From an uncultured Acidobacteriota bacterium (lineage in GTDB: Bacteria; Acidobacteriota; Thermoanaerobaculia; Multivoradales; UBA5704), in NCBI GenBank assembly GCA_963700145.1, contig OY969474.1, forward strand, positions 5,184,001-5,248,000: a stretch of 64,000 bases of DNA. Reading direction: 5' to 3'. The position numbers were made by a program, and so were the translations under genes. The number at the start of each line of letters is the position of its first letter. Position 1 is the first letter of the stretch. The notes under the pieces are model-generated. The model was not told where the DNA came from, ran no database searches, and saw nothing but the letters and a program-made list of their open reading frames with translations. Below, one piece after another: positions 1-64,000 of the stretch.

Positions 1-3000
1 GCGCACGCCGACCGGGCGGACGTCGAGGGTCTCGGTCATCGGGCACTCCTGGCGCAGCTCTTGCCGAGTGCGGCGGTAGAGGTCCTCGACGCCGTCGTGA
101 AGGACCAGCGTCGCATCCGCCAGCAAGCGTACGTTGTCGGGGTCGAGGCCCTCGTACCCCTTGAAGCCGGCGCCGAAGCCGAGATTGGAGTAGTAGCGCG
201 CCACGAAGCGCACGAGCCGCGGCCCGACCTCGCCGGCGAAGAAGTGCTGATCGGAGATCGGCTCGCGGACCAGGTCTTCGAAACGGGACCGGCAGTAGGC
301 GAGGATCCGATTGGTGTCGGCCAGGCAGGCCCGTTCTCGCCAGGCGGCGAACCCGCCTGCCCGCTCGATCAGACCCGGGACCTCGCGGATCACGTCGTCG
401 CCGATGCGGCGCTCGAAATAGCCGTGCAGCATCTCGGGGTCGATCAGGCGGTCGGCGGGGGTCCGGCCACGGCCTTCGAAGAGACTGCGCAGGTCCTCGC
501 GGCGCTCGCTGCCGTGCCCCATCGTGGCGCGCACTCCCAGCTCTTCGCTCCTCCGCGCCAGCGTCGCCGCCTGCACGTCAAGGCTGCGCACCAAGCGGTA
601 GGCGAGGTTGGCGTCGGCGAGGGCGCGCTCGAAGACCGTAGCGGCGAAGCCGCGCGTGGCCACGGCGCCGGTCAGCTCCAGACGGCTCTCGAGGAACGAC
701 CGCACCGAAGTGCGCCCCTCCCGCTCCGGATGGCCACCCGCTCCCCAGAAGAAGGCGCGGACCTCCTCCGCCATCCCCTCGATGGCGCCGGCCAGGGCGC
801 GCAAGCGGCGGCGCGCGAACCAGCGCAGCAGGGCCCACGCCGCGCTCCAGAGGACCAGGCCGCCGGAGATGGCTCCGCCTGGACCGAGCAGCCACTCCAG
901 GAGACCGGGCCGCAGGTGGAGGTCGAGCAGGTAGGCGACGCTTTGAGCCAGAGGGGCGCCGAGGACCAGGCTGAGCAGAGCCCAGACGGCGAGCCCCAGG
1001 TGGATGGGGGAGAGGTCCGGCTTGCGCTCCGCCGCCGCCAGCACGAGGCGCCGCGAGCGGCTGAGCGGTCCGAGCGCGGGGATCGTATGGCGCTCGCACA
1101 GCGCTTCCCGGCCGCGGCGCTGCTTCTCCTCGCGCTGGAAGCTCTCCTGCGTGGTCATCCGCAGACGATGGAAGGCGGCCTGTGCCGCCTTCAGACCGCC
1201 GGCGCCGGCGTAGTCCTCGATCAGGTGGTCGCCGTAGGAACGTACCCGCTCGACCGCCTTGCCCACCAGCCGCGACGTCTCCAGGCGCAGCTCGTCCACC
1301 AGCTCGTCGACCCGGCCCAGGCGGCCGGTCAGCTCGCTCCAACACGCCCAGATCTCGCGCCTCAGCTCGTTCTCGAAGCCCTCGTCGAAAGCTTTCAGGA
1401 CTTCGCCCGAAAGGGTGGCGAGGCCGAGCTGGACGCGGCCCTGGACCCGTTGCGCCAAGCCCTTCCCCGCCTGCAGCGTCAGGTCCCCCAGGACCTGCCG
1501 CGCCTGATGGGCCAGCCTCGGCAGAGCCGGGGGCTCCAGCGCCTCCGGCTCCTCGATCCGCGCGTCTTCGCCCTGCTTGAGCTCCGCCAGGCACTCCCGT
1601 GCCAGGCGGTTGGCCAGGTACTCGCGGCTGCGCAGGGCCGGAAAGTCGATCTCGTAGCAGGCGAACGACGAGAAGAGGTCGCCGCCGCCGGCGCTGGCGG
1701 AGGTCTGGCGCAGCCAGTCGTCCTGGGCGAGGTCGTTGCGGATGTGGAACGAGATGAAGTCCCGCGTCTGGCGCAGGGCGTCGGCCAGGCTGAGGGTCGC
1801 CGTGTCGGTGACGCGGCTGTTGACGAAGATCTGGGAGATGCTGCGCCGGCCCGCGGGGAGCACGCACTCCACCCAGCGGCGGATGCCGTGGACGGCGTCG
1901 ATGATCGCGGCCTCCTCGCAGCGGCTGACGTCTAGGTCCTCGCCCTGGAACGGATCGGCCGGATGCGGCATCCAGAGGATGGGGGTGACGCAAAGACAAC
2001 GGTCGAACCCCACGCGGTAGGACTCGAAGATGGGAGTGAAGGCCCGCAACAGCTCGGCGTGCAGCTCGCGCAGCACGTGGCGCATGGCCTCCCGGGTGAA
2101 CGCCTCGCTCATGTCGCCGACGACGAAGACGGTGAGCCGCGGCGGCTGGCGGGTCGGCCGGTTGCGGTAGCGGGTGAGAAAACGGAAGCCGTACAGCTCG
2201 CGGACCTGGCGGTTGAGCGCCGCGCGCAGCGGCGCGAAGAGCTCCTTGGCCCGCCCCTCCATGCCTTCGCCGCGCTCGGCGATGCAGAGGTCGGCGAGCA
2301 GCGGGCTTGGCCGCAGCGCGCCGGACGGCGCCGCCGAGCCGACCGGCCAGCCCTCCTCGGTCGCCTGCGCGGCCGGCGCGAAGCCGAGCACCGCCAGCCG
2401 GCGCTCCAGCCACTGGCGCGGAGACTCCTCTTGCGGATGGTCGACTTCCAGCCCGCGGAGAAACCGGCTGGGCTCGCCGCACAGCTCCGTCTCCGCCGCC
2501 GAGCCGGCGGCGCGGCGGGGCATTTCAGGGAGAGCCTCCTCGCCGTCGGGACGGCGCGCCTCCTTGAGCGGGTGCACGACGATCTCGCCGAGCACCTCGA
2601 GCGACTGCCGCAGGGCCTCGGTCAGCTCATCGCGCCGCCGCGTCTCCTCCAGGAGGTTGTCGTTGGGATCCCCGACCCGCTCGCGTTGCAGGTCCACCCA
2701 CAAGCGGACCAGACCGCCGTGCAGGAACCGCCCGAACTCCCGCAGCCGCTCGGTCAGGAGCTGGACGGTCCGTTCCGGCACACCCTCGCGGTCGTCCCGG
2801 TCGAAGAGCCCCAACTGCAACGGATGCGGCGCGAGAAGAGAGAAGATGCCGTCGCCCGAGCGACCGTGGCCGCTCGCCCAGCCGGTGGCTTCCCACTCAT
2901 GGCCGAGGAGCTCGGCGGGATCGAGAGGCGAGGCCAGGTCGCCGGGCTGGCGCTGGAACGGCCCCGGGCTCCTGATCGCCGGCGGCGCGCCCTCGCCGCC

Positions 3001-3744
3001 CTGCAGCCACTCGTTCCAGCCCTGGAGCGGGAGCTCCATGACCGTTTCCAGGAAACGCGCCGCCCGGCGCATGGCCTTCTTCTCCGCTTCGTCGACGAGC
3101 GCGGGGACGGGCACGTCCTCTCCGCCCGCAGGCTCGCCGCCGGCCGCGCTCATCCAGCCCCAGGGCGACGGGTCCCGCCCGTCGAGCAGGGCGCGGCAGC
3201 GGTCGACGCAGGCCAGCAGGGCGTGCGGGCTGTGCCCCTGCCGCACCCGGTTGAGCAGCGGCGTGATGAAGAGGTCGACCTCCTGCAGGCGCTGCGCGAG
3301 GTGGTGGAGCCGCTCCGCCGCCACGATGGGATCCGGATCGAGCCGGAGCCATTCGAAATAGCGCAGCCGCCGCGACTGCGTTTCGTGCCCCTCCTCGTCG
3401 ATCTCCACCTCGACGACGCCCGCGTCGCGCGGCAGCGCGACCTGGTAGCACCCGTCGCGGTAGCGCACGAGACCGAGCGAGCGCACGACGGCGAGGTTGA
3501 GAGCCAAGGACGGCAGGTCGCTGTCCCCGAGGTGACCGGCGATGCGCACCGTCTCCCGTTCGAACGGGCGCCAGCCGTTGGCGCCGGGTGCCGAGCGCAC
3601 CGCCAGCAGCCGCAGGTTGCCGAGCGAGACGTCCGCCCCGGAGAGGCGGAGCCCGGACCAGTCGTCGCCGAGACGCTCCAGCGTGGCGAGACCGAAGCGG
3701 CCCACGCCGACGACGATCACCGGCGCCGGGAAGACCTCGGGCAA
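1..3744 (-). CDS. Large (>1248 aa, runs off window) degenerate tubulin/FtsZ-like protein with two predicted TM helices
   Basis: TTG at 3744-3742, 2 nt after the stop of the upstream tubulin gene. The frame appears open to base 1: no terminated ORF is listed in this frame and the segments I translated had no stop. N-terminus MPEVFPAPVIVVGVGRFGLATLE resembles the tubulin-like VGLGGxG strand. Hydrophobic hairpin LGLAVWALLSLVLG...GGLVLWSAAWALL at about 820-1010. Confidence 0.75.
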   Translation of the reverse strand, partial: MPEVFPAPVIVVGVGRFGLATLERLGDDWSGLRLSGADVSLGNLRLLAVRSAPGANGWRPFERETVRIAGHLGDSDLPSLALNLAVVRSLGLVRYRDGCYQVALPRDAGVVEVEIDEEGHETQSRRLRYFEWLRLDPDPIVAAERLHHLAQRLQEVDLFITPLLNRVRQGHSPHALLACVDRCRALLDGRDPSPWGWMSAAGGEPAGGEDVPVPALVDEAEKKAMRRAARFLETVMELPLQGWNEWLQGGEGAPPAIRSPGPFQRQPGDLASPLDPAELLGHEWEATGWASGHGRSGDGIFSLLAPHPLQLGLFDRDDREGVPERTVQLLTERLREFGRFLHGGLVRLWVDLQRERVGDPNDNLLEETRRRDELTEALRQSLEVLGEIVVHPLKEARRPDGEEALPEMPRRAAGSAAETELCGEPSRFLRGLEVDHPQEESPRQWLERRLAVLGFAPAAQATEEGWPVGSAAPSGALRPSPLLADLCIAERGEGMEGRAKELFAPLRAALNRQVRELYGFRFLTRYRNRPTRQPPRLTVFVVGDMSEAFTREAMRHVLRELHAELLRAFTPIFESYRVGFDRCLCVTPILWMPHPADPFQGEDLDVSRCEEAAIIDAVHGIRRWVECVLPAGRRSISQIFVNSRVTDTATLSLADALRQTRDFISFHIRNDLAQDDWLRQTSASAGGGDLFSSFACYEIDFPALRSREYLANRLARECLAELKQGEDARIEEPEALEPPALPRLAHQARQVLGDLTLQAGKGLAQRVQGRVQLGLATLSGEVLKAFDEGFENELRREIWACWSELTGRLGRVDELVDELRLETSRLVGKAVERVRSYGDHLIEDYAGAGGLKAAQAAFHRLRMTTQESFQREEKQRRGREALCERHTIPALGPLSRSRRLVLAAAERKPDLSPIHLGLAVWALLSLVLGAPLAQSVAYLLDLHLRPGLLEWLLGPGGAISGGLVLWSAAWALLRWFARRRLRALAGAIEGMAEEVRAFFWGAGGHPEREGRTSVRSFLESRLELTGAVATRGFAATVFERALADANLAYRLVRSLDVQAATLARRSEELGVRATMGHGSERREDLRSLFEGRGRTPADRLIDPEMLHGYFERRIGDDVIREVPGLIERAGGFAAWRERACLADTNRILAYCRSRFEDLVREPISDQHFFAGEVGPRLVRFVARYYSNLGFGAGFKGYEGLDPDNVRLLADATLVLHDGVEDLYRRTRQELRQECPMTETLDVRPVGVR

Positions 3745-3746
3745 TC

Positions 3747-6700
3747 TCAGCCCCTCGCCGGGACGTCGGCGGCGGAGGCTCCGTCCCCGGGAGGCGGGGC
3801 CGGCACGGCCGCGGTCTCAGCCGCTTCCGCCCCCCCGTCGCCGGTCCAGAAGCGCCGCGGCACCGCGGTCCGCGCCGGCCCGCTGCGCAGCTTCTCCAGC
3901 AACTCGTTGAGCCGGTCGTCCGCCAGCGGGCGGAACAGCTGCTGGAAGCTCTTCGCCACGCTCCCCGGCTGATCGGGGTTCTCCAGCGCCGCCCACACCT
4001 CGCAGAAGGTCTCGAGGATCTTGAGGCTCTGAACGAGACTGGCCTCGGCGTCCGCGGGCGTCAGGTTGGCCGCGTTGGCGCCGAGGTCGTCGCCCAACGT
4101 CCGCTGCTCTACGGTGACGTTGCTCAGCCGATCGTGGAGCTTCTCCAGCGCCTCCTCCAGGCGCTTGTAGGCGTCGGCGTAGTCCTTGAGCTTCTCCTGC
4201 TGCACCGGCGTACGGTTGGGGCCGTACTTGTTGCGCAGCTCGTCGTGGTTGCTCCGCCAGCGGAAGGGCAGCTGGACGACCTCGGCGAGCACCTCCGGCG
4301 CCAGCCCCTCGCGCACCGCCCGCAGCATCTGCTGATACGGGAGATAGGTGACCTTCTCCGACTCCAGCACCTCCGGCAGGCGCTGGATCGAGTCGGCCAG
4401 GGTCTCCCCGAGACGGGTGAGGCCGTCGTCGCCCAGCTCGCCGTCGTCGCTCACGCCGTCCCAGTCCGGATCGGTGAGGCAATACTTGCCGCCGCGCCGG
4501 ACGATGAACTTCGGCCCGCCGTCGGGGCGCGGGGTGGTCAAGAGGGCCGCGAAGTTGACAACGTGGTTGCGCAGCAGCTCCTGGCGGTGGTTCTCCTGCG
4601 CGCTGTCGGGGTCGAGGTCGGGGAGCACGTCCTCCCAGTTGTGGTCGATGTGCAGCACCTTCGGCCGCTTGGCGAGCGCCTTGAAGCGCTCGTACTCGGA
4701 CTTCATCTCTTTCATCCGGCCAAAGACGTACAGCGGGACGTTGAGGACGGCGCGGTAGAAGATGATCTCCTTGGGGTTGGTCCATCCGGTGGTCACCCAG
4801 GTGAGATTGGGATCGGCGCTGCGGATCGCCTCCTCGATGGCGCTGCTCTTGAAGTTCTCGTCGATGGCGGCGACGAAGACGTTGTCCGGCCGCACGCCGC
4901 CGTGCTGGTCGCGCCCCTCCTCGTAGACGCAGAGCAGCGACGCCTTCTCCTTGACCAGGCGCTTGATCTTGTCCCGCAGGTAGTCGCTGTGCTTCTCGTC
5001 CTTGAGGTCGACCTCGACGGGCTGATAGCGGTAGGTGGAGAGGAGCTCGCGGATCGCCTTGTCGCCGCCGGCCCGCACCAGCGGGGTGTTGCTGCGGTAG
5101 AGCGCGCGGTAGACGACCTCGAGCTCCAGCGCGTCGGAGAGGGTCAGCCCGTCGCGCCGCGCGCGGTCCGGGGAGTGGGGATCGCCGCCGATCCAGGCGG
5201 CGAGGTGCTTTTCGACGTGGTCGCGCAGCGCGGTGAAGAGCTTGTCGAGGTCGGCGCTGGTGGCGCCGCCGCGGCGCACGCTCATCGCCGTCACCGTGTC
5301 GCTGAGCAGCACCTGGATCTCGCGGTTGCTGAGAGAGAGGTCCGGCGAGTCGGCGATCTTGTCCTCGAAGTAGAAGTCCCACATCCGCCGGCCGTCCTCG
5401 ATCTGCAGGGCCTCGGCGTCGAGCACGTACTGGTTGGCCGACGAGCCCTTGCCGCCGTCTTCGCGCAGCTTGCGCAGCCGGTTGAGCTGCTCGGTCTCGA
5501 GCTGGTCGAAGCCCTTTTCCAGCTCGCGTTGGGTGGTGGCGAACTTGTTGAGGTTGTCGCGGAGGTCCCCCAGGCTCTCGATGAAGAGCTGGGTCACGAT
5601 CTCCATCGCCCGGTCGATGGCCTGGGCCTGCAGCGACTCGAGGAGCGCCGGGATGTCGTTGGCCCTGAGCTTGTCCGTGTCCTTCACCTCGCCGAGGTCG
5701 AAGTCCGAGGTGCGCTCGGGAGGCTTGACCTCCCATCGCACCCGCTCGAGGATGGACAGCACGGCATAGCGCTTGGCCGCCAGGTCCACCTCGCCCGCCT
5801 CGTCGTTGAGGAACGCCAGCTCGACCAGGGAGTCCATCCCCGGGTAGCGGGAAGCTCCCAGCTTGTAGCCGCCCTTGAGGATCCGTATGCCGATGGCCTT
5901 GAACTCGTCGAGCCAGACCGCGGCGCGGGTCCGCGCGTCGTAGCCGCGGTTGATGCCGGCGGCGGTCGGAGGGTCCTCCTCGGCGCGAACCTCGATGGCC
6001 TTGCGCGCTTGCTGCAGCAGGCCGGCCGGCTCCTGCTGGTTGTCGCTCGAGATCGCCGGCAGGACGATGGCGCCGATCGAGTAGCTCATGCCCTCCCTCG
6101 CCACCTGTTCCTGGTCCTCCTTGACCCGATCCGGCCTGAAGTCCCTGCCGGTGCCGTCCGGCAGCGGCACCTCGCCCGCGCGGTGGCCGTGGCGGAACAG
6201 GCTGACGAAGCGCTTGATCTCGCTGGTCTGCAGCTCGCACGCGGCCAACAGGCGGACCCGCTTCATGTACAGGCGGTCGATGAGCCTTTCGCGCTGGTCC
6301 TTCTCCTTCTTGTGGAAGTCCGCCACGTGCACCGGTTTCTCGTTCCTCTCGTCGCCGAGGGCCACCTCGAAGAACGGCTCGGGCACGCTGCGCAGCGTCG
6401 TGTAGGAGGCGTCGCCGGGGATCGACCGCAGGAAGCTCGCCCGCATCAGCGACAGGGCCGCGGCTTGCGAGCAGTACTCGACGAGACCGTCGACCGGCAC
6501 CAGCAGCACGGCCGCGCCGTAGGAGCCGTAGAAGGTGGTGAAGCCGATGATCCCCTTGCCCTCGAAGTCGTGCGGCACGAGGAAGCGCTGGTGTTGGGTG
6601 AAGTTGTCGTAGTCGGAGGCCTGGTACCCGTAGAGCGGCGAGAAGAACTGGAGGTAGAGGCCGTCCGCCGCGGCGTCGACCGGGTCGGGGACCGTGAACG

Positions 6701-7556
6701 ATTGCGGCTTGTCCACGATGTAGACGAACTCGAACGGAGGCTGGCGCACGGTCCGCTTGGAGACGTCCGAGGGGTCGTAGTGGAAGGGGATGCCTTCTTC
6801 GGGGTAGAAGCGCGACTCGGGCGCGCCCAGCTTCATCAGGTACTCGGTCTCCTTGAGCGCCGCGTAGGCGTTGGCGAAGGTGCCGTCGCGGTTGATGCCG
6901 GTCTTGTCCTCGAAGACCGCGGGCTGCACGGCGACGCCGATCAAGCGCGGCTTGCCCAGCTCGCTCGCCAGGTCGCGCAGCATGTAGGCGATGGGGAGGT
7001 GGCAGCCCGAGCCCGTGCCGCCGGCCACCGAGTAGCAGATGACGATCCGGATCTCCTGGCTGTCGAGCCGCCGGTGCCCGTGCTCGTGGGACTTGAGGTC
7101 CTCCAGCAGCTTGCGGAACTTGGGCAGGAAGTCCTTGTGCTTGACCTGATAGAAGACGCCGAGCCGCGATTCGATGCGGATCTGACCGGCGCCGGCCGTG
7201 TCGCCGGCGCGGAAGCGGTAGTTCTGCGGCACCCACTGCGTGAAGTAGGGATCGGCCTCCAGAAAGAGCTTGCCGGAGGCGAGGTCGGCGTACTCCTCCT
7301 TCTCGAAGTCGCTGATGAGGAACGTTCTGTCCGCCATCTCGCGGAAGCCTTCGAGCTCGTTGACGTTGGTGTCGACCATGGCGAACTTGACCAGTGCCTT
7401 GTAGCGCTCTTCGTAGTCGGGCCGCCGCTGCAGGTGCCGGGCGACGCGGTTGACCAGGCGGCAGCCGCAGCCGCCCAGGCCGACGAAGAGCGTCGGGCAG
7501 ACCGCGCTCGGCTTGGTCAACATCTCTTCGATCACCACCTTCTGATGTCTCGGCAT
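3747..7556 (-). CDS. Tubulin-like (Tubulin_2/FtsZ-like) GTPase domain protein with long helical C-terminus, 1269 aa
   Basis: PTLFVGLGGCG, GAGQIRIESR, signature SVAGGTGSG, ANAYAALKE; RBS GGAG upstream. Confidence 0.9.
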   Translation of the reverse strand: MPRHQKVVIEEMLTKPSAVCPTLFVGLGGCGCRLVNRVARHLQRRPDYEERYKALVKFAMVDTNVNELEGFREMADRTFLISDFEKEEYADLASGKLFLEADPYFTQWVPQNYRFRAGDTAGAGQIRIESRLGVFYQVKHKDFLPKFRKLLEDLKSHEHGHRRLDSQEIRIVICYSVAGGTGSGCHLPIAYMLRDLASELGKPRLIGVAVQPAVFEDKTGINRDGTFANAYAALKETEYLMKLGAPESRFYPEEGIPFHYDPSDVSKRTVRQPPFEFVYIVDKPQSFTVPDPVDAAADGLYLQFFSPLYGYQASDYDNFTQHQRFLVPHDFEGKGIIGFTTFYGSYGAAVLLVPVDGLVEYCSQAAALSLMRASFLRSIPGDASYTTLRSVPEPFFEVALGDERNEKPVHVADFHKKEKDQRERLIDRLYMKRVRLLAACELQTSEIKRFVSLFRHGHRAGEVPLPDGTGRDFRPDRVKEDQEQVAREGMSYSIGAIVLPAISSDNQQEPAGLLQQARKAIEVRAEEDPPTAAGINRGYDARTRAAVWLDEFKAIGIRILKGGYKLGASRYPGMDSLVELAFLNDEAGEVDLAAKRYAVLSILERVRWEVKPPERTSDFDLGEVKDTDKLRANDIPALLESLQAQAIDRAMEIVTQLFIESLGDLRDNLNKFATTQRELEKGFDQLETEQLNRLRKLREDGGKGSSANQYVLDAEALQIEDGRRMWDFYFEDKIADSPDLSLSNREIQVLLSDTVTAMSVRRGGATSADLDKLFTALRDHVEKHLAAWIGGDPHSPDRARRDGLTLSDALELEVVYRALYRSNTPLVRAGGDKAIRELLSTYRYQPVEVDLKDEKHSDYLRDKIKRLVKEKASLLCVYEEGRDQHGGVRPDNVFVAAIDENFKSSAIEEAIRSADPNLTWVTTGWTNPKEIIFYRAVLNVPLYVFGRMKEMKSEYERFKALAKRPKVLHIDHNWEDVLPDLDPDSAQENHRQELLRNHVVNFAALLTTPRPDGGPKFIVRRGGKYCLTDPDWDGVSDDGELGDDGLTRLGETLADSIQRLPEVLESEKVTYLPYQQMLRAVREGLAPEVLAEVVQLPFRWRSNHDELRNKYGPNRTPVQQEKLKDYADAYKRLEEALEKLHDRLSNVTVEQRTLGDDLGANAANLTPADAEASLVQSLKILETFCEVWAALENPDQPGSVAKSFQQLFRPLADDRLNELLEKLRSGPARTAVPRRFWTGDGGAEAAETAAVPAPPPGDGASAADVPARG

Positions 7557-7608
7557 TCCCTTCTCCTCCCGGCGGATTCCGTCGAGTTAGACGATCGATT
7601 GCCGGCGA

Positions 7609-10377
7609 CTAGCCGACCTGCCAGCCCGCGGCCTTGCCTTCTTCATGGGTCTCCCACTCTTCGAGGGGACGGAGCAGCTTCGCCTTGTGCAGCTTGACCG
7701 CGCGCAGCTTGGGCCCGCCGTCGCCGTCGGAGATGGCCTGGGCCTCCTGCCAGACCAGGCTGCCGAGGCGGCCCTGCCCGTCCGGCACCGCCAGGAACAG
7801 AGCCTTGCCAGCGGCGATGCCGAAGAGCCGGCCGCGGAACCTTTCGGGCTCGCTCTCCGCCTTGGCTTTGACGTCGCCGTCGGCGAGCAGGACGATCTGC
7901 GAGCGCGCGACGTCGCGGCTCGCCTGGAGCAGGAGCTGCACGGTCTCCTGGTACCGCCCTCCCGGCAGACCGAAGCGCAAGGGGTTGGAGCGGAGCCAGG
8001 CGCCGGCTCGGCGAGGCAGCCGCAGCGCCTGGCGCACCAGGCGCGTCACCTCGCTCTTCGACTTGTCGAGCTCGGCCGCGTCGCCCCACTCGGTCCAGAC
8101 CAGCGGCCTGAGCTTCGCCGCCAGGGCGTCGGCCTTGAGGAAGCTGCTGTTGCGGAACATGTTGACGCCATAGAGGATGAGCAGGAGCAGCAGCAGGACC
8201 GCCAGCGCCGCGAGGACGCGCGGTCCGTAGCAGGCCCAGAAGCCGGCCGGCTCGACCTCGACGCGCACCGGCACGACGATCGGCTCCGGCGCCCGCGCGC
8301 CCGGCGGCAGGGTCTGGCCGCCCGCCGGCGCGAGCCCGAGGCGAGTGGCGAAGGAGCCTGTCGCGCAACAGCGGTCCGGGAGCGCGCGCAGCCGCAGCGG
8401 CGCCGCGCCCGGGCCGGCCGCGAAGTCGCGGCGGAGGAGCGGCGTGCCCTGGTCGTCGCGCAGCAGCTCGGCGCGGCCTTCGCCGGCGAACCCGAGGACC
8501 AGGTCATCCGGGTCCTCGGGCCACGCTTCCGACTCCTGCGGGGTCTCCACGACACCGCGGAGCGCCACGGTGTTCTGAAAGTTGCCGCGCACCGTCACCG
8601 GCAGGTCCCGCATCCGGCCGCCGCGGACCTTGAGCGACAGCTCTTTGGGGACCGCGATCCGGTAGTCCAGCGCGAAGCTCAAAGGCAGCTCGATGTTGGG
8701 AAGCCGGCGGCCGCCCTCGGCGGTGAGAACGAGGCGGAGGACCGTGTTCACCGAGCGGGCGATCGGCTGCGGGCCGCAGTACGGGGAGACGCGGAGCACG
8801 AGGTTGTAGGTCTGACCCGGCGTAATCGACTGGGGCTTGCCCTCCGGGACGCCGCTCAGCTCCACGGTCACGCACGCCGGCAGGTCGGCGCGCTCGCCGA
8901 GCTCGAGGTGGCCGGAGGCGCGCGGGAAGTTCCCGGCGAGGAGGAACGGGCTCTGCGCCAGGTCCCCGGGACGCAAGTGACCGAAGGCGAGGCGATCGGG
9001 TTGGGGCCGGATTTCTACCGAGGAGACTTCGAGCGAGACCGGGGTGCCGCGCAGCTTGATGGTCTCGCCGGAGGAAAAGCGAAGAGAGACTTCCGGCTGG
9101 AACTCGTAGAGGCCTTTTTCGAGATGGCTGCGCGGCAGCCCGAACCGCGCCTGGCCGGGCGCGAGCTGGTTCACGCCGGCGTCAACCGGCGGCTCGCTCG
9201 GCCGGTCGGCGCGGCGGACCTGCACCCGGGCGGTCAGCTCGCCGCCGGTCACGTCGCCTCCCACCACTTGGTCATCGGCGTTGACCAGCTCGACGATCAC
9301 GCACACCGACGCCCCCACATCGACACTCTCGACCTCGGCTGCCGGAGCCCGGCAGGTTCCCAGGCGGACCGCCCGCCGCACCGTGAGGCGGTACTCCGGC
9401 AGAGCGACCACCTTCCAGCGCTCGCCCCCGCCCGCCACCGTCACCTCCACCGGCTCGGCATCCGGCCGGTAGTCGAGAGCGGCGAAACGGAAAACCCTCC
9501 CCCCGGCGCCGTACTGATGAGTGCCGGCCCGCGCGCTGCCCAGCGTCCGCGGCGCCCTGCCGCGCCGGCTGCGGATGACGAAGGAGAGATTGGGTCCGGC
9601 GTCTGGGGCGATGGCGAGGAGGCGCACGCGCTCGGCACCGCGGTGAGCCGCCAGATGAGTCTGGCGTGGCGAAAGGAGGTACGCCTCATATCCTTGCGAG
9701 CGAGACACGGCTGCGGCGAAGGTGTGGAGGATCGAGGTCGGATCTCCGGGGTTGGCTTCGATCGCCTGCCCCCCGGTGCGCTCCGCCAGACGTACGAGAG
9801 CCGTCGAATACTGCTCGCCACGGAAGCGCAGCAGGTAGAACTGGAACAGCCCGTCGCCGTGGGAGCGCAGCCCGCTCAGGAAGTCCTCGACCGATGGCTC
9901 CTCCTCCGTTGCCGGCTCGCACTGGCCATCGGTCAGGAACAGGACGACCTGCGCCACGTCTGTCTGGTAGGCCGCGTCCAGCAATTGGCGCGTCGCCGCG
10001 AGCGCCGAGCGGCACGGCGTGTGCCTGGCGGTGTAGGCAGCGAGACCCTTCAGGATCCCGTCGATTCGCGCGCGGTTTTGACGCAACGGCTCGATCGGCG
10101 GCGGCGGCGCTCCCTCGCGGGGACCGTTGAGACGCACGACTGACACCTCGTCGCGGTCGTCCAACATGCTGACCAGGGAGCGCGCCGCGAAGACGCCGAG
10201 CCGGTCGCGATCCGTCCCCTGCATGCTCCCGGAGTCGTCGAGCACCAACACGAACTGCGCCGAGCGCCCTCCGGAGGACCGGGCCGTTGGCTGCGCGGCG
10301 GCGGGAGGCGACGAGAGGACGGTGAAGAGACACGCCAGAGAGATGACCGCCGGAGAGATCAGTCGCTGCGAGCGCAC
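7609..10377 (-). CDS. Secreted/membrane-anchored von Willebrand factor A domain protein, 922 aa
   Basis: Signal peptide, MIDAS VLDDSGSM...FLTDG, beta-rich middle, TM VLAALAVLLLLLLILYGV, cytoplasmic tail. Confidence 0.85.
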   Translation of the reverse strand: MRSQRLISPAVISLACLFTVLSSPPAAAQPTARSSGGRSAQFVLVLDDSGSMQGTDRDRLGVFAARSLVSMLDDRDEVSVVRLNGPREGAPPPPIEPLRQNRARIDGILKGLAAYTARHTPCRSALAATRQLLDAAYQTDVAQVVLFLTDGQCEPATEEEPSVEDFLSGLRSHGDGLFQFYLLRFRGEQYSTALVRLAERTGGQAIEANPGDPTSILHTFAAAVSRSQGYEAYLLSPRQTHLAAHRGAERVRLLAIAPDAGPNLSFVIRSRRGRAPRTLGSARAGTHQYGAGGRVFRFAALDYRPDAEPVEVTVAGGGERWKVVALPEYRLTVRRAVRLGTCRAPAAEVESVDVGASVCVIVELVNADDQVVGGDVTGGELTARVQVRRADRPSEPPVDAGVNQLAPGQARFGLPRSHLEKGLYEFQPEVSLRFSSGETIKLRGTPVSLEVSSVEIRPQPDRLAFGHLRPGDLAQSPFLLAGNFPRASGHLELGERADLPACVTVELSGVPEGKPQSITPGQTYNLVLRVSPYCGPQPIARSVNTVLRLVLTAEGGRRLPNIELPLSFALDYRIAVPKELSLKVRGGRMRDLPVTVRGNFQNTVALRGVVETPQESEAWPEDPDDLVLGFAGEGRAELLRDDQGTPLLRRDFAAGPGAAPLRLRALPDRCCATGSFATRLGLAPAGGQTLPPGARAPEPIVVPVRVEVEPAGFWACYGPRVLAALAVLLLLLLILYGVNMFRNSSFLKADALAAKLRPLVWTEWGDAAELDKSKSEVTRLVRQALRLPRRAGAWLRSNPLRFGLPGGRYQETVQLLLQASRDVARSQIVLLADGDVKAKAESEPERFRGRLFGIAAGKALFLAVPDGQGRLGSLVWQEAQAISDGDGGPKLRAVKLHKAKLLRPLEEWETHEEGKAAGWQVG

Positions 10378-10475
10378 GCCACCTAAGACACGGCGTGCCC
10401 TCCTTTGTAGGTCCAGCAGAGCCGTCGCACCGCCAAGCGCTAGAACCCTTCTTCGCGGTTGGTGTCTTTGATGGA

Positions 10476-12701
10476 GTGCCGAACCTGCGGCGGGCGATCG
10501 GTCTGGCCACCGTCCTCCTCCTGCGCAGCTCCGCCGGAGAGGCGCGGGACCCGGTCACGATCGCGGCCGGCCTTCCGGACGGCATGTACTGGCGTCTGGC
10601 GTCTGCTCTCGACGGGCTCGATCCCCAGCTCGCCGTGAAGGCCATCTCGACAGGAGGCTCGACGGAGAACTTGCAACGGCTCGAAGCGGAGGAGGTCCGC
10701 TTCGCGCTCGCGCAGCAGGACGTCGTCAGCGAGCACTTCCGCAACCGGCCAGACACGGAGGTGCGCGTCGTGGGGCGAGTGTTCTACGACTATCTGCACA
10801 TCTTCGTCCGCAAATCCGTCCACTTGGAGACGGCCGGCGATCTGGTCAAGCTCAAGGCCTGGATAGGAGAGCCCGGCAGCGGGACTCGGCTGACCGCCAG
10901 CCGGTTCTTCGACAGCCTTGGAATGCCGGTCTCGTCGCTCGCCGAACGCGTCCAACCGTCCACTGGGAGCTCAGCGGGTAGGCCGGAAGCCCAGTCGACC
11001 ACCTGGAGCGGTCTGGCGGGAGAGTTCCGCAGCGACCGGTTGGATGCCGCCATGATCGTCACTACGCCGGGACTGCCGCTTCTCTGCCGGATGATGAGAT
11101 CGGAAACAGTCTCCCTCTTCTCCCTCGACCCGAAGACGCTGCGCCAGCTGACGAAGGAGGAGGAGACGACGTTCCGGGCGCAGACCGCCATCGGCCGGAT
11201 CCCGGCCGGCACCTACCCGCACCAGTCCGCTCCGGTGGCGACGATCTCCGTTCCCGTCCTCCTCCTGGCCCGCTTCGACGAGAACCCGCGGATCGCCCTC
11301 CGCCTCCTGGAGGCCACGCACGCAGCCTGGGAAACGCTGACCGGCGAAGAGCGACGAGCGGTCGACGGCGAGCCGGGTTGCAACTTCTCGAGCAGCGCTC
11401 CGCGGGCCGCTCCGCTCAGCGCTTCCGGCCTGACCATGCTGCAGGGCGTGCCCGTCGGCGAGCCTCTCTGGCCGCGGATCAGCCGGGCGATGGTGCGGAT
11501 CCTCCTGCTCGTCGCGACCGCCGCCCTGGCCTTCTGGGCCTATCGCCGCCGCTGGCCTGCCCTGGTTCGCAGTCTCTGGCAGCAGGACAGGCTGCCGTTC
11601 ATCTTGGCCCTGCTCCTGGCGTTGGCGATCGCGATGGTGACGGTGACGACGTTTCTCCTGGAGCGCGGGATCAACGAGAACTTCTCGACCATCGGCGAGT
11701 CGTTCTGGTCCATCACGCTCTACCTGTTCAGCGGTCTCGAGAGTCGCAACCCCTATACCGACGGAGGCCGGATCGTTGCGGCGCTCGGTCTGCTCCTCGG
11801 TCCCGCGTTCTTCGCCGTGCTGTCCGGCTGGTTGGCCCGGTTCTTCATCCGGAGGGACAAACGCATGCCTCACGATCTCAGGAACCACTTCCTGCTCCTG
11901 AACTGGAACACGCGGGCCTCGGAACTGGTGCGCGAGCTCCATCACCCGAGCGTGCGCGAGCGGGAGGGAACGTTCGTCGTCGTCGTGCTCACCGACGACG
12001 AGTCGCTGGAGATCCGCCGCTTCAAGGAGGCGGGCAGCGGCCGGGACGCCGCGTTCGAGGACTTCTACGTCAGCATCGGCGACCCGACCGACGAGCGAGC
12101 GCTGAGAAACGCCAATGCGGCCGAGTCCCGGTCCGTCCTTGTCCTTGCCGACGATCAGCACGGAGACGAGCGTACGATCCGCTCCATCCTGATGCTGCGC
12201 AAGATCGCCCGCGACGCGGGTCGCACCGATCTGCACGTCGTGGTGGAGCTGCTGAATCCGGCCAACGGCGCTGCTCTCGATGAGCTGGCCGATGACTTCC
12301 CGGGGTTGCTGGAGCGCATCTCGGGTCTCCAGGTGCGGACGCTCCTGCTCTCGCAGGCGGCGCTCAACGCGGGGATCGTCGACTTCTACTCCGACCTCCT
12401 GCAGATCTCCGAGCGGACGAACGAGATGTACACCCTGGACGTCCCGCTCGCCGCGATCGGCATGCCCTTCCGCGAGTACGCCGCTCTGGTCCTGCGGTCG
12501 AATACCGACGATCCGCTCCTGCCGGTCGGTCTACAGAGGAAGATCGACGGTAGGCCGCGCATCCTCACCAACCCCCGCCAGGGAGAGCCCGGCTGGATCA
12601 TCGAGGCGGGCGACCGCCTGCTGGTCATCGCCTATCAGCCGCCACTGACGCCCGCGCTGCCGGTGCCGGATGGGGCGGAGCTGGTGCGAGCCGTGGTCTA
12701 G
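10476..12701 (+). CDS. TAXI-family solute-binding domain fused to a 2TM/pore ion-channel domain and RCK-like domains
   Basis: TAXI motifs (STGGSTENL, ALAQQD, GEPGSGT, IPAGTYP), TM helices, pore-like ESFWSITLYLFSG...PYTDGGR, then HFLLLNWN, GDPTDERALRNANA, GDRLLVI. Start uncertain (GTG 10476 gives a signal peptide; ORF open from 10395). Confidence 0.8.
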   Translation: MPNLRRAIGLATVLLLRSSAGEARDPVTIAAGLPDGMYWRLASALDGLDPQLAVKAISTGGSTENLQRLEAEEVRFALAQQDVVSEHFRNRPDTEVRVVGRVFYDYLHIFVRKSVHLETAGDLVKLKAWIGEPGSGTRLTASRFFDSLGMPVSSLAERVQPSTGSSAGRPEAQSTTWSGLAGEFRSDRLDAAMIVTTPGLPLLCRMMRSETVSLFSLDPKTLRQLTKEEETTFRAQTAIGRIPAGTYPHQSAPVATISVPVLLLARFDENPRIALRLLEATHAAWETLTGEERRAVDGEPGCNFSSSAPRAAPLSASGLTMLQGVPVGEPLWPRISRAMVRILLLVATAALAFWAYRRRWPALVRSLWQQDRLPFILALLLALAIAMVTVTTFLLERGINENFSTIGESFWSITLYLFSGLESRNPYTDGGRIVAALGLLLGPAFFAVLSGWLARFFIRRDKRMPHDLRNHFLLLNWNTRASELVRELHHPSVREREGTFVVVVLTDDESLEIRRFKEAGSGRDAAFEDFYVSIGDPTDERALRNANAAESRSVLVLADDQHGDERTIRSILMLRKIARDAGRTDLHVVVELLNPANGAALDELADDFPGLLERISGLQVRTLLLSQAALNAGIVDFYSDLLQISERTNEMYTLDVPLAAIGMPFREYAALVLRSNTDDPLLPVGLQRKIDGRPRILTNPRQGEPGWIIEAGDRLLVIAYQPPLTPALPVPDGAELVRAVV

Positions 12702-12712
12702 CGGAACGGGAC

Positions 12713-14674
12713 CTACCGCAAGTAGCCGAGCGCTTCGAGTCGCCGCCGCTCTTCGTCGGAGAGCGGGCGCGGCTCGGCGCGGCCGACCGGGGCGCGGCGG
12801 GCGGCGAGCCAGCGGCGGAGGAGCTCGCCGAGCTCGCGCTCCGCGGGCAGGCCGCGGCCGGCGAGGCTGCGCTCCTCGCCCGGGTCGGCGCGGAGGTCGT
12901 AGAGGGCCGGGCCGTCGGGGAAGAAGCGGGTGTTGCCGCGCGAGAGGATCAGCTTGCGGTCCGGCGTGCGCACCATCACGCCGAGGCGCGCCGCGTGCTC
13001 GGCGAAGACGGCGCGGCGGCCGCGCCGGCCGGCGGCGGTGAGGGCGCGCAGGTCCTCGCCGTCTTGCGGCGGCGGCGGGAGCCCGGCGGCGGCGAGGAGG
13101 GTGGGGAAGAGGTCGATCGTCTGCACCAGGCCGCGCAGGCGGTGGCCGTGCGGTGGCGGGCCGCCGGCGGTCGGACCCGCGGACGCGGGCCAGCGGACCA
13201 TCAGCGGCACGTGGGTCGTCGTGTCGTGGAGCCCGACGTGACGGTAGAGCACGCCGTGCTCGCCGAGCTGCTCGCCGTGGTCGGAGACGAGGGCTACGAC
13301 CGTCGTTTCGAGGAGGCCGCGGCTGCCGAGGAAGTCGAGGAGGCGCCCGACCTGCCGGTCGAGGTAGGCGACCTCGCCGGCGTAAAGGTCGCGGTGGCCG
13401 CCGAGCACCGGCTCGTCGAAGGCGCGCGGGCCGGTGGGGCGGAAGGGCGTCCAGGCGGCGACCGGAGCGAGACCGTAGGGGAGGCTGGGGCGCGTGCCCA
13501 GGGCGTAGGGGCGCGGCGGGGTGTGCGGGGTGTGCGGGTCGAAGAGATGCACCCAGGCGAGCCAGCGCCGCTGCGCCCGCTCGGGGGCGGCGATCCAGTC
13601 CATCGCCATGTCCACCGCCAGCTCGGCGGCGAAGTGCTCGCCGGCCAGGGTGACGTCGGCGAAGCCCTGGCCGAGGCCGGAGTTGTGGTCGCCGAGGTGG
13701 CGCGCCGAGATCACGGCCAGGGTCTCGTAGCCGCGCCGCCGGAAGAGCTCCGCCAGCGTCGTGTGGGCGCGCGGCAGCGGCGTCGAGAGGTCGTAGACGC
13801 CGTGGTCCTTGCCGTAGAGGCCGGTGAAGATCGAGGCGAAGCTGGGGTTGGTGACGTTGAAGGCGGTGAAGGCGTCCATCCAGACGTCGCTCTCCGCCGC
13901 CAGCCGGTCCATGGCCGGCGTCAGGCTGGGGCCGCCCTGCCGCCAGGGGCCGAGGGCGTCGGCGCGTACGGTGTCGAGGCCGAGGACGAGGACGTTGGGG
14001 GCCGCGGGGTTGATCTGCCGGGGAGCGCCGGTCGCGGACGGCGGCGGCAGCGGCTTGCGGCCGTAGACCGCGGGGCTGCCCCAGAGGGCCGCCGGCGGCG
14101 GGGCGCCGGCCGGGGCGGCCGGCAGCGGCCCGAGCGGGCGCACCTCGAAGAGGAGGTCCACAGCCTTGCCGGCCCAAGGCGCGAGCGGCAGCTCGACCGC
14201 CGCCGGCGCGATCGGCGCCACCGGCGTCACCGGCCGGCGCCAGAGCTCGCGCTCGGCGCCGCCACGCTCGCCGCGATCCGCGACCGCCCGCGCGGTGACG
14301 CGGTAGGTGCAGGCGCAGCCGGCCTCGGCCCCGAGCGGCACGAAGGAGAGGTAAGGCTCCGTGCCGAGCGCCACCCGCCAGCGCAGGCGCGAGCCCGCGG
14401 TCTGCGCCACCGCCCGTACCTGCCCGGCGGTGCGGCGCGGGAAGGCGACGAGCTGCGAGGGCGGGATCTTCGCCATGTCCCGCACCTCGGCGGTGCCGAG
14501 GAACGAGATCGTCTGGGTCGAGGCCCGCAGCCACCGGCTCCCCGGTGGCGGCGCCTCGACGACCGGCTTCGCCAGCCAGAGGTCAACACGCTGCCACGGT
14601 AGCGGCAGCGGCGCCGCGGACTCGCGCGTGCAAGCGGCGAATAGCGCCAGCGCGAGAGCGAGGACGCGGCGCAT
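12713..14674 (-). CDS. Sulfatase-like/alkaline phosphatase superfamily lipoprotein
   Basis: Lipobox LFAAC; PNVLVLGLDTVRAD, TNPSFASIFTG, HLFDPHTP, SDHGE, LYDLRADPGE, LEALGYL. Confidence 0.85.
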   Translation of the reverse strand: MRRVLALALALFAACTRESAAPLPLPWQRVDLWLAKPVVEAPPPGSRWLRASTQTISFLGTAEVRDMAKIPPSQLVAFPRRTAGQVRAVAQTAGSRLRWRVALGTEPYLSFVPLGAEAGCACTYRVTARAVADRGERGGAERELWRRPVTPVAPIAPAAVELPLAPWAGKAVDLLFEVRPLGPLPAAPAGAPPPAALWGSPAVYGRKPLPPPSATGAPRQINPAAPNVLVLGLDTVRADALGPWRQGGPSLTPAMDRLAAESDVWMDAFTAFNVTNPSFASIFTGLYGKDHGVYDLSTPLPRAHTTLAELFRRRGYETLAVISARHLGDHNSGLGQGFADVTLAGEHFAAELAVDMAMDWIAAPERAQRRWLAWVHLFDPHTPHTPPRPYALGTRPSLPYGLAPVAAWTPFRPTGPRAFDEPVLGGHRDLYAGEVAYLDRQVGRLLDFLGSRGLLETTVVALVSDHGEQLGEHGVLYRHVGLHDTTTHVPLMVRWPASAGPTAGGPPPHGHRLRGLVQTIDLFPTLLAAAGLPPPPQDGEDLRALTAAGRRGRRAVFAEHAARLGVMVRTPDRKLILSRGNTRFFPDGPALYDLRADPGEERSLAGRGLPAERELGELLRRWLAARRAPVGRAEPRPLSDEERRRLEALGYLR

Positions 14675-14680
14675 GCGGCG

Positions 14681-14686
14681 ATTGTA
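14681..14686 (-). promoter_or_regulatory. -10 box TACAAT, probable leaderless promoter of the sulfatase gene
   Basis: TACAAT 6 nt before ATG 14674; no SD. Confidence 0.5.
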
Positions 14687-14760
14687 TCCACGCGGGGGGA
14701 CCTGGGGCGCCGCTGGGCCGGCGGCTGGCGCTGCGCCGCGCGGCAGCGCAGCGCCGCGGT

Positions 14761-15537
14761 TCAACTCGCCGCGGGCGCCTCGGCCGGCCCCTCGCCGGTG
14801 TTGCCGACGTCCCGCTCGAAGTCGTGGACCCAGACGTCGCGCAGGTAGACGCGCTGCGCGGGGGTGAGGGAGGCGAGGACTTCGGGCGCCACCGGGAAGC
14901 GGTGGAACTGCATGCCGACGTGGTTGTAGGAGTAGAAGACCGCGACGCGCGGCCGTTCGGCGTTCTGCCAGGGGGGGCCGCCGTGGGCGGTGTTCTCCGA
15001 GAAGACGACGACCGATCCGGCGGGGCAGCGGGGGCGGCAGAGGAAGGGGGAGCGCCGCTCCGGCTCGAGGAGCTGGTGCGCGGCCGGGACCGGGTAGTTC
15101 GCCTTGTGGCTGCCGGGGAGGAAGCAGGTGCCGCCGTCGTCTTCTCCGACGTCGTTGAGCTCGAAGACGACGCGGGTGAGACCGGAGCGGATGCGGCCGC
15201 CGGTGAAGTGGTAGTGGAAGAAGGGGTCGGGGATCGGACCGCCGTGGTGCAGGTTCATCGGGTGCCGCTGCCCCTTCTCGCGCCAGAGGACGTAGGCGTG
15301 GTCGAGGCGCAGGTAGGGGCCGATGATCTCGCGCAGCAGGTCGACGACGACCGGGTGGTCGATCAGCGCCGCCAGCTCGCCGCCGGGCACGGTGCGCGCG
15401 TGCGGCGGCAGCCTCTCCGGGGCGTGGACCATGAGGTCGATCTGCGCCTTCAGCCGCTCGCACTGCGCCGCCGGCAGCAAGTTCTCGACGACGAGGAAGC
15501 CGTTGAGGTCGAAGAGGAACTTCTGCTCCTCGGTCAC
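14761..15537 (-). CDS. Phytanoyl-CoA dioxygenase (PhyH) family Fe/2OG dioxygenase
   Basis: FDLNGFLVV, LHHGG, GGTCFLPGSHK, GSVVVFSENTAHGG, RVAVFYSY. Confidence 0.85.
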   Translation of the reverse strand: MTEEQKFLFDLNGFLVVENLLPAAQCERLKAQIDLMVHAPERLPPHARTVPGGELAALIDHPVVVDLLREIIGPYLRLDHAYVLWREKGQRHPMNLHHGGPIPDPFFHYHFTGGRIRSGLTRVVFELNDVGEDDGGTCFLPGSHKANYPVPAAHQLLEPERRSPFLCRPRCPAGSVVVFSENTAHGGPPWQNAERPRVAVFYSYNHVGMQFHRFPVAPEVLASLTPAQRVYLRDVWVHDFERDVGNTGEGPAEAPAAS

Positions 15538-16568
15538 GATGGTCGCGCCTCCTTTCCCGCCGCGGCGCAGAGACGCGCGAGGTCCAAGCGGGTGAAAAGA
15601 TCGTCACCGCCGAGGTTGGCGGCGGCGAACCGCCGCAGCGCGCTCTCCTCGCCGGCGGGGTCCTTCTGGTGGAACGAGACGTAGGCGAGGGCGTTGAAGA
15701 AGCGGAGCAAGAGCGGCAGGGTCGCGATCCAGGCGGGCTCCAGCCGTTTCTCCGCCTGGTAGCCGGCGAGGAAGGGGACGAGAAAGCTCCGCGCCCCCTC
15801 CTCCGCCCCGTCCCCCGCCGCCAGGTGGAACAGCGTTACCCAGAGAGTGATCGCGAGGTCGTAGGCGTACCAGGCCCAGCCGCAGTTGTCGAAGTCGAGG
15901 ACGACGACCCGCCCGTCGCGCCAGAGGAGATTGGCGGCGGTGAGGTCGCCGTGGATCATGCCGTAGCTCCCGGCGTCGGCGGGGAGTTGCGCGATCTCCC
16001 GCCAGAGCGCGCGCAGGCGGTCGGCCACCCGGCGCTCGGCGGCGGGGAGGGCGTCGCGCGCACAGTCGCTCAACGCTTCGCCGTCGAGCACGTGGCGGCG
16101 GAAGCCGCTCGGCGAAGCGAAAGAGCGGGAGAGGGCGTGGATCCGTCCGGCGGTCCGCCCCCACTCCGCGAACAGCGCTTCCCCCCAGGCGCGGCCGGGC
16201 GCGCAGCCGACCCTGAGACCGTGTGCCTGGTGGAGCGCCACCGCGCAGCAGGGTCCCTCTTCGGGGTGCCCGACGCTCTCCACCCAGCGGCCGGCGAGGG
16301 ACGGGACCGGCGGCGGGACCGCGACGCCGCTGGCGTCGAGGAAGCGCACCCAGGCCAGCTCCTCCTCGATGTGCCGCCGGTCGCGGTGCGCCTGCCGGCT
16401 CAGCCGCAGGACCAGCGGGCAGCCGTCGCGGGTGAAGCGGTAGAGGCGGTGGTTGGTGGAGCCGCGCAGCGGCCGGATGCTTTCGCGATCGCCCCCCCAA
16501 CGCTCGACGATCTCGCGCAGGCCGTCCGGCGCGAGCGGCCGCGGGCGGTAGCCGTCGATCCCGCTCAA
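15534..16568 (-). CDS. APH/choline-kinase-like phosphotransferase
   Basis: LVLRLS, YGMIHGDLTAANL, VLDFDNC, YDLAI; TTG start overlapping upstream TGA (TTGA). Confidence 0.85.
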   Translation of the reverse strand: MSGIDGYRPRPLAPDGLREIVERWGGDRESIRPLRGSTNHRLYRFTRDGCPLVLRLSRQAHRDRRHIEEELAWVRFLDASGVAVPPPVPSLAGRWVESVGHPEEGPCCAVALHQAHGLRVGCAPGRAWGEALFAEWGRTAGRIHALSRSFASPSGFRRHVLDGEALSDCARDALPAAERRVADRLRALWREIAQLPADAGSYGMIHGDLTAANLLWRDGRVVVLDFDNCGWAWYAYDLAITLWVTLFHLAAGDGAEEGARSFLVPFLAGYQAEKRLEPAWIATLPLLLRFFNALAYVSFHQKDPAGEESALRRFAAANLGGDDLFTRLDLARLCAAAGKEARPS

Positions 16569-17737
16569 CGCGCCGCCTCCTCGAGCCAGAGCTCTGCGTG
16601 CGCCGGCAGCCGCGCCCGCTCGAGCGCCTGCTCGACGAGCGCGGAGACCCGCTCGAGCGAGTACTCGCGGCGGACGCGGTGCCGCCCCCGCTCGCCCATC
16701 GCCCGCCGCTCCGGCTCCGCCGCCAGCCTCGCCAGCGACAGGCTCAGCCCGAGCGAGCCGTGCTCCGGCGGGTTGAGCAGCCCGCTCTCGCCGTGGTGGA
16801 CGATCTCGGCGAGGCCGCCGACGGCGTTGGCGACCACCGGCAGACCCAGGAGGTGGGCCTCCAGGGCGACCAGCCCGAACGGCTCGTAGCGCGAGGGCAC
16901 GACCACGAGATCGGCCGCCGCGAGGAGGCTCAGGAAGCGCGGTCGCGGCTGCCAGGGGAGGAAGGCGTAGCTGTCGGCCGGCAGGTCGCGGAGGAGGTAG
17001 GCGAAGCGGTCCTTGTTGGCGAGGACCAAGAGGAAGACGTCCTGCCGCTGCCGATGGAAGCGGACGAAGGCCCGGTAGGCTAGGTCGGCCCCCTTCGCGT
17101 AATCGGAGAAGCGCCCCGCCGCGGCGACGACGAGCGGCCGCCGCCCCTGCTCGCGCCGCGCCGGCGGGAGGAAGCCGTCGTCCGGCTCGACGGCGTCGAA
17201 CTCCTCGAGAGGCAGCCCGTTGGGGATCACGGCGACGCCGCCGGAGGCGAGGTCGTAGCCGAAGGCCAGCGCCTCCCGCACCTCCTGGGGCGAGAGGAAG
17301 ACGTTGAGCGCGGCGTGCGCCGCCGCCTCCATCTGCGCCGCCGCCTGCGCCCTCTGGCGCGCCCGTGGCCGCAGCTCGGCGCGGGCATAGGGGCCGAGCA
17401 GCGCCTGGAAGTGGTTGACCAGCGGCACCTCCGCCTCCCACGGGCGGAGGCAGGCGACGACCTCGCAGCCGAACGACAGTGCGCCCAGGTTGTAGACCAG
17501 GTCGTAGGCGCCGAGGTCGATGCGGTCCGCCAGGAAGCGCGTGAGCCGCTCGGGGTCGCCGCGCGTCGGCTCGTCGACCGGGAACGCCACCTCGCCGGGG
17601 ACGGAGTCGCCGTCGGCGCGCGCCACGACGTCGACGCGGTGGCGCCGGCGCAGCGCCTCGACCAGCGCCCGGCAGGCCACCTCCGAGCCGTTGTGCTCCG
17701 GCCAGCGCAGGAAGTCGGTGACGACGAGGAGGTTCAA
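16565..17737 (-). CDS. Glycosyltransferase family 4 (GT-B)
   Basis: VIPNG, KGAD, ADLVVVPSRYEPFGLVALEA, PVVANAVGGLAEIV; TTGA overlap start. Confidence 0.9.
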   Translation of the reverse strand: MNLLVVTDFLRWPEHNGSEVACRALVEALRRRHRVDVVARADGDSVPGEVAFPVDEPTRGDPERLTRFLADRIDLGAYDLVYNLGALSFGCEVVACLRPWEAEVPLVNHFQALLGPYARAELRPRARQRAQAAAQMEAAAHAALNVFLSPQEVREALAFGYDLASGGVAVIPNGLPLEEFDAVEPDDGFLPPARREQGRRPLVVAAAGRFSDYAKGADLAYRAFVRFHRQRQDVFLLVLANKDRFAYLLRDLPADSYAFLPWQPRPRFLSLLAAADLVVVPSRYEPFGLVALEAHLLGLPVVANAVGGLAEIVHHGESGLLNPPEHGSLGLSLSLARLAAEPERRAMGERGRHRVRREYSLERVSALVEQALERARLPAHAELWLEEAAR

Positions 17738-20652
17738 GGCGCCGCCGCCAGCCGCAGGGCGCCGGGCGCGAGCGGCCGCGCCTCCTCGGCAGGGGCGGCG
17801 AACAGCTCGGGGTGATGCTTCCACTTGCGGTAGAAGAGGTCGAAGTTGTCGGCGAAGCTGTGGTTGCGCTGGCGGTTGTGGTGGACCACCGCGACCTGCC
17901 CGGCATAGAGGCAGCGGAAGCCCCGCCGCCGCGCCTTCAGGCAGAAGTCCACGTCCTCCATCTGGCTGCCGACGTAGACCTCGTCGAAGCCGCCGACCGC
18001 GCGCACGACGTGGCGGCGCACCAGCAGCAGCGTCGAGGGGAGCCACGGCACCTCGGCGAGGTAGTCGTACTGCCCCTGGTCGGGCGCGCCGAGCCCGCGC
18101 GGCGCCGGCCGCCAGCGGCGGTTGAAGTAGGGGTCGGCGCAGAAGATCGTCCCCTGGCCGTTGAGGATCTTCGGGGCGACCAGGTCGGCCTCCCGCTCGT
18201 GGAGGGCGGCGAGGAGGAGGTCGAACGTGTCGGGCGCCACGACCTCGACGTCGTCGTCGAGGTAGCAAACGTAGGGGCGGGCGCCGCGCGCCGAGCCCTC
18301 GTTCCGATTGGCGGCGCTGCTCTGCTGCCGCTCGATCACGTGCACGGCGTCGTCGGCGACGCCGCAGCGGGCGAGCGAGCGGAGGCAGCGCTCGAGCTGG
18401 CCGCGGGAGTGTCCCGGCCGCTGGCGGAAGAGCTGCAGCATCAGGTGCGGGCGGTCGTCCGGCGGCAGCGGCGGCAGTTGCAGGAGCAGGAGGTCGTGGT
18501 AGTTCCGGCGGTCGGGGCGGAAGGCGAGCTCGAGCCGCAGCTCGGCGGCGGCGGGGGCGGCGCCGCACACCGCCAGCGGGATCGAGAGGTCACGGAAGTA
18601 GAGCGACTCGCCGCGCAGCGCGTACACTCCGGCGGCGACCGGCTCGCCGGTCGAGCGGGAAACGACGCGAGCCTCCAGCGCACCGTGGAGCGACCCCTCG
18701 GAGGAGGCGACGACGACGATCCGGCTCAGCCGCCCGCAGCCGGGCGGGAGCGGCAGCGCGCAGCGGTTGCGGCCGTCGAGCTTCACCAGCACCGGCTCGA
18801 AGGCCGAGGGAGGGCGGCTGTAGGGGTAGGGGAGCTCGGCCTCGTCCTGCTCGTAGAAGGGGATCACGAAGTCGATCTCCTCCTGCCGGCCGCGCGGCTG
18901 CGGCAGCCGCCGGTAGCGGAAGGGCTGGACCTCGTTGCTCCGCGCGAGCGGCAGGCCGGCGCGCGCGATCGTCTTGTCGGCGAGCCGGCGCCACATCTCG
19001 AGCGCCCCCTCCGGCTTGAGCCAGAGGCTGGCCCGTCGGCCGTGCAGCCGGTAGTGATAGAGCACCTCGTCGAGCAGCTCGATCGAGGCCACCTCCTCGA
19101 CCTTGGTGAAGATGTCGCAGTCCTCGCCCGCGAACTTGAAGTCCGCGAACCCCTCCCACCCCGCCGTCCGCGCGTAGGCCGCGCGGCGGATCAGGTAGGG
19201 CTGGCAGTGGTTGTAGAGGTCGGTGACCATCCCGTCCTGGTAGTGGCGCGGCTCGAAGGGGAACCAGGGGTCCATCTCGACCGGCGCGCCGCTCTCGTCG
19301 ATGAACTCGCGGCGCGCGCGCACGATCCCGCACCACGGCCGGCTGCGCGCGCCGGCGAGGAACCGCTCGACGGCCTCGGCGGCAAGCACGTCGTCGTCGT
19401 CGAGGGGGAGGATGAACTCCCCGCCGGCGCGCTCGCTGAGCAGCCGGCGGGCGCGCGCGATCCCGCGGTTGGGCTCGAAGTGGACCGCGATCCGCGGGTG
19501 GTCCAGGGCCGCGAGCCGCTCGAGGATGCGGCGCGAGAGGTCGTCGCCGCCGTCCCAGAGCAGCGACAGCCGCCAGTCGGTCGAGGTCTGGTGGAGCGCC
19601 GACTCGACGCAAGGGATGAGGAAGCTCCCCTTGAAGACCGGCGTCTCGACCGAGACGGCGCCGGGCTCGACCGTGCCGATCTCTTCCATCCGCGCCCGCC
19701 AGGCGAGGAGCCGCTCGGCGAACGCCTCGATCTCCGCCTCCTGCTCCGCCGGCGGCAGGAGCGAGAGGTCGAGGTGCCGGAGGTCCGCGACGCGGAAGGG
19801 CGGCAGCGGCCCCTGCGCGTTCAGCCCGACGCGGTACAGCTCGTCGACCGCGGCGCCGGTGCGCCGGGGCCAGAAGAAGCGGCCGCGGAGCTGGCAGCTC
19901 CGGCAGACTTCGAGGGCGCCGGCGCGGCGAGCGTGCTGCCCCTTGCGCAGCAGGATCCGCTCCGGCGTGTCGGCGAAGAGGTTGCCGAGGTCGATTCCCT
20001 CGGCGCCGCCGTCGCGCGGGCAGAAGCGGACCGCGCCTGCGGCGTCGAGCGTCACGGTGTTGCCATAGATCTGGCAGCCGGTGGGGAGCGCCGCCAGCTC
20101 GGGCGGGAGGTCGGCCGCCCCCGGCGCGGCGGGCTCGGGGAGCGTGAAGAGGGGGGAGTCGACCAGCTCCGCGGGGATGCCGTAGTCGAGGAACGAGCGC
20201 ACCCTCCGGAAGCAGGCGCCGTCAGGCTCGGCAGGCTGCCAGAAGCCGAAGCGCAGGGCGGAGGAAGGGGTGGCGAGGAGGTGCTCGGCGAGCGCCTGCA
20301 GGGCCCGCTCGGTGCGCTCGTGGCCGCCGGGAGCGGCCTGCACCAGGAGCCGTCTCGGCCCATCGTCTTCGAGCCGGGCGAGGAGCTCGCGGGTCACCTG
20401 CTCGGGCGCGAGGAGGAGATAGACCGCGCTCGGCACCGCGGCGCGCGCGGCGAGGAAGGCGAGACAGCGGTCCCCTTCGCCGCGCTCGGTGGGGAGGAAG
20501 GCGTAGAGATCGACTCCTTCCTCCTCCTGGTCAGCCGCGACCAGCCAGGCGAGCAGCGCCGCGAGGCGCGCCCGCCCTTCGGCGGCGTAGAGGCTGCGCT
20601 CGTCCGCCGCGTCGTCCGCGGCCCCCCGCCGCGGCAGCAGGATCAGGTCCAT
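17734..20652 (-). CDS. Multidomain SPASM-like + two GT2 glycosyltransferase domains, 972 aa
   Basis: CQIYGNTVTLDAAGAVRFCP...GNL...CRSC; VSVETPVFKG...PLDDDD...GEDCD; second GT2 YLDDD...GGFDE...EDVDFC. Confidence 0.8.
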   Translation of the reverse strand: MDLILLPRRGAADDAADERSLYAAEGRARLAALLAWLVAADQEEEGVDLYAFLPTERGEGDRCLAFLAARAAVPSAVYLLLAPEQVTRELLARLEDDGPRRLLVQAAPGGHERTERALQALAEHLLATPSSALRFGFWQPAEPDGACFRRVRSFLDYGIPAELVDSPLFTLPEPAAPGAADLPPELAALPTGCQIYGNTVTLDAAGAVRFCPRDGGAEGIDLGNLFADTPERILLRKGQHARRAGALEVCRSCQLRGRFFWPRRTGAAVDELYRVGLNAQGPLPPFRVADLRHLDLSLLPPAEQEAEIEAFAERLLAWRARMEEIGTVEPGAVSVETPVFKGSFLIPCVESALHQTSTDWRLSLLWDGGDDLSRRILERLAALDHPRIAVHFEPNRGIARARRLLSERAGGEFILPLDDDDVLAAEAVERFLAGARSRPWCGIVRARREFIDESGAPVEMDPWFPFEPRHYQDGMVTDLYNHCQPYLIRRAAYARTAGWEGFADFKFAGEDCDIFTKVEEVASIELLDEVLYHYRLHGRRASLWLKPEGALEMWRRLADKTIARAGLPLARSNEVQPFRYRRLPQPRGRQEEIDFVIPFYEQDEAELPYPYSRPPSAFEPVLVKLDGRNRCALPLPPGCGRLSRIVVVASSEGSLHGALEARVVSRSTGEPVAAGVYALRGESLYFRDLSIPLAVCGAAPAAAELRLELAFRPDRRNYHDLLLLQLPPLPPDDRPHLMLQLFRQRPGHSRGQLERCLRSLARCGVADDAVHVIERQQSSAANRNEGSARGARPYVCYLDDDVEVVAPDTFDLLLAALHEREADLVAPKILNGQGTIFCADPYFNRRWRPAPRGLGAPDQGQYDYLAEVPWLPSTLLLVRRHVVRAVGGFDEVYVGSQMEDVDFCLKARRRGFRCLYAGQVAVVHHNRQRNHSFADNFDLFYRKWKHHPELFAAPAEEARPLAPGALRLAAAP

Positions 20653-20662
20653 GGCGATCGCC

Positions 20663-21676
20663 TCACGCCGGCAGCCCCAGCTCGGCGAGGCTCCAGAACG
20701 GCTCGACGGCGGCCGGCGGCGGGGCCGCCTCTCCGCCGTAGAGCCGCGCGTCGCGCCGCGCCAGTCGCTCGAGCCGGCGGCGGTCGGCGGCGGCGAAGAG
20801 CGAGCGGTGGACGTCGAGCAGCAGGAGCTTCTCCCCGAGCACGCCGGAGACGTCCTCGGTCCAGACCTCCAGCTCCGCGTACGCGCGCTCGAAGCGGGAG
20901 AGGAAGTCGTCGGCGTGCAGGTAGGCGGCGGCGAAGGGGAAGTCCTCGTAGAAGTGGAAGCGGGTCGCGGGGAACCAGCCCTGCTTGAAGAAATCGAGCG
21001 CGATCTCGAAGAGCATCTTGTGGTCGGAGTGCTCGCCCATGCCGGCGGGGGCGAACAGGTCGGCGGGCGGCGCCGCGGCGAGCAGCCGGTAGAGGCTCTG
21101 CGTCAGGGCGCTGCGCAGCCGCTCCTCCGCCCGTTCCAGCCGATCCTCGGGGACGAGGCCGAGGCGGATCTCGTCGGCCGGGAAGTCGAGGCACGCCACC
21201 TCGCAGCCGGCGATGCGCGCGCAGAGCGCCGCCTCGTCGCGGCGGATCGCCGAGACGGCGTGGACGGTGTCGAAGGCCTCCGGCAGCAGCGTCGTCGCGA
21301 CCTGCGAGAAGCAGCTCACCACGGCGCAGCGCCGCCGGCCGCGCCGGTTGAGCAGGTACCCCCCCATCGACAGGAACCCGACGTGCGGGTGGGGCGACAG
21401 CACGACGACCCGTTCGCCGGCCGCCGCGGCCGCGGCGCACGCCGGCAGCGGCCGGTCCAGCCAGACGACGTACTCCAGCGCCGCCGCCGGCAGCTCCCGG
21501 CCGGGGAAGCGCTCCCGCAGGTCGCGGTAGGCCGTCCGGCCGTCGCAGGCCCGACAGAGCGGGGCGGCGTCGGCGGGGACCTCCGGCCAGGGACCGGCGC
21601 CCAGCCAGGCGCCGTCGGCGGCGAAGCCGGCGTGCGGCAGCAGGCGCGGGTAGGCGTCGGGGTGGAGCGCCTGCAC
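20663..21676 (-). CDS. PIG-L/LmbE-like deacetylase with N-terminal extension
   Basis: VVVLSPHPH, IRRDEAALCA, APAGMGEHSDH, FYEDFPF; GTG overlaps the upstream stop. Confidence 0.7.
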   Translation of the reverse strand: MQALHPDAYPRLLPHAGFAADGAWLGAGPWPEVPADAAPLCRACDGRTAYRDLRERFPGRELPAAALEYVVWLDRPLPACAAAAAAGERVVVLSPHPHVGFLSMGGYLLNRRGRRRCAVVSCFSQVATTLLPEAFDTVHAVSAIRRDEAALCARIAGCEVACLDFPADEIRLGLVPEDRLERAEERLRSALTQSLYRLLAAAPPADLFAPAGMGEHSDHKMLFEIALDFFKQGWFPATRFHFYEDFPFAAAYLHADDFLSRFERAYAELEVWTEDVSGVLGEKLLLLDVHRSLFAAADRRRLERLARRDARLYGGEAAPPPAAVEPFWSLAELGLPA

Positions 21677-23184
21677 TAGACGCTCTCGAGCAGGTGGGAG
21701 AGGTCGTGGAGGTAGACCCGGGGGTCGCGCAAGAGCGGGTCGCGCAGCAGCTCGCGCAGCTCGCCGTGCTCGGGGTGGTCCGGGGCCTGCACCGCCCGGC
21801 GAGCGTGGTCCGCGGCGGAGTAGGTCCCCCAGTTGACGAGCTGCTTGAAGCAGACGACGTCGCAGCCCAGCTTCCGCCCCAGCTCGGCGAAGGCCCGCAT
21901 CTCGCGGAAGTTGTTGGCCTGGACGACGAAGTGCAGCTCGAAGCGCGCCAGCTCGCCGGCGGCGCGCAGACCGCCGAGGAAGCGGAGGTTCGCCAGGAGC
22001 TGCGCGAAGTCGCCGCCGCGGTTGGCGGCATAGGTCGCCGGCGTCGCGGCGTCGACCGAGACGTCGACGCTGTCGACCGCGTCGTGGCAGATCGAGCGCC
22101 AGGTCTCCTCGTTCAGCAGCAGGCCGTTGGTCGAGAGGGTGATGCGCAGCCCGGGGATCGCCGCCGGGTCGAAAGTGCGCAGGAACGAGAGGTAGAGGCG
22201 GCTGCCGAAGGGATCGCCGCTGCCGGTGATGATCAGCCGCTCGGCGTCGCGCAGGTGGCGGCCGAGGACCCGCTCGTGGATGACGCTCGCCCGCTGCCGC
22301 GCCTTCCCCCGGAGCACGATGAAGTCGCCGCGGCAGGAGGGGCAGGCGAGGTTGCAGGAGCGGTCGTAGGAGAGGTTCATGATGCGCGGCCCGTGGTCGA
22401 GGCGGGTGATCCGCTCGGCGATGATCCGCCGGTGCTCGGGATGGGTGACCTCCTCGACGCGCGGCAGGGCGCGCTGCTGCAGCAGCCCGCACGTCGACTC
22501 GCAGCAGTAGGCGAAGGTGCCGTCGAGGATCGACTCGCGGACGGCGACCGCAGCGGGCGAGTTCCAGGCGCTCATCAGGTCCTGCCCGTCGAGCCGGCCG
22601 ACGCTCGTCGGCAGGAGCTGCGGGCAGCAGAGGTAGAGCTGGCCGAGGGGGTCGATCTGGGCGTACTGGAACGGCTGCGCGCAGAAGAGGCCGGCGAACT
22701 TGGCGCCGTGCTCCTCGGCCGCCGGCAGCCCGCTCACGGCCACCGCCTCGACCGGCGGCGGCAGCCCCGCCAGCAGCTCCTTGAGCCGGGCGCCGAGCGG
22801 GTCGCTCGCCGTCTCCACCTGGAGCAGGCTGTCGAGCCCGAGGCCGGCGAGGGCGCCCCGCTGCGCCGCGTCGAGGCCGGCGGCCAGCCGCTCGCCGGCC
22901 CGCGCCGCGATCCGCCCCCCCTCCTCGAGATAGCTCGCGCCCGCCCCCGCCGCGCGCTCGCCGCCCAAGTAGGCGAGGAAGGCCCCCTCCAGCGCCGCCG
23001 CCTCCAGCTCCGGCGCGTCGTTCCACCGCCGCGCGAGGAAGGCGAGCGGCGAGGACTTGCCGTCGGCGGTGCCCCGCCCGCAGACCGCGGCGAACGCTTC
23101 CTTGGCGGCGGTCAGCAGGGCCTCGGACTGGAGCGCCTGCTCAGGGTCGAGGCGCAGCGACGAGCGGAAGGTCGTCCATTCCAT
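21676..23184 (-). CDS. Radical SAM protein with SPASM/twitch-like segment N-terminal to the CxxxCxxC domain
   Basis: CAQPFQYAQIDPLGQLYLCCP...CCESTC, then CNLACPSC, GSGDPF, STNGLLL, VSVDAA. Confidence 0.85.
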   Translation of the reverse strand: MEWTTFRSSLRLDPEQALQSEALLTAAKEAFAAVCGRGTADGKSSPLAFLARRWNDAPELEAAALEGAFLAYLGGERAAGAGASYLEEGGRIAARAGERLAAGLDAAQRGALAGLGLDSLLQVETASDPLGARLKELLAGLPPPVEAVAVSGLPAAEEHGAKFAGLFCAQPFQYAQIDPLGQLYLCCPQLLPTSVGRLDGQDLMSAWNSPAAVAVRESILDGTFAYCCESTCGLLQQRALPRVEEVTHPEHRRIIAERITRLDHGPRIMNLSYDRSCNLACPSCRGDFIVLRGKARQRASVIHERVLGRHLRDAERLIITGSGDPFGSRLYLSFLRTFDPAAIPGLRITLSTNGLLLNEETWRSICHDAVDSVDVSVDAATPATYAANRGGDFAQLLANLRFLGGLRAAGELARFELHFVVQANNFREMRAFAELGRKLGCDVVCFKQLVNWGTYSAADHARRAVQAPDHPEHGELRELLRDPLLRDPRVYLHDLSHLLESV

Positions 23185-25630
23185 GACCGGTCCCCGGCCA
23201 GATCGCGAGCCCGCGCGGGGCGTCGTCCCGCTCGCGCGAGGGGCAGAAGTCGCAGCCCCGGCAGAAGTCCCGCTGCTCCCCCCGGACGTAGCCGAGGAGC
23301 TTCTCGAAGTGCATCTGCTGCAGGCTTTTCCGGCGCAGGTTGCCGTACGAGGTCTGCCGCCGGTAGTCCATGGCGCAGAGCCGCATCTCGCCGTCGGCGG
23401 AGATGAACATCAGCGAGCGGGCGATCTTGCACAGGTTGTCCTCTTCCGCGTGGTCGCGGAAGATGTCCACCGCCACCAGCGGGTCGTCGCGGTAGGCGGC
23501 GGCGAAGCCGTCGAGAGACGCCGACTTGATCTCCGCCCCCAGCAGCCCGGCCCGGTTGTTGACCGGGTGCAGCCAGATCTGCGACGGGCCGCGCGGCCGC
23601 CAGTACTCGACGAACGCCGCGACCTCGTGCTGGTTGGCGGTGCAGACGACGAAGCTGGCCTGCACCCGCACTTGCGGCCAGGCGCGGCGGCGCAGCTCGA
23701 GGATCTCCTCCAGGTTGGCGACGATGCGGTCGAAGCGTTTCAGCTTCATCACCCGCCGGTGGGTCTCGGCGGTGGCGGCGTTGAGGCTGAAGTTGAAGCT
23801 CGCCAGCCCCAGCGCGGCCAGCTCCTCGAAGCGCCGCGGGGTGAGGAGCTCGCCGTTCGTGGTCATGGCGACGAAGGCGCCGGCCTCGGCCAGCGTGCTG
23901 ACGATGCGGTCGAGCTGCGGGTGGAGTGTCGACTCGCCGATGCCGCAGAGCACGACCTGCCGCCGTTTCGGCTCCCCCCGCAGCTCGTCGGCGAGCCGCT
24001 CGACGACCTCCAGGTCGAGGTAGCGCTTGCGGTCGGGCATCACCTCGCGCGGGCAGAAGCCGCAGACCGCGTTGCAGGCCGAGGTCACCTCCAGGTCGAT
24101 CGTCACGTCGCTCAGGTCGCCGAGCGTCTGGTACTGGAAGAAGTCGGTCGAGCAGACCACCTCGGGGCCACGCTCCGCGCCGGCGAAGGCGGTGACCGCG
24201 CGCTGGAAGTTGCCGCGCAGCTGGAAGCGGCGGTCCATCCGACGCCAGGCCGGCGGGCAGAAGCGGGTCTCCAGGTTCTGGAAGTGCGCCATCGCCTCGT
24301 CGACCGCGAAGCGGAGCGTCAGGTTCTTGGTCGACAGCCGGCGCAGGTAGAGGGCCCGGTCGAGCAGGCAGGTCTCGATCCCGGCGCGGTCGAGCTTGTG
24401 GAAGAGGATCGTGTCCTCGCCCGCGCGGTGGAGGTCCTCGTCCCACTCGTACCCGTCCACCTCGGCGAGCGCCGCCCGCGCCACCGCGTAGGGCTGGGTG
24501 ATCTCCAGTGGGTCGTTGGGGATGCCGTCGATCAGGTAGCGCTGGCGTGGCGGCAGCTCCTCCGCGACCAGCCCGACGATCCGCGCGCCGGCCCGGAAGC
24601 AGCGCGCCTCGGGGTGGCGGCGGGCGGCGGCGGCGAAGACCGCCAAGGCGTCGGGCAGCAGCATGTCGTCGTCGTCGATGGTGACGACGAAGTCGCCGCC
24701 GGCCCGCTCGGCCAGGCTCCGCCGGGTCGGTCCGGTCCCCCGGTTCTCCTGCCAGGTGCAGGCGATGCGCGGGTCGGCGAAGTCGGCGAGGATGGCGCGG
24801 ATCCGGGCCGCCGCGGCGGGAGGCGGGCCGTCGACGGCGAGCAGCAGCTCCCAGTGGGGCCAGGTCTGATCGCGCACCGAGCGCACCATGTCGGCCAGGA
24901 AGTCCGGCTTGAAGACCGGGCAGACGACGCTGAAGCGCGGGAAGGGCGCCGCGGCGGTCGCCGGGTCGGCGGGCGGGGGAACGGGGAGGAAGCGGCTGCG
25001 GCTCTCCAGCCGGAGCTGTGGCGGGACGGCCGCCGCCGCGTCGCGCTGGCGGCAATCGGCGTAGTCGGCGCGCAACGCCTCCCGGCGGTGGTACACCAGC
25101 TCCCCCGCCCAGGCGCGGGAGTCGAAGCGCGGCTCGAAGCCGTTGACGACGAGCGCCGGCCGCCCCGTCGCCCCGAGCTCCCGCGCGAGCGCGAGCAGGG
25201 CGAACTCCGGCGTCCGGCAGGTCAGGGCCGCCGAGCCGCTGAGCGCGGCGCGGTCGGCGAGGCAGAGCCAGGAGGGGAGGAGAGGCGCGGCGGCCGGGCA
25301 GTCGGCGCGCTCCGCCGCCAGGCCGAGCACGCTGCGCAGGGCCGGAGTCCAGAAGGTGAGCGCCGGAGCGTCCGGCCGCGCCGCCGCCGCTGCCACGAGA
25401 AGGCGCCAGCCGCTTTCGTCGAGCGCGACCGCGTCGTCGAGGAACAGGACGCGGCGGGCCGCGCCCTCGAGGAGCCGCGAGCGGACCGCCGCGAGGTCGT
25501 CGCCCAGCCGGTAGCGGACGACCTCGCCGCAGCCCCCTTCGCCCGGGGCCGGGAGCCGCGCCGCCGGCGCGGCGCGGCCGCCGCAGCCTTCCCGCAGGAA
25601 GACGTCGATCCGCTCCGGCGCGCCGCTCAC
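23141..25630 (-). CDS. GT2 glycosyltransferase-radical SAM-SPASM fusion, about 829 aa
   Basis: FSVVCPVFK...TIDDDD; CNAVCGFC, GIGES, TTNGELL; CKIARSLMFISADGEMRLCAMD...CRGC; GTGA overlap start. Confidence 0.85.
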   Translation of the reverse strand: MSGAPERIDVFLREGCGGRAAPAARLPAPGEGGCGEVVRYRLGDDLAAVRSRLLEGAARRVLFLDDAVALDESGWRLLVAAAAARPDAPALTFWTPALRSVLGLAAERADCPAAAPLLPSWLCLADRAALSGSAALTCRTPEFALLALARELGATGRPALVVNGFEPRFDSRAWAGELVYHRREALRADYADCRQRDAAAAVPPQLRLESRSRFLPVPPPADPATAAAPFPRFSVVCPVFKPDFLADMVRSVRDQTWPHWELLLAVDGPPPAAAARIRAILADFADPRIACTWQENRGTGPTRRSLAERAGGDFVVTIDDDDMLLPDALAVFAAAARRHPEARCFRAGARIVGLVAEELPPRQRYLIDGIPNDPLEITQPYAVARAALAEVDGYEWDEDLHRAGEDTILFHKLDRAGIETCLLDRALYLRRLSTKNLTLRFAVDEAMAHFQNLETRFCPPAWRRMDRRFQLRGNFQRAVTAFAGAERGPEVVCSTDFFQYQTLGDLSDVTIDLEVTSACNAVCGFCPREVMPDRKRYLDLEVVERLADELRGEPKRRQVVLCGIGESTLHPQLDRIVSTLAEAGAFVAMTTNGELLTPRRFEELAALGLASFNFSLNAATAETHRRVMKLKRFDRIVANLEEILELRRRAWPQVRVQASFVVCTANQHEVAAFVEYWRPRGPSQIWLHPVNNRAGLLGAEIKSASLDGFAAAYRDDPLVAVDIFRDHAEEDNLCKIARSLMFISADGEMRLCAMDYRRQTSYGNLRRKSLQQMHFEKLLGYVRGEQRDFCRGCDFCPSRERDDAPRGLAIWPGTGHGMDDLPLVAAPRP

Positions 25631-26478
25631 AAAGGGGCGACCTCGCCGGCGTAATCCATCCTCTGGCGCAGGTCGTCGTGCTCCGGCATGTGCCCCCACT
25701 CCGCCTCGAAGATCCGGAAGTTGTGGAAGACGATGTCGCTCTTCTCGTCCTGCGTCTTCTCGGTGTAGGTGGCGTGCCCCAAGTGGTAGACGAAGCAGTC
25801 CTCGCGCACCACCAGGCGGTAGCCGAGCTGCCGCAACTGACAGGAGAGGGCGAGGTCCTCGAAGTAGCCGTGGCGGTAGGCGAGGCCGAAGAGTCCCACG
25901 CGCTCGAAGAGCCGGCGTTCGAGCGCCAGGCACATGCCGGTCAGGTAGGGCGCCTCGGTGATCGTCCCGGCCGGGACCGGGCGGAGGCGGTGGAACTGCC
26001 GGTCGAGGTCCGCGCCGGGGTCTTCGACCGCGTCCGGGAGCAAGCCGGCGAGCGCCGGCCGGTACTGGAAGAGGTCCGTGGGATGGTTCGACACCGGCGC
26101 CGCGGCGCCCACCCGCGGGTCGACCATCGCCTCCAGCAGCCGGAGGTCGAACTCGGGCGTGACCACCGTGTCGCTGTTGAGGAAGAAGACGTACGGCCGC
26201 CGGCCGGCGCAGAAGCCCGCGCACAGGGCCTCCTTGTAGCCCCGGTTCTCGGGCAGCGTCACCACCTCGATCGGCCGCCCGGCCCGCGCCACGAACTCGT
26301 CGACGGCGCGCCGCTCCCGCGGCCGCGACCCGTCGTCGATCAGGACGACGTGATGCCGTCTCCCGATGGCCGCGAGCAGGGCGCGCAGGCAGCGGAGGAG
26401 GACCTCGTGCTTGTTGAAGAAAGGCACGAGGATGTCCGCCTCGGGTGGAGCCGGCCGCGCCGGCCAGCGGCCGGTCAC
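25627..26478 (-). CDS. Glycosyltransferase family 2
   Basis: DILVPFFN, LIDDGS, FLNSDT, GYFEDLALS, VYHLGH. Confidence 0.9.
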   Translation of the reverse strand: MTGRWPARPAPPEADILVPFFNKHEVLLRCLRALLAAIGRRHHVVLIDDGSRPRERRAVDEFVARAGRPIEVVTLPENRGYKEALCAGFCAGRRPYVFFLNSDTVVTPEFDLRLLEAMVDPRVGAAAPVSNHPTDLFQYRPALAGLLPDAVEDPGADLDRQFHRLRPVPAGTITEAPYLTGMCLALERRLFERVGLFGLAYRHGYFEDLALSCQLRQLGYRLVVREDCFVYHLGHATYTEKTQDEKSDIVFHNFRIFEAEWGHMPEHDDLRQRMDYAGEVAPL

Positions 26479-26714
26479 TTGCCCTTGGCTTGCTGGGCCT
26501 CGAGCTGCTTCGCCAACTCCCTCATCTGCACGTGCTTGGCGATGACGACCTCGGCGAGCTTCTTCATCTGCAGGTGCTTGGCGATGACGACCTCGGCGAG
26601 CTTCTTCATCTGTACGTGCTTGGCGATGATCACCTCGGCCACTTTCTTCGACCGCAAGGCCTGGGCGCGCTCGAGAAGCTGCTCCTCGCTCAGGTACTCA
26701 CCTTTGTTGCTCAT
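26475..26714 (-). CDS. 79-aa peptide with three tandem 14-aa repeats; candidate RiPP precursor
   Basis: ATG with AGGGG RBS, overlapping both neighbours; KKVAEVIIAKHVQM / KKLAEVVIAKHLQM / KKLAEVVIAKHVQM; codons almost all end in G/C. Confidence 0.75.
   Translation of the reverse strand: MSNKGEYLSEEQLLERAQALRSKKVAEVIIAKHVQMKKLAEVVIAKHLQMKKLAEVVIAKHVQMRELAKQLEAQQAKGK
26523..26648. repeat. 42-bp tandem repeat x3 within the small peptide gene
   Basis: catctg recurs at 26523, 26565, 26607 with near-identical units. Confidence 0.95.
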
Positions 26715-27909
26715 CGTGCCCCCTTTCGTCGGATCGGTTGGTTCGTGGAACGGTCAGGATCTCCTCGACGACGGCGCGCGGCTCCGGCAGGGCGGAGCGC
26801 TGCCGCCGCCAGCGGCGGCAGTTCCGCTTCAAGGCGGCGCGGCGCTCGTCGTCGAACAGCAGCGCGGCCGCACGGCCGACCACCTCGGTCTCATTCAAGA
26901 CTTCCGCCACTTCGTAGCAGCCGGCGATCTCGAAGCGCCCCTCGAGCGCGTCGGAGATCTCGCACATGCCGTACGGGAAGACGCGGTAGGGAAAAAAGCG
27001 GCCCGCCAGGAAACTGCCGGCCTCCAGGCCGCGACTCGCCTCGGAGTTGGCGAGCAGGAGGGCCGGCGTGCCGAGATGGAAGGCGTCGACGATGCAGGAG
27101 AGGAGCGAGTCGGCGAGGTAGAGGTCGGCGGCGCCGACCAACGCCAGGAACTCCTCGTAGGGGACGAACGGCACGTGCCGCACGTGCGCCAGGCCGGCCA
27201 GCTCGGGGAGGGGCCGCGGCATCAGCAGGAAGACCTGGGCGCGGTCCAGCGGCGGGCGCGAGAGCAGCCCGCCGAGGTGCCGGTAGTAGCCGGGGAAGTG
27301 CTCCTGGATGTAGTCGAAGCGGTTGCGGGAGACGGCGTAGACCAGCGACCGTCTGTCCGGGTCGCCGCCGTGGCGGGCGAGGGTCTCGGCGCGCGGGCGA
27401 CGGCGCGCCGCGGCGTAGGCGCGGCGGGCGCGGAAGTGGCGGGCGTTGGGGCTCGTGGGTTCGAGCGACATGTAGCGCAGCGCCCACACCCAGTGCGGCA
27501 CGGCGGCGAAGCGCTTCGGCTCGGCGCTGCCCGGCAGGCGCAGGTCGAAGCCGATCTCGAAGGGATCGAACGACAGCACCGGCACGCCGAGGTCGTGCGG
27601 CTCGAGCGGGAAGGAGCCGAAGGTCGCCCCCTCCTGGCCGGGGAGGTTCCAGAAGCCGTTACAGGCGACGACGACGGCGTCCGCCGCGAAGTGGTCGACG
27701 GCGGCGAGGATCGTCTCCCGGACGTGGACCGCGGGGGCGAAGAAGAACCGCTCGTCGCGCGGATCGAGGAACGGCGCCAGGCGCGGGCTGAGGACGAACC
27801 CGTAGCGGTAACGCCGGCGCCCCAGGTCCGCGATCCAGGCCTGGCAGAGCGACAGGTCGCCCATGTTGGAGCCGGTCGTGACGACGAACAGCAGCTTCCT
27901 CATCCACAC
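26698..27909 (-). CDS. Putative GT-B-fold glycosyltransferase-like protein (possibly DUF6365-like)
   Basis: KLLFVV N-terminal strand, FVPYEEFLALVGAADLYL, AFHLGTPALLL resemble a GT-B C-terminal lobe; family name from recollection only. Confidence 0.55.
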   Translation of the reverse strand: MWMRKLLFVVTTGSNMGDLSLCQAWIADLGRRRYRYGFVLSPRLAPFLDPRDERFFFAPAVHVRETILAAVDHFAADAVVVACNGFWNLPGQEGATFGSFPLEPHDLGVPVLSFDPFEIGFDLRLPGSAEPKRFAAVPHWVWALRYMSLEPTSPNARHFRARRAYAAARRRPRAETLARHGGDPDRRSLVYAVSRNRFDYIQEHFPGYYRHLGGLLSRPPLDRAQVFLLMPRPLPELAGLAHVRHVPFVPYEEFLALVGAADLYLADSLLSCIVDAFHLGTPALLLANSEASRGLEAGSFLAGRFFPYRVFPYGMCEISDALEGRFEIAGCYEVAEVLNETEVVGRAAALLFDDERRAALKRNCRRWRRQRSALPEPRAVVEEILTVPRTNRSDERGHDEQQR

Positions 27910-28039
27910 CCCGAAGGAGAAACTTCAAGGGGCCGCGACAGGCCACGGCCCCGAGTTCAGGCACCTGCGACTTTCCGAGATTGCTTCCTTATCTCTTTCA
28001 TGCAGGGCATGTCAAGAGTCTCCCGCGGCAAACGAGACG

Positions 28040-28909
28040 TCACGCCGGCGGCTGGCGCCGCCAGCGCTTGTGCCACCAGACCCACTGCTCGGGGCGGCGG
28101 CGGACCTGGGATTCGATGGCGGCGGTCATCAGGGCGGTGGCGGCGGTCTCGTCGGGGAGGAGGTCAAGAGCCGGGAGGCAGCGGATCAAGTGGGTGCCGT
28201 CCTCCCGGCGCTCGCCGAAGATCGGCACGGCCGTCACCCCCTGGCGCAACGCGATCCGCGCCGCCCCGACCGGCGTAAAGGCAGGGCGGCCGAAGAAGGG
28301 GACCCAGACGCCTTCGACGCGGGTGTCTTGGTCGATCAGGATGGCGAGCGCGCCGCCCTTGCGCAGCACCTCGAGGAGCTGGCGGCCGGCGGCGCGGCCG
28401 CCGCGGGCGATGGTGGTGGCGCCCATCGCGCCGCGCACGGCGAGCAGCAGCTCCTGGAGCGACGGGTCTTCGATCTCACGCGCCGCGGCCGCCAGCGGCA
28501 GGCCCTGCAGCGTGAAGGCGCCGGCGATCAGCTCCCAGTTGCCGCAGTGGCCGGTGACCCCGAGCACCGCCCGCCCGCCGGCGCGCGCCGCCTCGATCTG
28601 CTCCCAGCCTTCGATCGTGAGGCGCGGGGCCAGCTCACCGACCCCGCGCCGCGTCAGGTGAAGCAGCTCGGTCAGGTTCATCCCCTGATTCAGGAAGGCG
28701 CCGCGGGCGATGGCGCGTCGCTCGGCGGCGGAGCGCTCGGGAAAGGCGAGGGCGAGATGGTCGAGGGCGCGCCGCCGGTCGCGGCGCGACAGCGCCCAGC
28801 CGAGCCGGCCGATGCCGCGCCCCAGCCGCTGCGCGCCGCCCCACGAGAGAACGCCGCAGACGACGGCGAGGCCGCGCAGGGCCAGGCCGAGAGGAGAGGG
28901 GATCGGCAA
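28040..28909 (-). CDS. Lipid A biosynthesis (LpxL/HtrB-like) acyltransferase
   Basis: TGHCGNWEL, LIDQD, VPFFGRPA, PEQWVWWHKRW; start approximate. Confidence 0.85.
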   Translation of the reverse strand: MPIPSPLGLALRGLAVVCGVLSWGGAQRLGRGIGRLGWALSRRDRRRALDHLALAFPERSAAERRAIARGAFLNQGMNLTELLHLTRRGVGELAPRLTIEGWEQIEAARAGGRAVLGVTGHCGNWELIAGAFTLQGLPLAAAAREIEDPSLQELLLAVRGAMGATTIARGGRAAGRQLLEVLRKGGALAILIDQDTRVEGVWVPFFGRPAFTPVGAARIALRQGVTAVPIFGERREDGTHLIRCLPALDLLPDETAATALMTAAIESQVRRRPEQWVWWHKRWRRQPPA

Positions 28910-28978
28910 GCGGAGCGAAGCCTAGCAGCGCGGAATGGCATGGGCGGCCGGAGGGTTCTCCGGCGTATGCCTCGGCGT

Positions 28979-29851
28979 ATGCGTTCGCGTCCCCTTGGTC
29001 TGCTCTTCCTCCTGCTCGGCGCCGGGCTCGTGCTGCCCCGCCCGCTCGCGGCCGCGGTCGACCGCTGGACACCCACCGGGCCCGACGTCGCCGCCGTGCC
29101 CTCCCTCGCCGTCGGCCCGACGGGCGTGGTCTACGCCGGGACCGCGGAGTTCGGCGTCTTCCGCAGCACCGACCGCGGCGCGCGCTGGAGCGCCATGCGC
29201 GGTGCGTCGAGCTTTTCGGACGTGCAGGAGCTGGCGCTCGATCCCGGCGACCCCCGGACCGTCTACGCCCTGCGCAGGTTCAGCGGCCTCTTCCGCAGCC
29301 GCGACGGCGGCCCCTGGCTGTACGTCGGGCCGGGGGGGTCGCCGTCGAGCGCCGACGCCTTCGCGGTCGCCCCTTCCGATCCGAACCGCCTCTACCTGCT
29401 GAACGGTCCCACCCTGTACGTGAGCCGGGACCGCGGAGCGACCTGGGTCACCCTGGTGGACTACGTCCCGGGGGTCCAGGTGGCCGACTCGAACACCCTG
29501 CACGTCGATCCGCGCGACCCGGACGTCGTCCTGGTCGGCAGCGATTTCAACGGGGTGATCCGCTCGACCGACGGCGGCCTCACCTGGCAGTTCGGCCAGG
29601 GGGAGGGCGGGACCCGCGGACCGGTGCTCGTCGTCGCCCTGGCGCTCGACCCCCGCAACCCGGACGTCCAGTACACCGGCAGCCAGGGGGAGGGGATCTG
29701 GAAGAGCACGGATGGCGGCAGGGTCTGGCGGCAGGTGCTGGCCTTTCCCGGCTTCGGCGACGTGCCGGTCGCCCTCGCCGTCGACCCGGCGCAGAGCCGG
29801 CGGGTCTACGCCGCGGTGCTGCGCGCGGTCCCGTCGTCGCCGCACGGGTGA
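28979..29851 (+). CDS. Secreted BNR/Asp-box beta-propeller protein, N-terminal part
   Basis: Signal peptide; repeated SxDxGxxW motifs (RSTDRGARW, SRDRGATW, RSTDGGLTW, KSTDGGRVW). Confidence 0.75.
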   Translation: MRSRPLGLLFLLLGAGLVLPRPLAAAVDRWTPTGPDVAAVPSLAVGPTGVVYAGTAEFGVFRSTDRGARWSAMRGASSFSDVQELALDPGDPRTVYALRRFSGLFRSRDGGPWLYVGPGGSPSSADAFAVAPSDPNRLYLLNGPTLYVSRDRGATWVTLVDYVPGVQVADSNTLHVDPRDPDVVLVGSDFNGVIRSTDGGLTWQFGQGEGGTRGPVLVVALALDPRNPDVQYTGSQGEGIWKSTDGGRVWRQVLAFPGFGDVPVALAVDPAQSRRVYAAVLRAVPSSPHG

Positions 29852-30387
29852 CGTTCGCCCGCGACGGACGGGTCAACGGCCTGGTGATCCACCCTCTCCG
29901 CCCCGCGTCGGTGTTCGCCGGGGCGACGACCGGCTTCTTCCGCAGCCGTGACGCGGGGGAGCGCTGGGTCCAGCTGGGCGACGGCCTGCCGGGAGTGTGC
30001 GGCAGGCAGGACACCGTCGTCCTGGATCCGTTCGCCCGCAACACCTTCTACGCCTTGTCGTGCCACGCGACCCGGCTGGTGTTCAAGAGCACCGACTCGG
30101 GCGCGCACTGGGCGCCGACCGGTCTCACCCACGACGGCACGAACCTGTCGCTCGACGTGCTGCTGGCCGACCCGCGCCGGCGCGGCGCCGTCTACGCCGG
30201 CGGGTCGGAGGGACTCTTCGCCACCGGCGACGGCGGCGCGAGCTGGCGGCGGTTCGACAGCGGGCTGCCGAAGGAGCTGTTCGGTGTGCCGTGGATCATG
30301 AGCCTGGCGGCCGACCCGCGCGTGCCCGGCCGGATCTACGCCGGCCTGCGCGGCGGTGGGCTGTTCACGATGCTGCGCAGCGACTAG
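29848..30387 (+). CDS. BNR/Asp-box protein, C-terminal part (split or frameshifted gene)
   Basis: RSRDAGERW, KSTDSGAHW, TGDGGASW, IYAGLRGGGLF; no signal peptide. Confidence 0.6.
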   Translation: MTFARDGRVNGLVIHPLRPASVFAGATTGFFRSRDAGERWVQLGDGLPGVCGRQDTVVLDPFARNTFYALSCHATRLVFKSTDSGAHWAPTGLTHDGTNLSLDVLLADPRRRGAVYAGGSEGLFATGDGGASWRRFDSGLPKELFGVPWIMSLAADPRVPGRIYAGLRGGGLFTMLRSD

Positions 30388-30935
30388 GAAGCTCCGTCGA
30401 CCCAGCCGGCGACCAGCCGATCCCAGTCGCCGCGGGCGCGCAGGACGGCCTCGATCATCTCGCGTACCGCCTCCCGCCCCCCGTCCCGTTCGAGCACTCG
30501 GTGGACCCGCGCCCGCACCTCGGCGACGGCGTCGGCCGGCGCGAAGGAGAGGCCGCAGCGGGCGAGGACCGGGAGGTCGAGGAGGTCGTCGCCGGCGTAG
30601 GCCACGCGCGCCGGGTCGGCGCCGTGCTCGGCCAGGAACTCGCCGAAGGCGGCCCCCTTGTCGGCGCGGTCGAGGATGACGGCGTCGAGCCCCAGCTCGC
30701 GGGCGCGCGTCGAGAGCGCCGCGGCGCCGCGCCCGGAGAGAATCCCGACCTTGAGCCCCGCGCGCTGCGCCAGCTTGAGCGCCAGCCCGTCGCGGACGTG
30801 GAACACCTTGAGCTCCTCGCCGCCGGCGCCGTAGGTCAGCAGCCCGTCCGTCAGCACCCCGTCGACGTCGAAGAGCAGCCACTCCAGCGCCCGCGCGCGG
30901 CGGGTGAACTCCTCTTCGGACAGCGCGTCGCTCAG
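30384..30935 (-). CDS. kdsC: KDO 8-phosphate phosphatase (HAD)
   Basis: FDVDGVLTDG, FHVRDG, GDDLLDLP, GGREAVRE; start uncertain. Confidence 0.9.
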   Translation of the reverse strand: MSDALSEEEFTRRARALEWLLFDVDGVLTDGLLTYGAGGEELKVFHVRDGLALKLAQRAGLKVGILSGRGAAALSTRARELGLDAVILDRADKGAAFGEFLAEHGADPARVAYAGDDLLDLPVLARCGLSFAPADAVAEVRARVHRVLERDGGREAVREMIEAVLRARGDWDRLVAGWVDGAS

Positions 30936-31920
30936 AACAGCTCCAGCTTCCACAGGTCGTGGAGGTGCACGATCCCTTCGAGCCGCCCGGCGGCGTCGCA
31001 GACGAAGAGGGAGGTGATGCGGTGCTCCTCCATCTCGTTGAGGGCGGCCGAGGCCAGCTCCTCGCCGGCGATCGTGCGCGGGCTGCGATGCATGCACTCG
31101 CCGGCGGTGCGGCGGAGGACGTTCTCGTCGTCGCGCTCCAGCAACCGTCGCAGGTCGCCGTCCGAGATGCAGCCGAGGAGCTTCCCCTCGCCGTCCACGA
31201 CCGCGGTGATCCCGAGCTTCTTGGCCGACATCTCGTAGATCGCCTCGCGCATCGGCGTCTCGGGGCCGACGCGCGGCAGCGCCTCGCCGGCGTGCATCAG
31301 CTCGGTGACCTTGAGGAGCCGCTTGCCGATCCGGCCGGCGGGGTGGAGGCGCGCGAAGTCCTCGCGGGTGAAGCCGCGCGCCTCCAAGAGGGCCATGGCG
31401 AGGGCGTCGCCGAGCGCCAGCATCGCCGTCGTCGAGGCGGTGGGCGCGAGGTTGAGCGGGCAGGCCTCGCGGTCGATCGCCACCGAGAGGTGGGCGTCGG
31501 CGTGGCGGGCGAGCGGGCTCTCGCCGCTGCCGGTCATGGCGACGAGCGGCACGCCGAGGCGCTTGAGGGTCTGCACCAGCCGCAGCAGCTCCTCGGTCGT
31601 CCCCGAGTAGGAGGCGGCGAGCACCACGTCCCCCTCGACGATCGCGCCGAGGTCGCCGTGCACCGCCTCGGCGGGGTGGAGGAAGAGGGCCGGCGTGCCG
31701 GTCGAGGTCAGCGTCGCCGCCACCTTGCGCATCACGATGCCGCTCTTCCCCATGCCGGTGCAGACGACCCGCCCCTGGCAGGCGCGCAGCAGCTCGACCG
31801 CGCGGTCGAAGCTCTCGTCGAGCTGCGCGAGCAGGCCGCGGATCGCCGCCGCCTCGGTCTCCAGCACCTCGACGGCCACCTCGCGCGGCGGGCGGCCCGG
31901 CACAGGTTCCACAGCCCGCT

Positions 31921-31924
<4 letters not shown>
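30932..31924 (-). CDS. kdsD: Arabinose-5-phosphate isomerase (KpsF/GutQ, SIS + CBS)
   Basis: GMGKSG, HPAEAVHGDLG, EACPLNLAPTAST, CBS pair. Confidence 0.95.
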
Positions 31925-35355
<3,431 letters not shown>

Positions 35356-35432
35356 CGGGCTCTCAGCGGAAGCTGTATGCTGGCAGTTACTTGCGGCCGG
35401 GTCGGAACGCCTCCTGGCGCAGTGGCATAGCA

Positions 35433-36434
35433 ATGGCGAAGAAGACCAAACCAGGCTCAGGCCGATGTGTCCACTGTCTCCTGCAGTTCGAGCGGCGGAC
35501 GTGGGATCACGTGCTACCGATCTCTTGGTATCCGGATGACACGCCACGGGATCTTGAGCGTTGGAAGGTCCCAGCTTGTGAGGGTTGCAACAACAGACTT
35601 AGCAGGCTTGAGCAAGACCTCCTCGTTCTCTTCGCTCTCTGCCTCAGCCCGGCAAACGCTAAGGCGAGCGGGATCTCTGAGCGAACTCTACGTGCAGTCG
35701 ATCCGGCGCGCGCGAAGAGCGAACGAGACGCGCGTGCTAGGGAGGCCGCGCGCCGACGGGTGCTCGCAGCGACTTTTCCCGCAGAAGCCTGGCACTTTCG
35801 CCATACCCTACCCGGCTTTTGCCACCTCGGAGGCGATGCGGAAGCCGTGGCTATCGGAATTCGCCCCGAATGGCTGCATGCCTTTGCCGAGAAGATGGTG
35901 AGAGGTCTTACCTATCTCGAGGAGAGTGGCACCTTCATTCCACAGGGGCATACATTCGATTTCTTCTTCGATCCAGCCCGGGGCGCTATCGTGGAGGAAG
36001 CCTTGAATAGGTTCTCCGCGCCACGGCATCGCGGCCCTGGGCTCGTGATCCAGCGAGCAGCCGCAGCCAGCGACCGCGCATCGTGTAATTTCGCAGTCGA
36101 AATCTGGGGTGCGTTACGGTTCTGGGGAATCGTTAGGTCGCCTCAGTCCTTGGGCGATCCTGCCTTTATGCTAACTGTGGACAAAGTCAGGCGAATCACG
36201 CCTGTGCAACAGCCCGTGAGGCTTTCCGAATTGCACCTTCCCGTAAGCGTCAATCGGAACGCGCTTGAAGCGGCGGTTCTTAAGCGCGCATTCCTGTCGA
36301 GAGAACCAGTGCCCCTGCAGTTTGAGGACATGTCGCTCGAGGGGCGTTTCTTTGTTCAAAGTGTGCATCCAGAGGGGGAGGAGTTGGTCGCAGACCTGAT
36401 GGCATTTGAGGGCGACTACAGAAGGCTGGGCTGA
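35433..36434 (+). CDS. HNH endonuclease-like protein
   Basis: CVHC...TWDHVLP...VPACEGCNN; visibly lower GC than flanks. Confidence 0.65.
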   Translation: MAKKTKPGSGRCVHCLLQFERRTWDHVLPISWYPDDTPRDLERWKVPACEGCNNRLSRLEQDLLVLFALCLSPANAKASGISERTLRAVDPARAKSERDARAREAARRRVLAATFPAEAWHFRHTLPGFCHLGGDAEAVAIGIRPEWLHAFAEKMVRGLTYLEESGTFIPQGHTFDFFFDPARGAIVEEALNRFSAPRHRGPGLVIQRAAAASDRASCNFAVEIWGALRFWGIVRSPQSLGDPAFMLTVDKVRRITPVQQPVRLSELHLPVSVNRNALEAAVLKRAFLSREPVPLQFEDMSLEGRFFVQSVHPEGEELVADLMAFEGDYRRLG

Positions 36435-36503
36435 ATCGAAGCCTTGAGGCCCTAAGAACGATGCGTTCCGTAACCCACGCCCGGCTTATCTTGAAGCCCG
36501 CGA

Positions 36504-37195
36504 ATGCGGCCGGCTCGTCCCAAGAATCTGTCTGAGCACGCGGAACGGACCCTGCGCAAAATTGCGGAGGCCGGCTTGGGGGAAACCATCTCGCTTGGAG
36601 GCGCCCTCGGAGTACAGCACTACCTCGACTTCCGAATCACCCATGATGTAGACGCGTGGTGGTCCCCGTCGGCAACTCCTGAACGGCGAGGCGAAGTAGT
36701 GCGGCTCGTCGAAGCCGCCCTCGCGGCCGATGGCGAGGTCCACACGCGGCGCTGGGGCGACGTAGTAAGTATCGAGCTCAAGGTCGGGGGCAAGAAGGTA
36801 TTCAGCTTCCAGATCGCGGAGCGCTCGGCACAATTGGAGCCGACGACGGTTGTCCCTTGGGCGGATGTTGCGCTCGACAGCTTGGCCGATCTCATCGCCA
36901 GCAAGATGGTCGCGCTCGCGAGCGCGGGGCTCCCCGGGATTTCCGCGACATCTACACACTTTGCCAGGCAGGTCTGACGAGCGTCGCCGAGTGCTGGCGC
37001 CTGTGGCGTGAGCGCCAACGGCGAGCCGGAAGCGATGCCGATGCCCACCGTGCCCGCCTCGCCGTGGAGACCCAATTGACCCGGATTGTGCTCCATCGCC
37101 CGCTGGATCGTATTGTCGATCTGGATGAGCGGGCGGAGTCGCAACGGGTACGCGCATGGGTCGAAGAGGAGCTCCTCGATGCCCTCGTGGATTGA
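36504..37195 (+). pseudogene. AbiEii-like nucleotidyltransferase toxin, frameshifted near 36918
   Basis: Frame 1: LGGALG...RITHDVD...LIASKMVAL; continues in another frame as ERGAPRDFRDIY. Confidence 0.7.
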
Positions 37196-37484
37196 TGGCA
37201 GCCTCTACCCGGACGTCGAGGTTCCCGAAGAGCTCGTGACTCTCGAGGATAGGATCGACTTCCTGGCCCGGCTCTGCGCCGCGTGGGACTTCGGCGTCCT
37301 TCCTGAAGCCGATACGATCGAGGAGATCCGGCGGCCGGAATGGCGAGAGGCCGTCGAGGCGACACGGCTCCTCACCTCGCCCGCCTACCACCTGGTGCGT
37401 AAGTGGCACGGCCTCGCGCGCCTGCCCTTCCTCGGCCAGGAGAGCGCGCTCATCCGCGACGACCCCAGTCTCGCGCACGTTTGA
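37179..37484 (+). CDS. Hypothetical protein, putative partner/antitoxin of the nucleotidyltransferase
   Basis: ATG with GAGGAG RBS overlapping the toxin 3' end; about 101 aa. Confidence 0.55.
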   Translation: MPSWIDGSLYPDVEVPEELVTLEDRIDFLARLCAAWDFGVLPEADTIEEIRRPEWREAVEATRLLTSPAYHLVRKWHGLARLPFLGQESALIRDDPSLAHV

Positions 37485-37504
37485 AGAAGTCGGTAGGCCG
37501 ATTC

Positions 37505-37710
37505 CAACATCCCGAGGCTCGGACCCAGTAACTCGCGGCGCCGATTCAGTAAACCGAGGACGGCAGCCAGTAGGTCGCGGCGCGGAGCCAGTAGCTCGGG
37601 GCCTGGAGTCAGTAGCTTGAGGCCGCGTCCCAGTAACCCGAGGCGCGCTCCCAGTAACTGGAGGCCCGGACCCAGTAGAGATAGGCGCGGACCCAGTAAC
37701 TCGCGGACCG
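37505..37710. repeat. Degenerate 21-bp-period tandem array with invariant CAGTA core (9 copies plus 1 degenerate)
   Basis: CAGTA at 37526, 37547, 37568, 37589, 37610, 37631, 37652, 37673, 37694; CAACA at 37505. Confidence 0.92.
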
Positions 37711-37728
37711 CTGCGGCTGGATCGGCGC

Positions 37729-38160
37729 TCAGTCCGAGGGCGTCGGCTCGCCGTCGGGGTCCGCCGGCGGCCGGCGGACGGCTTGCCGCGCCACCTCGCA
37801 GCGGACCTCCTGGCGCAGCAGCCGCGTCAGCTCCTCGCGGGTCACCGGCAGCTCGGTGTGGGCCGGCGGTCGCGGCGGCTCGGTCGCCTGCAGCGACGGC
37901 AGCCAGTCGCTCAGCCGGCGCGTCGCCGCCGCCTCCGTCTCGGGACAGCCAGCCGCCACCAGCTCACTGGGCTTCACCTGCAGCAGCTCGGCGAACGTCA
38001 ATAGGTGCCGCACCCGCAGCTCGATCTTGCCGTCGAGCAGCTTGTGGAGGTTCCCGTGCCCGATCTCCAGCAAGTCCTCGAGCTCCCGGTGGGAGTGGTC
38101 CAGCTTCTCCACCAGCTCGCCGAGCAGCCGGCGCATCGAGCGCAAGTCGTTCTGCCGCAT
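37729..38160 (-). CDS. Xre/Cro-like HTH DNA-binding protein
   Basis: SHRELEDLLEIGHGNLHKLLDGKIELRVRHL...LQVKPSEL. Confidence 0.75.
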   Translation of the reverse strand: MRQNDLRSMRRLLGELVEKLDHSHRELEDLLEIGHGNLHKLLDGKIELRVRHLLTFAELLQVKPSELVAAGCPETEAAATRRLSDWLPSLQATEPPRPPAHTELPVTREELTRLLRQEVRCEVARQAVRRPPADPDGEPTPSD

Positions 38161-38245
38161 ATGCCGCGGAGAGTATAGCCCCGGCGGCGGCGGCCCGGCC
38201 AGCCGCCTGCGAAGGGCTGACTTCTGGTACTGTCTGTACTACCAG

Positions 38246-38677
38246 ATGCGGCCGCGACCCCGGATCGTCCTCGATACGAATGTCCTCGTCGCCGCGCTCC
38301 GCTCTCGCCGGGGGGCCTCCTTTCGGCTCCTCTCCCTCCTCGGTGAGGACCGCTTCGTCATGAGCGTCTCGGTGGCCCTGGTGCTGGAGTACGAAGATGC
38401 CCTGCTCCGCGTGGTTGCCGAGGGGCCGCTGACCGAGGAGGAGGTTGCGGACGTGCTCGACTACCTCTGCGCGGTCGCCTGGAAGCAGGAGGTTTTTTTC
38501 CTGTGGCGCCCCTTTCTGCGCGATCCGAAGGACGACTTGGTCCTGGAGGTCGCCGTCGCCGCGGGTTGCGACCGGATCGTGACGTTCAACCAGAGGGACT
38601 TCCGCGGCTGCGAGCAGTTCGGCATTCAGGCCGTGACACCGCGTGAGCTCCTGCTGGAGATCGGAGCCCTCTCATGA
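38246..38677 (+). CDS. PIN-domain toxin
   Basis: IVLDTNVLVAA, LEYE, RDPKDDLVLEVA, IVTFNQRDF. Confidence 0.9.
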   Translation: MRPRPRIVLDTNVLVAALRSRRGASFRLLSLLGEDRFVMSVSVALVLEYEDALLRVVAEGPLTEEEVADVLDYLCAVAWKQEVFFLWRPFLRDPKDDLVLEVAVAAGCDRIVTFNQRDFRGCEQFGIQAVTPRELLLEIGALS

Positions 38678-38904
38678 GCACTCTCAGCGTCAGGTTGCCC
38701 AGCTCTCTCCACCGGCAGCTCAAGGAGCTGGCGGTGCGGGAGGGGATCTCGATCAACCAGTTCGTCAGCTCGGCGGTCGGCGAGAAGATGGCGGCGCTGA
38801 TGACGGCCGAGTACCTGAGCGAACGGGCACGGCGCGGCAGCCGCGCCCGGTTCGAGGCCGTCTTGGCCAAAGTGCCCGATCGCGAGCCGGAGGGTGAGGA
38901 CTGA
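38674..38904 (+). CDS. Ribbon-helix-helix (HicB-like) antitoxin
   Basis: LSVRLPSSLHRQLKELAVREGISINQFV; ATGA overlap with toxin. Confidence 0.85.
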   Translation: MSTLSVRLPSSLHRQLKELAVREGISINQFVSSAVGEKMAALMTAEYLSERARRGSRARFEAVLAKVPDREPEGED

Positions 38905-40379
38905 GCGCCACCCTCGTCGCCACGCTCGCCGAGCCGCCGCGGCCCGAGGAGCTTGCGGCGCTCGCCGGGACGGCCGATTGGCTGGAGGTGCGGGCGGACC
39001 TGACCGGGGACCTCGACCCGGCGCCCCTCCGCGCCGCCTTCGCCGGGCCGCTCCTCTACACCCTGCGCAGCCGCGCCGAGGGGGGGGCGTTCGAAGGCTC
39101 GGCGGAGCGGCGGCGCCGGCGGCTCCTGCTGGCCGCCGAGCGCTACGACCTGGTGGACCTGGAGGCCGAGCGCGACGCCTCGCCCGAGCTGCTCGCCGCC
39201 GTCCCGCCGGAGCGCCGCCTCCTTTCCTGGCACGGCCCGGCGGCGCCGCTCGAGGACCTCCAGGCCCGCTGCGAGCGGATGACGGCGGTGCCGGCGCGGG
39301 CCTACAAGCTGGTGCCGGCGGCCGCGCAGGCGGGGGAGGAGCTGGCGCCGCTCCAGCTCCTGCACGGGCTCGGGCGGACGGACGTCGCCGCCTTCGCCTC
39401 CGGCCCGCTCGGGCTCTGGACGCGGGTCGTCGCGCCGCGCCTCGGCGCGCCGCTGGTCTACGCCGCCGCCGGGGCCCGCGCCGGCGCGCCGGGGCAGCCG
39501 CTGCTCGCCCGGCTGCGCGCCGACTACGCCCTGCCGGAGCTGCCGCCGGTCGAGGCGCTCTTCGGCGTCGTCGGCAACCCGGTCGCCCACTCGCTCTCGC
39601 CCCGCCTGCACAACGCCGCCTACCACGCGCTCGGCCTGCCCTTCCTTTACGTCCCCTTTCATGCCCAGTCGCTCGGCGACTTCTGGCTGGAGATCGTCGA
39701 GAGCGGCGTGCTCGAGGGGATGGGGCTGCCGCTGCGCGGCCTCTCGGTGACCGCGCCGCACAAGGAGGCGGCGCTCGCCCTGGCCGGCGCCGAGAGCCCG
39801 CGGGCGGCGCGCATCGGCGCCGCCAACACGCTGGTCTGCCGCGACGGCGTCTGGGAGGCCGAGGCGACCGACCCGGACGGCGTCCTCCTGCCGCTCGCCG
39901 AGCGCGGCATCGCGCCGGCGGGGCTCGCCGCAGCGGTCCTGGGGTGCGGCGGCGCCGGCCGCTCGGCGGCGGTCGGGCTGGCCGCGGCGGGAGCGAAGGT
40001 GACGCTCTTCAACCGCGGCATCGAGCGCGGGCTCAAGGCGGCGGCGGAGCTGGGGCTGCCGTTCCGGCCTCTCTCGGAGCTCGATCCCGCCCGCTTCGAC
40101 CTGCTGGTCCACGCCACGCCGCGCGAGCAGCGGCCCGGCGAGGCAATGCCGCTCGACACCGAGCGCCTGCGCCCGGGAACGGTGCTGATCGACATGACCT
40201 ACGGCGAGGCCGCGACGCCGCTGCTCGAGGCGGCGGCGGCGCGCGGGGCCGTGACGGTGGACGGGCGGGAGGTGCTGCTCGGCCAGGCGCTGGCCCAGTT
40301 CCGGCTGATGACCGGACGGGAGCTGCCGCCCGAGGTGGGGCGGCGGGCGCTCGGCCTGGATGCTTCGAGCCCTGGCTGA
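38901..40379 (+). CDS. aroE: Fused type I 3-dehydroquinate dehydratase / shikimate dehydrogenase (AroD-AroE)
   Basis: LEVRAD, LYTLRS, SWH; GNPVAHSLSPRLHN, SVTAPHKE, AANTL, LGCGGAG. Start uncertain (frame open from CTG 38901). Confidence 0.9.
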   Translation: MSATLVATLAEPPRPEELAALAGTADWLEVRADLTGDLDPAPLRAAFAGPLLYTLRSRAEGGAFEGSAERRRRRLLLAAERYDLVDLEAERDASPELLAAVPPERRLLSWHGPAAPLEDLQARCERMTAVPARAYKLVPAAAQAGEELAPLQLLHGLGRTDVAAFASGPLGLWTRVVAPRLGAPLVYAAAGARAGAPGQPLLARLRADYALPELPPVEALFGVVGNPVAHSLSPRLHNAAYHALGLPFLYVPFHAQSLGDFWLEIVESGVLEGMGLPLRGLSVTAPHKEAALALAGAESPRAARIGAANTLVCRDGVWEAEATDPDGVLLPLAERGIAPAGLAAAVLGCGGAGRSAAVGLAAAGAKVTLFNRGIERGLKAAAELGLPFRPLSELDPARFDLLVHATPREQRPGEAMPLDTERLRPGTVLIDMTYGEAATPLLEAAAARGAVTVDGREVLLGQALAQFRLMTGRELPPEVGRRALGLDASSPG

Positions 40380-40411
40380 GGGCGTAAGCTCCGAGCGCCC
40401 GCCGGCCGGCG

Positions 40412-40669
40412 TCAGCGCCGGATCAGTTTGACGATGGCGAGCAGGATGATGGCGCCGAGCAGCGAGGCGATCAGGCCGAGGATGGAAAAGTCCCCGGCGT
40501 TGATCGATCCCGCGCCGAGCAGCGGCCCGAGCAGCCAGCCGCCGAGGAACGCCCCGACGATGCCTACCACGATGTTGAGGATGATGCCCTGCTGAGCGTC
40601 GGTTTTCATGATGATGCTCGCCAGCCAACCGATGAGACCGCCCACGACGAGCCAGATGATGAAGCCCAT
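40412..40669 (-). CDS. GlsB/YeaQ/YmgE family stress membrane protein
   Basis: WLVVGGLIGWLAS...NIVVGIVGAFLGG...GAIILL; AGGAGG RBS. Confidence 0.92.
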   Translation of the reverse strand: MGFIIWLVVGGLIGWLASIIMKTDAQQGIILNIVVGIVGAFLGGWLLGPLLGAGSINAGDFSILGLIASLLGAIILLAIVKLIRR

Positions 40670-40719
40670 AGACCCCTCCTTTGCCTAATTTCGGTGGAAC
40701 GACGTCCTGCCCTCCCCCG

Positions 40720-42203
40720 ATGATGCAACTCCCGGACCACGACCCCCCCGAGCCGGCGCGCCCGCGCCGCGCCGTGCCGCACATCCGGGAGTTCCTGGCC
40801 GACAGCCTGACGCCCCTGGGGGTGTACCGGCGGCTGGCCCGCGCCTCGCCCACCCGGTTCCTGCTCGAGAGCGTCACCGGCGGCGAGCAGGTCTCCCGCT
40901 TCAGCTTCCTGGGCGCCGGGCCGCGCGAGCTCTACCGCCTCTGGCCGGACCGGCTGGAGGTCGAGCGCGACGGGCGGCGCGAAGCCCTCCCCGGGCCGCC
41001 GCTCGCGGCGCTGCGCCGGGTCGTCGCCGGGGTCGTCGCCGACCCGGGGCCGATCCCCTTCACCGGCGGCCTCGTCGGCTACTTCGGCTACGACCTGGTG
41101 CGGCTGGTGGAGCGGCTGCCGCAACCGCCCCCCGACCCGCACGGGCTGCCCTGGGCGCTGCTGGCCCGCTTCGACACCCTGGTGGTCTTCGACCACGCCC
41201 TGCAGCGGGTGCTGGCGATCGCCAACGAGGTGGAGGGGGAGGTCGGGGTGGAGGAGGCCGAGCGGCAGCTCGAGGGGCTGGCCCGGCTGCTGACCGTCGA
41301 GGCCGCCGGCGGCGGCGTCGCGATGCCCGGCCGCCGCCCCGAGCCGCCGGCGACGGCGCCGCCGAGCCTGCCGGGGCCGGAGTTCCGCCGCGCCGTCGCC
41401 GCCGCCAAGGAGCACATCGTCGCCGGCGACATCTTCCAGGTCGTCCTCGCCCGCCGCTGGCGCCTGCCGCGGCGGGTCGAGCCGCTCGCCCTCTACCGCG
41501 CCGTGCGCATGGTCAACCCCAGCCCCTACATGGTGCTGTTGGAGACCCCCGACGTGGCCCTGGTCGGTGCCTCGCCGGAGATGCTGGTGCGCCGCTCCGG
41601 CCGGCACCTCGAGACCCGCCCGATCGCCGGCACGCGGCCGCGCGGCGCCGACGCCGAGGGCGACCGCCGCCTGGCCGAGGACCTCCTCGCCGACCCCAAG
41701 GAGCGGGCCGAGCACGTCATGCTGGTGGACCTCGGCCGCAACGACCTCGGGCGGGTGGCGGTGCCGGCCAGCGTCCGGGTGGCGAGCTTCCTCGACGTCG
41801 AGCGATACAGTCACGTCATGCACCTGGTCTCGTCGGTCGTCGGTGAGCTGGCGCCGGGCAAGGACGGCCTCGACGCCCTCCTCGCCTGCTTCCCGGCGGG
41901 GACCGTCTCGGGGGCGCCCAAGATCCGCGCCATGGAGATCATCGACGCGCTGGAGCCGGAGGCGCGCGGCCCCTACGCCGGCGCCGTCGGCTACCTCTCC
42001 TACTCCGGCGACCTCGACACCTGCATCACGATCCGGACTCTCGTGGTGCGCGGCGACGAGGTCTCGGTCACCGCCGGCGCCGGCATCGTCGCCGACTCCG
42101 ACCCCGCGGCGGAGGAGCGGGAGACCGAGAGCAAGGCGGCGGCGCTGCTGGCGGCGGTGGCGCTGGCCGAGCGCCTGGAGGAGAAAGACCCGGGGGGCGC
42201 GGC

Positions 42204-42207
<4 letters not shown>
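40720..42207 (+). CDS. trpE: Anthranilate synthase component I
   Basis: FLLES, GDIFQVV, NPSPYM, RPIAGTRPR, AEHVMLVDLGRND, GAPKIRAM; start may be GTG 40774. Confidence 0.95.
40725..40739 (-). promoter_or_regulatory. Sigma-54 -24/-12 motif for the GlsB-family gene
   Basis: TGGTCCGGGAGTTGC (GG-N10-GC). Confidence 0.55.
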
Positions 42208-42778
<571 letters not shown>

Positions 42779-42782
<4 letters not shown>

Positions 42783-43792
42783 TCGACGCCCGCGACGCTC
42801 TGGCCCGCATCGCCGGCGGCCAGGACCTCGAGCGCGGCGAGACCGAGGACCTGTTCGGCCAGCTCATGGACGGCGCCCTCTCCGAGACGCTCAAGGCGGC
42901 GCTGCTGATCGCGCTGCGGATGAAGGGGGAGGCGGTGGCGGAGATCGCCGGCGCCGCGGCCGCCATGCGCCGGCGGGTGCTGGCCATCCCGCACCGCCGC
43001 GTCGGCGTGGTGGACACCTGCGGCACCGGCGGCGACGGCCGCGCCACCTTCAACATCTCGACCGCCGCGGCCTTCGTGGTCGCCGCCGCCGGCGTGCCGG
43101 TGGCCAAGCACGGCAACCGCGCGGTCTCCAGCCGCTCGGGGAGCGCCGACGTGCTCGCGGCGCTGGGGGTGGAGGTCGAGGCCTCGCCCGAGGCGGCCGC
43201 GGCGGCGCTCGAGCGGGTGGGGATCGCCTTCCTCTTCGCGCCGCGCCTCCACCCGGCGATGCGCGAGGTGGCGCCGGTGCGCCGCGAGCTCGGGCTGCGG
43301 ACGATCTTCAACGTCTTGGGACCCTTGACCAACCCGGCCGGCGCCCGGCGGCAGGTCATCGGGGTCTACGCCGAGGACCTGGTCGAGCGGCTGGCGCTGG
43401 TGCTCGTCGACCTCGGGACCGACCACGCCCTGGTCGTCCACGGCAGCGACGGCCTCGACGAGATCACCACGACCGGCGCCACGCGGGTGGCGGAGGTGCG
43501 CGGCGGCGAGCTGCACCTGGCGACGATCGCGCCCGAAGGGCTGGGGCTCGCCCGCGCCACGCTCGAAGATCTCGCCGGCGGCTCGCCGGAGGAGAACGCC
43601 CGCGCCATGGAGCGGATCTTCGCCGGCGAGACCGGCGCCCTGGCCGACGTCGTGGCCGCCAACGCCGGCGCCGCGCTCTACGTCGGCGGCGCGGCGCAGG
43701 GCCTGCGCGAGGGCGTGGAGCGGGCGCGGGAGGTGCTGGCCTCCGGCGCTGCCGCGGCGAAGCTCGAGGAGCTGCGGAGCTTTCGCGGGTGA
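42779..43792 (+). CDS. trpD: Anthranilate phosphoribosyltransferase
   Basis: DTCGTGGDG, NIST, KHGNR, GPLTNP, DGLDE. Confidence 0.97.
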
Positions 43793-43808
43793 AGAGCACC
43801 CAAAGGAC

Positions 43809-43837
43809 GTCATCCTGAGCGCAGCGAAGGATTTGGG
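43809..43837. repeat. REP-like element, family A
   Basis: gtcatcctgagcgcagcgaaggatttggg between trpD and trpC. Confidence 0.85.
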
Positions 43838-43849
43838 CGGGGGGTAGCC

Positions 43850-44935
43850 GTGGCGCCCGACATCCTCCAGCGCATTGCCGAGCAGCGCCGAGACCGCGTC
43901 TTCGCCGAATCGGGCATCGAGGACGCCGCTGCGAGCCTCCGGAAGGGGCCGCTGCTTGTTCCTGCCCGGAATCCTTTTCTCTCCGCCCTCGCCGCGCGCC
44001 GCGGCCGGGCGGTGATCGCCGAGATCAAGCTGGGCTCGCCGCGGCTGGGCTCGCTCGCCGGGCGCATGGATCCGCTGGCCCAGGCGCGGCTCTACGGCGC
44101 CGGCGGCGCCGCCGCGCTCTCGGTCGTCGTCGAGCCCGACCACTTCGGCGGCAGCTACGAGCTGCTGGCGGCCTGCCATGCGGCCTCGGGGCTGCCGGCG
44201 GTCGCCAAGGACTTCGTCGTCCACCCGGTGCAGCTCCGGTGGGCGAAGGAGGCCGGGGCGGATGCCGTGCTGCTGATCGCGTCGCTCCTGTCCGCGGAGG
44301 AGCTGCGCCGCTACGCCGGGCTGGCCCGCGGGCTCGGGCTCGTGCCGCTCGTCGAGACGCACGACGCCGAGGACGTCGCGAAGCTCGAGGGTGGGGAGTG
44401 GGAGCTGGTAGGGGTGAACAACCGCGACCTGCGGACGTTCGCGGTGGACCTGGGGCAGTCGATCGAGCTGCTGCCGCGGCTGCCGCTAGCGGCGCTCAAG
44501 GTGGCCGAAAGCGGAATTTCAGGTAAGGAAGACGTGGAGCGGCTCGGTAGCGCGGGATTCGACGCGTTCCTGGTGGGCGAAGCGCTGCTGCTGGCCGACG
44601 ATCCTGGGCAGTTGCTCAATGAGCTGAGTTCCCCCGCCCAGATCCTTCGCTACGCTCAGGATGACAAATCGGGGCTGACGGATCGGATTTGTCATCCTGA
44701 GCGAAGCGAAGGATCTGGGGGTGGGAAAGGTGAAGGTCAAGATCTGCGGTGTTACGAGCCCCGAAGACGCCCTCGCCGCGGCGGCGGCCGGGGCCGATCT
44801 GCTGGGGCTCAACTTCTATCCGCCGAGCCCGCGCGCTCTGGACGCGGAGAAGGCGCGCGCGATCGCCGACGCCGTCCGCTCGGCGCACCCCGATGTCCTC
44901 CTGGTCGGCGTCTTCGCCGACCGGCCGCCGCATGA
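43850..44935 (+). CDS. trpC: Indole-3-glycerol phosphate synthase (enzyme ends near 44630; frame reads on through a repeat)
   Basis: VIAEIK, KDF, GADAVLLI, GVNNRDL, VAESGI, FLVGE. Confidence 0.9.
   Translation: MAPDILQRIAEQRRDRVFAESGIEDAAASLRKGPLLVPARNPFLSALAARRGRAVIAEIKLGSPRLGSLAGRMDPLAQARLYGAGGAAALSVVVEPDHFGGSYELLAACHAASGLPAVAKDFVVHPVQLRWAKEAGADAVLLIASLLSAEELRRYAGLARGLGLVPLVETHDAEDVAKLEGGEWELVGVNNRDLRTFAVDLGQSIELLPRLPLAALKVAESGISGKEDVERLGSAGFDAFLVGEALLLADDPGQLLNELSSPAQILRYAQDDKSGLTDRICHPERSEGSGGGKGEGQDLRCYEPRRRPRRGGGRGRSAGAQLLSAEPARSGRGEGARDRRRRPLGAPRCPPGRRLRRPAAA
44637..44719. repeat. Inverted pair of family A REP-like elements forming a long hairpin
   Basis: cccagatccttcgctacgctcaggatgacaaatc ... 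gatttgtcatcctgagcgaagcgaaggatctggg. Confidence 0.9.
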
Positions 44936-45344
44936 GGTCGAAGCCATCGACCGTGCCGTCGGGCTCGACCTCCTGCAGTTCTCGGGCGACGAGCCGGCGG
45001 CGGCCGTCCGCCCCCACGGGCCGCGCGCCGTGAAAGCGTTTCGCTCCGCAGGCCCTCCCGCGGAAGAAGCTCTTTCTCTCTACCCGGAGATCTTCGGCCT
45101 GCTCATCGACGCCAGCCACAACTCGCTCTACGGCGGCACCGGCAGCGCCTGGGACTTCGCCTCCGTCGCGCCGCTCGCCGCCGAGCGCCGGGTGCTCGTC
45201 GCCGGCGGCATCCGGCCGGGCAACGTCGCCGCGGCGATTGCCAGCGGCGCCTGGGGGATCGACGTCTGCTCCGGCGTAGAATCGGCTCCCGGCGTCAAGG
45301 ACCCGCGGCTCCTGGCGCGCCTGTTCGAGGAGGTCCATGGCTGA
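44730..45344 (+). CDS. trpF: Phosphoribosylanthranilate isomerase
   Basis: [31 protein letters not shown]. Confidence 0.95.
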
Positions 45345-46596
45345 CGCGCGCAATCGCTCCGAGCTGCCGGGCTACTTCGGCCCCTACGGCGGCCGCTTCG
45401 TCCCGGAGACGCTGATGGCGCCGCTGGCGGAGCTGGCGCGGGCCTACGACAAGGCGCGCCGGCAGCGCGGCTTCCAGCGCCGGCTCGACGAGGTGCTGCG
45501 CGACTTCGCCGGCCGGCCGACGCCGCTCTTCCACGCCGAGCGGCTGTCGCGCGAGCTGGGCGGGGCGCGCATCTACCTCAAGCGCGAGGACCTCCTCCAC
45601 ACCGGCGCGCACAAGATCAACAACGCCCTCGGCCAGGCGCTCCTCGCCCGCGGCATGGAGAAGGCGCGGGTGATCGCCGAGACCGGCGCCGGCCAGCACG
45701 GCGTCGCCGCCGCCACCGCCGCGGCCTTCTTCGGCCTCTCCTGCACGGTCTACATGGGCAGCGAGGACATGCGGCGCCAGCGCCTCAACGTCGACCGCAT
45801 GCGCCTGCTCGGCGCCGAGGTGGTGCCGGTGGACGCCGGCAGCCGCACCCTCAAGGACGCCATCAACGAGGCGCTGCGCGACTGGGTGACCAACGTCCGC
45901 ACCACCCATTACATCCTCGGCTCGGTGCTCGGCCCCGATCCTTACCCGCGGATGGTGCGCGACTTCCAGAAGGTGATCGGCGAGGAGGCGCGGCTGCAGC
46001 TCCGCCGCCAGGCGCGGGTGCCGCGCCCAGACCTGGTGGTGGCCTGCATCGGCGGCGGCAGCAACGCGATCGGCCTCTTCTCGGCCTTCCTCGACGACCC
46101 GCGGGTGCGGCTGATCGGCGTCGAGGCGGCCGGGCGCGGCATCGTCCCCGGCCAGCACGCGGCGCGCTTCGCCGGCGGCTCGCTCGGCGTCCTCCACGGC
46201 ACCCGCACCCTGGTGCTCCAGGACGCCGAGGGGCAGATCTCGAATACGCACTCGGTCTCGGCGGGCCTCGACTACCCGGCGGTCGGGCCGGAGCACGTCC
46301 TGCTGCGCGACCGCGGGCGGGTCGAGTACACCTCGGCTACCGACGCCGAGGCGGTCGATGCCTTCCACCTCCTCGCCCGCACCGAAGGGATCCTGCCGGC
46401 CCTCGAGAGCGCCCACGCCCTCGCCGAGGTGACGCGCCACGCGCCGCGCCTGTCGCGCGAGCGGGTGGTGCTGGTCAACCTCTCGGGGCGCGGCGACAAG
46501 GACCTCGAGTCGGTGATGGAGTTCGACCGCGCGCGGGCCGGGGAGGGGGGCGAGACCGGGCGGCGCCTGGCCGAGGTGCGGAGGTTCGGGCGGTGA
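45337..46596 (+). CDS. trpB: Tryptophan synthase beta chain
   Basis: [46 protein letters not shown]. Confidence 0.98.
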
Positions 46597-47414
46597 GCCC
46601 GCTCGACGAGGTCTTCCGCCGCTGCGCCGAGGAGCGCCGGGCGGCCTTCATCCCGTTCCTGATGGCCGGCGACCCCGACCTCGGGACGACCGAGGCACTG
46701 CTCGAGGCCGTCGCCGCCGGCAGCGCCGACCTGATCGAGCTGGGGGTGCCTTTCTCCGACCCCATCGCCGACGGTCCGGTCAACCAGCGGGCGGCGGCCC
46801 GCGCCCTCGCCGCCGGCACCAAGCTCTCCGGCATCCTCCACACCGTCGCCGCGGTGCGCGACCGGCTGGGGCTGCCGATCGTCCTCTTCACCTACTTCAA
46901 CCCGCTGCACGCCCGCGGCCTCGAGCGCTTCGCCGAGCAGGCGGCGGCGAGCGGTGTCGACGGCGTCCTCTGCGTCGACCTGCCGCCGGAGGAGGCCGAG
47001 CGCGAGCTGGTGCCGGCGCTGGCGGCGCAGGGGATCGACACGATCTTCCTCCTCGCCCCGACCAGCACGCGCGAGCGGGTGCAGCGGGTGGCGCGCCTCG
47101 CCTCGGGGTTCGTCTACTACGTCTCGCGCACCGGCGTCACCGGCGAGCGCGACGCCCTGCCGCCGGACCTGGCGCGCGAGGTGCGCCGCGTGCGGCGCAA
47201 GCTCGACCAGCCGCTGGCGGTCGGCTTCGGCATCTCGACCCCGGCGCAGGTGGCGGCGCTGGGCGAGGTGGCCGACGGCATCGTCGTCGGCAGCGCGCTC
47301 GTCCGCCTCGTCGAGCAGATGGGCAACGACCCGGGGCTGCCGGAGGCGCTGGAGGAGCGGGTGCGGCAGCTCTCCGCCCCCCTCCGCCGCCGCGCCGAGC
47401 GCCGCCGTGCGTAG
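46593..47414 (+). CDS. trpA: Tryptophan synthase alpha chain
   Basis: [37 protein letters not shown]. Confidence 0.97.
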
Positions 47415-47436
47415 CGCCCGGCCTACGTGCCGGGCG
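47410..47436. repeat. GTAG-type REP, family B
   Basis: cGTAGcgcccggcctacgtgccgggcg hairpin; its TAG is the trpA stop; same element at 52298-52357. Confidence 0.8.
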
Positions 47437-47444
47437 TTTTCGCG

Positions 47445-48131
47445 ATGAGCCCCGACCCGATCGCGCTGGAAGTCCCGGCGCAGGTCCACGGGCACGTCCT
47501 GCTGCGCGTCCCCGACGGCGAGCCGCCGGCGGGCGGCTGGCCGCTCCTGGCCGGCTTCCACGGCTATGCCGAGACCGCCGAGAAGCACCTGGCGCAGCTC
47601 GCGACGATCCCCGGATCCGACGGCTGGGCGCTCTGCGCCGTCCAGGCCCTCCACCCCTTCTACACCCGCGGCAACGAGGTGGTGGCGGGGTGGATGACCC
47701 GCTTCGCGCGCGAGCGCGCGATCGCCGACAACACCGCCTACGTCGCCGCGGCGTTGGCCGCCGCGCGCGCGCGCCTGGGCGCCGCCGGCGCCGGCCGGCT
47801 CGCCTTCCTCGGCTTTTCGCAGGGGGTGGCGATGGCCTACCGCGCCGCCGCCGACCACGCCCGCCGCGGCGTCGCGTGCCAGGGCCTCGTGGCGCTGGCG
47901 GGCGACGTGCCGCCCGAGCTGGCCGACATGGACCTGAGCGGCTTTCCGGCCGTCCTCATCGGCCGCGGCACGCGCGAGGAGTGGTACTCGGAAGAGAAGC
48001 TGGCCGCCGATCTGGCGCTCCTGGCCGGGAAGGGCGTGGCGGCGCGCGCCGCCCGCTTCGAGGGCGGGCACGAGTGGACCGATCCCTTCCGCCGCGCCGC
48101 CGGCGAGTTCCTCGCCGGCGTCCTCGCCTGA
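47445..48131 (+). CDS. Alpha/beta hydrolase (phospholipase/carboxylesterase family)
   Basis: GFHGY, GFSQG nucleophile elbow, FEGGHE. Confidence 0.85.
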   Translation: MSPDPIALEVPAQVHGHVLLRVPDGEPPAGGWPLLAGFHGYAETAEKHLAQLATIPGSDGWALCAVQALHPFYTRGNEVVAGWMTRFARERAIADNTAYVAAALAAARARLGAAGAGRLAFLGFSQGVAMAYRAAADHARRGVACQGLVALAGDVPPELADMDLSGFPAVLIGRGTREEWYSEEKLAADLALLAGKGVAARAARFEGGHEWTDPFRRAAGEFLAGVLA

Positions 48132-48138
48132 AACAGAA

Positions 48139-48163
48139 AGGGCGCCCTTTGGCGGGGCGCCCT
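48139..48163. terminator. Intrinsic terminator between convergent genes
   Basis: Hairpin agggcgccc...gggcgccct followed on the minus strand by TTCTGTTT. Confidence 0.6.
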
Positions 48164-48188
48164 CAGAGAAGTCCAGTGAGACCGAGGG

Positions 48189-48425
48189 TTACTGGGCCGG
48201 CGGGGGCTCGGTCGTGCCAGTCGTCGCGTCGGTGGCCATGTCGGTGGTCATGTCCGTCGTGCCCGTGTCCAGCGGCTCGGTCGTCATGTCCATCCCGGTG
48301 TCCGTCACGGCGTCGGTGACCGCGTCGGTCCCGTCGTCGTCGTCCCGGTCGCCACAGGCCACCATCGGCACCATGACCCCGGCCAGCAGCAGGCACAGCA
48401 TGCTGAAGTGGATGAACTTCTTCAT
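48189..48425 (-). CDS. Small Asp/Thr/Met-rich lipoprotein
   Basis: Signal peptide with MVAC lipobox; low-complexity mature part; GGAG RBS. Confidence 0.7.
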   Translation of the reverse strand: MKKFIHFSMLCLLLAGVMVPMVACGDRDDDDGTDAVTDAVTDTGMDMTTEPLDTGTTDMTTDMATDATTGTTEPPPAQ

Positions 48426-48478
48426 CTGTCTTCTCCCCTTTGTAATTGACTGGATGATATGAAACGGGATGGCGACGA

Positions 48479-48799
48479 TCAGCTCTGGTCGCCGACCTTG
48501 ATCAAGTTTATCACCCTCTTGACGCCGTCGGTGGTGCGGGCCAGCTCCTCGGCCTCGGAGCGCGCTTCGGCCTTCTCCACCCGGCCCTGCAGCGTGACCA
48601 CCCCCTCGTTGGTGTCCACGTCGATGTTGAACGGGTTGATGTCGCCGTCGGCCGCCAGCTTGGCCTTGACCGCGGCGGTGATCGCGGCGTCGTCCACTTG
48701 CGTTCCCGCGGTGGTGGTGGAGCTGCAGGCGACCAGCGAGGTCACGGCCACGACGGCCAGTACCAGCAGCAGGATCCGGTGTGCGCTTACCTTGTTCAT
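48479..48799 (-). CDS. BON-domain (OsmY-like) lipoprotein
   Basis: LVAC lipobox; DDAAITAAVKAKL, IDVDTNEGVVTLQG, GVKRVIN. Confidence 0.92.
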   Translation of the reverse strand: MNKVSAHRILLLVLAVVAVTSLVACSSTTTAGTQVDDAAITAAVKAKLAADGDINPFNIDVDTNEGVVTLQGRVEKAEARSEAEELARTTDGVKRVINLIKVGDQS

Positions 48800-48880
48800 C
48801 TCGTCCTCCTCACGTTGCTAGACCTGAGTTGTTTCCTTCCGGGCTCGTCGGCACAGACTGCTCTACGGAGGACCAAGAAA

Positions 48881-48895
48881 GCAGGTTCTGTGCCA
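48881..48895 (-). promoter_or_regulatory. Sigma-54 -24/-12 promoter for the BON gene
   Basis: TGGCACAGAACCTGC. Confidence 0.75.
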
Positions 48896-48989
48896 TTCGC
48901 CCGGGAAGGTAGGTCGTCGCAGGTGAGGTCGGGGCGTGCGGCGGAGTATACGCAGGCAGCCCCGGCGCCTCAAGGGGGGAGTCAACCCC

Positions 48990-50333
48990 CTATTCCAGCT
49001 TGTACGTATTCAGCCGGTTGTAGAGCGTCTTGAGGCTCACCCCGAGCACCTCCGCCGCCTTCCGCTTGTTCCCGCCGTGGAGCTCGAGGGTGGCCAGGAT
49101 CAGGCGCTTCTCGACGTCGGCGATCGAGGCGCCGACCTGGAAGTGCAGGCTCCTGGCGCCGCCCGAGTCGCCGCCCAGCTCGTGCGGCAGGCAGCGGGGG
49201 GTGATCTCGCCGTCGGCCATGATGTAGGCGCGGTGGACGACGTTCTTGAGCTCGCGCACGTTGCCCGGCCAGGAGTGCTCGCGGAACCGCTCCATCGCCT
49301 CCTCGGAGAGCGTCTTGGCGGTCCCCTCGTGCTGGTTGAGCTCGGAGAGGAAGTAGTGGGCGAGGAGGTCGACGTCGTCGCCGCGGTCGCGCAGGGGCGG
49401 CATCAGGATGGGGAAGACCGACAGCCGGTAGAGGAGGTCCTCGCGCAGCTTGCCGTCCTTGACCGCCTGGTGCGGGTCGCGGTTGGAGGCGGCGATGACC
49501 CGCACGTTGACCTCCACCGGATGGTCGCCGCCGATGCGCATGAAGCCGCCGGTCTCCAGCACCCGCAGGAGCTTGACCTGGAGCTCGATCGGCATCTCGG
49601 TGATCTCGTCGAGGAACAGGCTCCCGTTGTTGGCGCGCTCGAAGTAGCCCTTGTGCAGGCGGGCGGCGCCGGTGAAGCTGCCGCGCTCGTGGCCGAAGAG
49701 CTCGCTCTCGATGAGGGTCGGCGAGATGGCGCCGCAGTTGAGCGGCAGGAACGGCGCCCGGACGCGGCGCGACAGCAGGTGGAGGCTCTGCGCCGCCAGG
49801 TCCTTGCCGGTGCCGCTCTCGCCGACGAAGAAGACGGTGGCGTCGGTCGGCGCCACCCGGGTCATCATCTCGTAGACCGCGTGCATCGGCGGCGAGGCGC
49901 CGAGCAGCAGCTCGAGGCGGTCGGACTCGCGTTCCTGCGGCTGCGCCGCGGCCGTGGCGGACGGCGTCGCCGCCGGCCGGGCGCTCGCCACGTTGGCGAG
50001 GATCGCCTTCAGGCGGCTGATGTCGAGCGGCTTGGTGAGGTAGTCGCTGGCCCCCAGCCGCAGCGCCTGGACGGCGCTCTCGACGTCGGCGTGGCCGGTC
50101 ATCAGCACGACCTCGGTCGGCCGGTCGCGGTCGAGGTCCTTGAGCAGCTCGGTGCCGCGCCCGTCCGGCAGGTAGAGGTCGATCAGCGCCACGTCGGGGG
50201 TGCGGTGGCTGACCTGCGTGCGCGCGTCGCGCAGGTTGGTGGCGATGTTGGTGGTGAAACCCTGCGCCTCGATCAGCTCGGCGAGCGCCGAGAGGAAGTT
50301 CGGGTCGTCGTCGACGGCGAGGGCGTGTGGCAT
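48990..50333 (-). CDS. Sigma-54-dependent response regulator (NtrC family: REC-AAA-Fis HTH)
   Basis: [46 protein letters not shown]. Confidence 0.95.
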
Positions 50334-50367
50334 TCGATGGTGAGCTCCCCGGAGCCGAGGAGGCTCC

Positions 50368-51081
50368 CTAGCGGTTGGCTGCCGGCCATTGTAGCTCGTA
50401 GGCGGTCGGCCGGCCGGCCGGTCCGTGGCGCCGCAGCTCGCCGCCGCTCGCCGCCAGCAGCGTTTCGGCGACCTCCAGCGTGGCGGGGTCCTCGGCCGGC
50501 CTGGCCTGCGGCTCGATCCCGGCCTGCAGCGGTGCGACCGGCTCGCCGGCGATCGTCAGGCAGAGCCGCCCGTCGCCGTTGGCGACGCGCAGCGCCAAGG
50601 TGGAGCCGCCGGCAGTCCCTTCGAGGCCGGCCAGCCCGACGAGGAGGAGCGCCTGCTTGAGCAGGTGCCGGACGCCGAGGACCGTCGCCGGCTCGTCCGG
50701 GCCCTCGAGGTCGACCTGCACCTGGCGCTTCCGCGCCGGCGCCACGAGGAGAGCGGCGAGCTCGCCGGCCAGCTCGCCCAGGTCCATGCTCTCGGGCTCC
50801 GCCGAGCGCTCGGCGGTCTGCGCCAGCCAGATCTCGATGCCGCGGTGGAGGCGCGACAGCTCTTCGCGCAGGACGCGCAGGTAGCGCGCCTGCCGCTCGC
50901 GCGCCTTGGGGTCGGAGGCGAGGCTGCCGGTGATGGTCTCCTTGAGGATCTCCAGGTTGAAGACCATCGAGTTGATCGGCGCCCGCAGGTCGTGGGCCAC
51001 CGCCGGGGTGATGGCGGCGACCGCCCGCATGTGCGCCGCCAGGCGCCGCTCGTCGGCGCGGTCGGGCTGCTCTGACGTCAT
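50368..51081 (-). CDS. Sensorless histidine-kinase-like protein with degenerate ATPase domain
   Basis: H-box AVAHDLRAPIN; no recognisable N, G1 or G2 boxes. Confidence 0.7.
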   Translation of the reverse strand: MTSEQPDRADERRLAAHMRAVAAITPAVAHDLRAPINSMVFNLEILKETITGSLASDPKARERQARYLRVLREELSRLHRGIEIWLAQTAERSAEPESMDLGELAGELAALLVAPARKRQVQVDLEGPDEPATVLGVRHLLKQALLLVGLAGLEGTAGGSTLALRVANGDGRLCLTIAGEPVAPLQAGIEPQARPAEDPATLEVAETLLAASGGELRRHGPAGRPTAYELQWPAANR

Positions 51082-51180
51082 GGCGAGGACCCTCCGACCC
51101 GCGAAATATTTACATCGACCGAGCGGGGCGTGGGGCTCGGTGACGACGCGGCAGATTGCATGGGTGTCGGAACGAGGTAA

Positions 51181-51195
51181 GCAAGCGCGGTGCCG
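51181..51195 (-). promoter_or_regulatory. Sigma-54 -24/-12 motif for the kinase-like/regulator operon
   Basis: CGGCACCGCGCTTGC. Confidence 0.7.
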
Positions 51196-51206
51196 AGCCG
51201 CGGCTC

Positions 51207-51221
51207 CGGCACGACGCGTGC
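51207..51221 (+). promoter_or_regulatory. Sigma-54 -24/-12 motif for topoisomerase IB
   Basis: CGGCACGACGCGTGC, 16 nt before ATG 51238. Confidence 0.6.
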
Positions 51222-51237
51222 ACCCGGCCCCGGCGCC

Positions 51238-52297
<1,060 letters not shown>

Positions 52298-52311
<14 letters not shown>

Positions 52312-52357
52312 GCCGGGCGCTACGAAACCCCGTAGCGCCCGGCCCACGTGCCGGGCG
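52298..52357. repeat. Inverted pair of GTAG-type REPs, family B (REPIN-like)
   Basis: cgcccggcacgtaggccgggcgctacg-aaaccc-cgtagcgcccggcccacgtgccgggcg. Confidence 0.85.
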
Positions 52358-52371
52358 TGGCTCTTCTACCG

Positions 52372-52443
52372 TTACGATCTCGCCGCCGTTCGGGTGGAGC
52401 CCGTCTGCTTCTTCGCGGGGGGCTTGCGCTTCTTGGCGGCCAT
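52372..52443 (-). CDS. Possible 23-aa basic peptide MAAKKRKPPAKKQTGSTRTAARS
   Basis: ATG with AGGGAGGG SD; downstream of the DUF892 gene. Confidence 0.35.
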   Translation of the reverse strand: MAAKKRKPPAKKQTGSTRTAARS

Positions 52444-52523
52444 CTCGAAAGCCCTCCCTTGCCCTGAAATGCGACGGGCGCTCCCGGAGGAGCGCCCGCC
52501 TCGGCCCACCGGACTCCCGCGTC

Positions 52524-53018
52524 TTAGCGGACCAGGGCCTCCACGTTGACGTGGCTCTCGGCCAGCTTGGTCAGCTTCTCGTCGGTCAGCTTCTCCTCGC
52601 TCAGGTTCTGCTTGAGGAGGGTCAGGGCCTCCCGCTCGCCGAGCATCTCGGCCCAGGTGCAGAGGGTGCCGTAGGTCGCGATCTCGTAGTGCTCGACCTT
52701 CTGGGCGGCGGCGATCAGGGCCGCGTCGCGCGTGGCGTCGTCGCCGCGCATCTTGACGGTCTCGTTGCCTTCCTTGATGAGCCCCTTCATCCCCTCGCAG
52801 GTCTTCCCCTTCGCCTTCTCGCTCAGCCGCTCGAAGACCCGCTCGAGCCGCCCGATCTGCCCCTCGGTCTGCTTCAGGTGCTGCGCGAAGCCGTTCTTGA
52901 GGTCGGGCGCTGTGGCCGCTTCCTGCATCTTCGGCAGGGCGCCGAGGACCTGCTTTTCGGCGTCGTAGATGTCCTGGAGCTCGTGGAAGAAGAGTTCTCT
53001 CAGTGATTCGAGCTTCAT
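52524..53018 (-). CDS. Ferritin-like YciE/YciF (DUF892) stress protein
   Basis: LQDIYDAEKQ, CEGMKGLIKEG, AAQKVEHYEIATYG, EEKLTDEKL. Confidence 0.93.
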   Translation of the reverse strand: MKLESLRELFFHELQDIYDAEKQVLGALPKMQEAATAPDLKNGFAQHLKQTEGQIGRLERVFERLSEKAKGKTCEGMKGLIKEGNETVKMRGDDATRDAALIAAAQKVEHYEIATYGTLCTWAEMLGEREALTLLKQNLSEEKLTDEKLTKLAESHVNVEALVR

Positions 53019-53134
53019 GCAGTGCCTCCTTCGCTGAACTGTTGATCAGATTGGCGCGGCGCCCGGGGCCGTGACCCGCTGCATCCTCGTGATGTGCGGC
53101 CACCGGGCGTCGCGCCGGCCGCCCTCAAGAGGTC

Positions 53135-53149
53135 GCAAGAAGCGTGCCG
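53135..53149 (-). promoter_or_regulatory. Sigma-54 -24/-12 promoter for the DUF892 gene
   Basis: CGGCACGCTTCTTGC. Confidence 0.75.
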
Positions 53150-53161
53150 GAGAGGAGGCGG

Positions 53162-54610
53162 CTAGCGCCCCGGTGCCGGGGGCTCGGGGATGGTGATGTC
53201 CACCGCCGTTACCGGGCCGAAATCGGTGAGCGGCCGGTCGCGCCCCTCGGGGGGGCCGACGACCAGGATCGCGAACTCGCCGGGGCGCAGGTGCTTGGCG
53301 GCGGCGGCGCGCACCTGGGCGGTGGTGACCGCCTCGATCCCCTGGCGGTAGCGCGACAGCCAGTCGAGCGGGTAGCCGTAGTACTCGAAGGTGAGCTGCT
53401 GCCCCAGGATCTTGCGCGGCGAGTCGGAGTTGAAGACGAAGGAGCTCAAGATCGCCTGCTTGGCCTTGGCGGCCTCCTCGTCGCTCGGCGGCTTGGCCAC
53501 CATGTTGCGCGCCTCCTCGAGCAGAGCGTCGATCGCCGCGCCGGTGGTCTCGCGCTTGGTGGTCAGGAAGAGGGTCGTCGTCCCCGGGTGGTCCCACTGG
53601 CTGCCGACGCTGCCGGAGACCGCGTAGGCCAGCCCCTTCTGGGTGCGGATCGTCGTGAAGAGGCGCGAGGCGAAGGAGCCGGAGAGCACCTGGTTCATCA
53701 CCTCGACGGCGTAGAAGTCCGGCGCGTCCTTGCGGATCCCCTGGTAGCCGATGGCGACGCTCGACTGCGCCAGGTCCGGCCGCTCGATCAGGTAGACCCC
53801 CGGCGGCACGCGGTCGCGGAAGGCGACGTCCGCCGCGGCGCCGGCCGTGCCGCGCGGCCAGTCGCCGAAGGCCTCGCGCACCAGCGCCAGCGCCTCGGCG
53901 GCGCGGAAGTCGCCGACCAGCCCCAAGACGATGCGCTCGGGGTGGAAGTGCTCGCGGTGCCAGGCGGCCAGGTCGGCCGGCCCGATCGCCGCCACCGAGG
54001 CGTAGGTCGGCTGCTGCACGTACGGCGACTCCGGGCCGTAGACGATCTCCTCGAACTCACGGAAGAGGATGGTCAGCGGGTCGTCGTTCTGCCGCGAGAT
54101 GTCCGCCACCACCTGGTTCTTCGCCACCTCCAGCTTCATCGGGTCGAAGGCCGGCTCGCGCAGCACCTCGGCGAAGAGCTTGAGCATCTCGGGGAAGTCC
54201 TTGGTCAGGCTGGAGAGCGAGGCGCGGCCGGAGGTCTCGCCGATCGAGGTCTCGATCGACGCGGCGCGGCTCTCGAGCAGGTCGTCGAGCTGGTCGCCGG
54301 TGCGCTTCTTGGTGCCGCCGGTGCGCAGCACCTGGCCGGTCAGGTCGGCGAGCCCGGCCTTGGCCGCCGGCTCGAGGCGCGAGCCGGTGCGGATGACGGC
54401 GGAGGCCTCGATCAGCGGCAGCTCGTGGTCCTCGAGCAGGAGGACGACGAGGCCGTTGTCGAGCACCACGCGCTCCGGCACCGGGATGCGCTGCTCGGGC
54501 AGCGGCGGGAACTTGAGCTGATCGACCTTCTCGACCTGCGCCACGGCGGGGGCGAAGGCGGCGGCCAGGAGGCACGAGGCCAGGAGGAGCGTGCGGGTGG
54601 TCGGTCTCAT
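53162..54610 (-). CDS. M16B peptidase, non-catalytic subunit
   Basis: Signal peptide; LDNGLVV, no HxxEH, SRLFTTIRTQKGLAY. Confidence 0.9.
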   Translation of the reverse strand: MRPTTRTLLLASCLLAAAFAPAVAQVEKVDQLKFPPLPEQRIPVPERVVLDNGLVVLLLEDHELPLIEASAVIRTGSRLEPAAKAGLADLTGQVLRTGGTKKRTGDQLDDLLESRAASIETSIGETSGRASLSSLTKDFPEMLKLFAEVLREPAFDPMKLEVAKNQVVADISRQNDDPLTILFREFEEIVYGPESPYVQQPTYASVAAIGPADLAAWHREHFHPERIVLGLVGDFRAAEALALVREAFGDWPRGTAGAAADVAFRDRVPPGVYLIERPDLAQSSVAIGYQGIRKDAPDFYAVEVMNQVLSGSFASRLFTTIRTQKGLAYAVSGSVGSQWDHPGTTTLFLTTKRETTGAAIDALLEEARNMVAKPPSDEEAAKAKQAILSSFVFNSDSPRKILGQQLTFEYYGYPLDWLSRYRQGIEAVTTAQVRAAAAKHLRPGEFAILVVGPPEGRDRPLTDFGPVTAVDITIPEPPAPGR

Positions 54611-56151
54611 CGGCCTTCCTCCGGCGGCGCGGCGGCGGCCGGCTGCGGCGGCGGCGCCACCGTCTCGATGACCGCCACCGTCCGGTTGACGTCCTTGAAC
54701 ACCTCGTTGGCGACGCGGCGGATGTCGGCCTTGGTGACCTTGTCCAGCCGCTCGATCGAGCGGAACAGCTCCCGCCAGTCGCCGTAGAGCCGCTGGTAGC
54801 CGGCGAGCTGGATCGCCAGCCCCTGGTTGCTCGCCAGGCCGCGGAGGAGGTCGGCCTTCGCCCGCGTCTTGAACTTGGCCAGCTCGTCGTCGGTGACGTC
54901 CTCGGTCTTCAAGCGCTCGATCTCCTCGCGCACCGCCGCCTCGACCTGCGCGTTGGTCACCCCGCGCGCCGGCACGGCGTAGACCGCCCAGAGGTTCGGG
55001 TACTTCTCGCCCGGGAAGCCGGAGAAGGAGGCGGCGAAGACCGCCAGCCGCTTGTCGCGCACCAGGGCGCGGTAGAGGCGGGAGGTGCGGCCGTTCGAGA
55101 GCACGTCGTCGATGGCGTCGTAGACCGCCTGGTCGGGGTGGGTGGAGGCCGGCTTGTGGTAGCCCTCGAGATAGAAGGGCTGCGACGGGTCCTCGAGCGC
55201 CACGCGCTTCTCGGCGATCTGCGGCGGCTCGACGGTGCGCAGCACCGGCGCCGGCGGCCCCGGCGGGATGCGGCCGAAGTACTTCTCGAGCAGAGGGATC
55301 AGGGCGTCGGTGTCGAAGTGGCCGACGACCGCGGTGATCATGTTCTGCGGCGCGTAGTAGGTGCGGTAGAAGCGCTCGGCGTCGGTCAGGGTGAACGACT
55401 GCAGGTCGCTCATGTGGCCGATCGTCGGGATGCCGTAGGTGTGGGCGTTGTAGGCGGTGGCGAGGAACTGCTCGACCAGCCGCTGGATCGGCTGGTCCAT
55501 CGCCAGCCGCCGCTCCTCCTGCACCACGTCGCGCTCGGTGTAGAACTCGCGGAAGACCGGGTCCAAGAAGCGCTCGGACTCGAGGTAGGCGAAGAGCTCG
55601 AGCTTGTTGGCCGGCAGCGAGTAGTGGTAGCCGGTCTGGTCGGCGGCGGTGAAGGCGTTCAGGCCGACGCCCCCCTCGCGCTCGATGATGTCGCCGAACT
55701 CGTTCTTGACGACGTAGGCGGCCGCCTCCTCCTGCTCCTTCTTGAAGGCGGCGAGCAGCGCCTCCACCTTCTGCGGGTCGGGCCGGAGCGCCAGGCGCTC
55801 GGCCTGGTAGGCCTGGTAGGCGGTCTCCAGCTCGGCGATCTCCTTCTTCTCGGCCGCGGCGTCGGTCGTGCCGATCCGCTCCGTGCCCTTGAAGGCCATG
55901 TGCTCGAACATGTGGGCCAGCCCGGTGATCCCGGGCACCTCCTGCGCCGAGCCGACGTCCACCAGGGTGAAGAACGAGAAGACCGGCGCCGTCGGGCGCT
56001 CGACCAGGATGAAGGTCCAGCCGTTCTTCAGCTTGTGGACGCGGGTCTTGGCCTCGAAGGAAGCCAGGTCCTGGGCGGCGGCCGGGGCGGCCAGGAGCAG
56101 CGCCAGGAGAGCGGCTGAACCGGGGAGGGGGCGGAGCGCGTGTCGTTTCAT
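54607..56151 (-). CDS. M16B zinc peptidase, catalytic subunit
   Basis: Signal peptide; GLAHMFEHMAFKGT, NAFT, ERDVVQEERR. Confidence 0.93.
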   Translation of the reverse strand: MKRHALRPLPGSAALLALLLAAPAAAQDLASFEAKTRVHKLKNGWTFILVERPTAPVFSFFTLVDVGSAQEVPGITGLAHMFEHMAFKGTERIGTTDAAAEKKEIAELETAYQAYQAERLALRPDPQKVEALLAAFKKEQEEAAAYVVKNEFGDIIEREGGVGLNAFTAADQTGYHYSLPANKLELFAYLESERFLDPVFREFYTERDVVQEERRLAMDQPIQRLVEQFLATAYNAHTYGIPTIGHMSDLQSFTLTDAERFYRTYYAPQNMITAVVGHFDTDALIPLLEKYFGRIPPGPPAPVLRTVEPPQIAEKRVALEDPSQPFYLEGYHKPASTHPDQAVYDAIDDVLSNGRTSRLYRALVRDKRLAVFAASFSGFPGEKYPNLWAVYAVPARGVTNAQVEAAVREEIERLKTEDVTDDELAKFKTRAKADLLRGLASNQGLAIQLAGYQRLYGDWRELFRSIERLDKVTKADIRRVANEVFKDVNRTVAVIETVAPPPQPAAAAPPEEGR

Positions 56152-56235
56152 GCGAGGTCCTCGTCTGGGCGACACCCTTCCTACGGCGGCGCCGGGGCCG
56201 AAGTTTACCGCGGCGTGCCCGCTCGCCGCGCCGCG

Positions 56236-58353
56236 TCAGTCGATGATGAAGTGGACGATCCCGCGCCGAAGAGCCCGCTCCGACTCCCAGTAGAAGGGCG
56301 GGCGGAACTGCCGGAGGTACGGCGAGATCGGATAGTAGTGCAGGGCCTGAGACTGGCGGCCCAGGAACTCCGCCTGCACCGAGACCTGCCGGGTGACGAA
56401 GCTCGGCTGGATGAAGGCGGGGGTCCGCCTGCCCGTGTAGGCGCGCGCCGGCAGGCACAAGACGAGCTGTCCGCGCCGGCGCAACGCCCGGATCATCGCC
56501 TGGAGGGCGTCGGCGTAGAGCCGGGCGAGACCGGGCAGCGTCGCCTCGCTGTTGAAGCCGTAGGGCGGGTCGGTGATGATGACGTCGAAGGCGTCCGCCG
56601 GCAGGTCGCGCACGTCGGCGACGTGGATCCGCCGGCGGGCGCCCTCGACCCGGTCGCCGCCGCGCGCGCCGTTGGTGTTCACCGAGCAGGCGGTCGAGAA
56701 CCTCGCCGCGTGCGTGCAGATGCCGGAGTCCCCGACCTCACCCTGCCGCTGCGCGTTCTCCTGGTCCTGGCGCACCCGCCGGAGCCGTCTCACCTGCCGC
56801 TTCATGGCGGCGAGCTCGCGCGAGAAGGCGGAGGTCCAGCTCTCCGACTTGCGATGGAACGCCGACTCGTTGCGCAGCGCCGCACGCAGCACGAGGTAGA
56901 AGACGAAGCGGCCGCGCTCTCCCAGGCGGGTCAGCGTGGCGATCGCTTCGTCGTCGAAGTCGAGGCCTGACAGCGGCCGCCGGCGGGTGAGCTTGTCGAG
57001 CAGCTGGAGCGCCTGGTTGTAGGCCGCCAGCGCCTTGCGCGTCACGGGCGCCTCGAAGATCCGCGGCTCCGCGAGCGAGCTCTCTCCGAGCTGCTCGACG
57101 TCGCGCAGGAGATTGTCGAGCTGGCGCACCGACATGGAGAAGAACGCCAGGTTGTCGCGAGTCAGCAGCGCGGTCGCCGGATCGCTGTCGGCGGAGTGGA
57201 CCGTGAGCTCGCGGTACTTGAGCGCTTCGATGCAGACGGTCCCCGAGCCGGCGAAGGGCTCGCCGACGTGGATCACCTCGGCGGCCGGCCAGTTCGGCCG
57301 CGTGACGTTGATCATGGCGCCGACGAGCGTGTGCGGGATGGTCACCGGCGCCCGCCACGCGGGCTTGTTCTCGTCGAAGATGTGGAACTGGTTCTCGTTC
57401 TTGTAGAGCTGCTCGTAGCAGATGTAGTAGCGGTTGGCCCCCGGGTGCTCCAGGCTGTCGCTCGTCGACCGGTCGGTCACCAGCCAGAGGGTCTGCGGCT
57501 CGCGCCAGCTCTCCGTCTTGCGCTTGCGGAAGTCCGGCACCGTCACCGGGGTGATGAACTCCGCCAGGCCCTTCTCGACGAGCGCCGGGAGGTCCGCCAG
57601 GCGGTCGCCGCCGATGTAGAACTTGTCGATGTAGATCCGCAGCTTTTCCAGCCCGTCGTGCACGCTCGCGCCGCCGTCGTCGCCGGCGTCGAAGTCCTCG
57701 TGGGCGTAGATGATGAACTTGCGTTTCTTGCCCATCGGCAAAGGGCGGCTGGTGACGTGGCCGTGCAGCGCGGCCAGCAGCTGCGCGGTCGTGGCCTTCG
57801 CGATGTCCGCGAGATAGACCAGGCGCCCGCACGAATGGATGTACCCGGAATAGGCGCAGACCGAGGCGAGGTCGAGCGCCAGATGAGGCGGGATGAAGAC
57901 GGTGCAGGAGCCGAAGAAGGGCTGCACGATGATGACGCGCTCCAGCAGGCCGGCATACAACGAGACGAACTGCTCGACGCCGTCTTCGCGCGGCGTGCTT
58001 CCCTCGAGGAACGAAACCAGCACGTCGCGGAAGGTCTCCTCGAAGTCCTGGATCGCCAGGAACTGGAGGTGTTTGTACCGCGCGCCGGTGCACCGGTCGC
58101 TGACGTGGCAGCGGAACAGGGCGAGCAGCTCGGCGAACTGGATGTTGGTGACCCGCAGGTTCTTTTTGAAGACGAACACGTAGCCGGAGCCGTGGGTCTG
58201 AAACCAGAGGGAAAAGAACGTCTCGAGCGAGAAGTGGTGCTCTTCGAACGACTCCAGGAAGAGCTCGCGCAGGCGTGAGCGGAACGACTCCGGAGAGTCG
58301 ATCGGTTGAGCGGGCGCCGGCCGCGGGAGCGGCGTGTGCTCGAGAAGGCTCAT
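56236..58353 (-). CDS. SAM-dependent amino-methyltransferase-like protein with long unknown N-terminus, 705 aa
   Basis: EPFAGSGT (motif I) and DVIITDPPYG (motif IV). Confidence 0.7.
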   Translation of the reverse strand: MSLLEHTPLPRPAPAQPIDSPESFRSRLRELFLESFEEHHFSLETFFSLWFQTHGSGYVFVFKKNLRVTNIQFAELLALFRCHVSDRCTGARYKHLQFLAIQDFEETFRDVLVSFLEGSTPREDGVEQFVSLYAGLLERVIIVQPFFGSCTVFIPPHLALDLASVCAYSGYIHSCGRLVYLADIAKATTAQLLAALHGHVTSRPLPMGKKRKFIIYAHEDFDAGDDGGASVHDGLEKLRIYIDKFYIGGDRLADLPALVEKGLAEFITPVTVPDFRKRKTESWREPQTLWLVTDRSTSDSLEHPGANRYYICYEQLYKNENQFHIFDENKPAWRAPVTIPHTLVGAMINVTRPNWPAAEVIHVGEPFAGSGTVCIEALKYRELTVHSADSDPATALLTRDNLAFFSMSVRQLDNLLRDVEQLGESSLAEPRIFEAPVTRKALAAYNQALQLLDKLTRRRPLSGLDFDDEAIATLTRLGERGRFVFYLVLRAALRNESAFHRKSESWTSAFSRELAAMKRQVRRLRRVRQDQENAQRQGEVGDSGICTHAARFSTACSVNTNGARGGDRVEGARRRIHVADVRDLPADAFDVIITDPPYGFNSEATLPGLARLYADALQAMIRALRRRGQLVLCLPARAYTGRRTPAFIQPSFVTRQVSVQAEFLGRQSQALHYYPISPYLRQFRPPFYWESERALRRGIVHFIID

Positions 58354-58434
58354 GCTCGGACCCTCCCCGAAAAGTGCCGGTTGGCGTATGGAAGGTGACA
58401 GTTGCGAAACGCGGGCCGGGCTTTTGCCGGTCTG

Positions 58435-60180
58435 TTATCCCGGACGGCGGAGAGCCGCCAGCAGCTCCGGCAGGTGCTTGGTGTTGAGGAGGTCCGCGGC
58501 GGTCAGCCCGGCGCGGCGCGCCTGCTCGACGCCGTAGCGCATGTAGTCGAGCTCGCGGATGCGGTGGGCGTCGGTCGAGACGACGATCTTGCAGCCTAGG
58601 CGCTTGGCGAGGAGAAGGTGGGTGTCCTGGAGGTCGAGGCGGTGGGGGCTGGAGTTGAGCTCGACCGCCACCCCGAGCTCGGCGGCGCGCGCCAGGACCG
58701 CTTCCAGGTCCAGGTCGACGGGGCGGCGGCGGTTGATCATCCGCGCGGTCGGGTGAGCCCAGATCGAGACCGCCGGGTGCTCCAGCGCCCGCAGCACCCG
58801 CGCCGTCTGCTCGGCCGCGGGCAGGTCGAAGCGGCTGTGCAGGGAGACGACGACGAGGTCGAGGCGGGCGAGGTGGTCGTCGGCGAGGTCGAGCGAGCCG
58901 TCGGCCAGGATGTCCACCTCCAGGCTCTTGAGCAGGCGGATCTCCGGGTGCCGCGCCGCGACCGCCCCGATCTCGGCCCACTGCAGCTCCAGCCGCAGCT
59001 CGTCGAGCCCGCGCACCATCGGCAGGGCCTTGCTGTGGTCGGTCAGGGCGACGTATTCGTAGCCCCTGGCGGCGCAGGCCGTGAGCATCGCCTCGATCGT
59101 CTCCGAGCCGTCCGACCAGGTGGAGTGGAGGTGAAGGTCGCCGCGCAGGTCGTCCAGGGTTACCAGCTCCGGCAGGGCGCCGCGCGCCGCGGCCTCGATC
59201 TCACCGCGGTCTTCGCGCAGCTCGGGAGGGATCCAGGGGAGGCCGACCGCGGCGTAGACGTCCGCCTCCTCGGCGCCGGCGAGGCGCTCGACCTCCTGTT
59301 CCCCCTCCAGGCGGTAGACGCCGTACTCCGAGACCCGCTTTTTCTGATGCAGGGCGCGCTGGCGGAGCTTGACGTTGTGCTCCTTCGAGCCGGTGAAGTA
59401 GACGAGCGCCGCGCCCCAGCTCTCCGGCGGCACGACGCGCAGGTCCACCTGCAACCCCGAGCCGAGGGCGACGGTGCCGCGGGTGTCGCCCGCCATCAGC
59501 ACACGCTCGATCTGCGGGTAGGCGAGGAAGCGGGCCATGACGGCAGGTTGGCCCTCGGCGCCGGGCTCGCCGACGGCGAGGAGGTCGATGTCGCCGATCG
59601 TCTCGCAGCGCCGGCGGTAGCTGCCGGCGACCTCGACCCGGGCCTCCAGCGGCCCCAGGCGCAGGTAGGCGAGGAGCGGCTCGACGTGCCGCTCGGCGGT
59701 GGCGAGAAGGAGACGGCCGGTGTACTGGCGCGCCGCGGCGATGCCGTCGAGGATCTTCTGCTGGCTCTTGGCGCCGAAGCCGGAGAGCGGGGCGATCCGC
59801 CCGCCACGCGCCGCCTCCTCGAGCCCCTCGAGGGTCTGGATCCCCAGCTCCCGGAAGAGACGGAGCGCGCGCTTCGGTCCGACGCCGGGAAGGCGCATCA
59901 GGTCGATCAGCGAGCGCGGGATCTCGGCGAGCAGCTCGTCGCGGTAGGCCAGGGTGCCGGTCTGGATCAGCTCGCCGATGTGCGCCGCCATCTGCTTGCC
60001 GATGCCGGGCAGCGCGGTGAGCGGCCGCGCTTCGGCGACCAGCCGCTCCAGCGGCTCCGTCTGCACCTCGACCGTGCGCGCGGCGTTGCGGTAGGCGCGG
60101 ATGCGGAAAGAGTCCCCTTGCTGGATCTCCAGCACGTCCGCCACCTCCTGGAGCACGCGCGCGATCTCGGCGTTGGTCAC
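58435..60180 (-). CDS. polX: DNA polymerase X / PHP domain protein
   Basis: FRIRAYRNA, AGSYRR, GDIDLL, YFTGSKEHN, GDLHLHSTWSDG, TDHS, AHPT, STDAH. Confidence 0.95.
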   Translation of the reverse strand: MTNAEIARVLQEVADVLEIQQGDSFRIRAYRNAARTVEVQTEPLERLVAEARPLTALPGIGKQMAAHIGELIQTGTLAYRDELLAEIPRSLIDLMRLPGVGPKRALRLFRELGIQTLEGLEEAARGGRIAPLSGFGAKSQQKILDGIAAARQYTGRLLLATAERHVEPLLAYLRLGPLEARVEVAGSYRRRCETIGDIDLLAVGEPGAEGQPAVMARFLAYPQIERVLMAGDTRGTVALGSGLQVDLRVVPPESWGAALVYFTGSKEHNVKLRQRALHQKKRVSEYGVYRLEGEQEVERLAGAEEADVYAAVGLPWIPPELREDRGEIEAAARGALPELVTLDDLRGDLHLHSTWSDGSETIEAMLTACAARGYEYVALTDHSKALPMVRGLDELRLELQWAEIGAVAARHPEIRLLKSLEVDILADGSLDLADDHLARLDLVVVSLHSRFDLPAAEQTARVLRALEHPAVSIWAHPTARMINRRRPVDLDLEAVLARAAELGVAVELNSSPHRLDLQDTHLLLAKRLGCKIVVSTDAHRIRELDYMRYGVEQARRAGLTAADLLNTKHLPELLAALRRPG

Positions 60181-60271
60181 TGCGGGGATGTTACGAAGAT
60201 GAGATCGAGACGGGCTCGCCGCCGGCTGCCCACCCCGCGCGGACCACCCACGCAGCCGCCGGCAAGCCGCC

Positions 60272-60832
60272 TCAGGCGCGGGATTCGTGCAGAGGACGTG
60301 CCACGCGGCGGCGCCGCGGGGCGCCGTAAATGGCCCGCGGCTCGTGGACCTCGCCGGCGCCGGAGATACCGATTCGAGTGAGGGCTTCGGCGAGGGTGAG
60401 CACCGGGATCTGCTCGATCCGGCCGAGGCGCCGCCGGAGAACTCGGTCCTCGGAGACGAACGCGTCGGCACCCGCGTGGATGGCGGTCGCGACATGGACC
60501 GAGTCGGGGGTGGCGATGTTGCAGTGGGCGCGGAGGTCGGCGGCGAGGTCGGCGATATCTGGAGTGACTGGCACCACGGAGAGGGTGGGCAGCGAGAAGA
60601 AGAAGTCGCGGTACGACCGGCAGACGTCCTCCTGTCCCAATCGCTTCGGGATCACCAGGACCTCGAGCAGGGCAAGCACCGAAGCGACCAGGTCGCAGAG
60701 TCCCTGCTCGGCAAGCGCCAAGAGCTCGGTCGCCGCCGCTCCGAAGGTCCGTTCTCTTTGAAAATGGTAGGCGAACACCATCGCATCGAGGCCGAGCAGC
60801 CGCAAAGCAGGCTCGCGCGGGCTCGAGCTCAT
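60272..60832 (-). CDS. vapC: VapC-family PIN toxin
   Basis: LGLDAMVFAY, LLEVL, TPDSVHVATA, FVSED. Confidence 0.85.
   Translation of the reverse strand: MSSSPREPALRLLGLDAMVFAYHFQRERTFGAAATELLALAEQGLCDLVASVLALLEVLVIPKRLGQEDVCRSYRDFFFSLPTLSVVPVTPDIADLAADLRAHCNIATPDSVHVATAIHAGADAFVSEDRVLRRRLGRIEQIPVLTLAEALTRIGISGAGEVHEPRAIYGAPRRRRVARPLHESRA
60289..60303 (-). promoter_or_regulatory. Sigma-54-like motif about 110 nt upstream of polX, inside the vapC 3' tail
   Basis: TGGCACGTCCTCTGC. Confidence 0.5.
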
Positions 60833-61077
60833 CGATCGCCCCAAGAATCGCGCTCGCGCCGGATCGCGGCTTCCGCTCCGCCCTCCGCTTCCCAGAGCTC
60901 CTTGCCGAGCCCCTTCGTGCGCTCCACCCAGCTCCCCTGAGCAGCCTTCAGCACCAGCTGGTTGCCTTCTACGACCAGGTCGACGTAGTCCCCTTCCTTG
61001 ACTCCGAGCCGCTGGCGGGCCTCGGCGGGGATGGTGATCTGGTACTTGGACGTGAGCTTCGCGGTCGCGAGCACCAT
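60829..61077 (-). CDS. AbrB/MazE-fold antitoxin
   Basis: KLTSKYQITIPAEARQRLGVKEGD; ATGA overlap with vapC. Confidence 0.9.
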   Translation of the reverse strand: MVLATAKLTSKYQITIPAEARQRLGVKEGDYVDLVVEGNQLVLKAAQGSWVERTKGLGKELWEAEGGAEAAIRRERDSWGDR

Positions 61078-61084
61078 GTCGCAC

Positions 61085-61120
61085 CTCCTCCTTACATCTT
61101 ACTACGGAAGTAAGGAGGAG
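61085..61120. promoter_or_regulatory. 11-bp perfect inverted repeat over the antitoxin RBS/promoter (operator or hairpin)
   Basis: ctcctccttac-14 nt-gtaaggaggag. Confidence 0.55.
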
Positions 61121-61132
61121 GGGATGGTTCCG

Positions 61133-61654
61133 TTACTTTCCCTTCTCGAACCCCAGCGAGACGGAGTTGATGCAGTAGCGGAGGCCGGTCGGGGGTGGGC
61201 CGTCTTCGAAGACGTGGCCGAGGTGGCCGCCGCAGCGGGCGCAGTGGACCTCGGTCCGCCGCCCGCCGAGGCTCCAGTCGCTCTCGGTCTCGACGTTCTG
61301 GGGCGCGATCGGCTGCCAGAAGCTCGGCCAGCCGGTGCCGGACTCGAACTTGGTCACCGAGGAGAAGACGGGCAGGCCGCAGGCGGCGCAGACGTAGGTG
61401 CCCTTCTCGTGGTGGTCGTGGTACTTGCCGGTGAAGGCGCGCTCGGTGCCCTGCTTGCGCAGCACGCGGTACTGCTCGGGGGTGAGGGCCTCCTTCCACT
61501 CGGCGTCGGTCTTCTCGATCTTCTGGATGGTCGCGGTCTTCTCATTCACGGTCGGGCGTCCTTTCGCGGCGGTCTTCCGCGGCACGGCGTAGAGCGCGGC
61601 GCCGGCGGCGACGACCACCAAGCAGACGATGAAGGCGATGAGTTTCTCGGACAT
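61133..61654 (-). CDS. msrB: Peptide-methionine (R)-S-oxide reductase with N-terminal signal/anchor
   Basis: [37 protein letters not shown]. Confidence 0.95.
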
Positions 61655-61690
61655 TCTCGGTTCCTCCACGCGATTGTACGAACCAGGAAG

Positions 61691-63814
<2,124 letters not shown>

Positions 63815-63833
63815 CTAGCGGAAGGCGCCGCTC

Positions 63834-63848
63834 CGGCCGGCATCTTGC
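63834..63848 (+). promoter_or_regulatory. Sigma-54-like -24/-12 motif for the YihY-like gene
   Basis: CGGCCGGCATCTTGC. Confidence 0.55.
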
Positions 63849-63879
63849 AGACCGGGTGTCCTCGGGAGGAACCTCGCGC

Positions 63880-64000
63880 TTGCCACGACGCACCCGGAGA
63901 CAGCGGACGGCCACGCTCTGGAGCAAGCAGGGGCTCACGTGGAAGGAGCTTGCCGCCCGCATCTACCGCGACATGAACGAGGACGGCCTCTACGGCCACT
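63880..64000 (+). CDS. 5' end of a probable YihY/BrkB-family membrane protein (runs off window)
   Basis: TTG after GGAGGA; ...GLTWKELAARIYRDMNEDGLYGH resembles YihY N-termini; only 40 codons visible. Confidence 0.55.
   Translation, partial: MPRRTRRQRTATLWSKQGLTWKELAARIYRDMNEDGLYGH

Follow-up and report, generated by a model that had tools for sequence, protein, structure and literature searches.

A small histidine-ladder protein encoded among glycosyltransferase genes in an Acidobacteriota operon: a possible coiled-coil partner of a DUF6365 protein

The window analysed here, i.e., the whole stretch of 64,000 nucleotides from an uncultured Acidobacteriota bacterium, holds a small open reading frame wedged between glycosyltransferase genes, which raises the question of what its product does there. 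A sequence-only reading had proposed a peptide precursor, made of a leader, three 14-residue cores and a follower. The frame of 79 codons indeed exists (Table 1), and its translation is identical to the one then given, running from MSNKGEYLSEEQLLERAQALRS through the units KKVAEVIIAKHVQM, KKLAEVVIAKHLQM and KKLAEVVIAKHVQM to RELAKQLEAQQAKGK; Ser, Thr and Cys are absent from all three repeat units, as had been noticed.

The GC content by codon position of this frame (0.62/0.25/0.91) is similar to that of the neighbouring genes, and the frame plot switches into it over its own stretch only. A Shine-Dalgarno-like run, AAGGGGG, lies 4-5 nt 5' of the ATG, and the small gene begins within the stop region of the DUF6365 gene, the two sharing 17 nt. 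A scan for promoters and terminators returned a single weak hairpin (26443-26427), not above the level of shuffled sequence. Comparison with the same-genus genome G003 revealed five differences within the three repeats, all synonymous, and five amino acid changes plus a two-codon indel in the repeat flanks. The window, at 72% GC, is rich in long chance open frames on both strands, and the small frame might be one of these, running over a 42-bp tandem DNA repeat; we give this explanation next to no credit, given that a high GC3 together with a low GC2 occurs in the correct frame only, that the repeats differ from those of G003 by synonymous changes only, and that relatives with diverged repeats exist at the protein level, with identities as low as 31-42%. 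Judged from codon composition and conservation, the small frame is a real gene under selection.

Table 1. Features of the small gene and its surroundings, with positions in the window.
Feature	Position	Strand	Remarks
DUF6365 protein, GT-B glycosyltransferase-like fold	26698..27903	minus	End overlaps small gene start
Small gene, 79 aa	26475..26714	minus	Coding signal, predicted helix, relatives
Repeat unit 1, KKVAEVIIAKHVQM	26607..26648	minus	aa 23-36; His33 and Met36
Repeat unit 2	26565..26606	minus	aa 37-50; Glu41, His47 and Met50
Repeat unit 3	26523..26564	minus	aa 51-64; His61
Degenerate fourth unit, RELAKQLEAQQAKG	26481..26522	minus	aa 65-78; Gln75 in His position
GT2 glycosyltransferase, 283 aa	25627..26478	minus	GTG overlaps TGA of small gene
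829-aa fusion: N-terminal region, GT2 domain and radical SAM/SPASM domain	23141..25630	minus	True start GTG at 25630
Radical SAM protein, 502 aa	21676..23184	minus	N-terminal SPASM/twitch-type domain
PIG-L family de-N-acetylase, 337 aa	20663..21676	minus	
972-aa protein with two GT2 domains	17734..20652	minus	Weak SPASM-like Cys motif near N-terminus
GT4 (GT-B) glycosyltransferase, 390 aa	16565..17737	minus	Found only via frame plot
APH-family kinase, 344 aa	15534..16568	minus	Best solved relative: amicoumacin kinase
PhyH-family Fe/2-oxoglutarate oxygenase	14761..15537	minus	Solved relatives: HygX entries only
Sulfatase/alkaline-phosphatase-superfamily protein	12713..14674	minus	Lipoprotein-like signal sequence

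The repeat is visible in the DNA itself, where Tandem Repeats Finder delimits 2.8 copies of a 42-bp unit at 26522-26639 (93% matches, score 208). At the protein level, 17 relatives provided 45 distinct units, in which His occupies unit position 11 in 44 cases and V, I or L position 7 in 42, and Met is kept at position 14 in 25; two residues after the His stands Gln (17/45) or Lys (16/45). Residues M1, H33, M36, E41, H47, M50, H61 and Q75 are invariant in a seven-sequence alignment. The variation in core number that a precursor might display is lacking: all 17 relatives keep three His units per module at an exact 14-residue spacing, and four soil metagenome runs contained no 42-nt indel or joint, one contig covering the whole frame with three units. 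The dibasic KK proposed at the start of each unit is not conserved either, as, among the 45 units, position 1 carries Ala 19 times and Lys nine times, and position 2 carries Lys 17 times, the pair being specific to the window's close relatives. Likewise, the LSEEQL leader motif is replaced in relatives by LTDEQK, LNEVQR, INAEKA or LNDLDI. What had been taken for a follower is a fourth, degenerate 14-residue unit, with the invariant Gln75 (seven-sequence alignment) in the place of His.

From a structural point of view, AlphaFold2 predicted a disordered N-terminal tail, which includes the conserved Tyr7, followed by one helix spanning residues 10-78 (69 residues, mean pLDDT 88.7). In the heptad register, the invariant His falls at 'a', and the V/I/L of position 7 and the Met of position 14 at 'd'; this predicts that the helix pairs or bundles into a coiled coil, with unit positions 3, 4, 7, 8, 11 and 14 making up one seam along it. 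A two-heptad coiled coil, which the sequence-only reading had raised as a caveat, is the better interpretation, with a single helix and with His and Met at its core positions. The protein would thus comprise a short flexible tail with a [G/S]-x-Tyr-[L/I] motif, then a helix of about 100 Å made of three 14-residue (two-heptad) units and the fourth, degenerate one. The model suggests a coiled-coil core with three His/Met layers about 21 Å apart; the small protein would presumably oligomerise, and its His layers may hold a ligand or a metal. Fused double-module relatives of 156-187 aa exist, which fits helices packing against each other.

The small protein is, as far as sequence comparison can tell, a member of an undescribed family, for which the searches returned no matching family, solved structure or paper. 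Pfam gave nothing at E up to 10, solved proteins gave only chance coiled-coil matches (e.g., GCN4 and a coronavirus heptad repeat), plasmids, viral contigs and a protein atlas gave nothing, and a metagenome scan with the alignment found no relative. Several candidates were discarded: among the matches listed in the metagenome scan with P0001, L004-L006 matched, by chance, the C-terminal end of an unrelated protein of greater length; L008 (G289) was a chance, low-complexity match; and P0005, P0007 and P0009, from the exhaustive search, were unrelated repeat or coiled-coil proteins. The sources of some relatives name Thermoanaerobaculia, Xanthobacteraceae and Pedobacter. Within the genus, G000 and G003 have both the small gene and the cluster; searches of G001, G002 and G004 found neither the small protein nor gene 5, the radical SAM gene.

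The most informative context is that of the DUF6365 neighbour. This protein scores 50.1 bits against the Pfam family (cut-off 32.5) over its C-terminal half only, and all 14 of its relatives carry the precomputed PF19892 label. Its predicted model (pLDDT 88.7, pTM 0.88) matches GT-B enzymes, at E of about 1e-11 and TM of 0.5-0.6, with the GT1s CalG3, CalG1/4, SnogD, VinC and OleD-type enzymes first, together with UDP-GlcNAc 2-epimerases. A relative of the small protein accompanies a DUF6365 GT-B protein on six contigs, four of these co-locations being deduced from equal contig size, source or accession numbers rather than from DNA. In G000 and G003, the two genes adjoin and overlap; P0018 and P0001 share a 6205-nt JGI contig, P0019 and P0010 a 1736-nt ENA contig, and P0024 and the double-module P0004 a 99629-nt ENA contig; in a Xanthobacteraceae MAG, MGA8496780 and MGA8496789 share a 27708-nt contig but are non-adjacent, nine accession numbers apart. 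The link to modifying enzymes that the sequence-only reading had drawn is therefore retained: where the context is visible, homologues do not occur independently of such enzymes. In other lineages, no partner of the small gene besides DUF6365 was seen, and co-occurrence with radical SAM genes was seen in G000 and G003 only. Of the 13 foreign DUF6365 relatives in the 14-match list, nine had no small-protein relative seen on a matching contig, and the double-module forms of Pedobacter may occur independently of DUF6365; both points count against the partner reading given below. A complex prediction for the small protein and DUF6365 scored 0.00, which is evidence neither for nor against binding, and our literature search found no paper on DUF6365.

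The other operon enzymes (Table 1) most resemble enzymes of sugar natural products, namely BtrN, HygX and amicoumacin kinase. The kinase matches the latter at 3e-36, and the other similarities to solved relatives are remote (E 1e-6 to 1e-7); the solved matches of the radical SAM domain are BtrN and cytosylglucuronate decarboxylase only. Membrane-span-like segments are absent from every operon protein, from DUF6365 through PhyH, and membership of the sulfatase gene, separated by a gap of about 85 nt, is uncertain. Neither a protease nor an exporter was found in the operon, and Pfam and NCBIfam models revealed no PqqD/RRE domain, even when matches in the unassigned N-terminal regions were accepted up to E = 1, although divergent RREs can escape HMMs. 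The precursor interpretation is accordingly kept in part: the gene is real and tied to modifying enzymes, but its leader, three cores and follower do not stand, in an operon in which no such maturation functions were found and whose enzymes resemble sugar-acting rather than peptide-acting ones. By its conservation and predicted fold, the small protein does not look like a peptide precursor cut into three pieces.

Our best explanation, tentative and somewhat short of probable, is that the small protein folds as a coiled coil and serves the DUF6365 glycosyltransferase as a partner or auxiliary subunit. It would act as a dedicated, non-enzymatic scaffold or auxiliary of the GT-B enzyme encoded just upstream, the two being made together through coupled translation, in a cytoplasmic operon that may assemble and tailor an oligosaccharide-type product; physical binding to DUF6365 is presumed. 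Some natural-product GT1 glycosyltransferases need auxiliary proteins, and the action of the small protein could be akin to theirs, by analogy and not by homology. As in the DesVIII/DesVII and EryCII/EryCIII pairs, a sugar natural-product cluster encodes a non-catalytic protein beside a GT-B glycosyltransferase, a complex of the two is presumed, and the best structural matches of DUF6365 are such GT1s. DesVIII/EryCII-type auxiliaries are, however, cytochrome-P450-like proteins of about 400 aa, in contrast to a 79-aa single His-ladder helix with no detectable relation to them and a putative binding. The butirosin (BtrN) and hygromycin B (HygX) clusters and amicoumacin kinase provide the best or only solved relatives of the operon enzymes, and the operon resembles aminoglycoside or orthosomycin-type clusters further in its PIG-L deacetylase and its several glycosyltransferases; it differs in that neither an inosose synthase nor an aminotransferase was seen, and we are aware of no cluster of this type that encodes a His-ladder helical protein. 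Peptides are often the substrates of SPASM-type radical SAM enzymes, which counts against the partner reading, and an auxiliary-subunit role alone leaves the invariance of three exactly spaced His unexplained. If the small protein is such a partner, it would represent a new kind of accessory protein for DUF6365, a family without known function, and would point to a sugar natural-product operon that is rare and horizontally scattered among soil bacteria, and in which a BtrN-like radical SAM protein, a HygX-like oxygenase and an antibiotic-type kinase suggest an unexplored glycoside.

The main rival, which we regard as rather unlikely, is that the small protein is itself the acceptor or primer on which a sugar chain grows. 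DUF6365 would add the first sugar, most plausibly on the conserved N-terminal Tyr or on the ladder His; elongation of the chain would fall to the GT2 and GT4 enzymes and its tailoring to the deacetylase, the radical SAM enzymes, the oxygenase and the kinase, with the small protein left whole as a glycogenin-like primer or carrier rather than a cleaved precursor. The operon encodes at least six glycosyltransferase-type domains on soluble proteins, and neither a lipid-priming transferase, a flippase nor an exporter was found in it; some acceptor is therefore needed. Glycosyltransferase genes also flank the small gene on both sides, and its start and stop overlap with them; the [G/S]-x-Y-[L/I] motif occurs in 16 of the 17 relatives in a segment left unstructured by AlphaFold2, and three equivalent invariant His suit three equivalent modification events. 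Yet the exact 14-residue spacing and the hydrophobic register indicate a structurally constrained, folded helix, beyond mere modification sites; the tailoring enzymes have their nearest solved relatives among enzymes that act on small-molecule sugars; and the small gene is translationally coupled, whereas a consumed substrate would usually be expressed separately and highly. Glycogenin, a GT8 enzyme, attaches glucose to a Tyr of its own. Like primers of this type, the small protein has a conserved Tyr in a flexible segment, amid cytoplasmic glycosyltransferases without a lipid-priming enzyme; unlike them, it has no enzyme fold, and its modification is putative. To our knowledge, no His- or Tyr-linked priming of this kind is known from bacteria, which further weakens the acceptor explanation. 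A primer or carrier for a cytoplasmic glycan, in the form of an oligomeric His-ladder coiled coil whose Tyr or His is glycosylated by DUF6365 and on which the chain is built, is unlikely. An acceptor role would imply an unusual protein-primed glycan pathway, and the primer or carrier form a sugar assembly line templated by a protein, of which no bacterial example has been described. Whether the small protein is a partner or an acceptor, its invariant His ladder with exact two-heptad spacing lends itself well to mutagenesis, to mass spectrometry and to tests of metal or ligand binding.

Core His at 'a' and Met at 'd', recurring every 21 Å, would be classic metal or haem ligands, which raises a different role, that of an independent metal-, haem- or ligand-binding helical bundle, sequestering for example a product or a metal, merely co-located with DUF6365 and functioning without it. 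Cytochrome b helices and designed bundles carry His 14 residues apart that bind metal or haem, and the small protein shares with such coiled coils a core His every 14 residues (about 21 Å), with Met one turn away. The retention of Met in only 25 of the 45 units is expected if His is the key ligand, and Pedobacter has double-module forms with no Pedobacter DUF6365 relative among the 14 matches. We nevertheless hold an independent binder to be distinctly unlikely, since DUF6365 co-occurs six times, in lineages that include Thermoanaerobaculia and Xanthobacteraceae and with a changed gene order in one case, and since reading frames overlap on both sides of the small gene. The small protein also differs from known His-bearing coiled coils in having no sequence relation to solved proteins, in its cytoplasmic, glycosyltransferase-linked setting and in its putative cofactor. 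The ferritin-like DUF305, with its HH motif, and DUF892, the name given by its source to the Pedobacter relative P0032, were both rejected as kin (hhalign probabilities of 0.3% and 0.1%).

Finally, the two radical SAM/SPASM proteins of the operon call for consideration of a peptide natural-product precursor modified at a repeated His-x-(Gln/Lys), each His unit being cross-linked or altered as in three-residue cyclophane ("triceptide") precursors, with cleavage at KK optional. Radical SAM enzymes form cyclophanes on aromatic-x-x motifs, His included, and the His is followed by Gln or Lys in the proportions given above, a pattern which is weak on its own. The locus resembles triceptide and multi-core precursors in having a small frame within a radical SAM/SPASM operon and a repeated motif with an invariant aromatic His; it departs from them in its fixed repeat number and spacing, its continuous predicted helix, its lack of conserved cleavage sites such as KK, and the failure to find a leader-binding domain, protease or exporter. 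In NCBIfam, both radical SAM proteins stay under every peptide-maturase cut-off (for the fusion, among the best 25 of 46 matches); their best matches there, to tungsten-cofactor and metalloenzyme maturase models and to MoaA, all fall far under the cut-off, and their nearest solved relatives are sugar-acting, BtrN and a sugar-nucleoside decarboxylase. Moreover, one radical SAM domain forms part of a fusion protein with GT2 domains, a glycosyltransferase and not a radical SAM enzyme accompanies the small gene in other lineages, and the second radical SAM protein has relatives (34-38% identity) in two genomes, G122 and G129, in neither of which a DUF6365 relative was found. A modified peptide is, for these reasons, very unlikely. 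A mycofactocin system was considered as well and rejected, as the MftF and MftC models gave 57.5 and 68.1 bits against a cut-off of 280, and 31.6 and 28 bits against one of 265, and the small protein has no MftA-like C-terminus. A literature search on radical SAM, glycosyltransferase and histidine precursor operons, judged from listings, returned nothing similar. PADLOC reported only a generic radical SAM likeness to viperins. As a separate observation, the neighbourhoods of the second radical SAM relatives in G122 and G129, judged from lists of open reading frames, look unrelated.

The 79-codon open reading frame (ORF) with three His-bearing units is a gene, the second of a tightly overlapping minus-strand operon, and the translation proposed for it by the sequence-only reading was reproduced exactly. 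Its GC contents at codon positions 1, 2 and 3 (0.62, 0.25 and 0.91) matched those of the neighbouring genes, and in a sliding frame plot its frame took over across precisely its own stretch. An AAGGGGG run lies 5' of the ATG, the gene shares its first 17 nt with the end of the gene upstream, and its TGA runs into the GTG of the gene that follows. Comparison with the copy in G003, a genome of the same genus (92% protein identity), revealed five nucleotide differences within the three units, all five synonymous, and five replacements plus a two-codon indel in the flanks of the repeat region. The chance that the ORF is no gene at all is negligible.

Operon genes, repeat units of the small protein and neighbouring features (window positions unless marked aa)
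Feature	Position	Strand	Remark
Gene 1, DUF6365	27903-26698	minus	
Gene 2, small gene	26475-26714	minus	79 codons
Repeat unit 1	aa 23-36		14 residues
Repeat unit 2	aa 37-50		14 residues
Repeat unit 3	aa 51-64		14 residues
Gene 3, GT2	26478-25627	minus	
Gene 4, fusion	25630-23141	minus	829 aa; N-terminal region + GT2 + radical SAM/SPASM domains
Gene 5, radical SAM protein	23184-21676	minus	N-terminal SPASM/twitch-type domain
Gene 6, PIG-L deacetylase	21676-20663	minus	
Gene 7, double-GT2 protein	20652-17734	minus	972 aa
Gene 8, GT4 enzyme	17737-16565	minus	390 aa; found only via GC3 frame plot
Gene 9, APH-family kinase	16568-15534	minus	
Gene 10, PhyH-family oxygenase	15537-14761	minus	
Gene 11, sulfatase-superfamily protein	14674-12713	minus	past short gap; lipoprotein-like signal sequence
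TAXI/RCK channel gene	10395-12701		
von Willebrand A-domain protein	7609-10377		922 aa
Tubulin-like protein	3747-7556		1269 aa; N-terminal Tubulin_2, 2.3e-46
Lipid A and Kdo genes	28040-35081		

The DNA under the three units is a 42-bp tandem repeat (2.8 copies, 93% matches, score 208), and the supposed follower proved to be a fourth, degenerate unit, in which Gln75 occupies the His position. Units 2 and 3 (26523-26606) carry the same two synonymous differences between the window's genome and G003 (GTC/GTG and ATC/ATT), a recurrence which indicates that the units are homogenised within each genome, i.e., that they evolve in concert. The three units of distant relatives have diverged from one another.

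Few relatives were recovered by word-based and exhaustive profile searches, and none of these belongs to a described family. A first search returned two proteins, and a four-sequence profile, run exhaustively against 1.84 billion representatives, returned seven matches (E ≤ 0.001), of which P0002, P0004, P0006 and P0008 were true relatives; P0005, P0007 and P0009 were rejected as unrelated repeat proteins. A seven-sequence profile then gave nine matches and cluster look-ups supplied further members, leading to a set of 17 sequences, 11 with a single module, i.e., one three-His ladder (79-93 aa), and six with a double module (156-187 aa). Named sources were one Xanthobacteraceae MAG and two Pedobacter strains, and the window's close relative is a Thermoanaerobaculia MAG. 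Pfam gave no match at E ≤ 10 for the 11 family members scanned, NCBIfam and PADLOC gave none for the window's protein, and the protein atlas gave no usable match; matches to solved structures were chance coiled coils only. The 81-aa relative P0011 was found with an identical sequence on 31 separate metagenome contigs, unusually many for so rare a family, and was absent from the viral contigs searched.

Each of the 17 sequences has one or more ladders in which three His follow one another at an exact 14-residue spacing; one natural variant has Tyr in place of the middle His. Among 45 distinct units pooled from the family, position 11 was His in 44, position 7 was V/I/L in 42 and position 14 was Met in 25, while position 3 was mostly Leu or Ala and position 13 was Gln (17/45) or Lys (16/45). 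Neither the dibasic start attributed to each unit (position 1 was Ala in 19 and Lys in 9 of the 45) nor the leader motif LSEEQL was conserved among relatives; a [G/S]-x-Tyr-[L/I] motif was found near the N-terminus of 16/17 sequences. AlphaFold2, run on a four-sequence alignment, predicted that residues 10-78 form one helix (mean pLDDT 88.7); residues 1-3 scored below pLDDT 50. Set in a 3.5-residue register, each unit would have His11 and Ala4 at "a" and, at "d", V/I/L7 and Met14, and the helix would therefore present a single hydrophobic seam along which a His/Met layer recurs every 14 residues (about 21 Å). As double modules exist in fused form, two such helices may pack together.

Under a model of leader, cores and follower one would expect repeat number to vary, cleavage sites to be conserved, and machinery for processing and export to be present along with peptide-type maturases; not one of these features was seen. 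Searches of the operon yielded neither a protease nor an exporter, and neither a lipid-priming transferase nor a PqqD-like domain. That the protein is a radical SAM-modified peptide, with His-x-Gln/Lys as target, is very improbable. The exactly conserved number and spacing of units, the continuous predicted helix, the His and Met at core positions, the double modules and a stoichiometric coupling to a GT-B enzyme fit instead a folded coiled-coil protein working with DUF6365.

This coupling was evaluated through gene distribution. The small gene travels with the operon in this genus, both being present in the window's genome and in G003; the small protein and the gene 5 radical SAM gene were not found in G001 (81% complete), G002 or G004. 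DUF6365 was found neither in 400 further genomes drawn from the phylum nor in 400 drawn from the class, and the cluster, judged from these samples, is therefore a rare accessory island. A search for DUF6365 relatives gave 13 foreign proteins (41-69% identity), from named sources including Pyrinomonadaceae, Xanthobacteraceae, Saprospiraceae and Crocinitomix. Four could be paired with a small-protein relative, as inferred from equally sized contigs of common source: P0018 with P0001 (6205 nt, JGI), P0019 with P0010 (1736 nt, ENA, scarcely space for both genes), P0024 with the double-module P0004 (99629 nt, ENA), and P0022 (MGA8496780) with P0036 (MGA8496789) on a 27708-nt contig of a Xanthobacteraceae MAG. 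With the window's genome and G003, co-occurrences amount to six, one with a different gene order; the nine other DUF6365 relatives and the Pedobacter proteins may represent independent occurrences. An independent metal- or ligand-binding role is quite improbable. The second radical SAM enzyme (gene 5) has relatives, at 34-38% identity, in two phylum-sample genomes without a detected DUF6365 relative, in neighbourhoods that look different.

DUF6365 was not mentioned in the literature searched. Its model, built from 14 relatives (pLDDT 88.7, pTM 0.88), predicts a GT-B fold, the top PDB matches (E about 1e-11, TM 0.5-0.6) being UDP-GlcNAc 2-epimerase and natural-product GT1 enzymes (CalG3, CalG1, CalG4, SnogD, VinC, elaiophylin glycosyltransferase and OleD-type enzymes). 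Some natural-product GT1 enzymes have auxiliary proteins and, by analogy, the small protein may be a non-enzymatic partner or auxiliary of DUF6365, a reading that we favour tentatively, at somewhat below an even chance. It might otherwise be the acceptor or primer of a glycan, in line with its conserved Tyr tail and with an all-cytoplasmic, glycosyltransferase-rich operon whose acceptor is missing (no membrane-span-like segment was seen in any protein from DUF6365 to PhyH), but we consider this unlikely.

Taken together, DUF6365 and the other enzymes, whose similarities are remote except for the kinase, point to tailoring of a sugar-type small molecule rather than to peptide chemistry. The sole solved relatives of the fusion's radical SAM domain were BtrN (E 1e-6) and cytosylglucuronate decarboxylase (3e-5), and those of the PhyH-family oxygenase were 4XC9/4XCA/4ZPI and 4XCB (E 1e-7), identified in a review (PMC13374393) as HygX, the oxygenase that forms the orthoester in hygromycin B biosynthesis. 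The kinase matched amicoumacin kinase at 3e-36, the gene 3 GT2 protein gave weak, generic GT2 matches only, and gene 5 had no solved relative at E ≤ 0.001. The small protein found no match among families, structures or papers, and we regard it as a putative accessory protein belonging to a cluster for glycoside biosynthesis.

Several minor observations concern the operon and its surroundings. The GT4 gene is concealed within a longer chance ORF and also matches Pfam "GT4-conflict" (7.6e-14). The double-GT2 protein bears a weak SPASM-like cysteine motif (aa 193-254, 19891-20076; Pfam SPASM, E 0.08) despite having no radical SAM domain. The kinase gene stands two genes ahead of the exported alkaline-phosphatase-superfamily lipoprotein, whose active-site motif is T-N-P-S-F, versus C/S-x-P-x-R in sulfatases; as an idea only, the product could be phosphorylated inside the cell and dephosphorylated outside, in the manner of antibiotic self-protection. 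Lipid A and Kdo genes lie beside the operon, with a lipid A acyltransferase recognised by Pfam match and KdsC, KpsF, KdsA and CTP synthase read on translations alone; the G003 neighbourhood is similar but shorter, and the setting thus fits an inserted accessory island. Further along, the tubulin-like and von Willebrand A-domain genes adjoin each other and are divergent from the TAXI/RCK channel gene.
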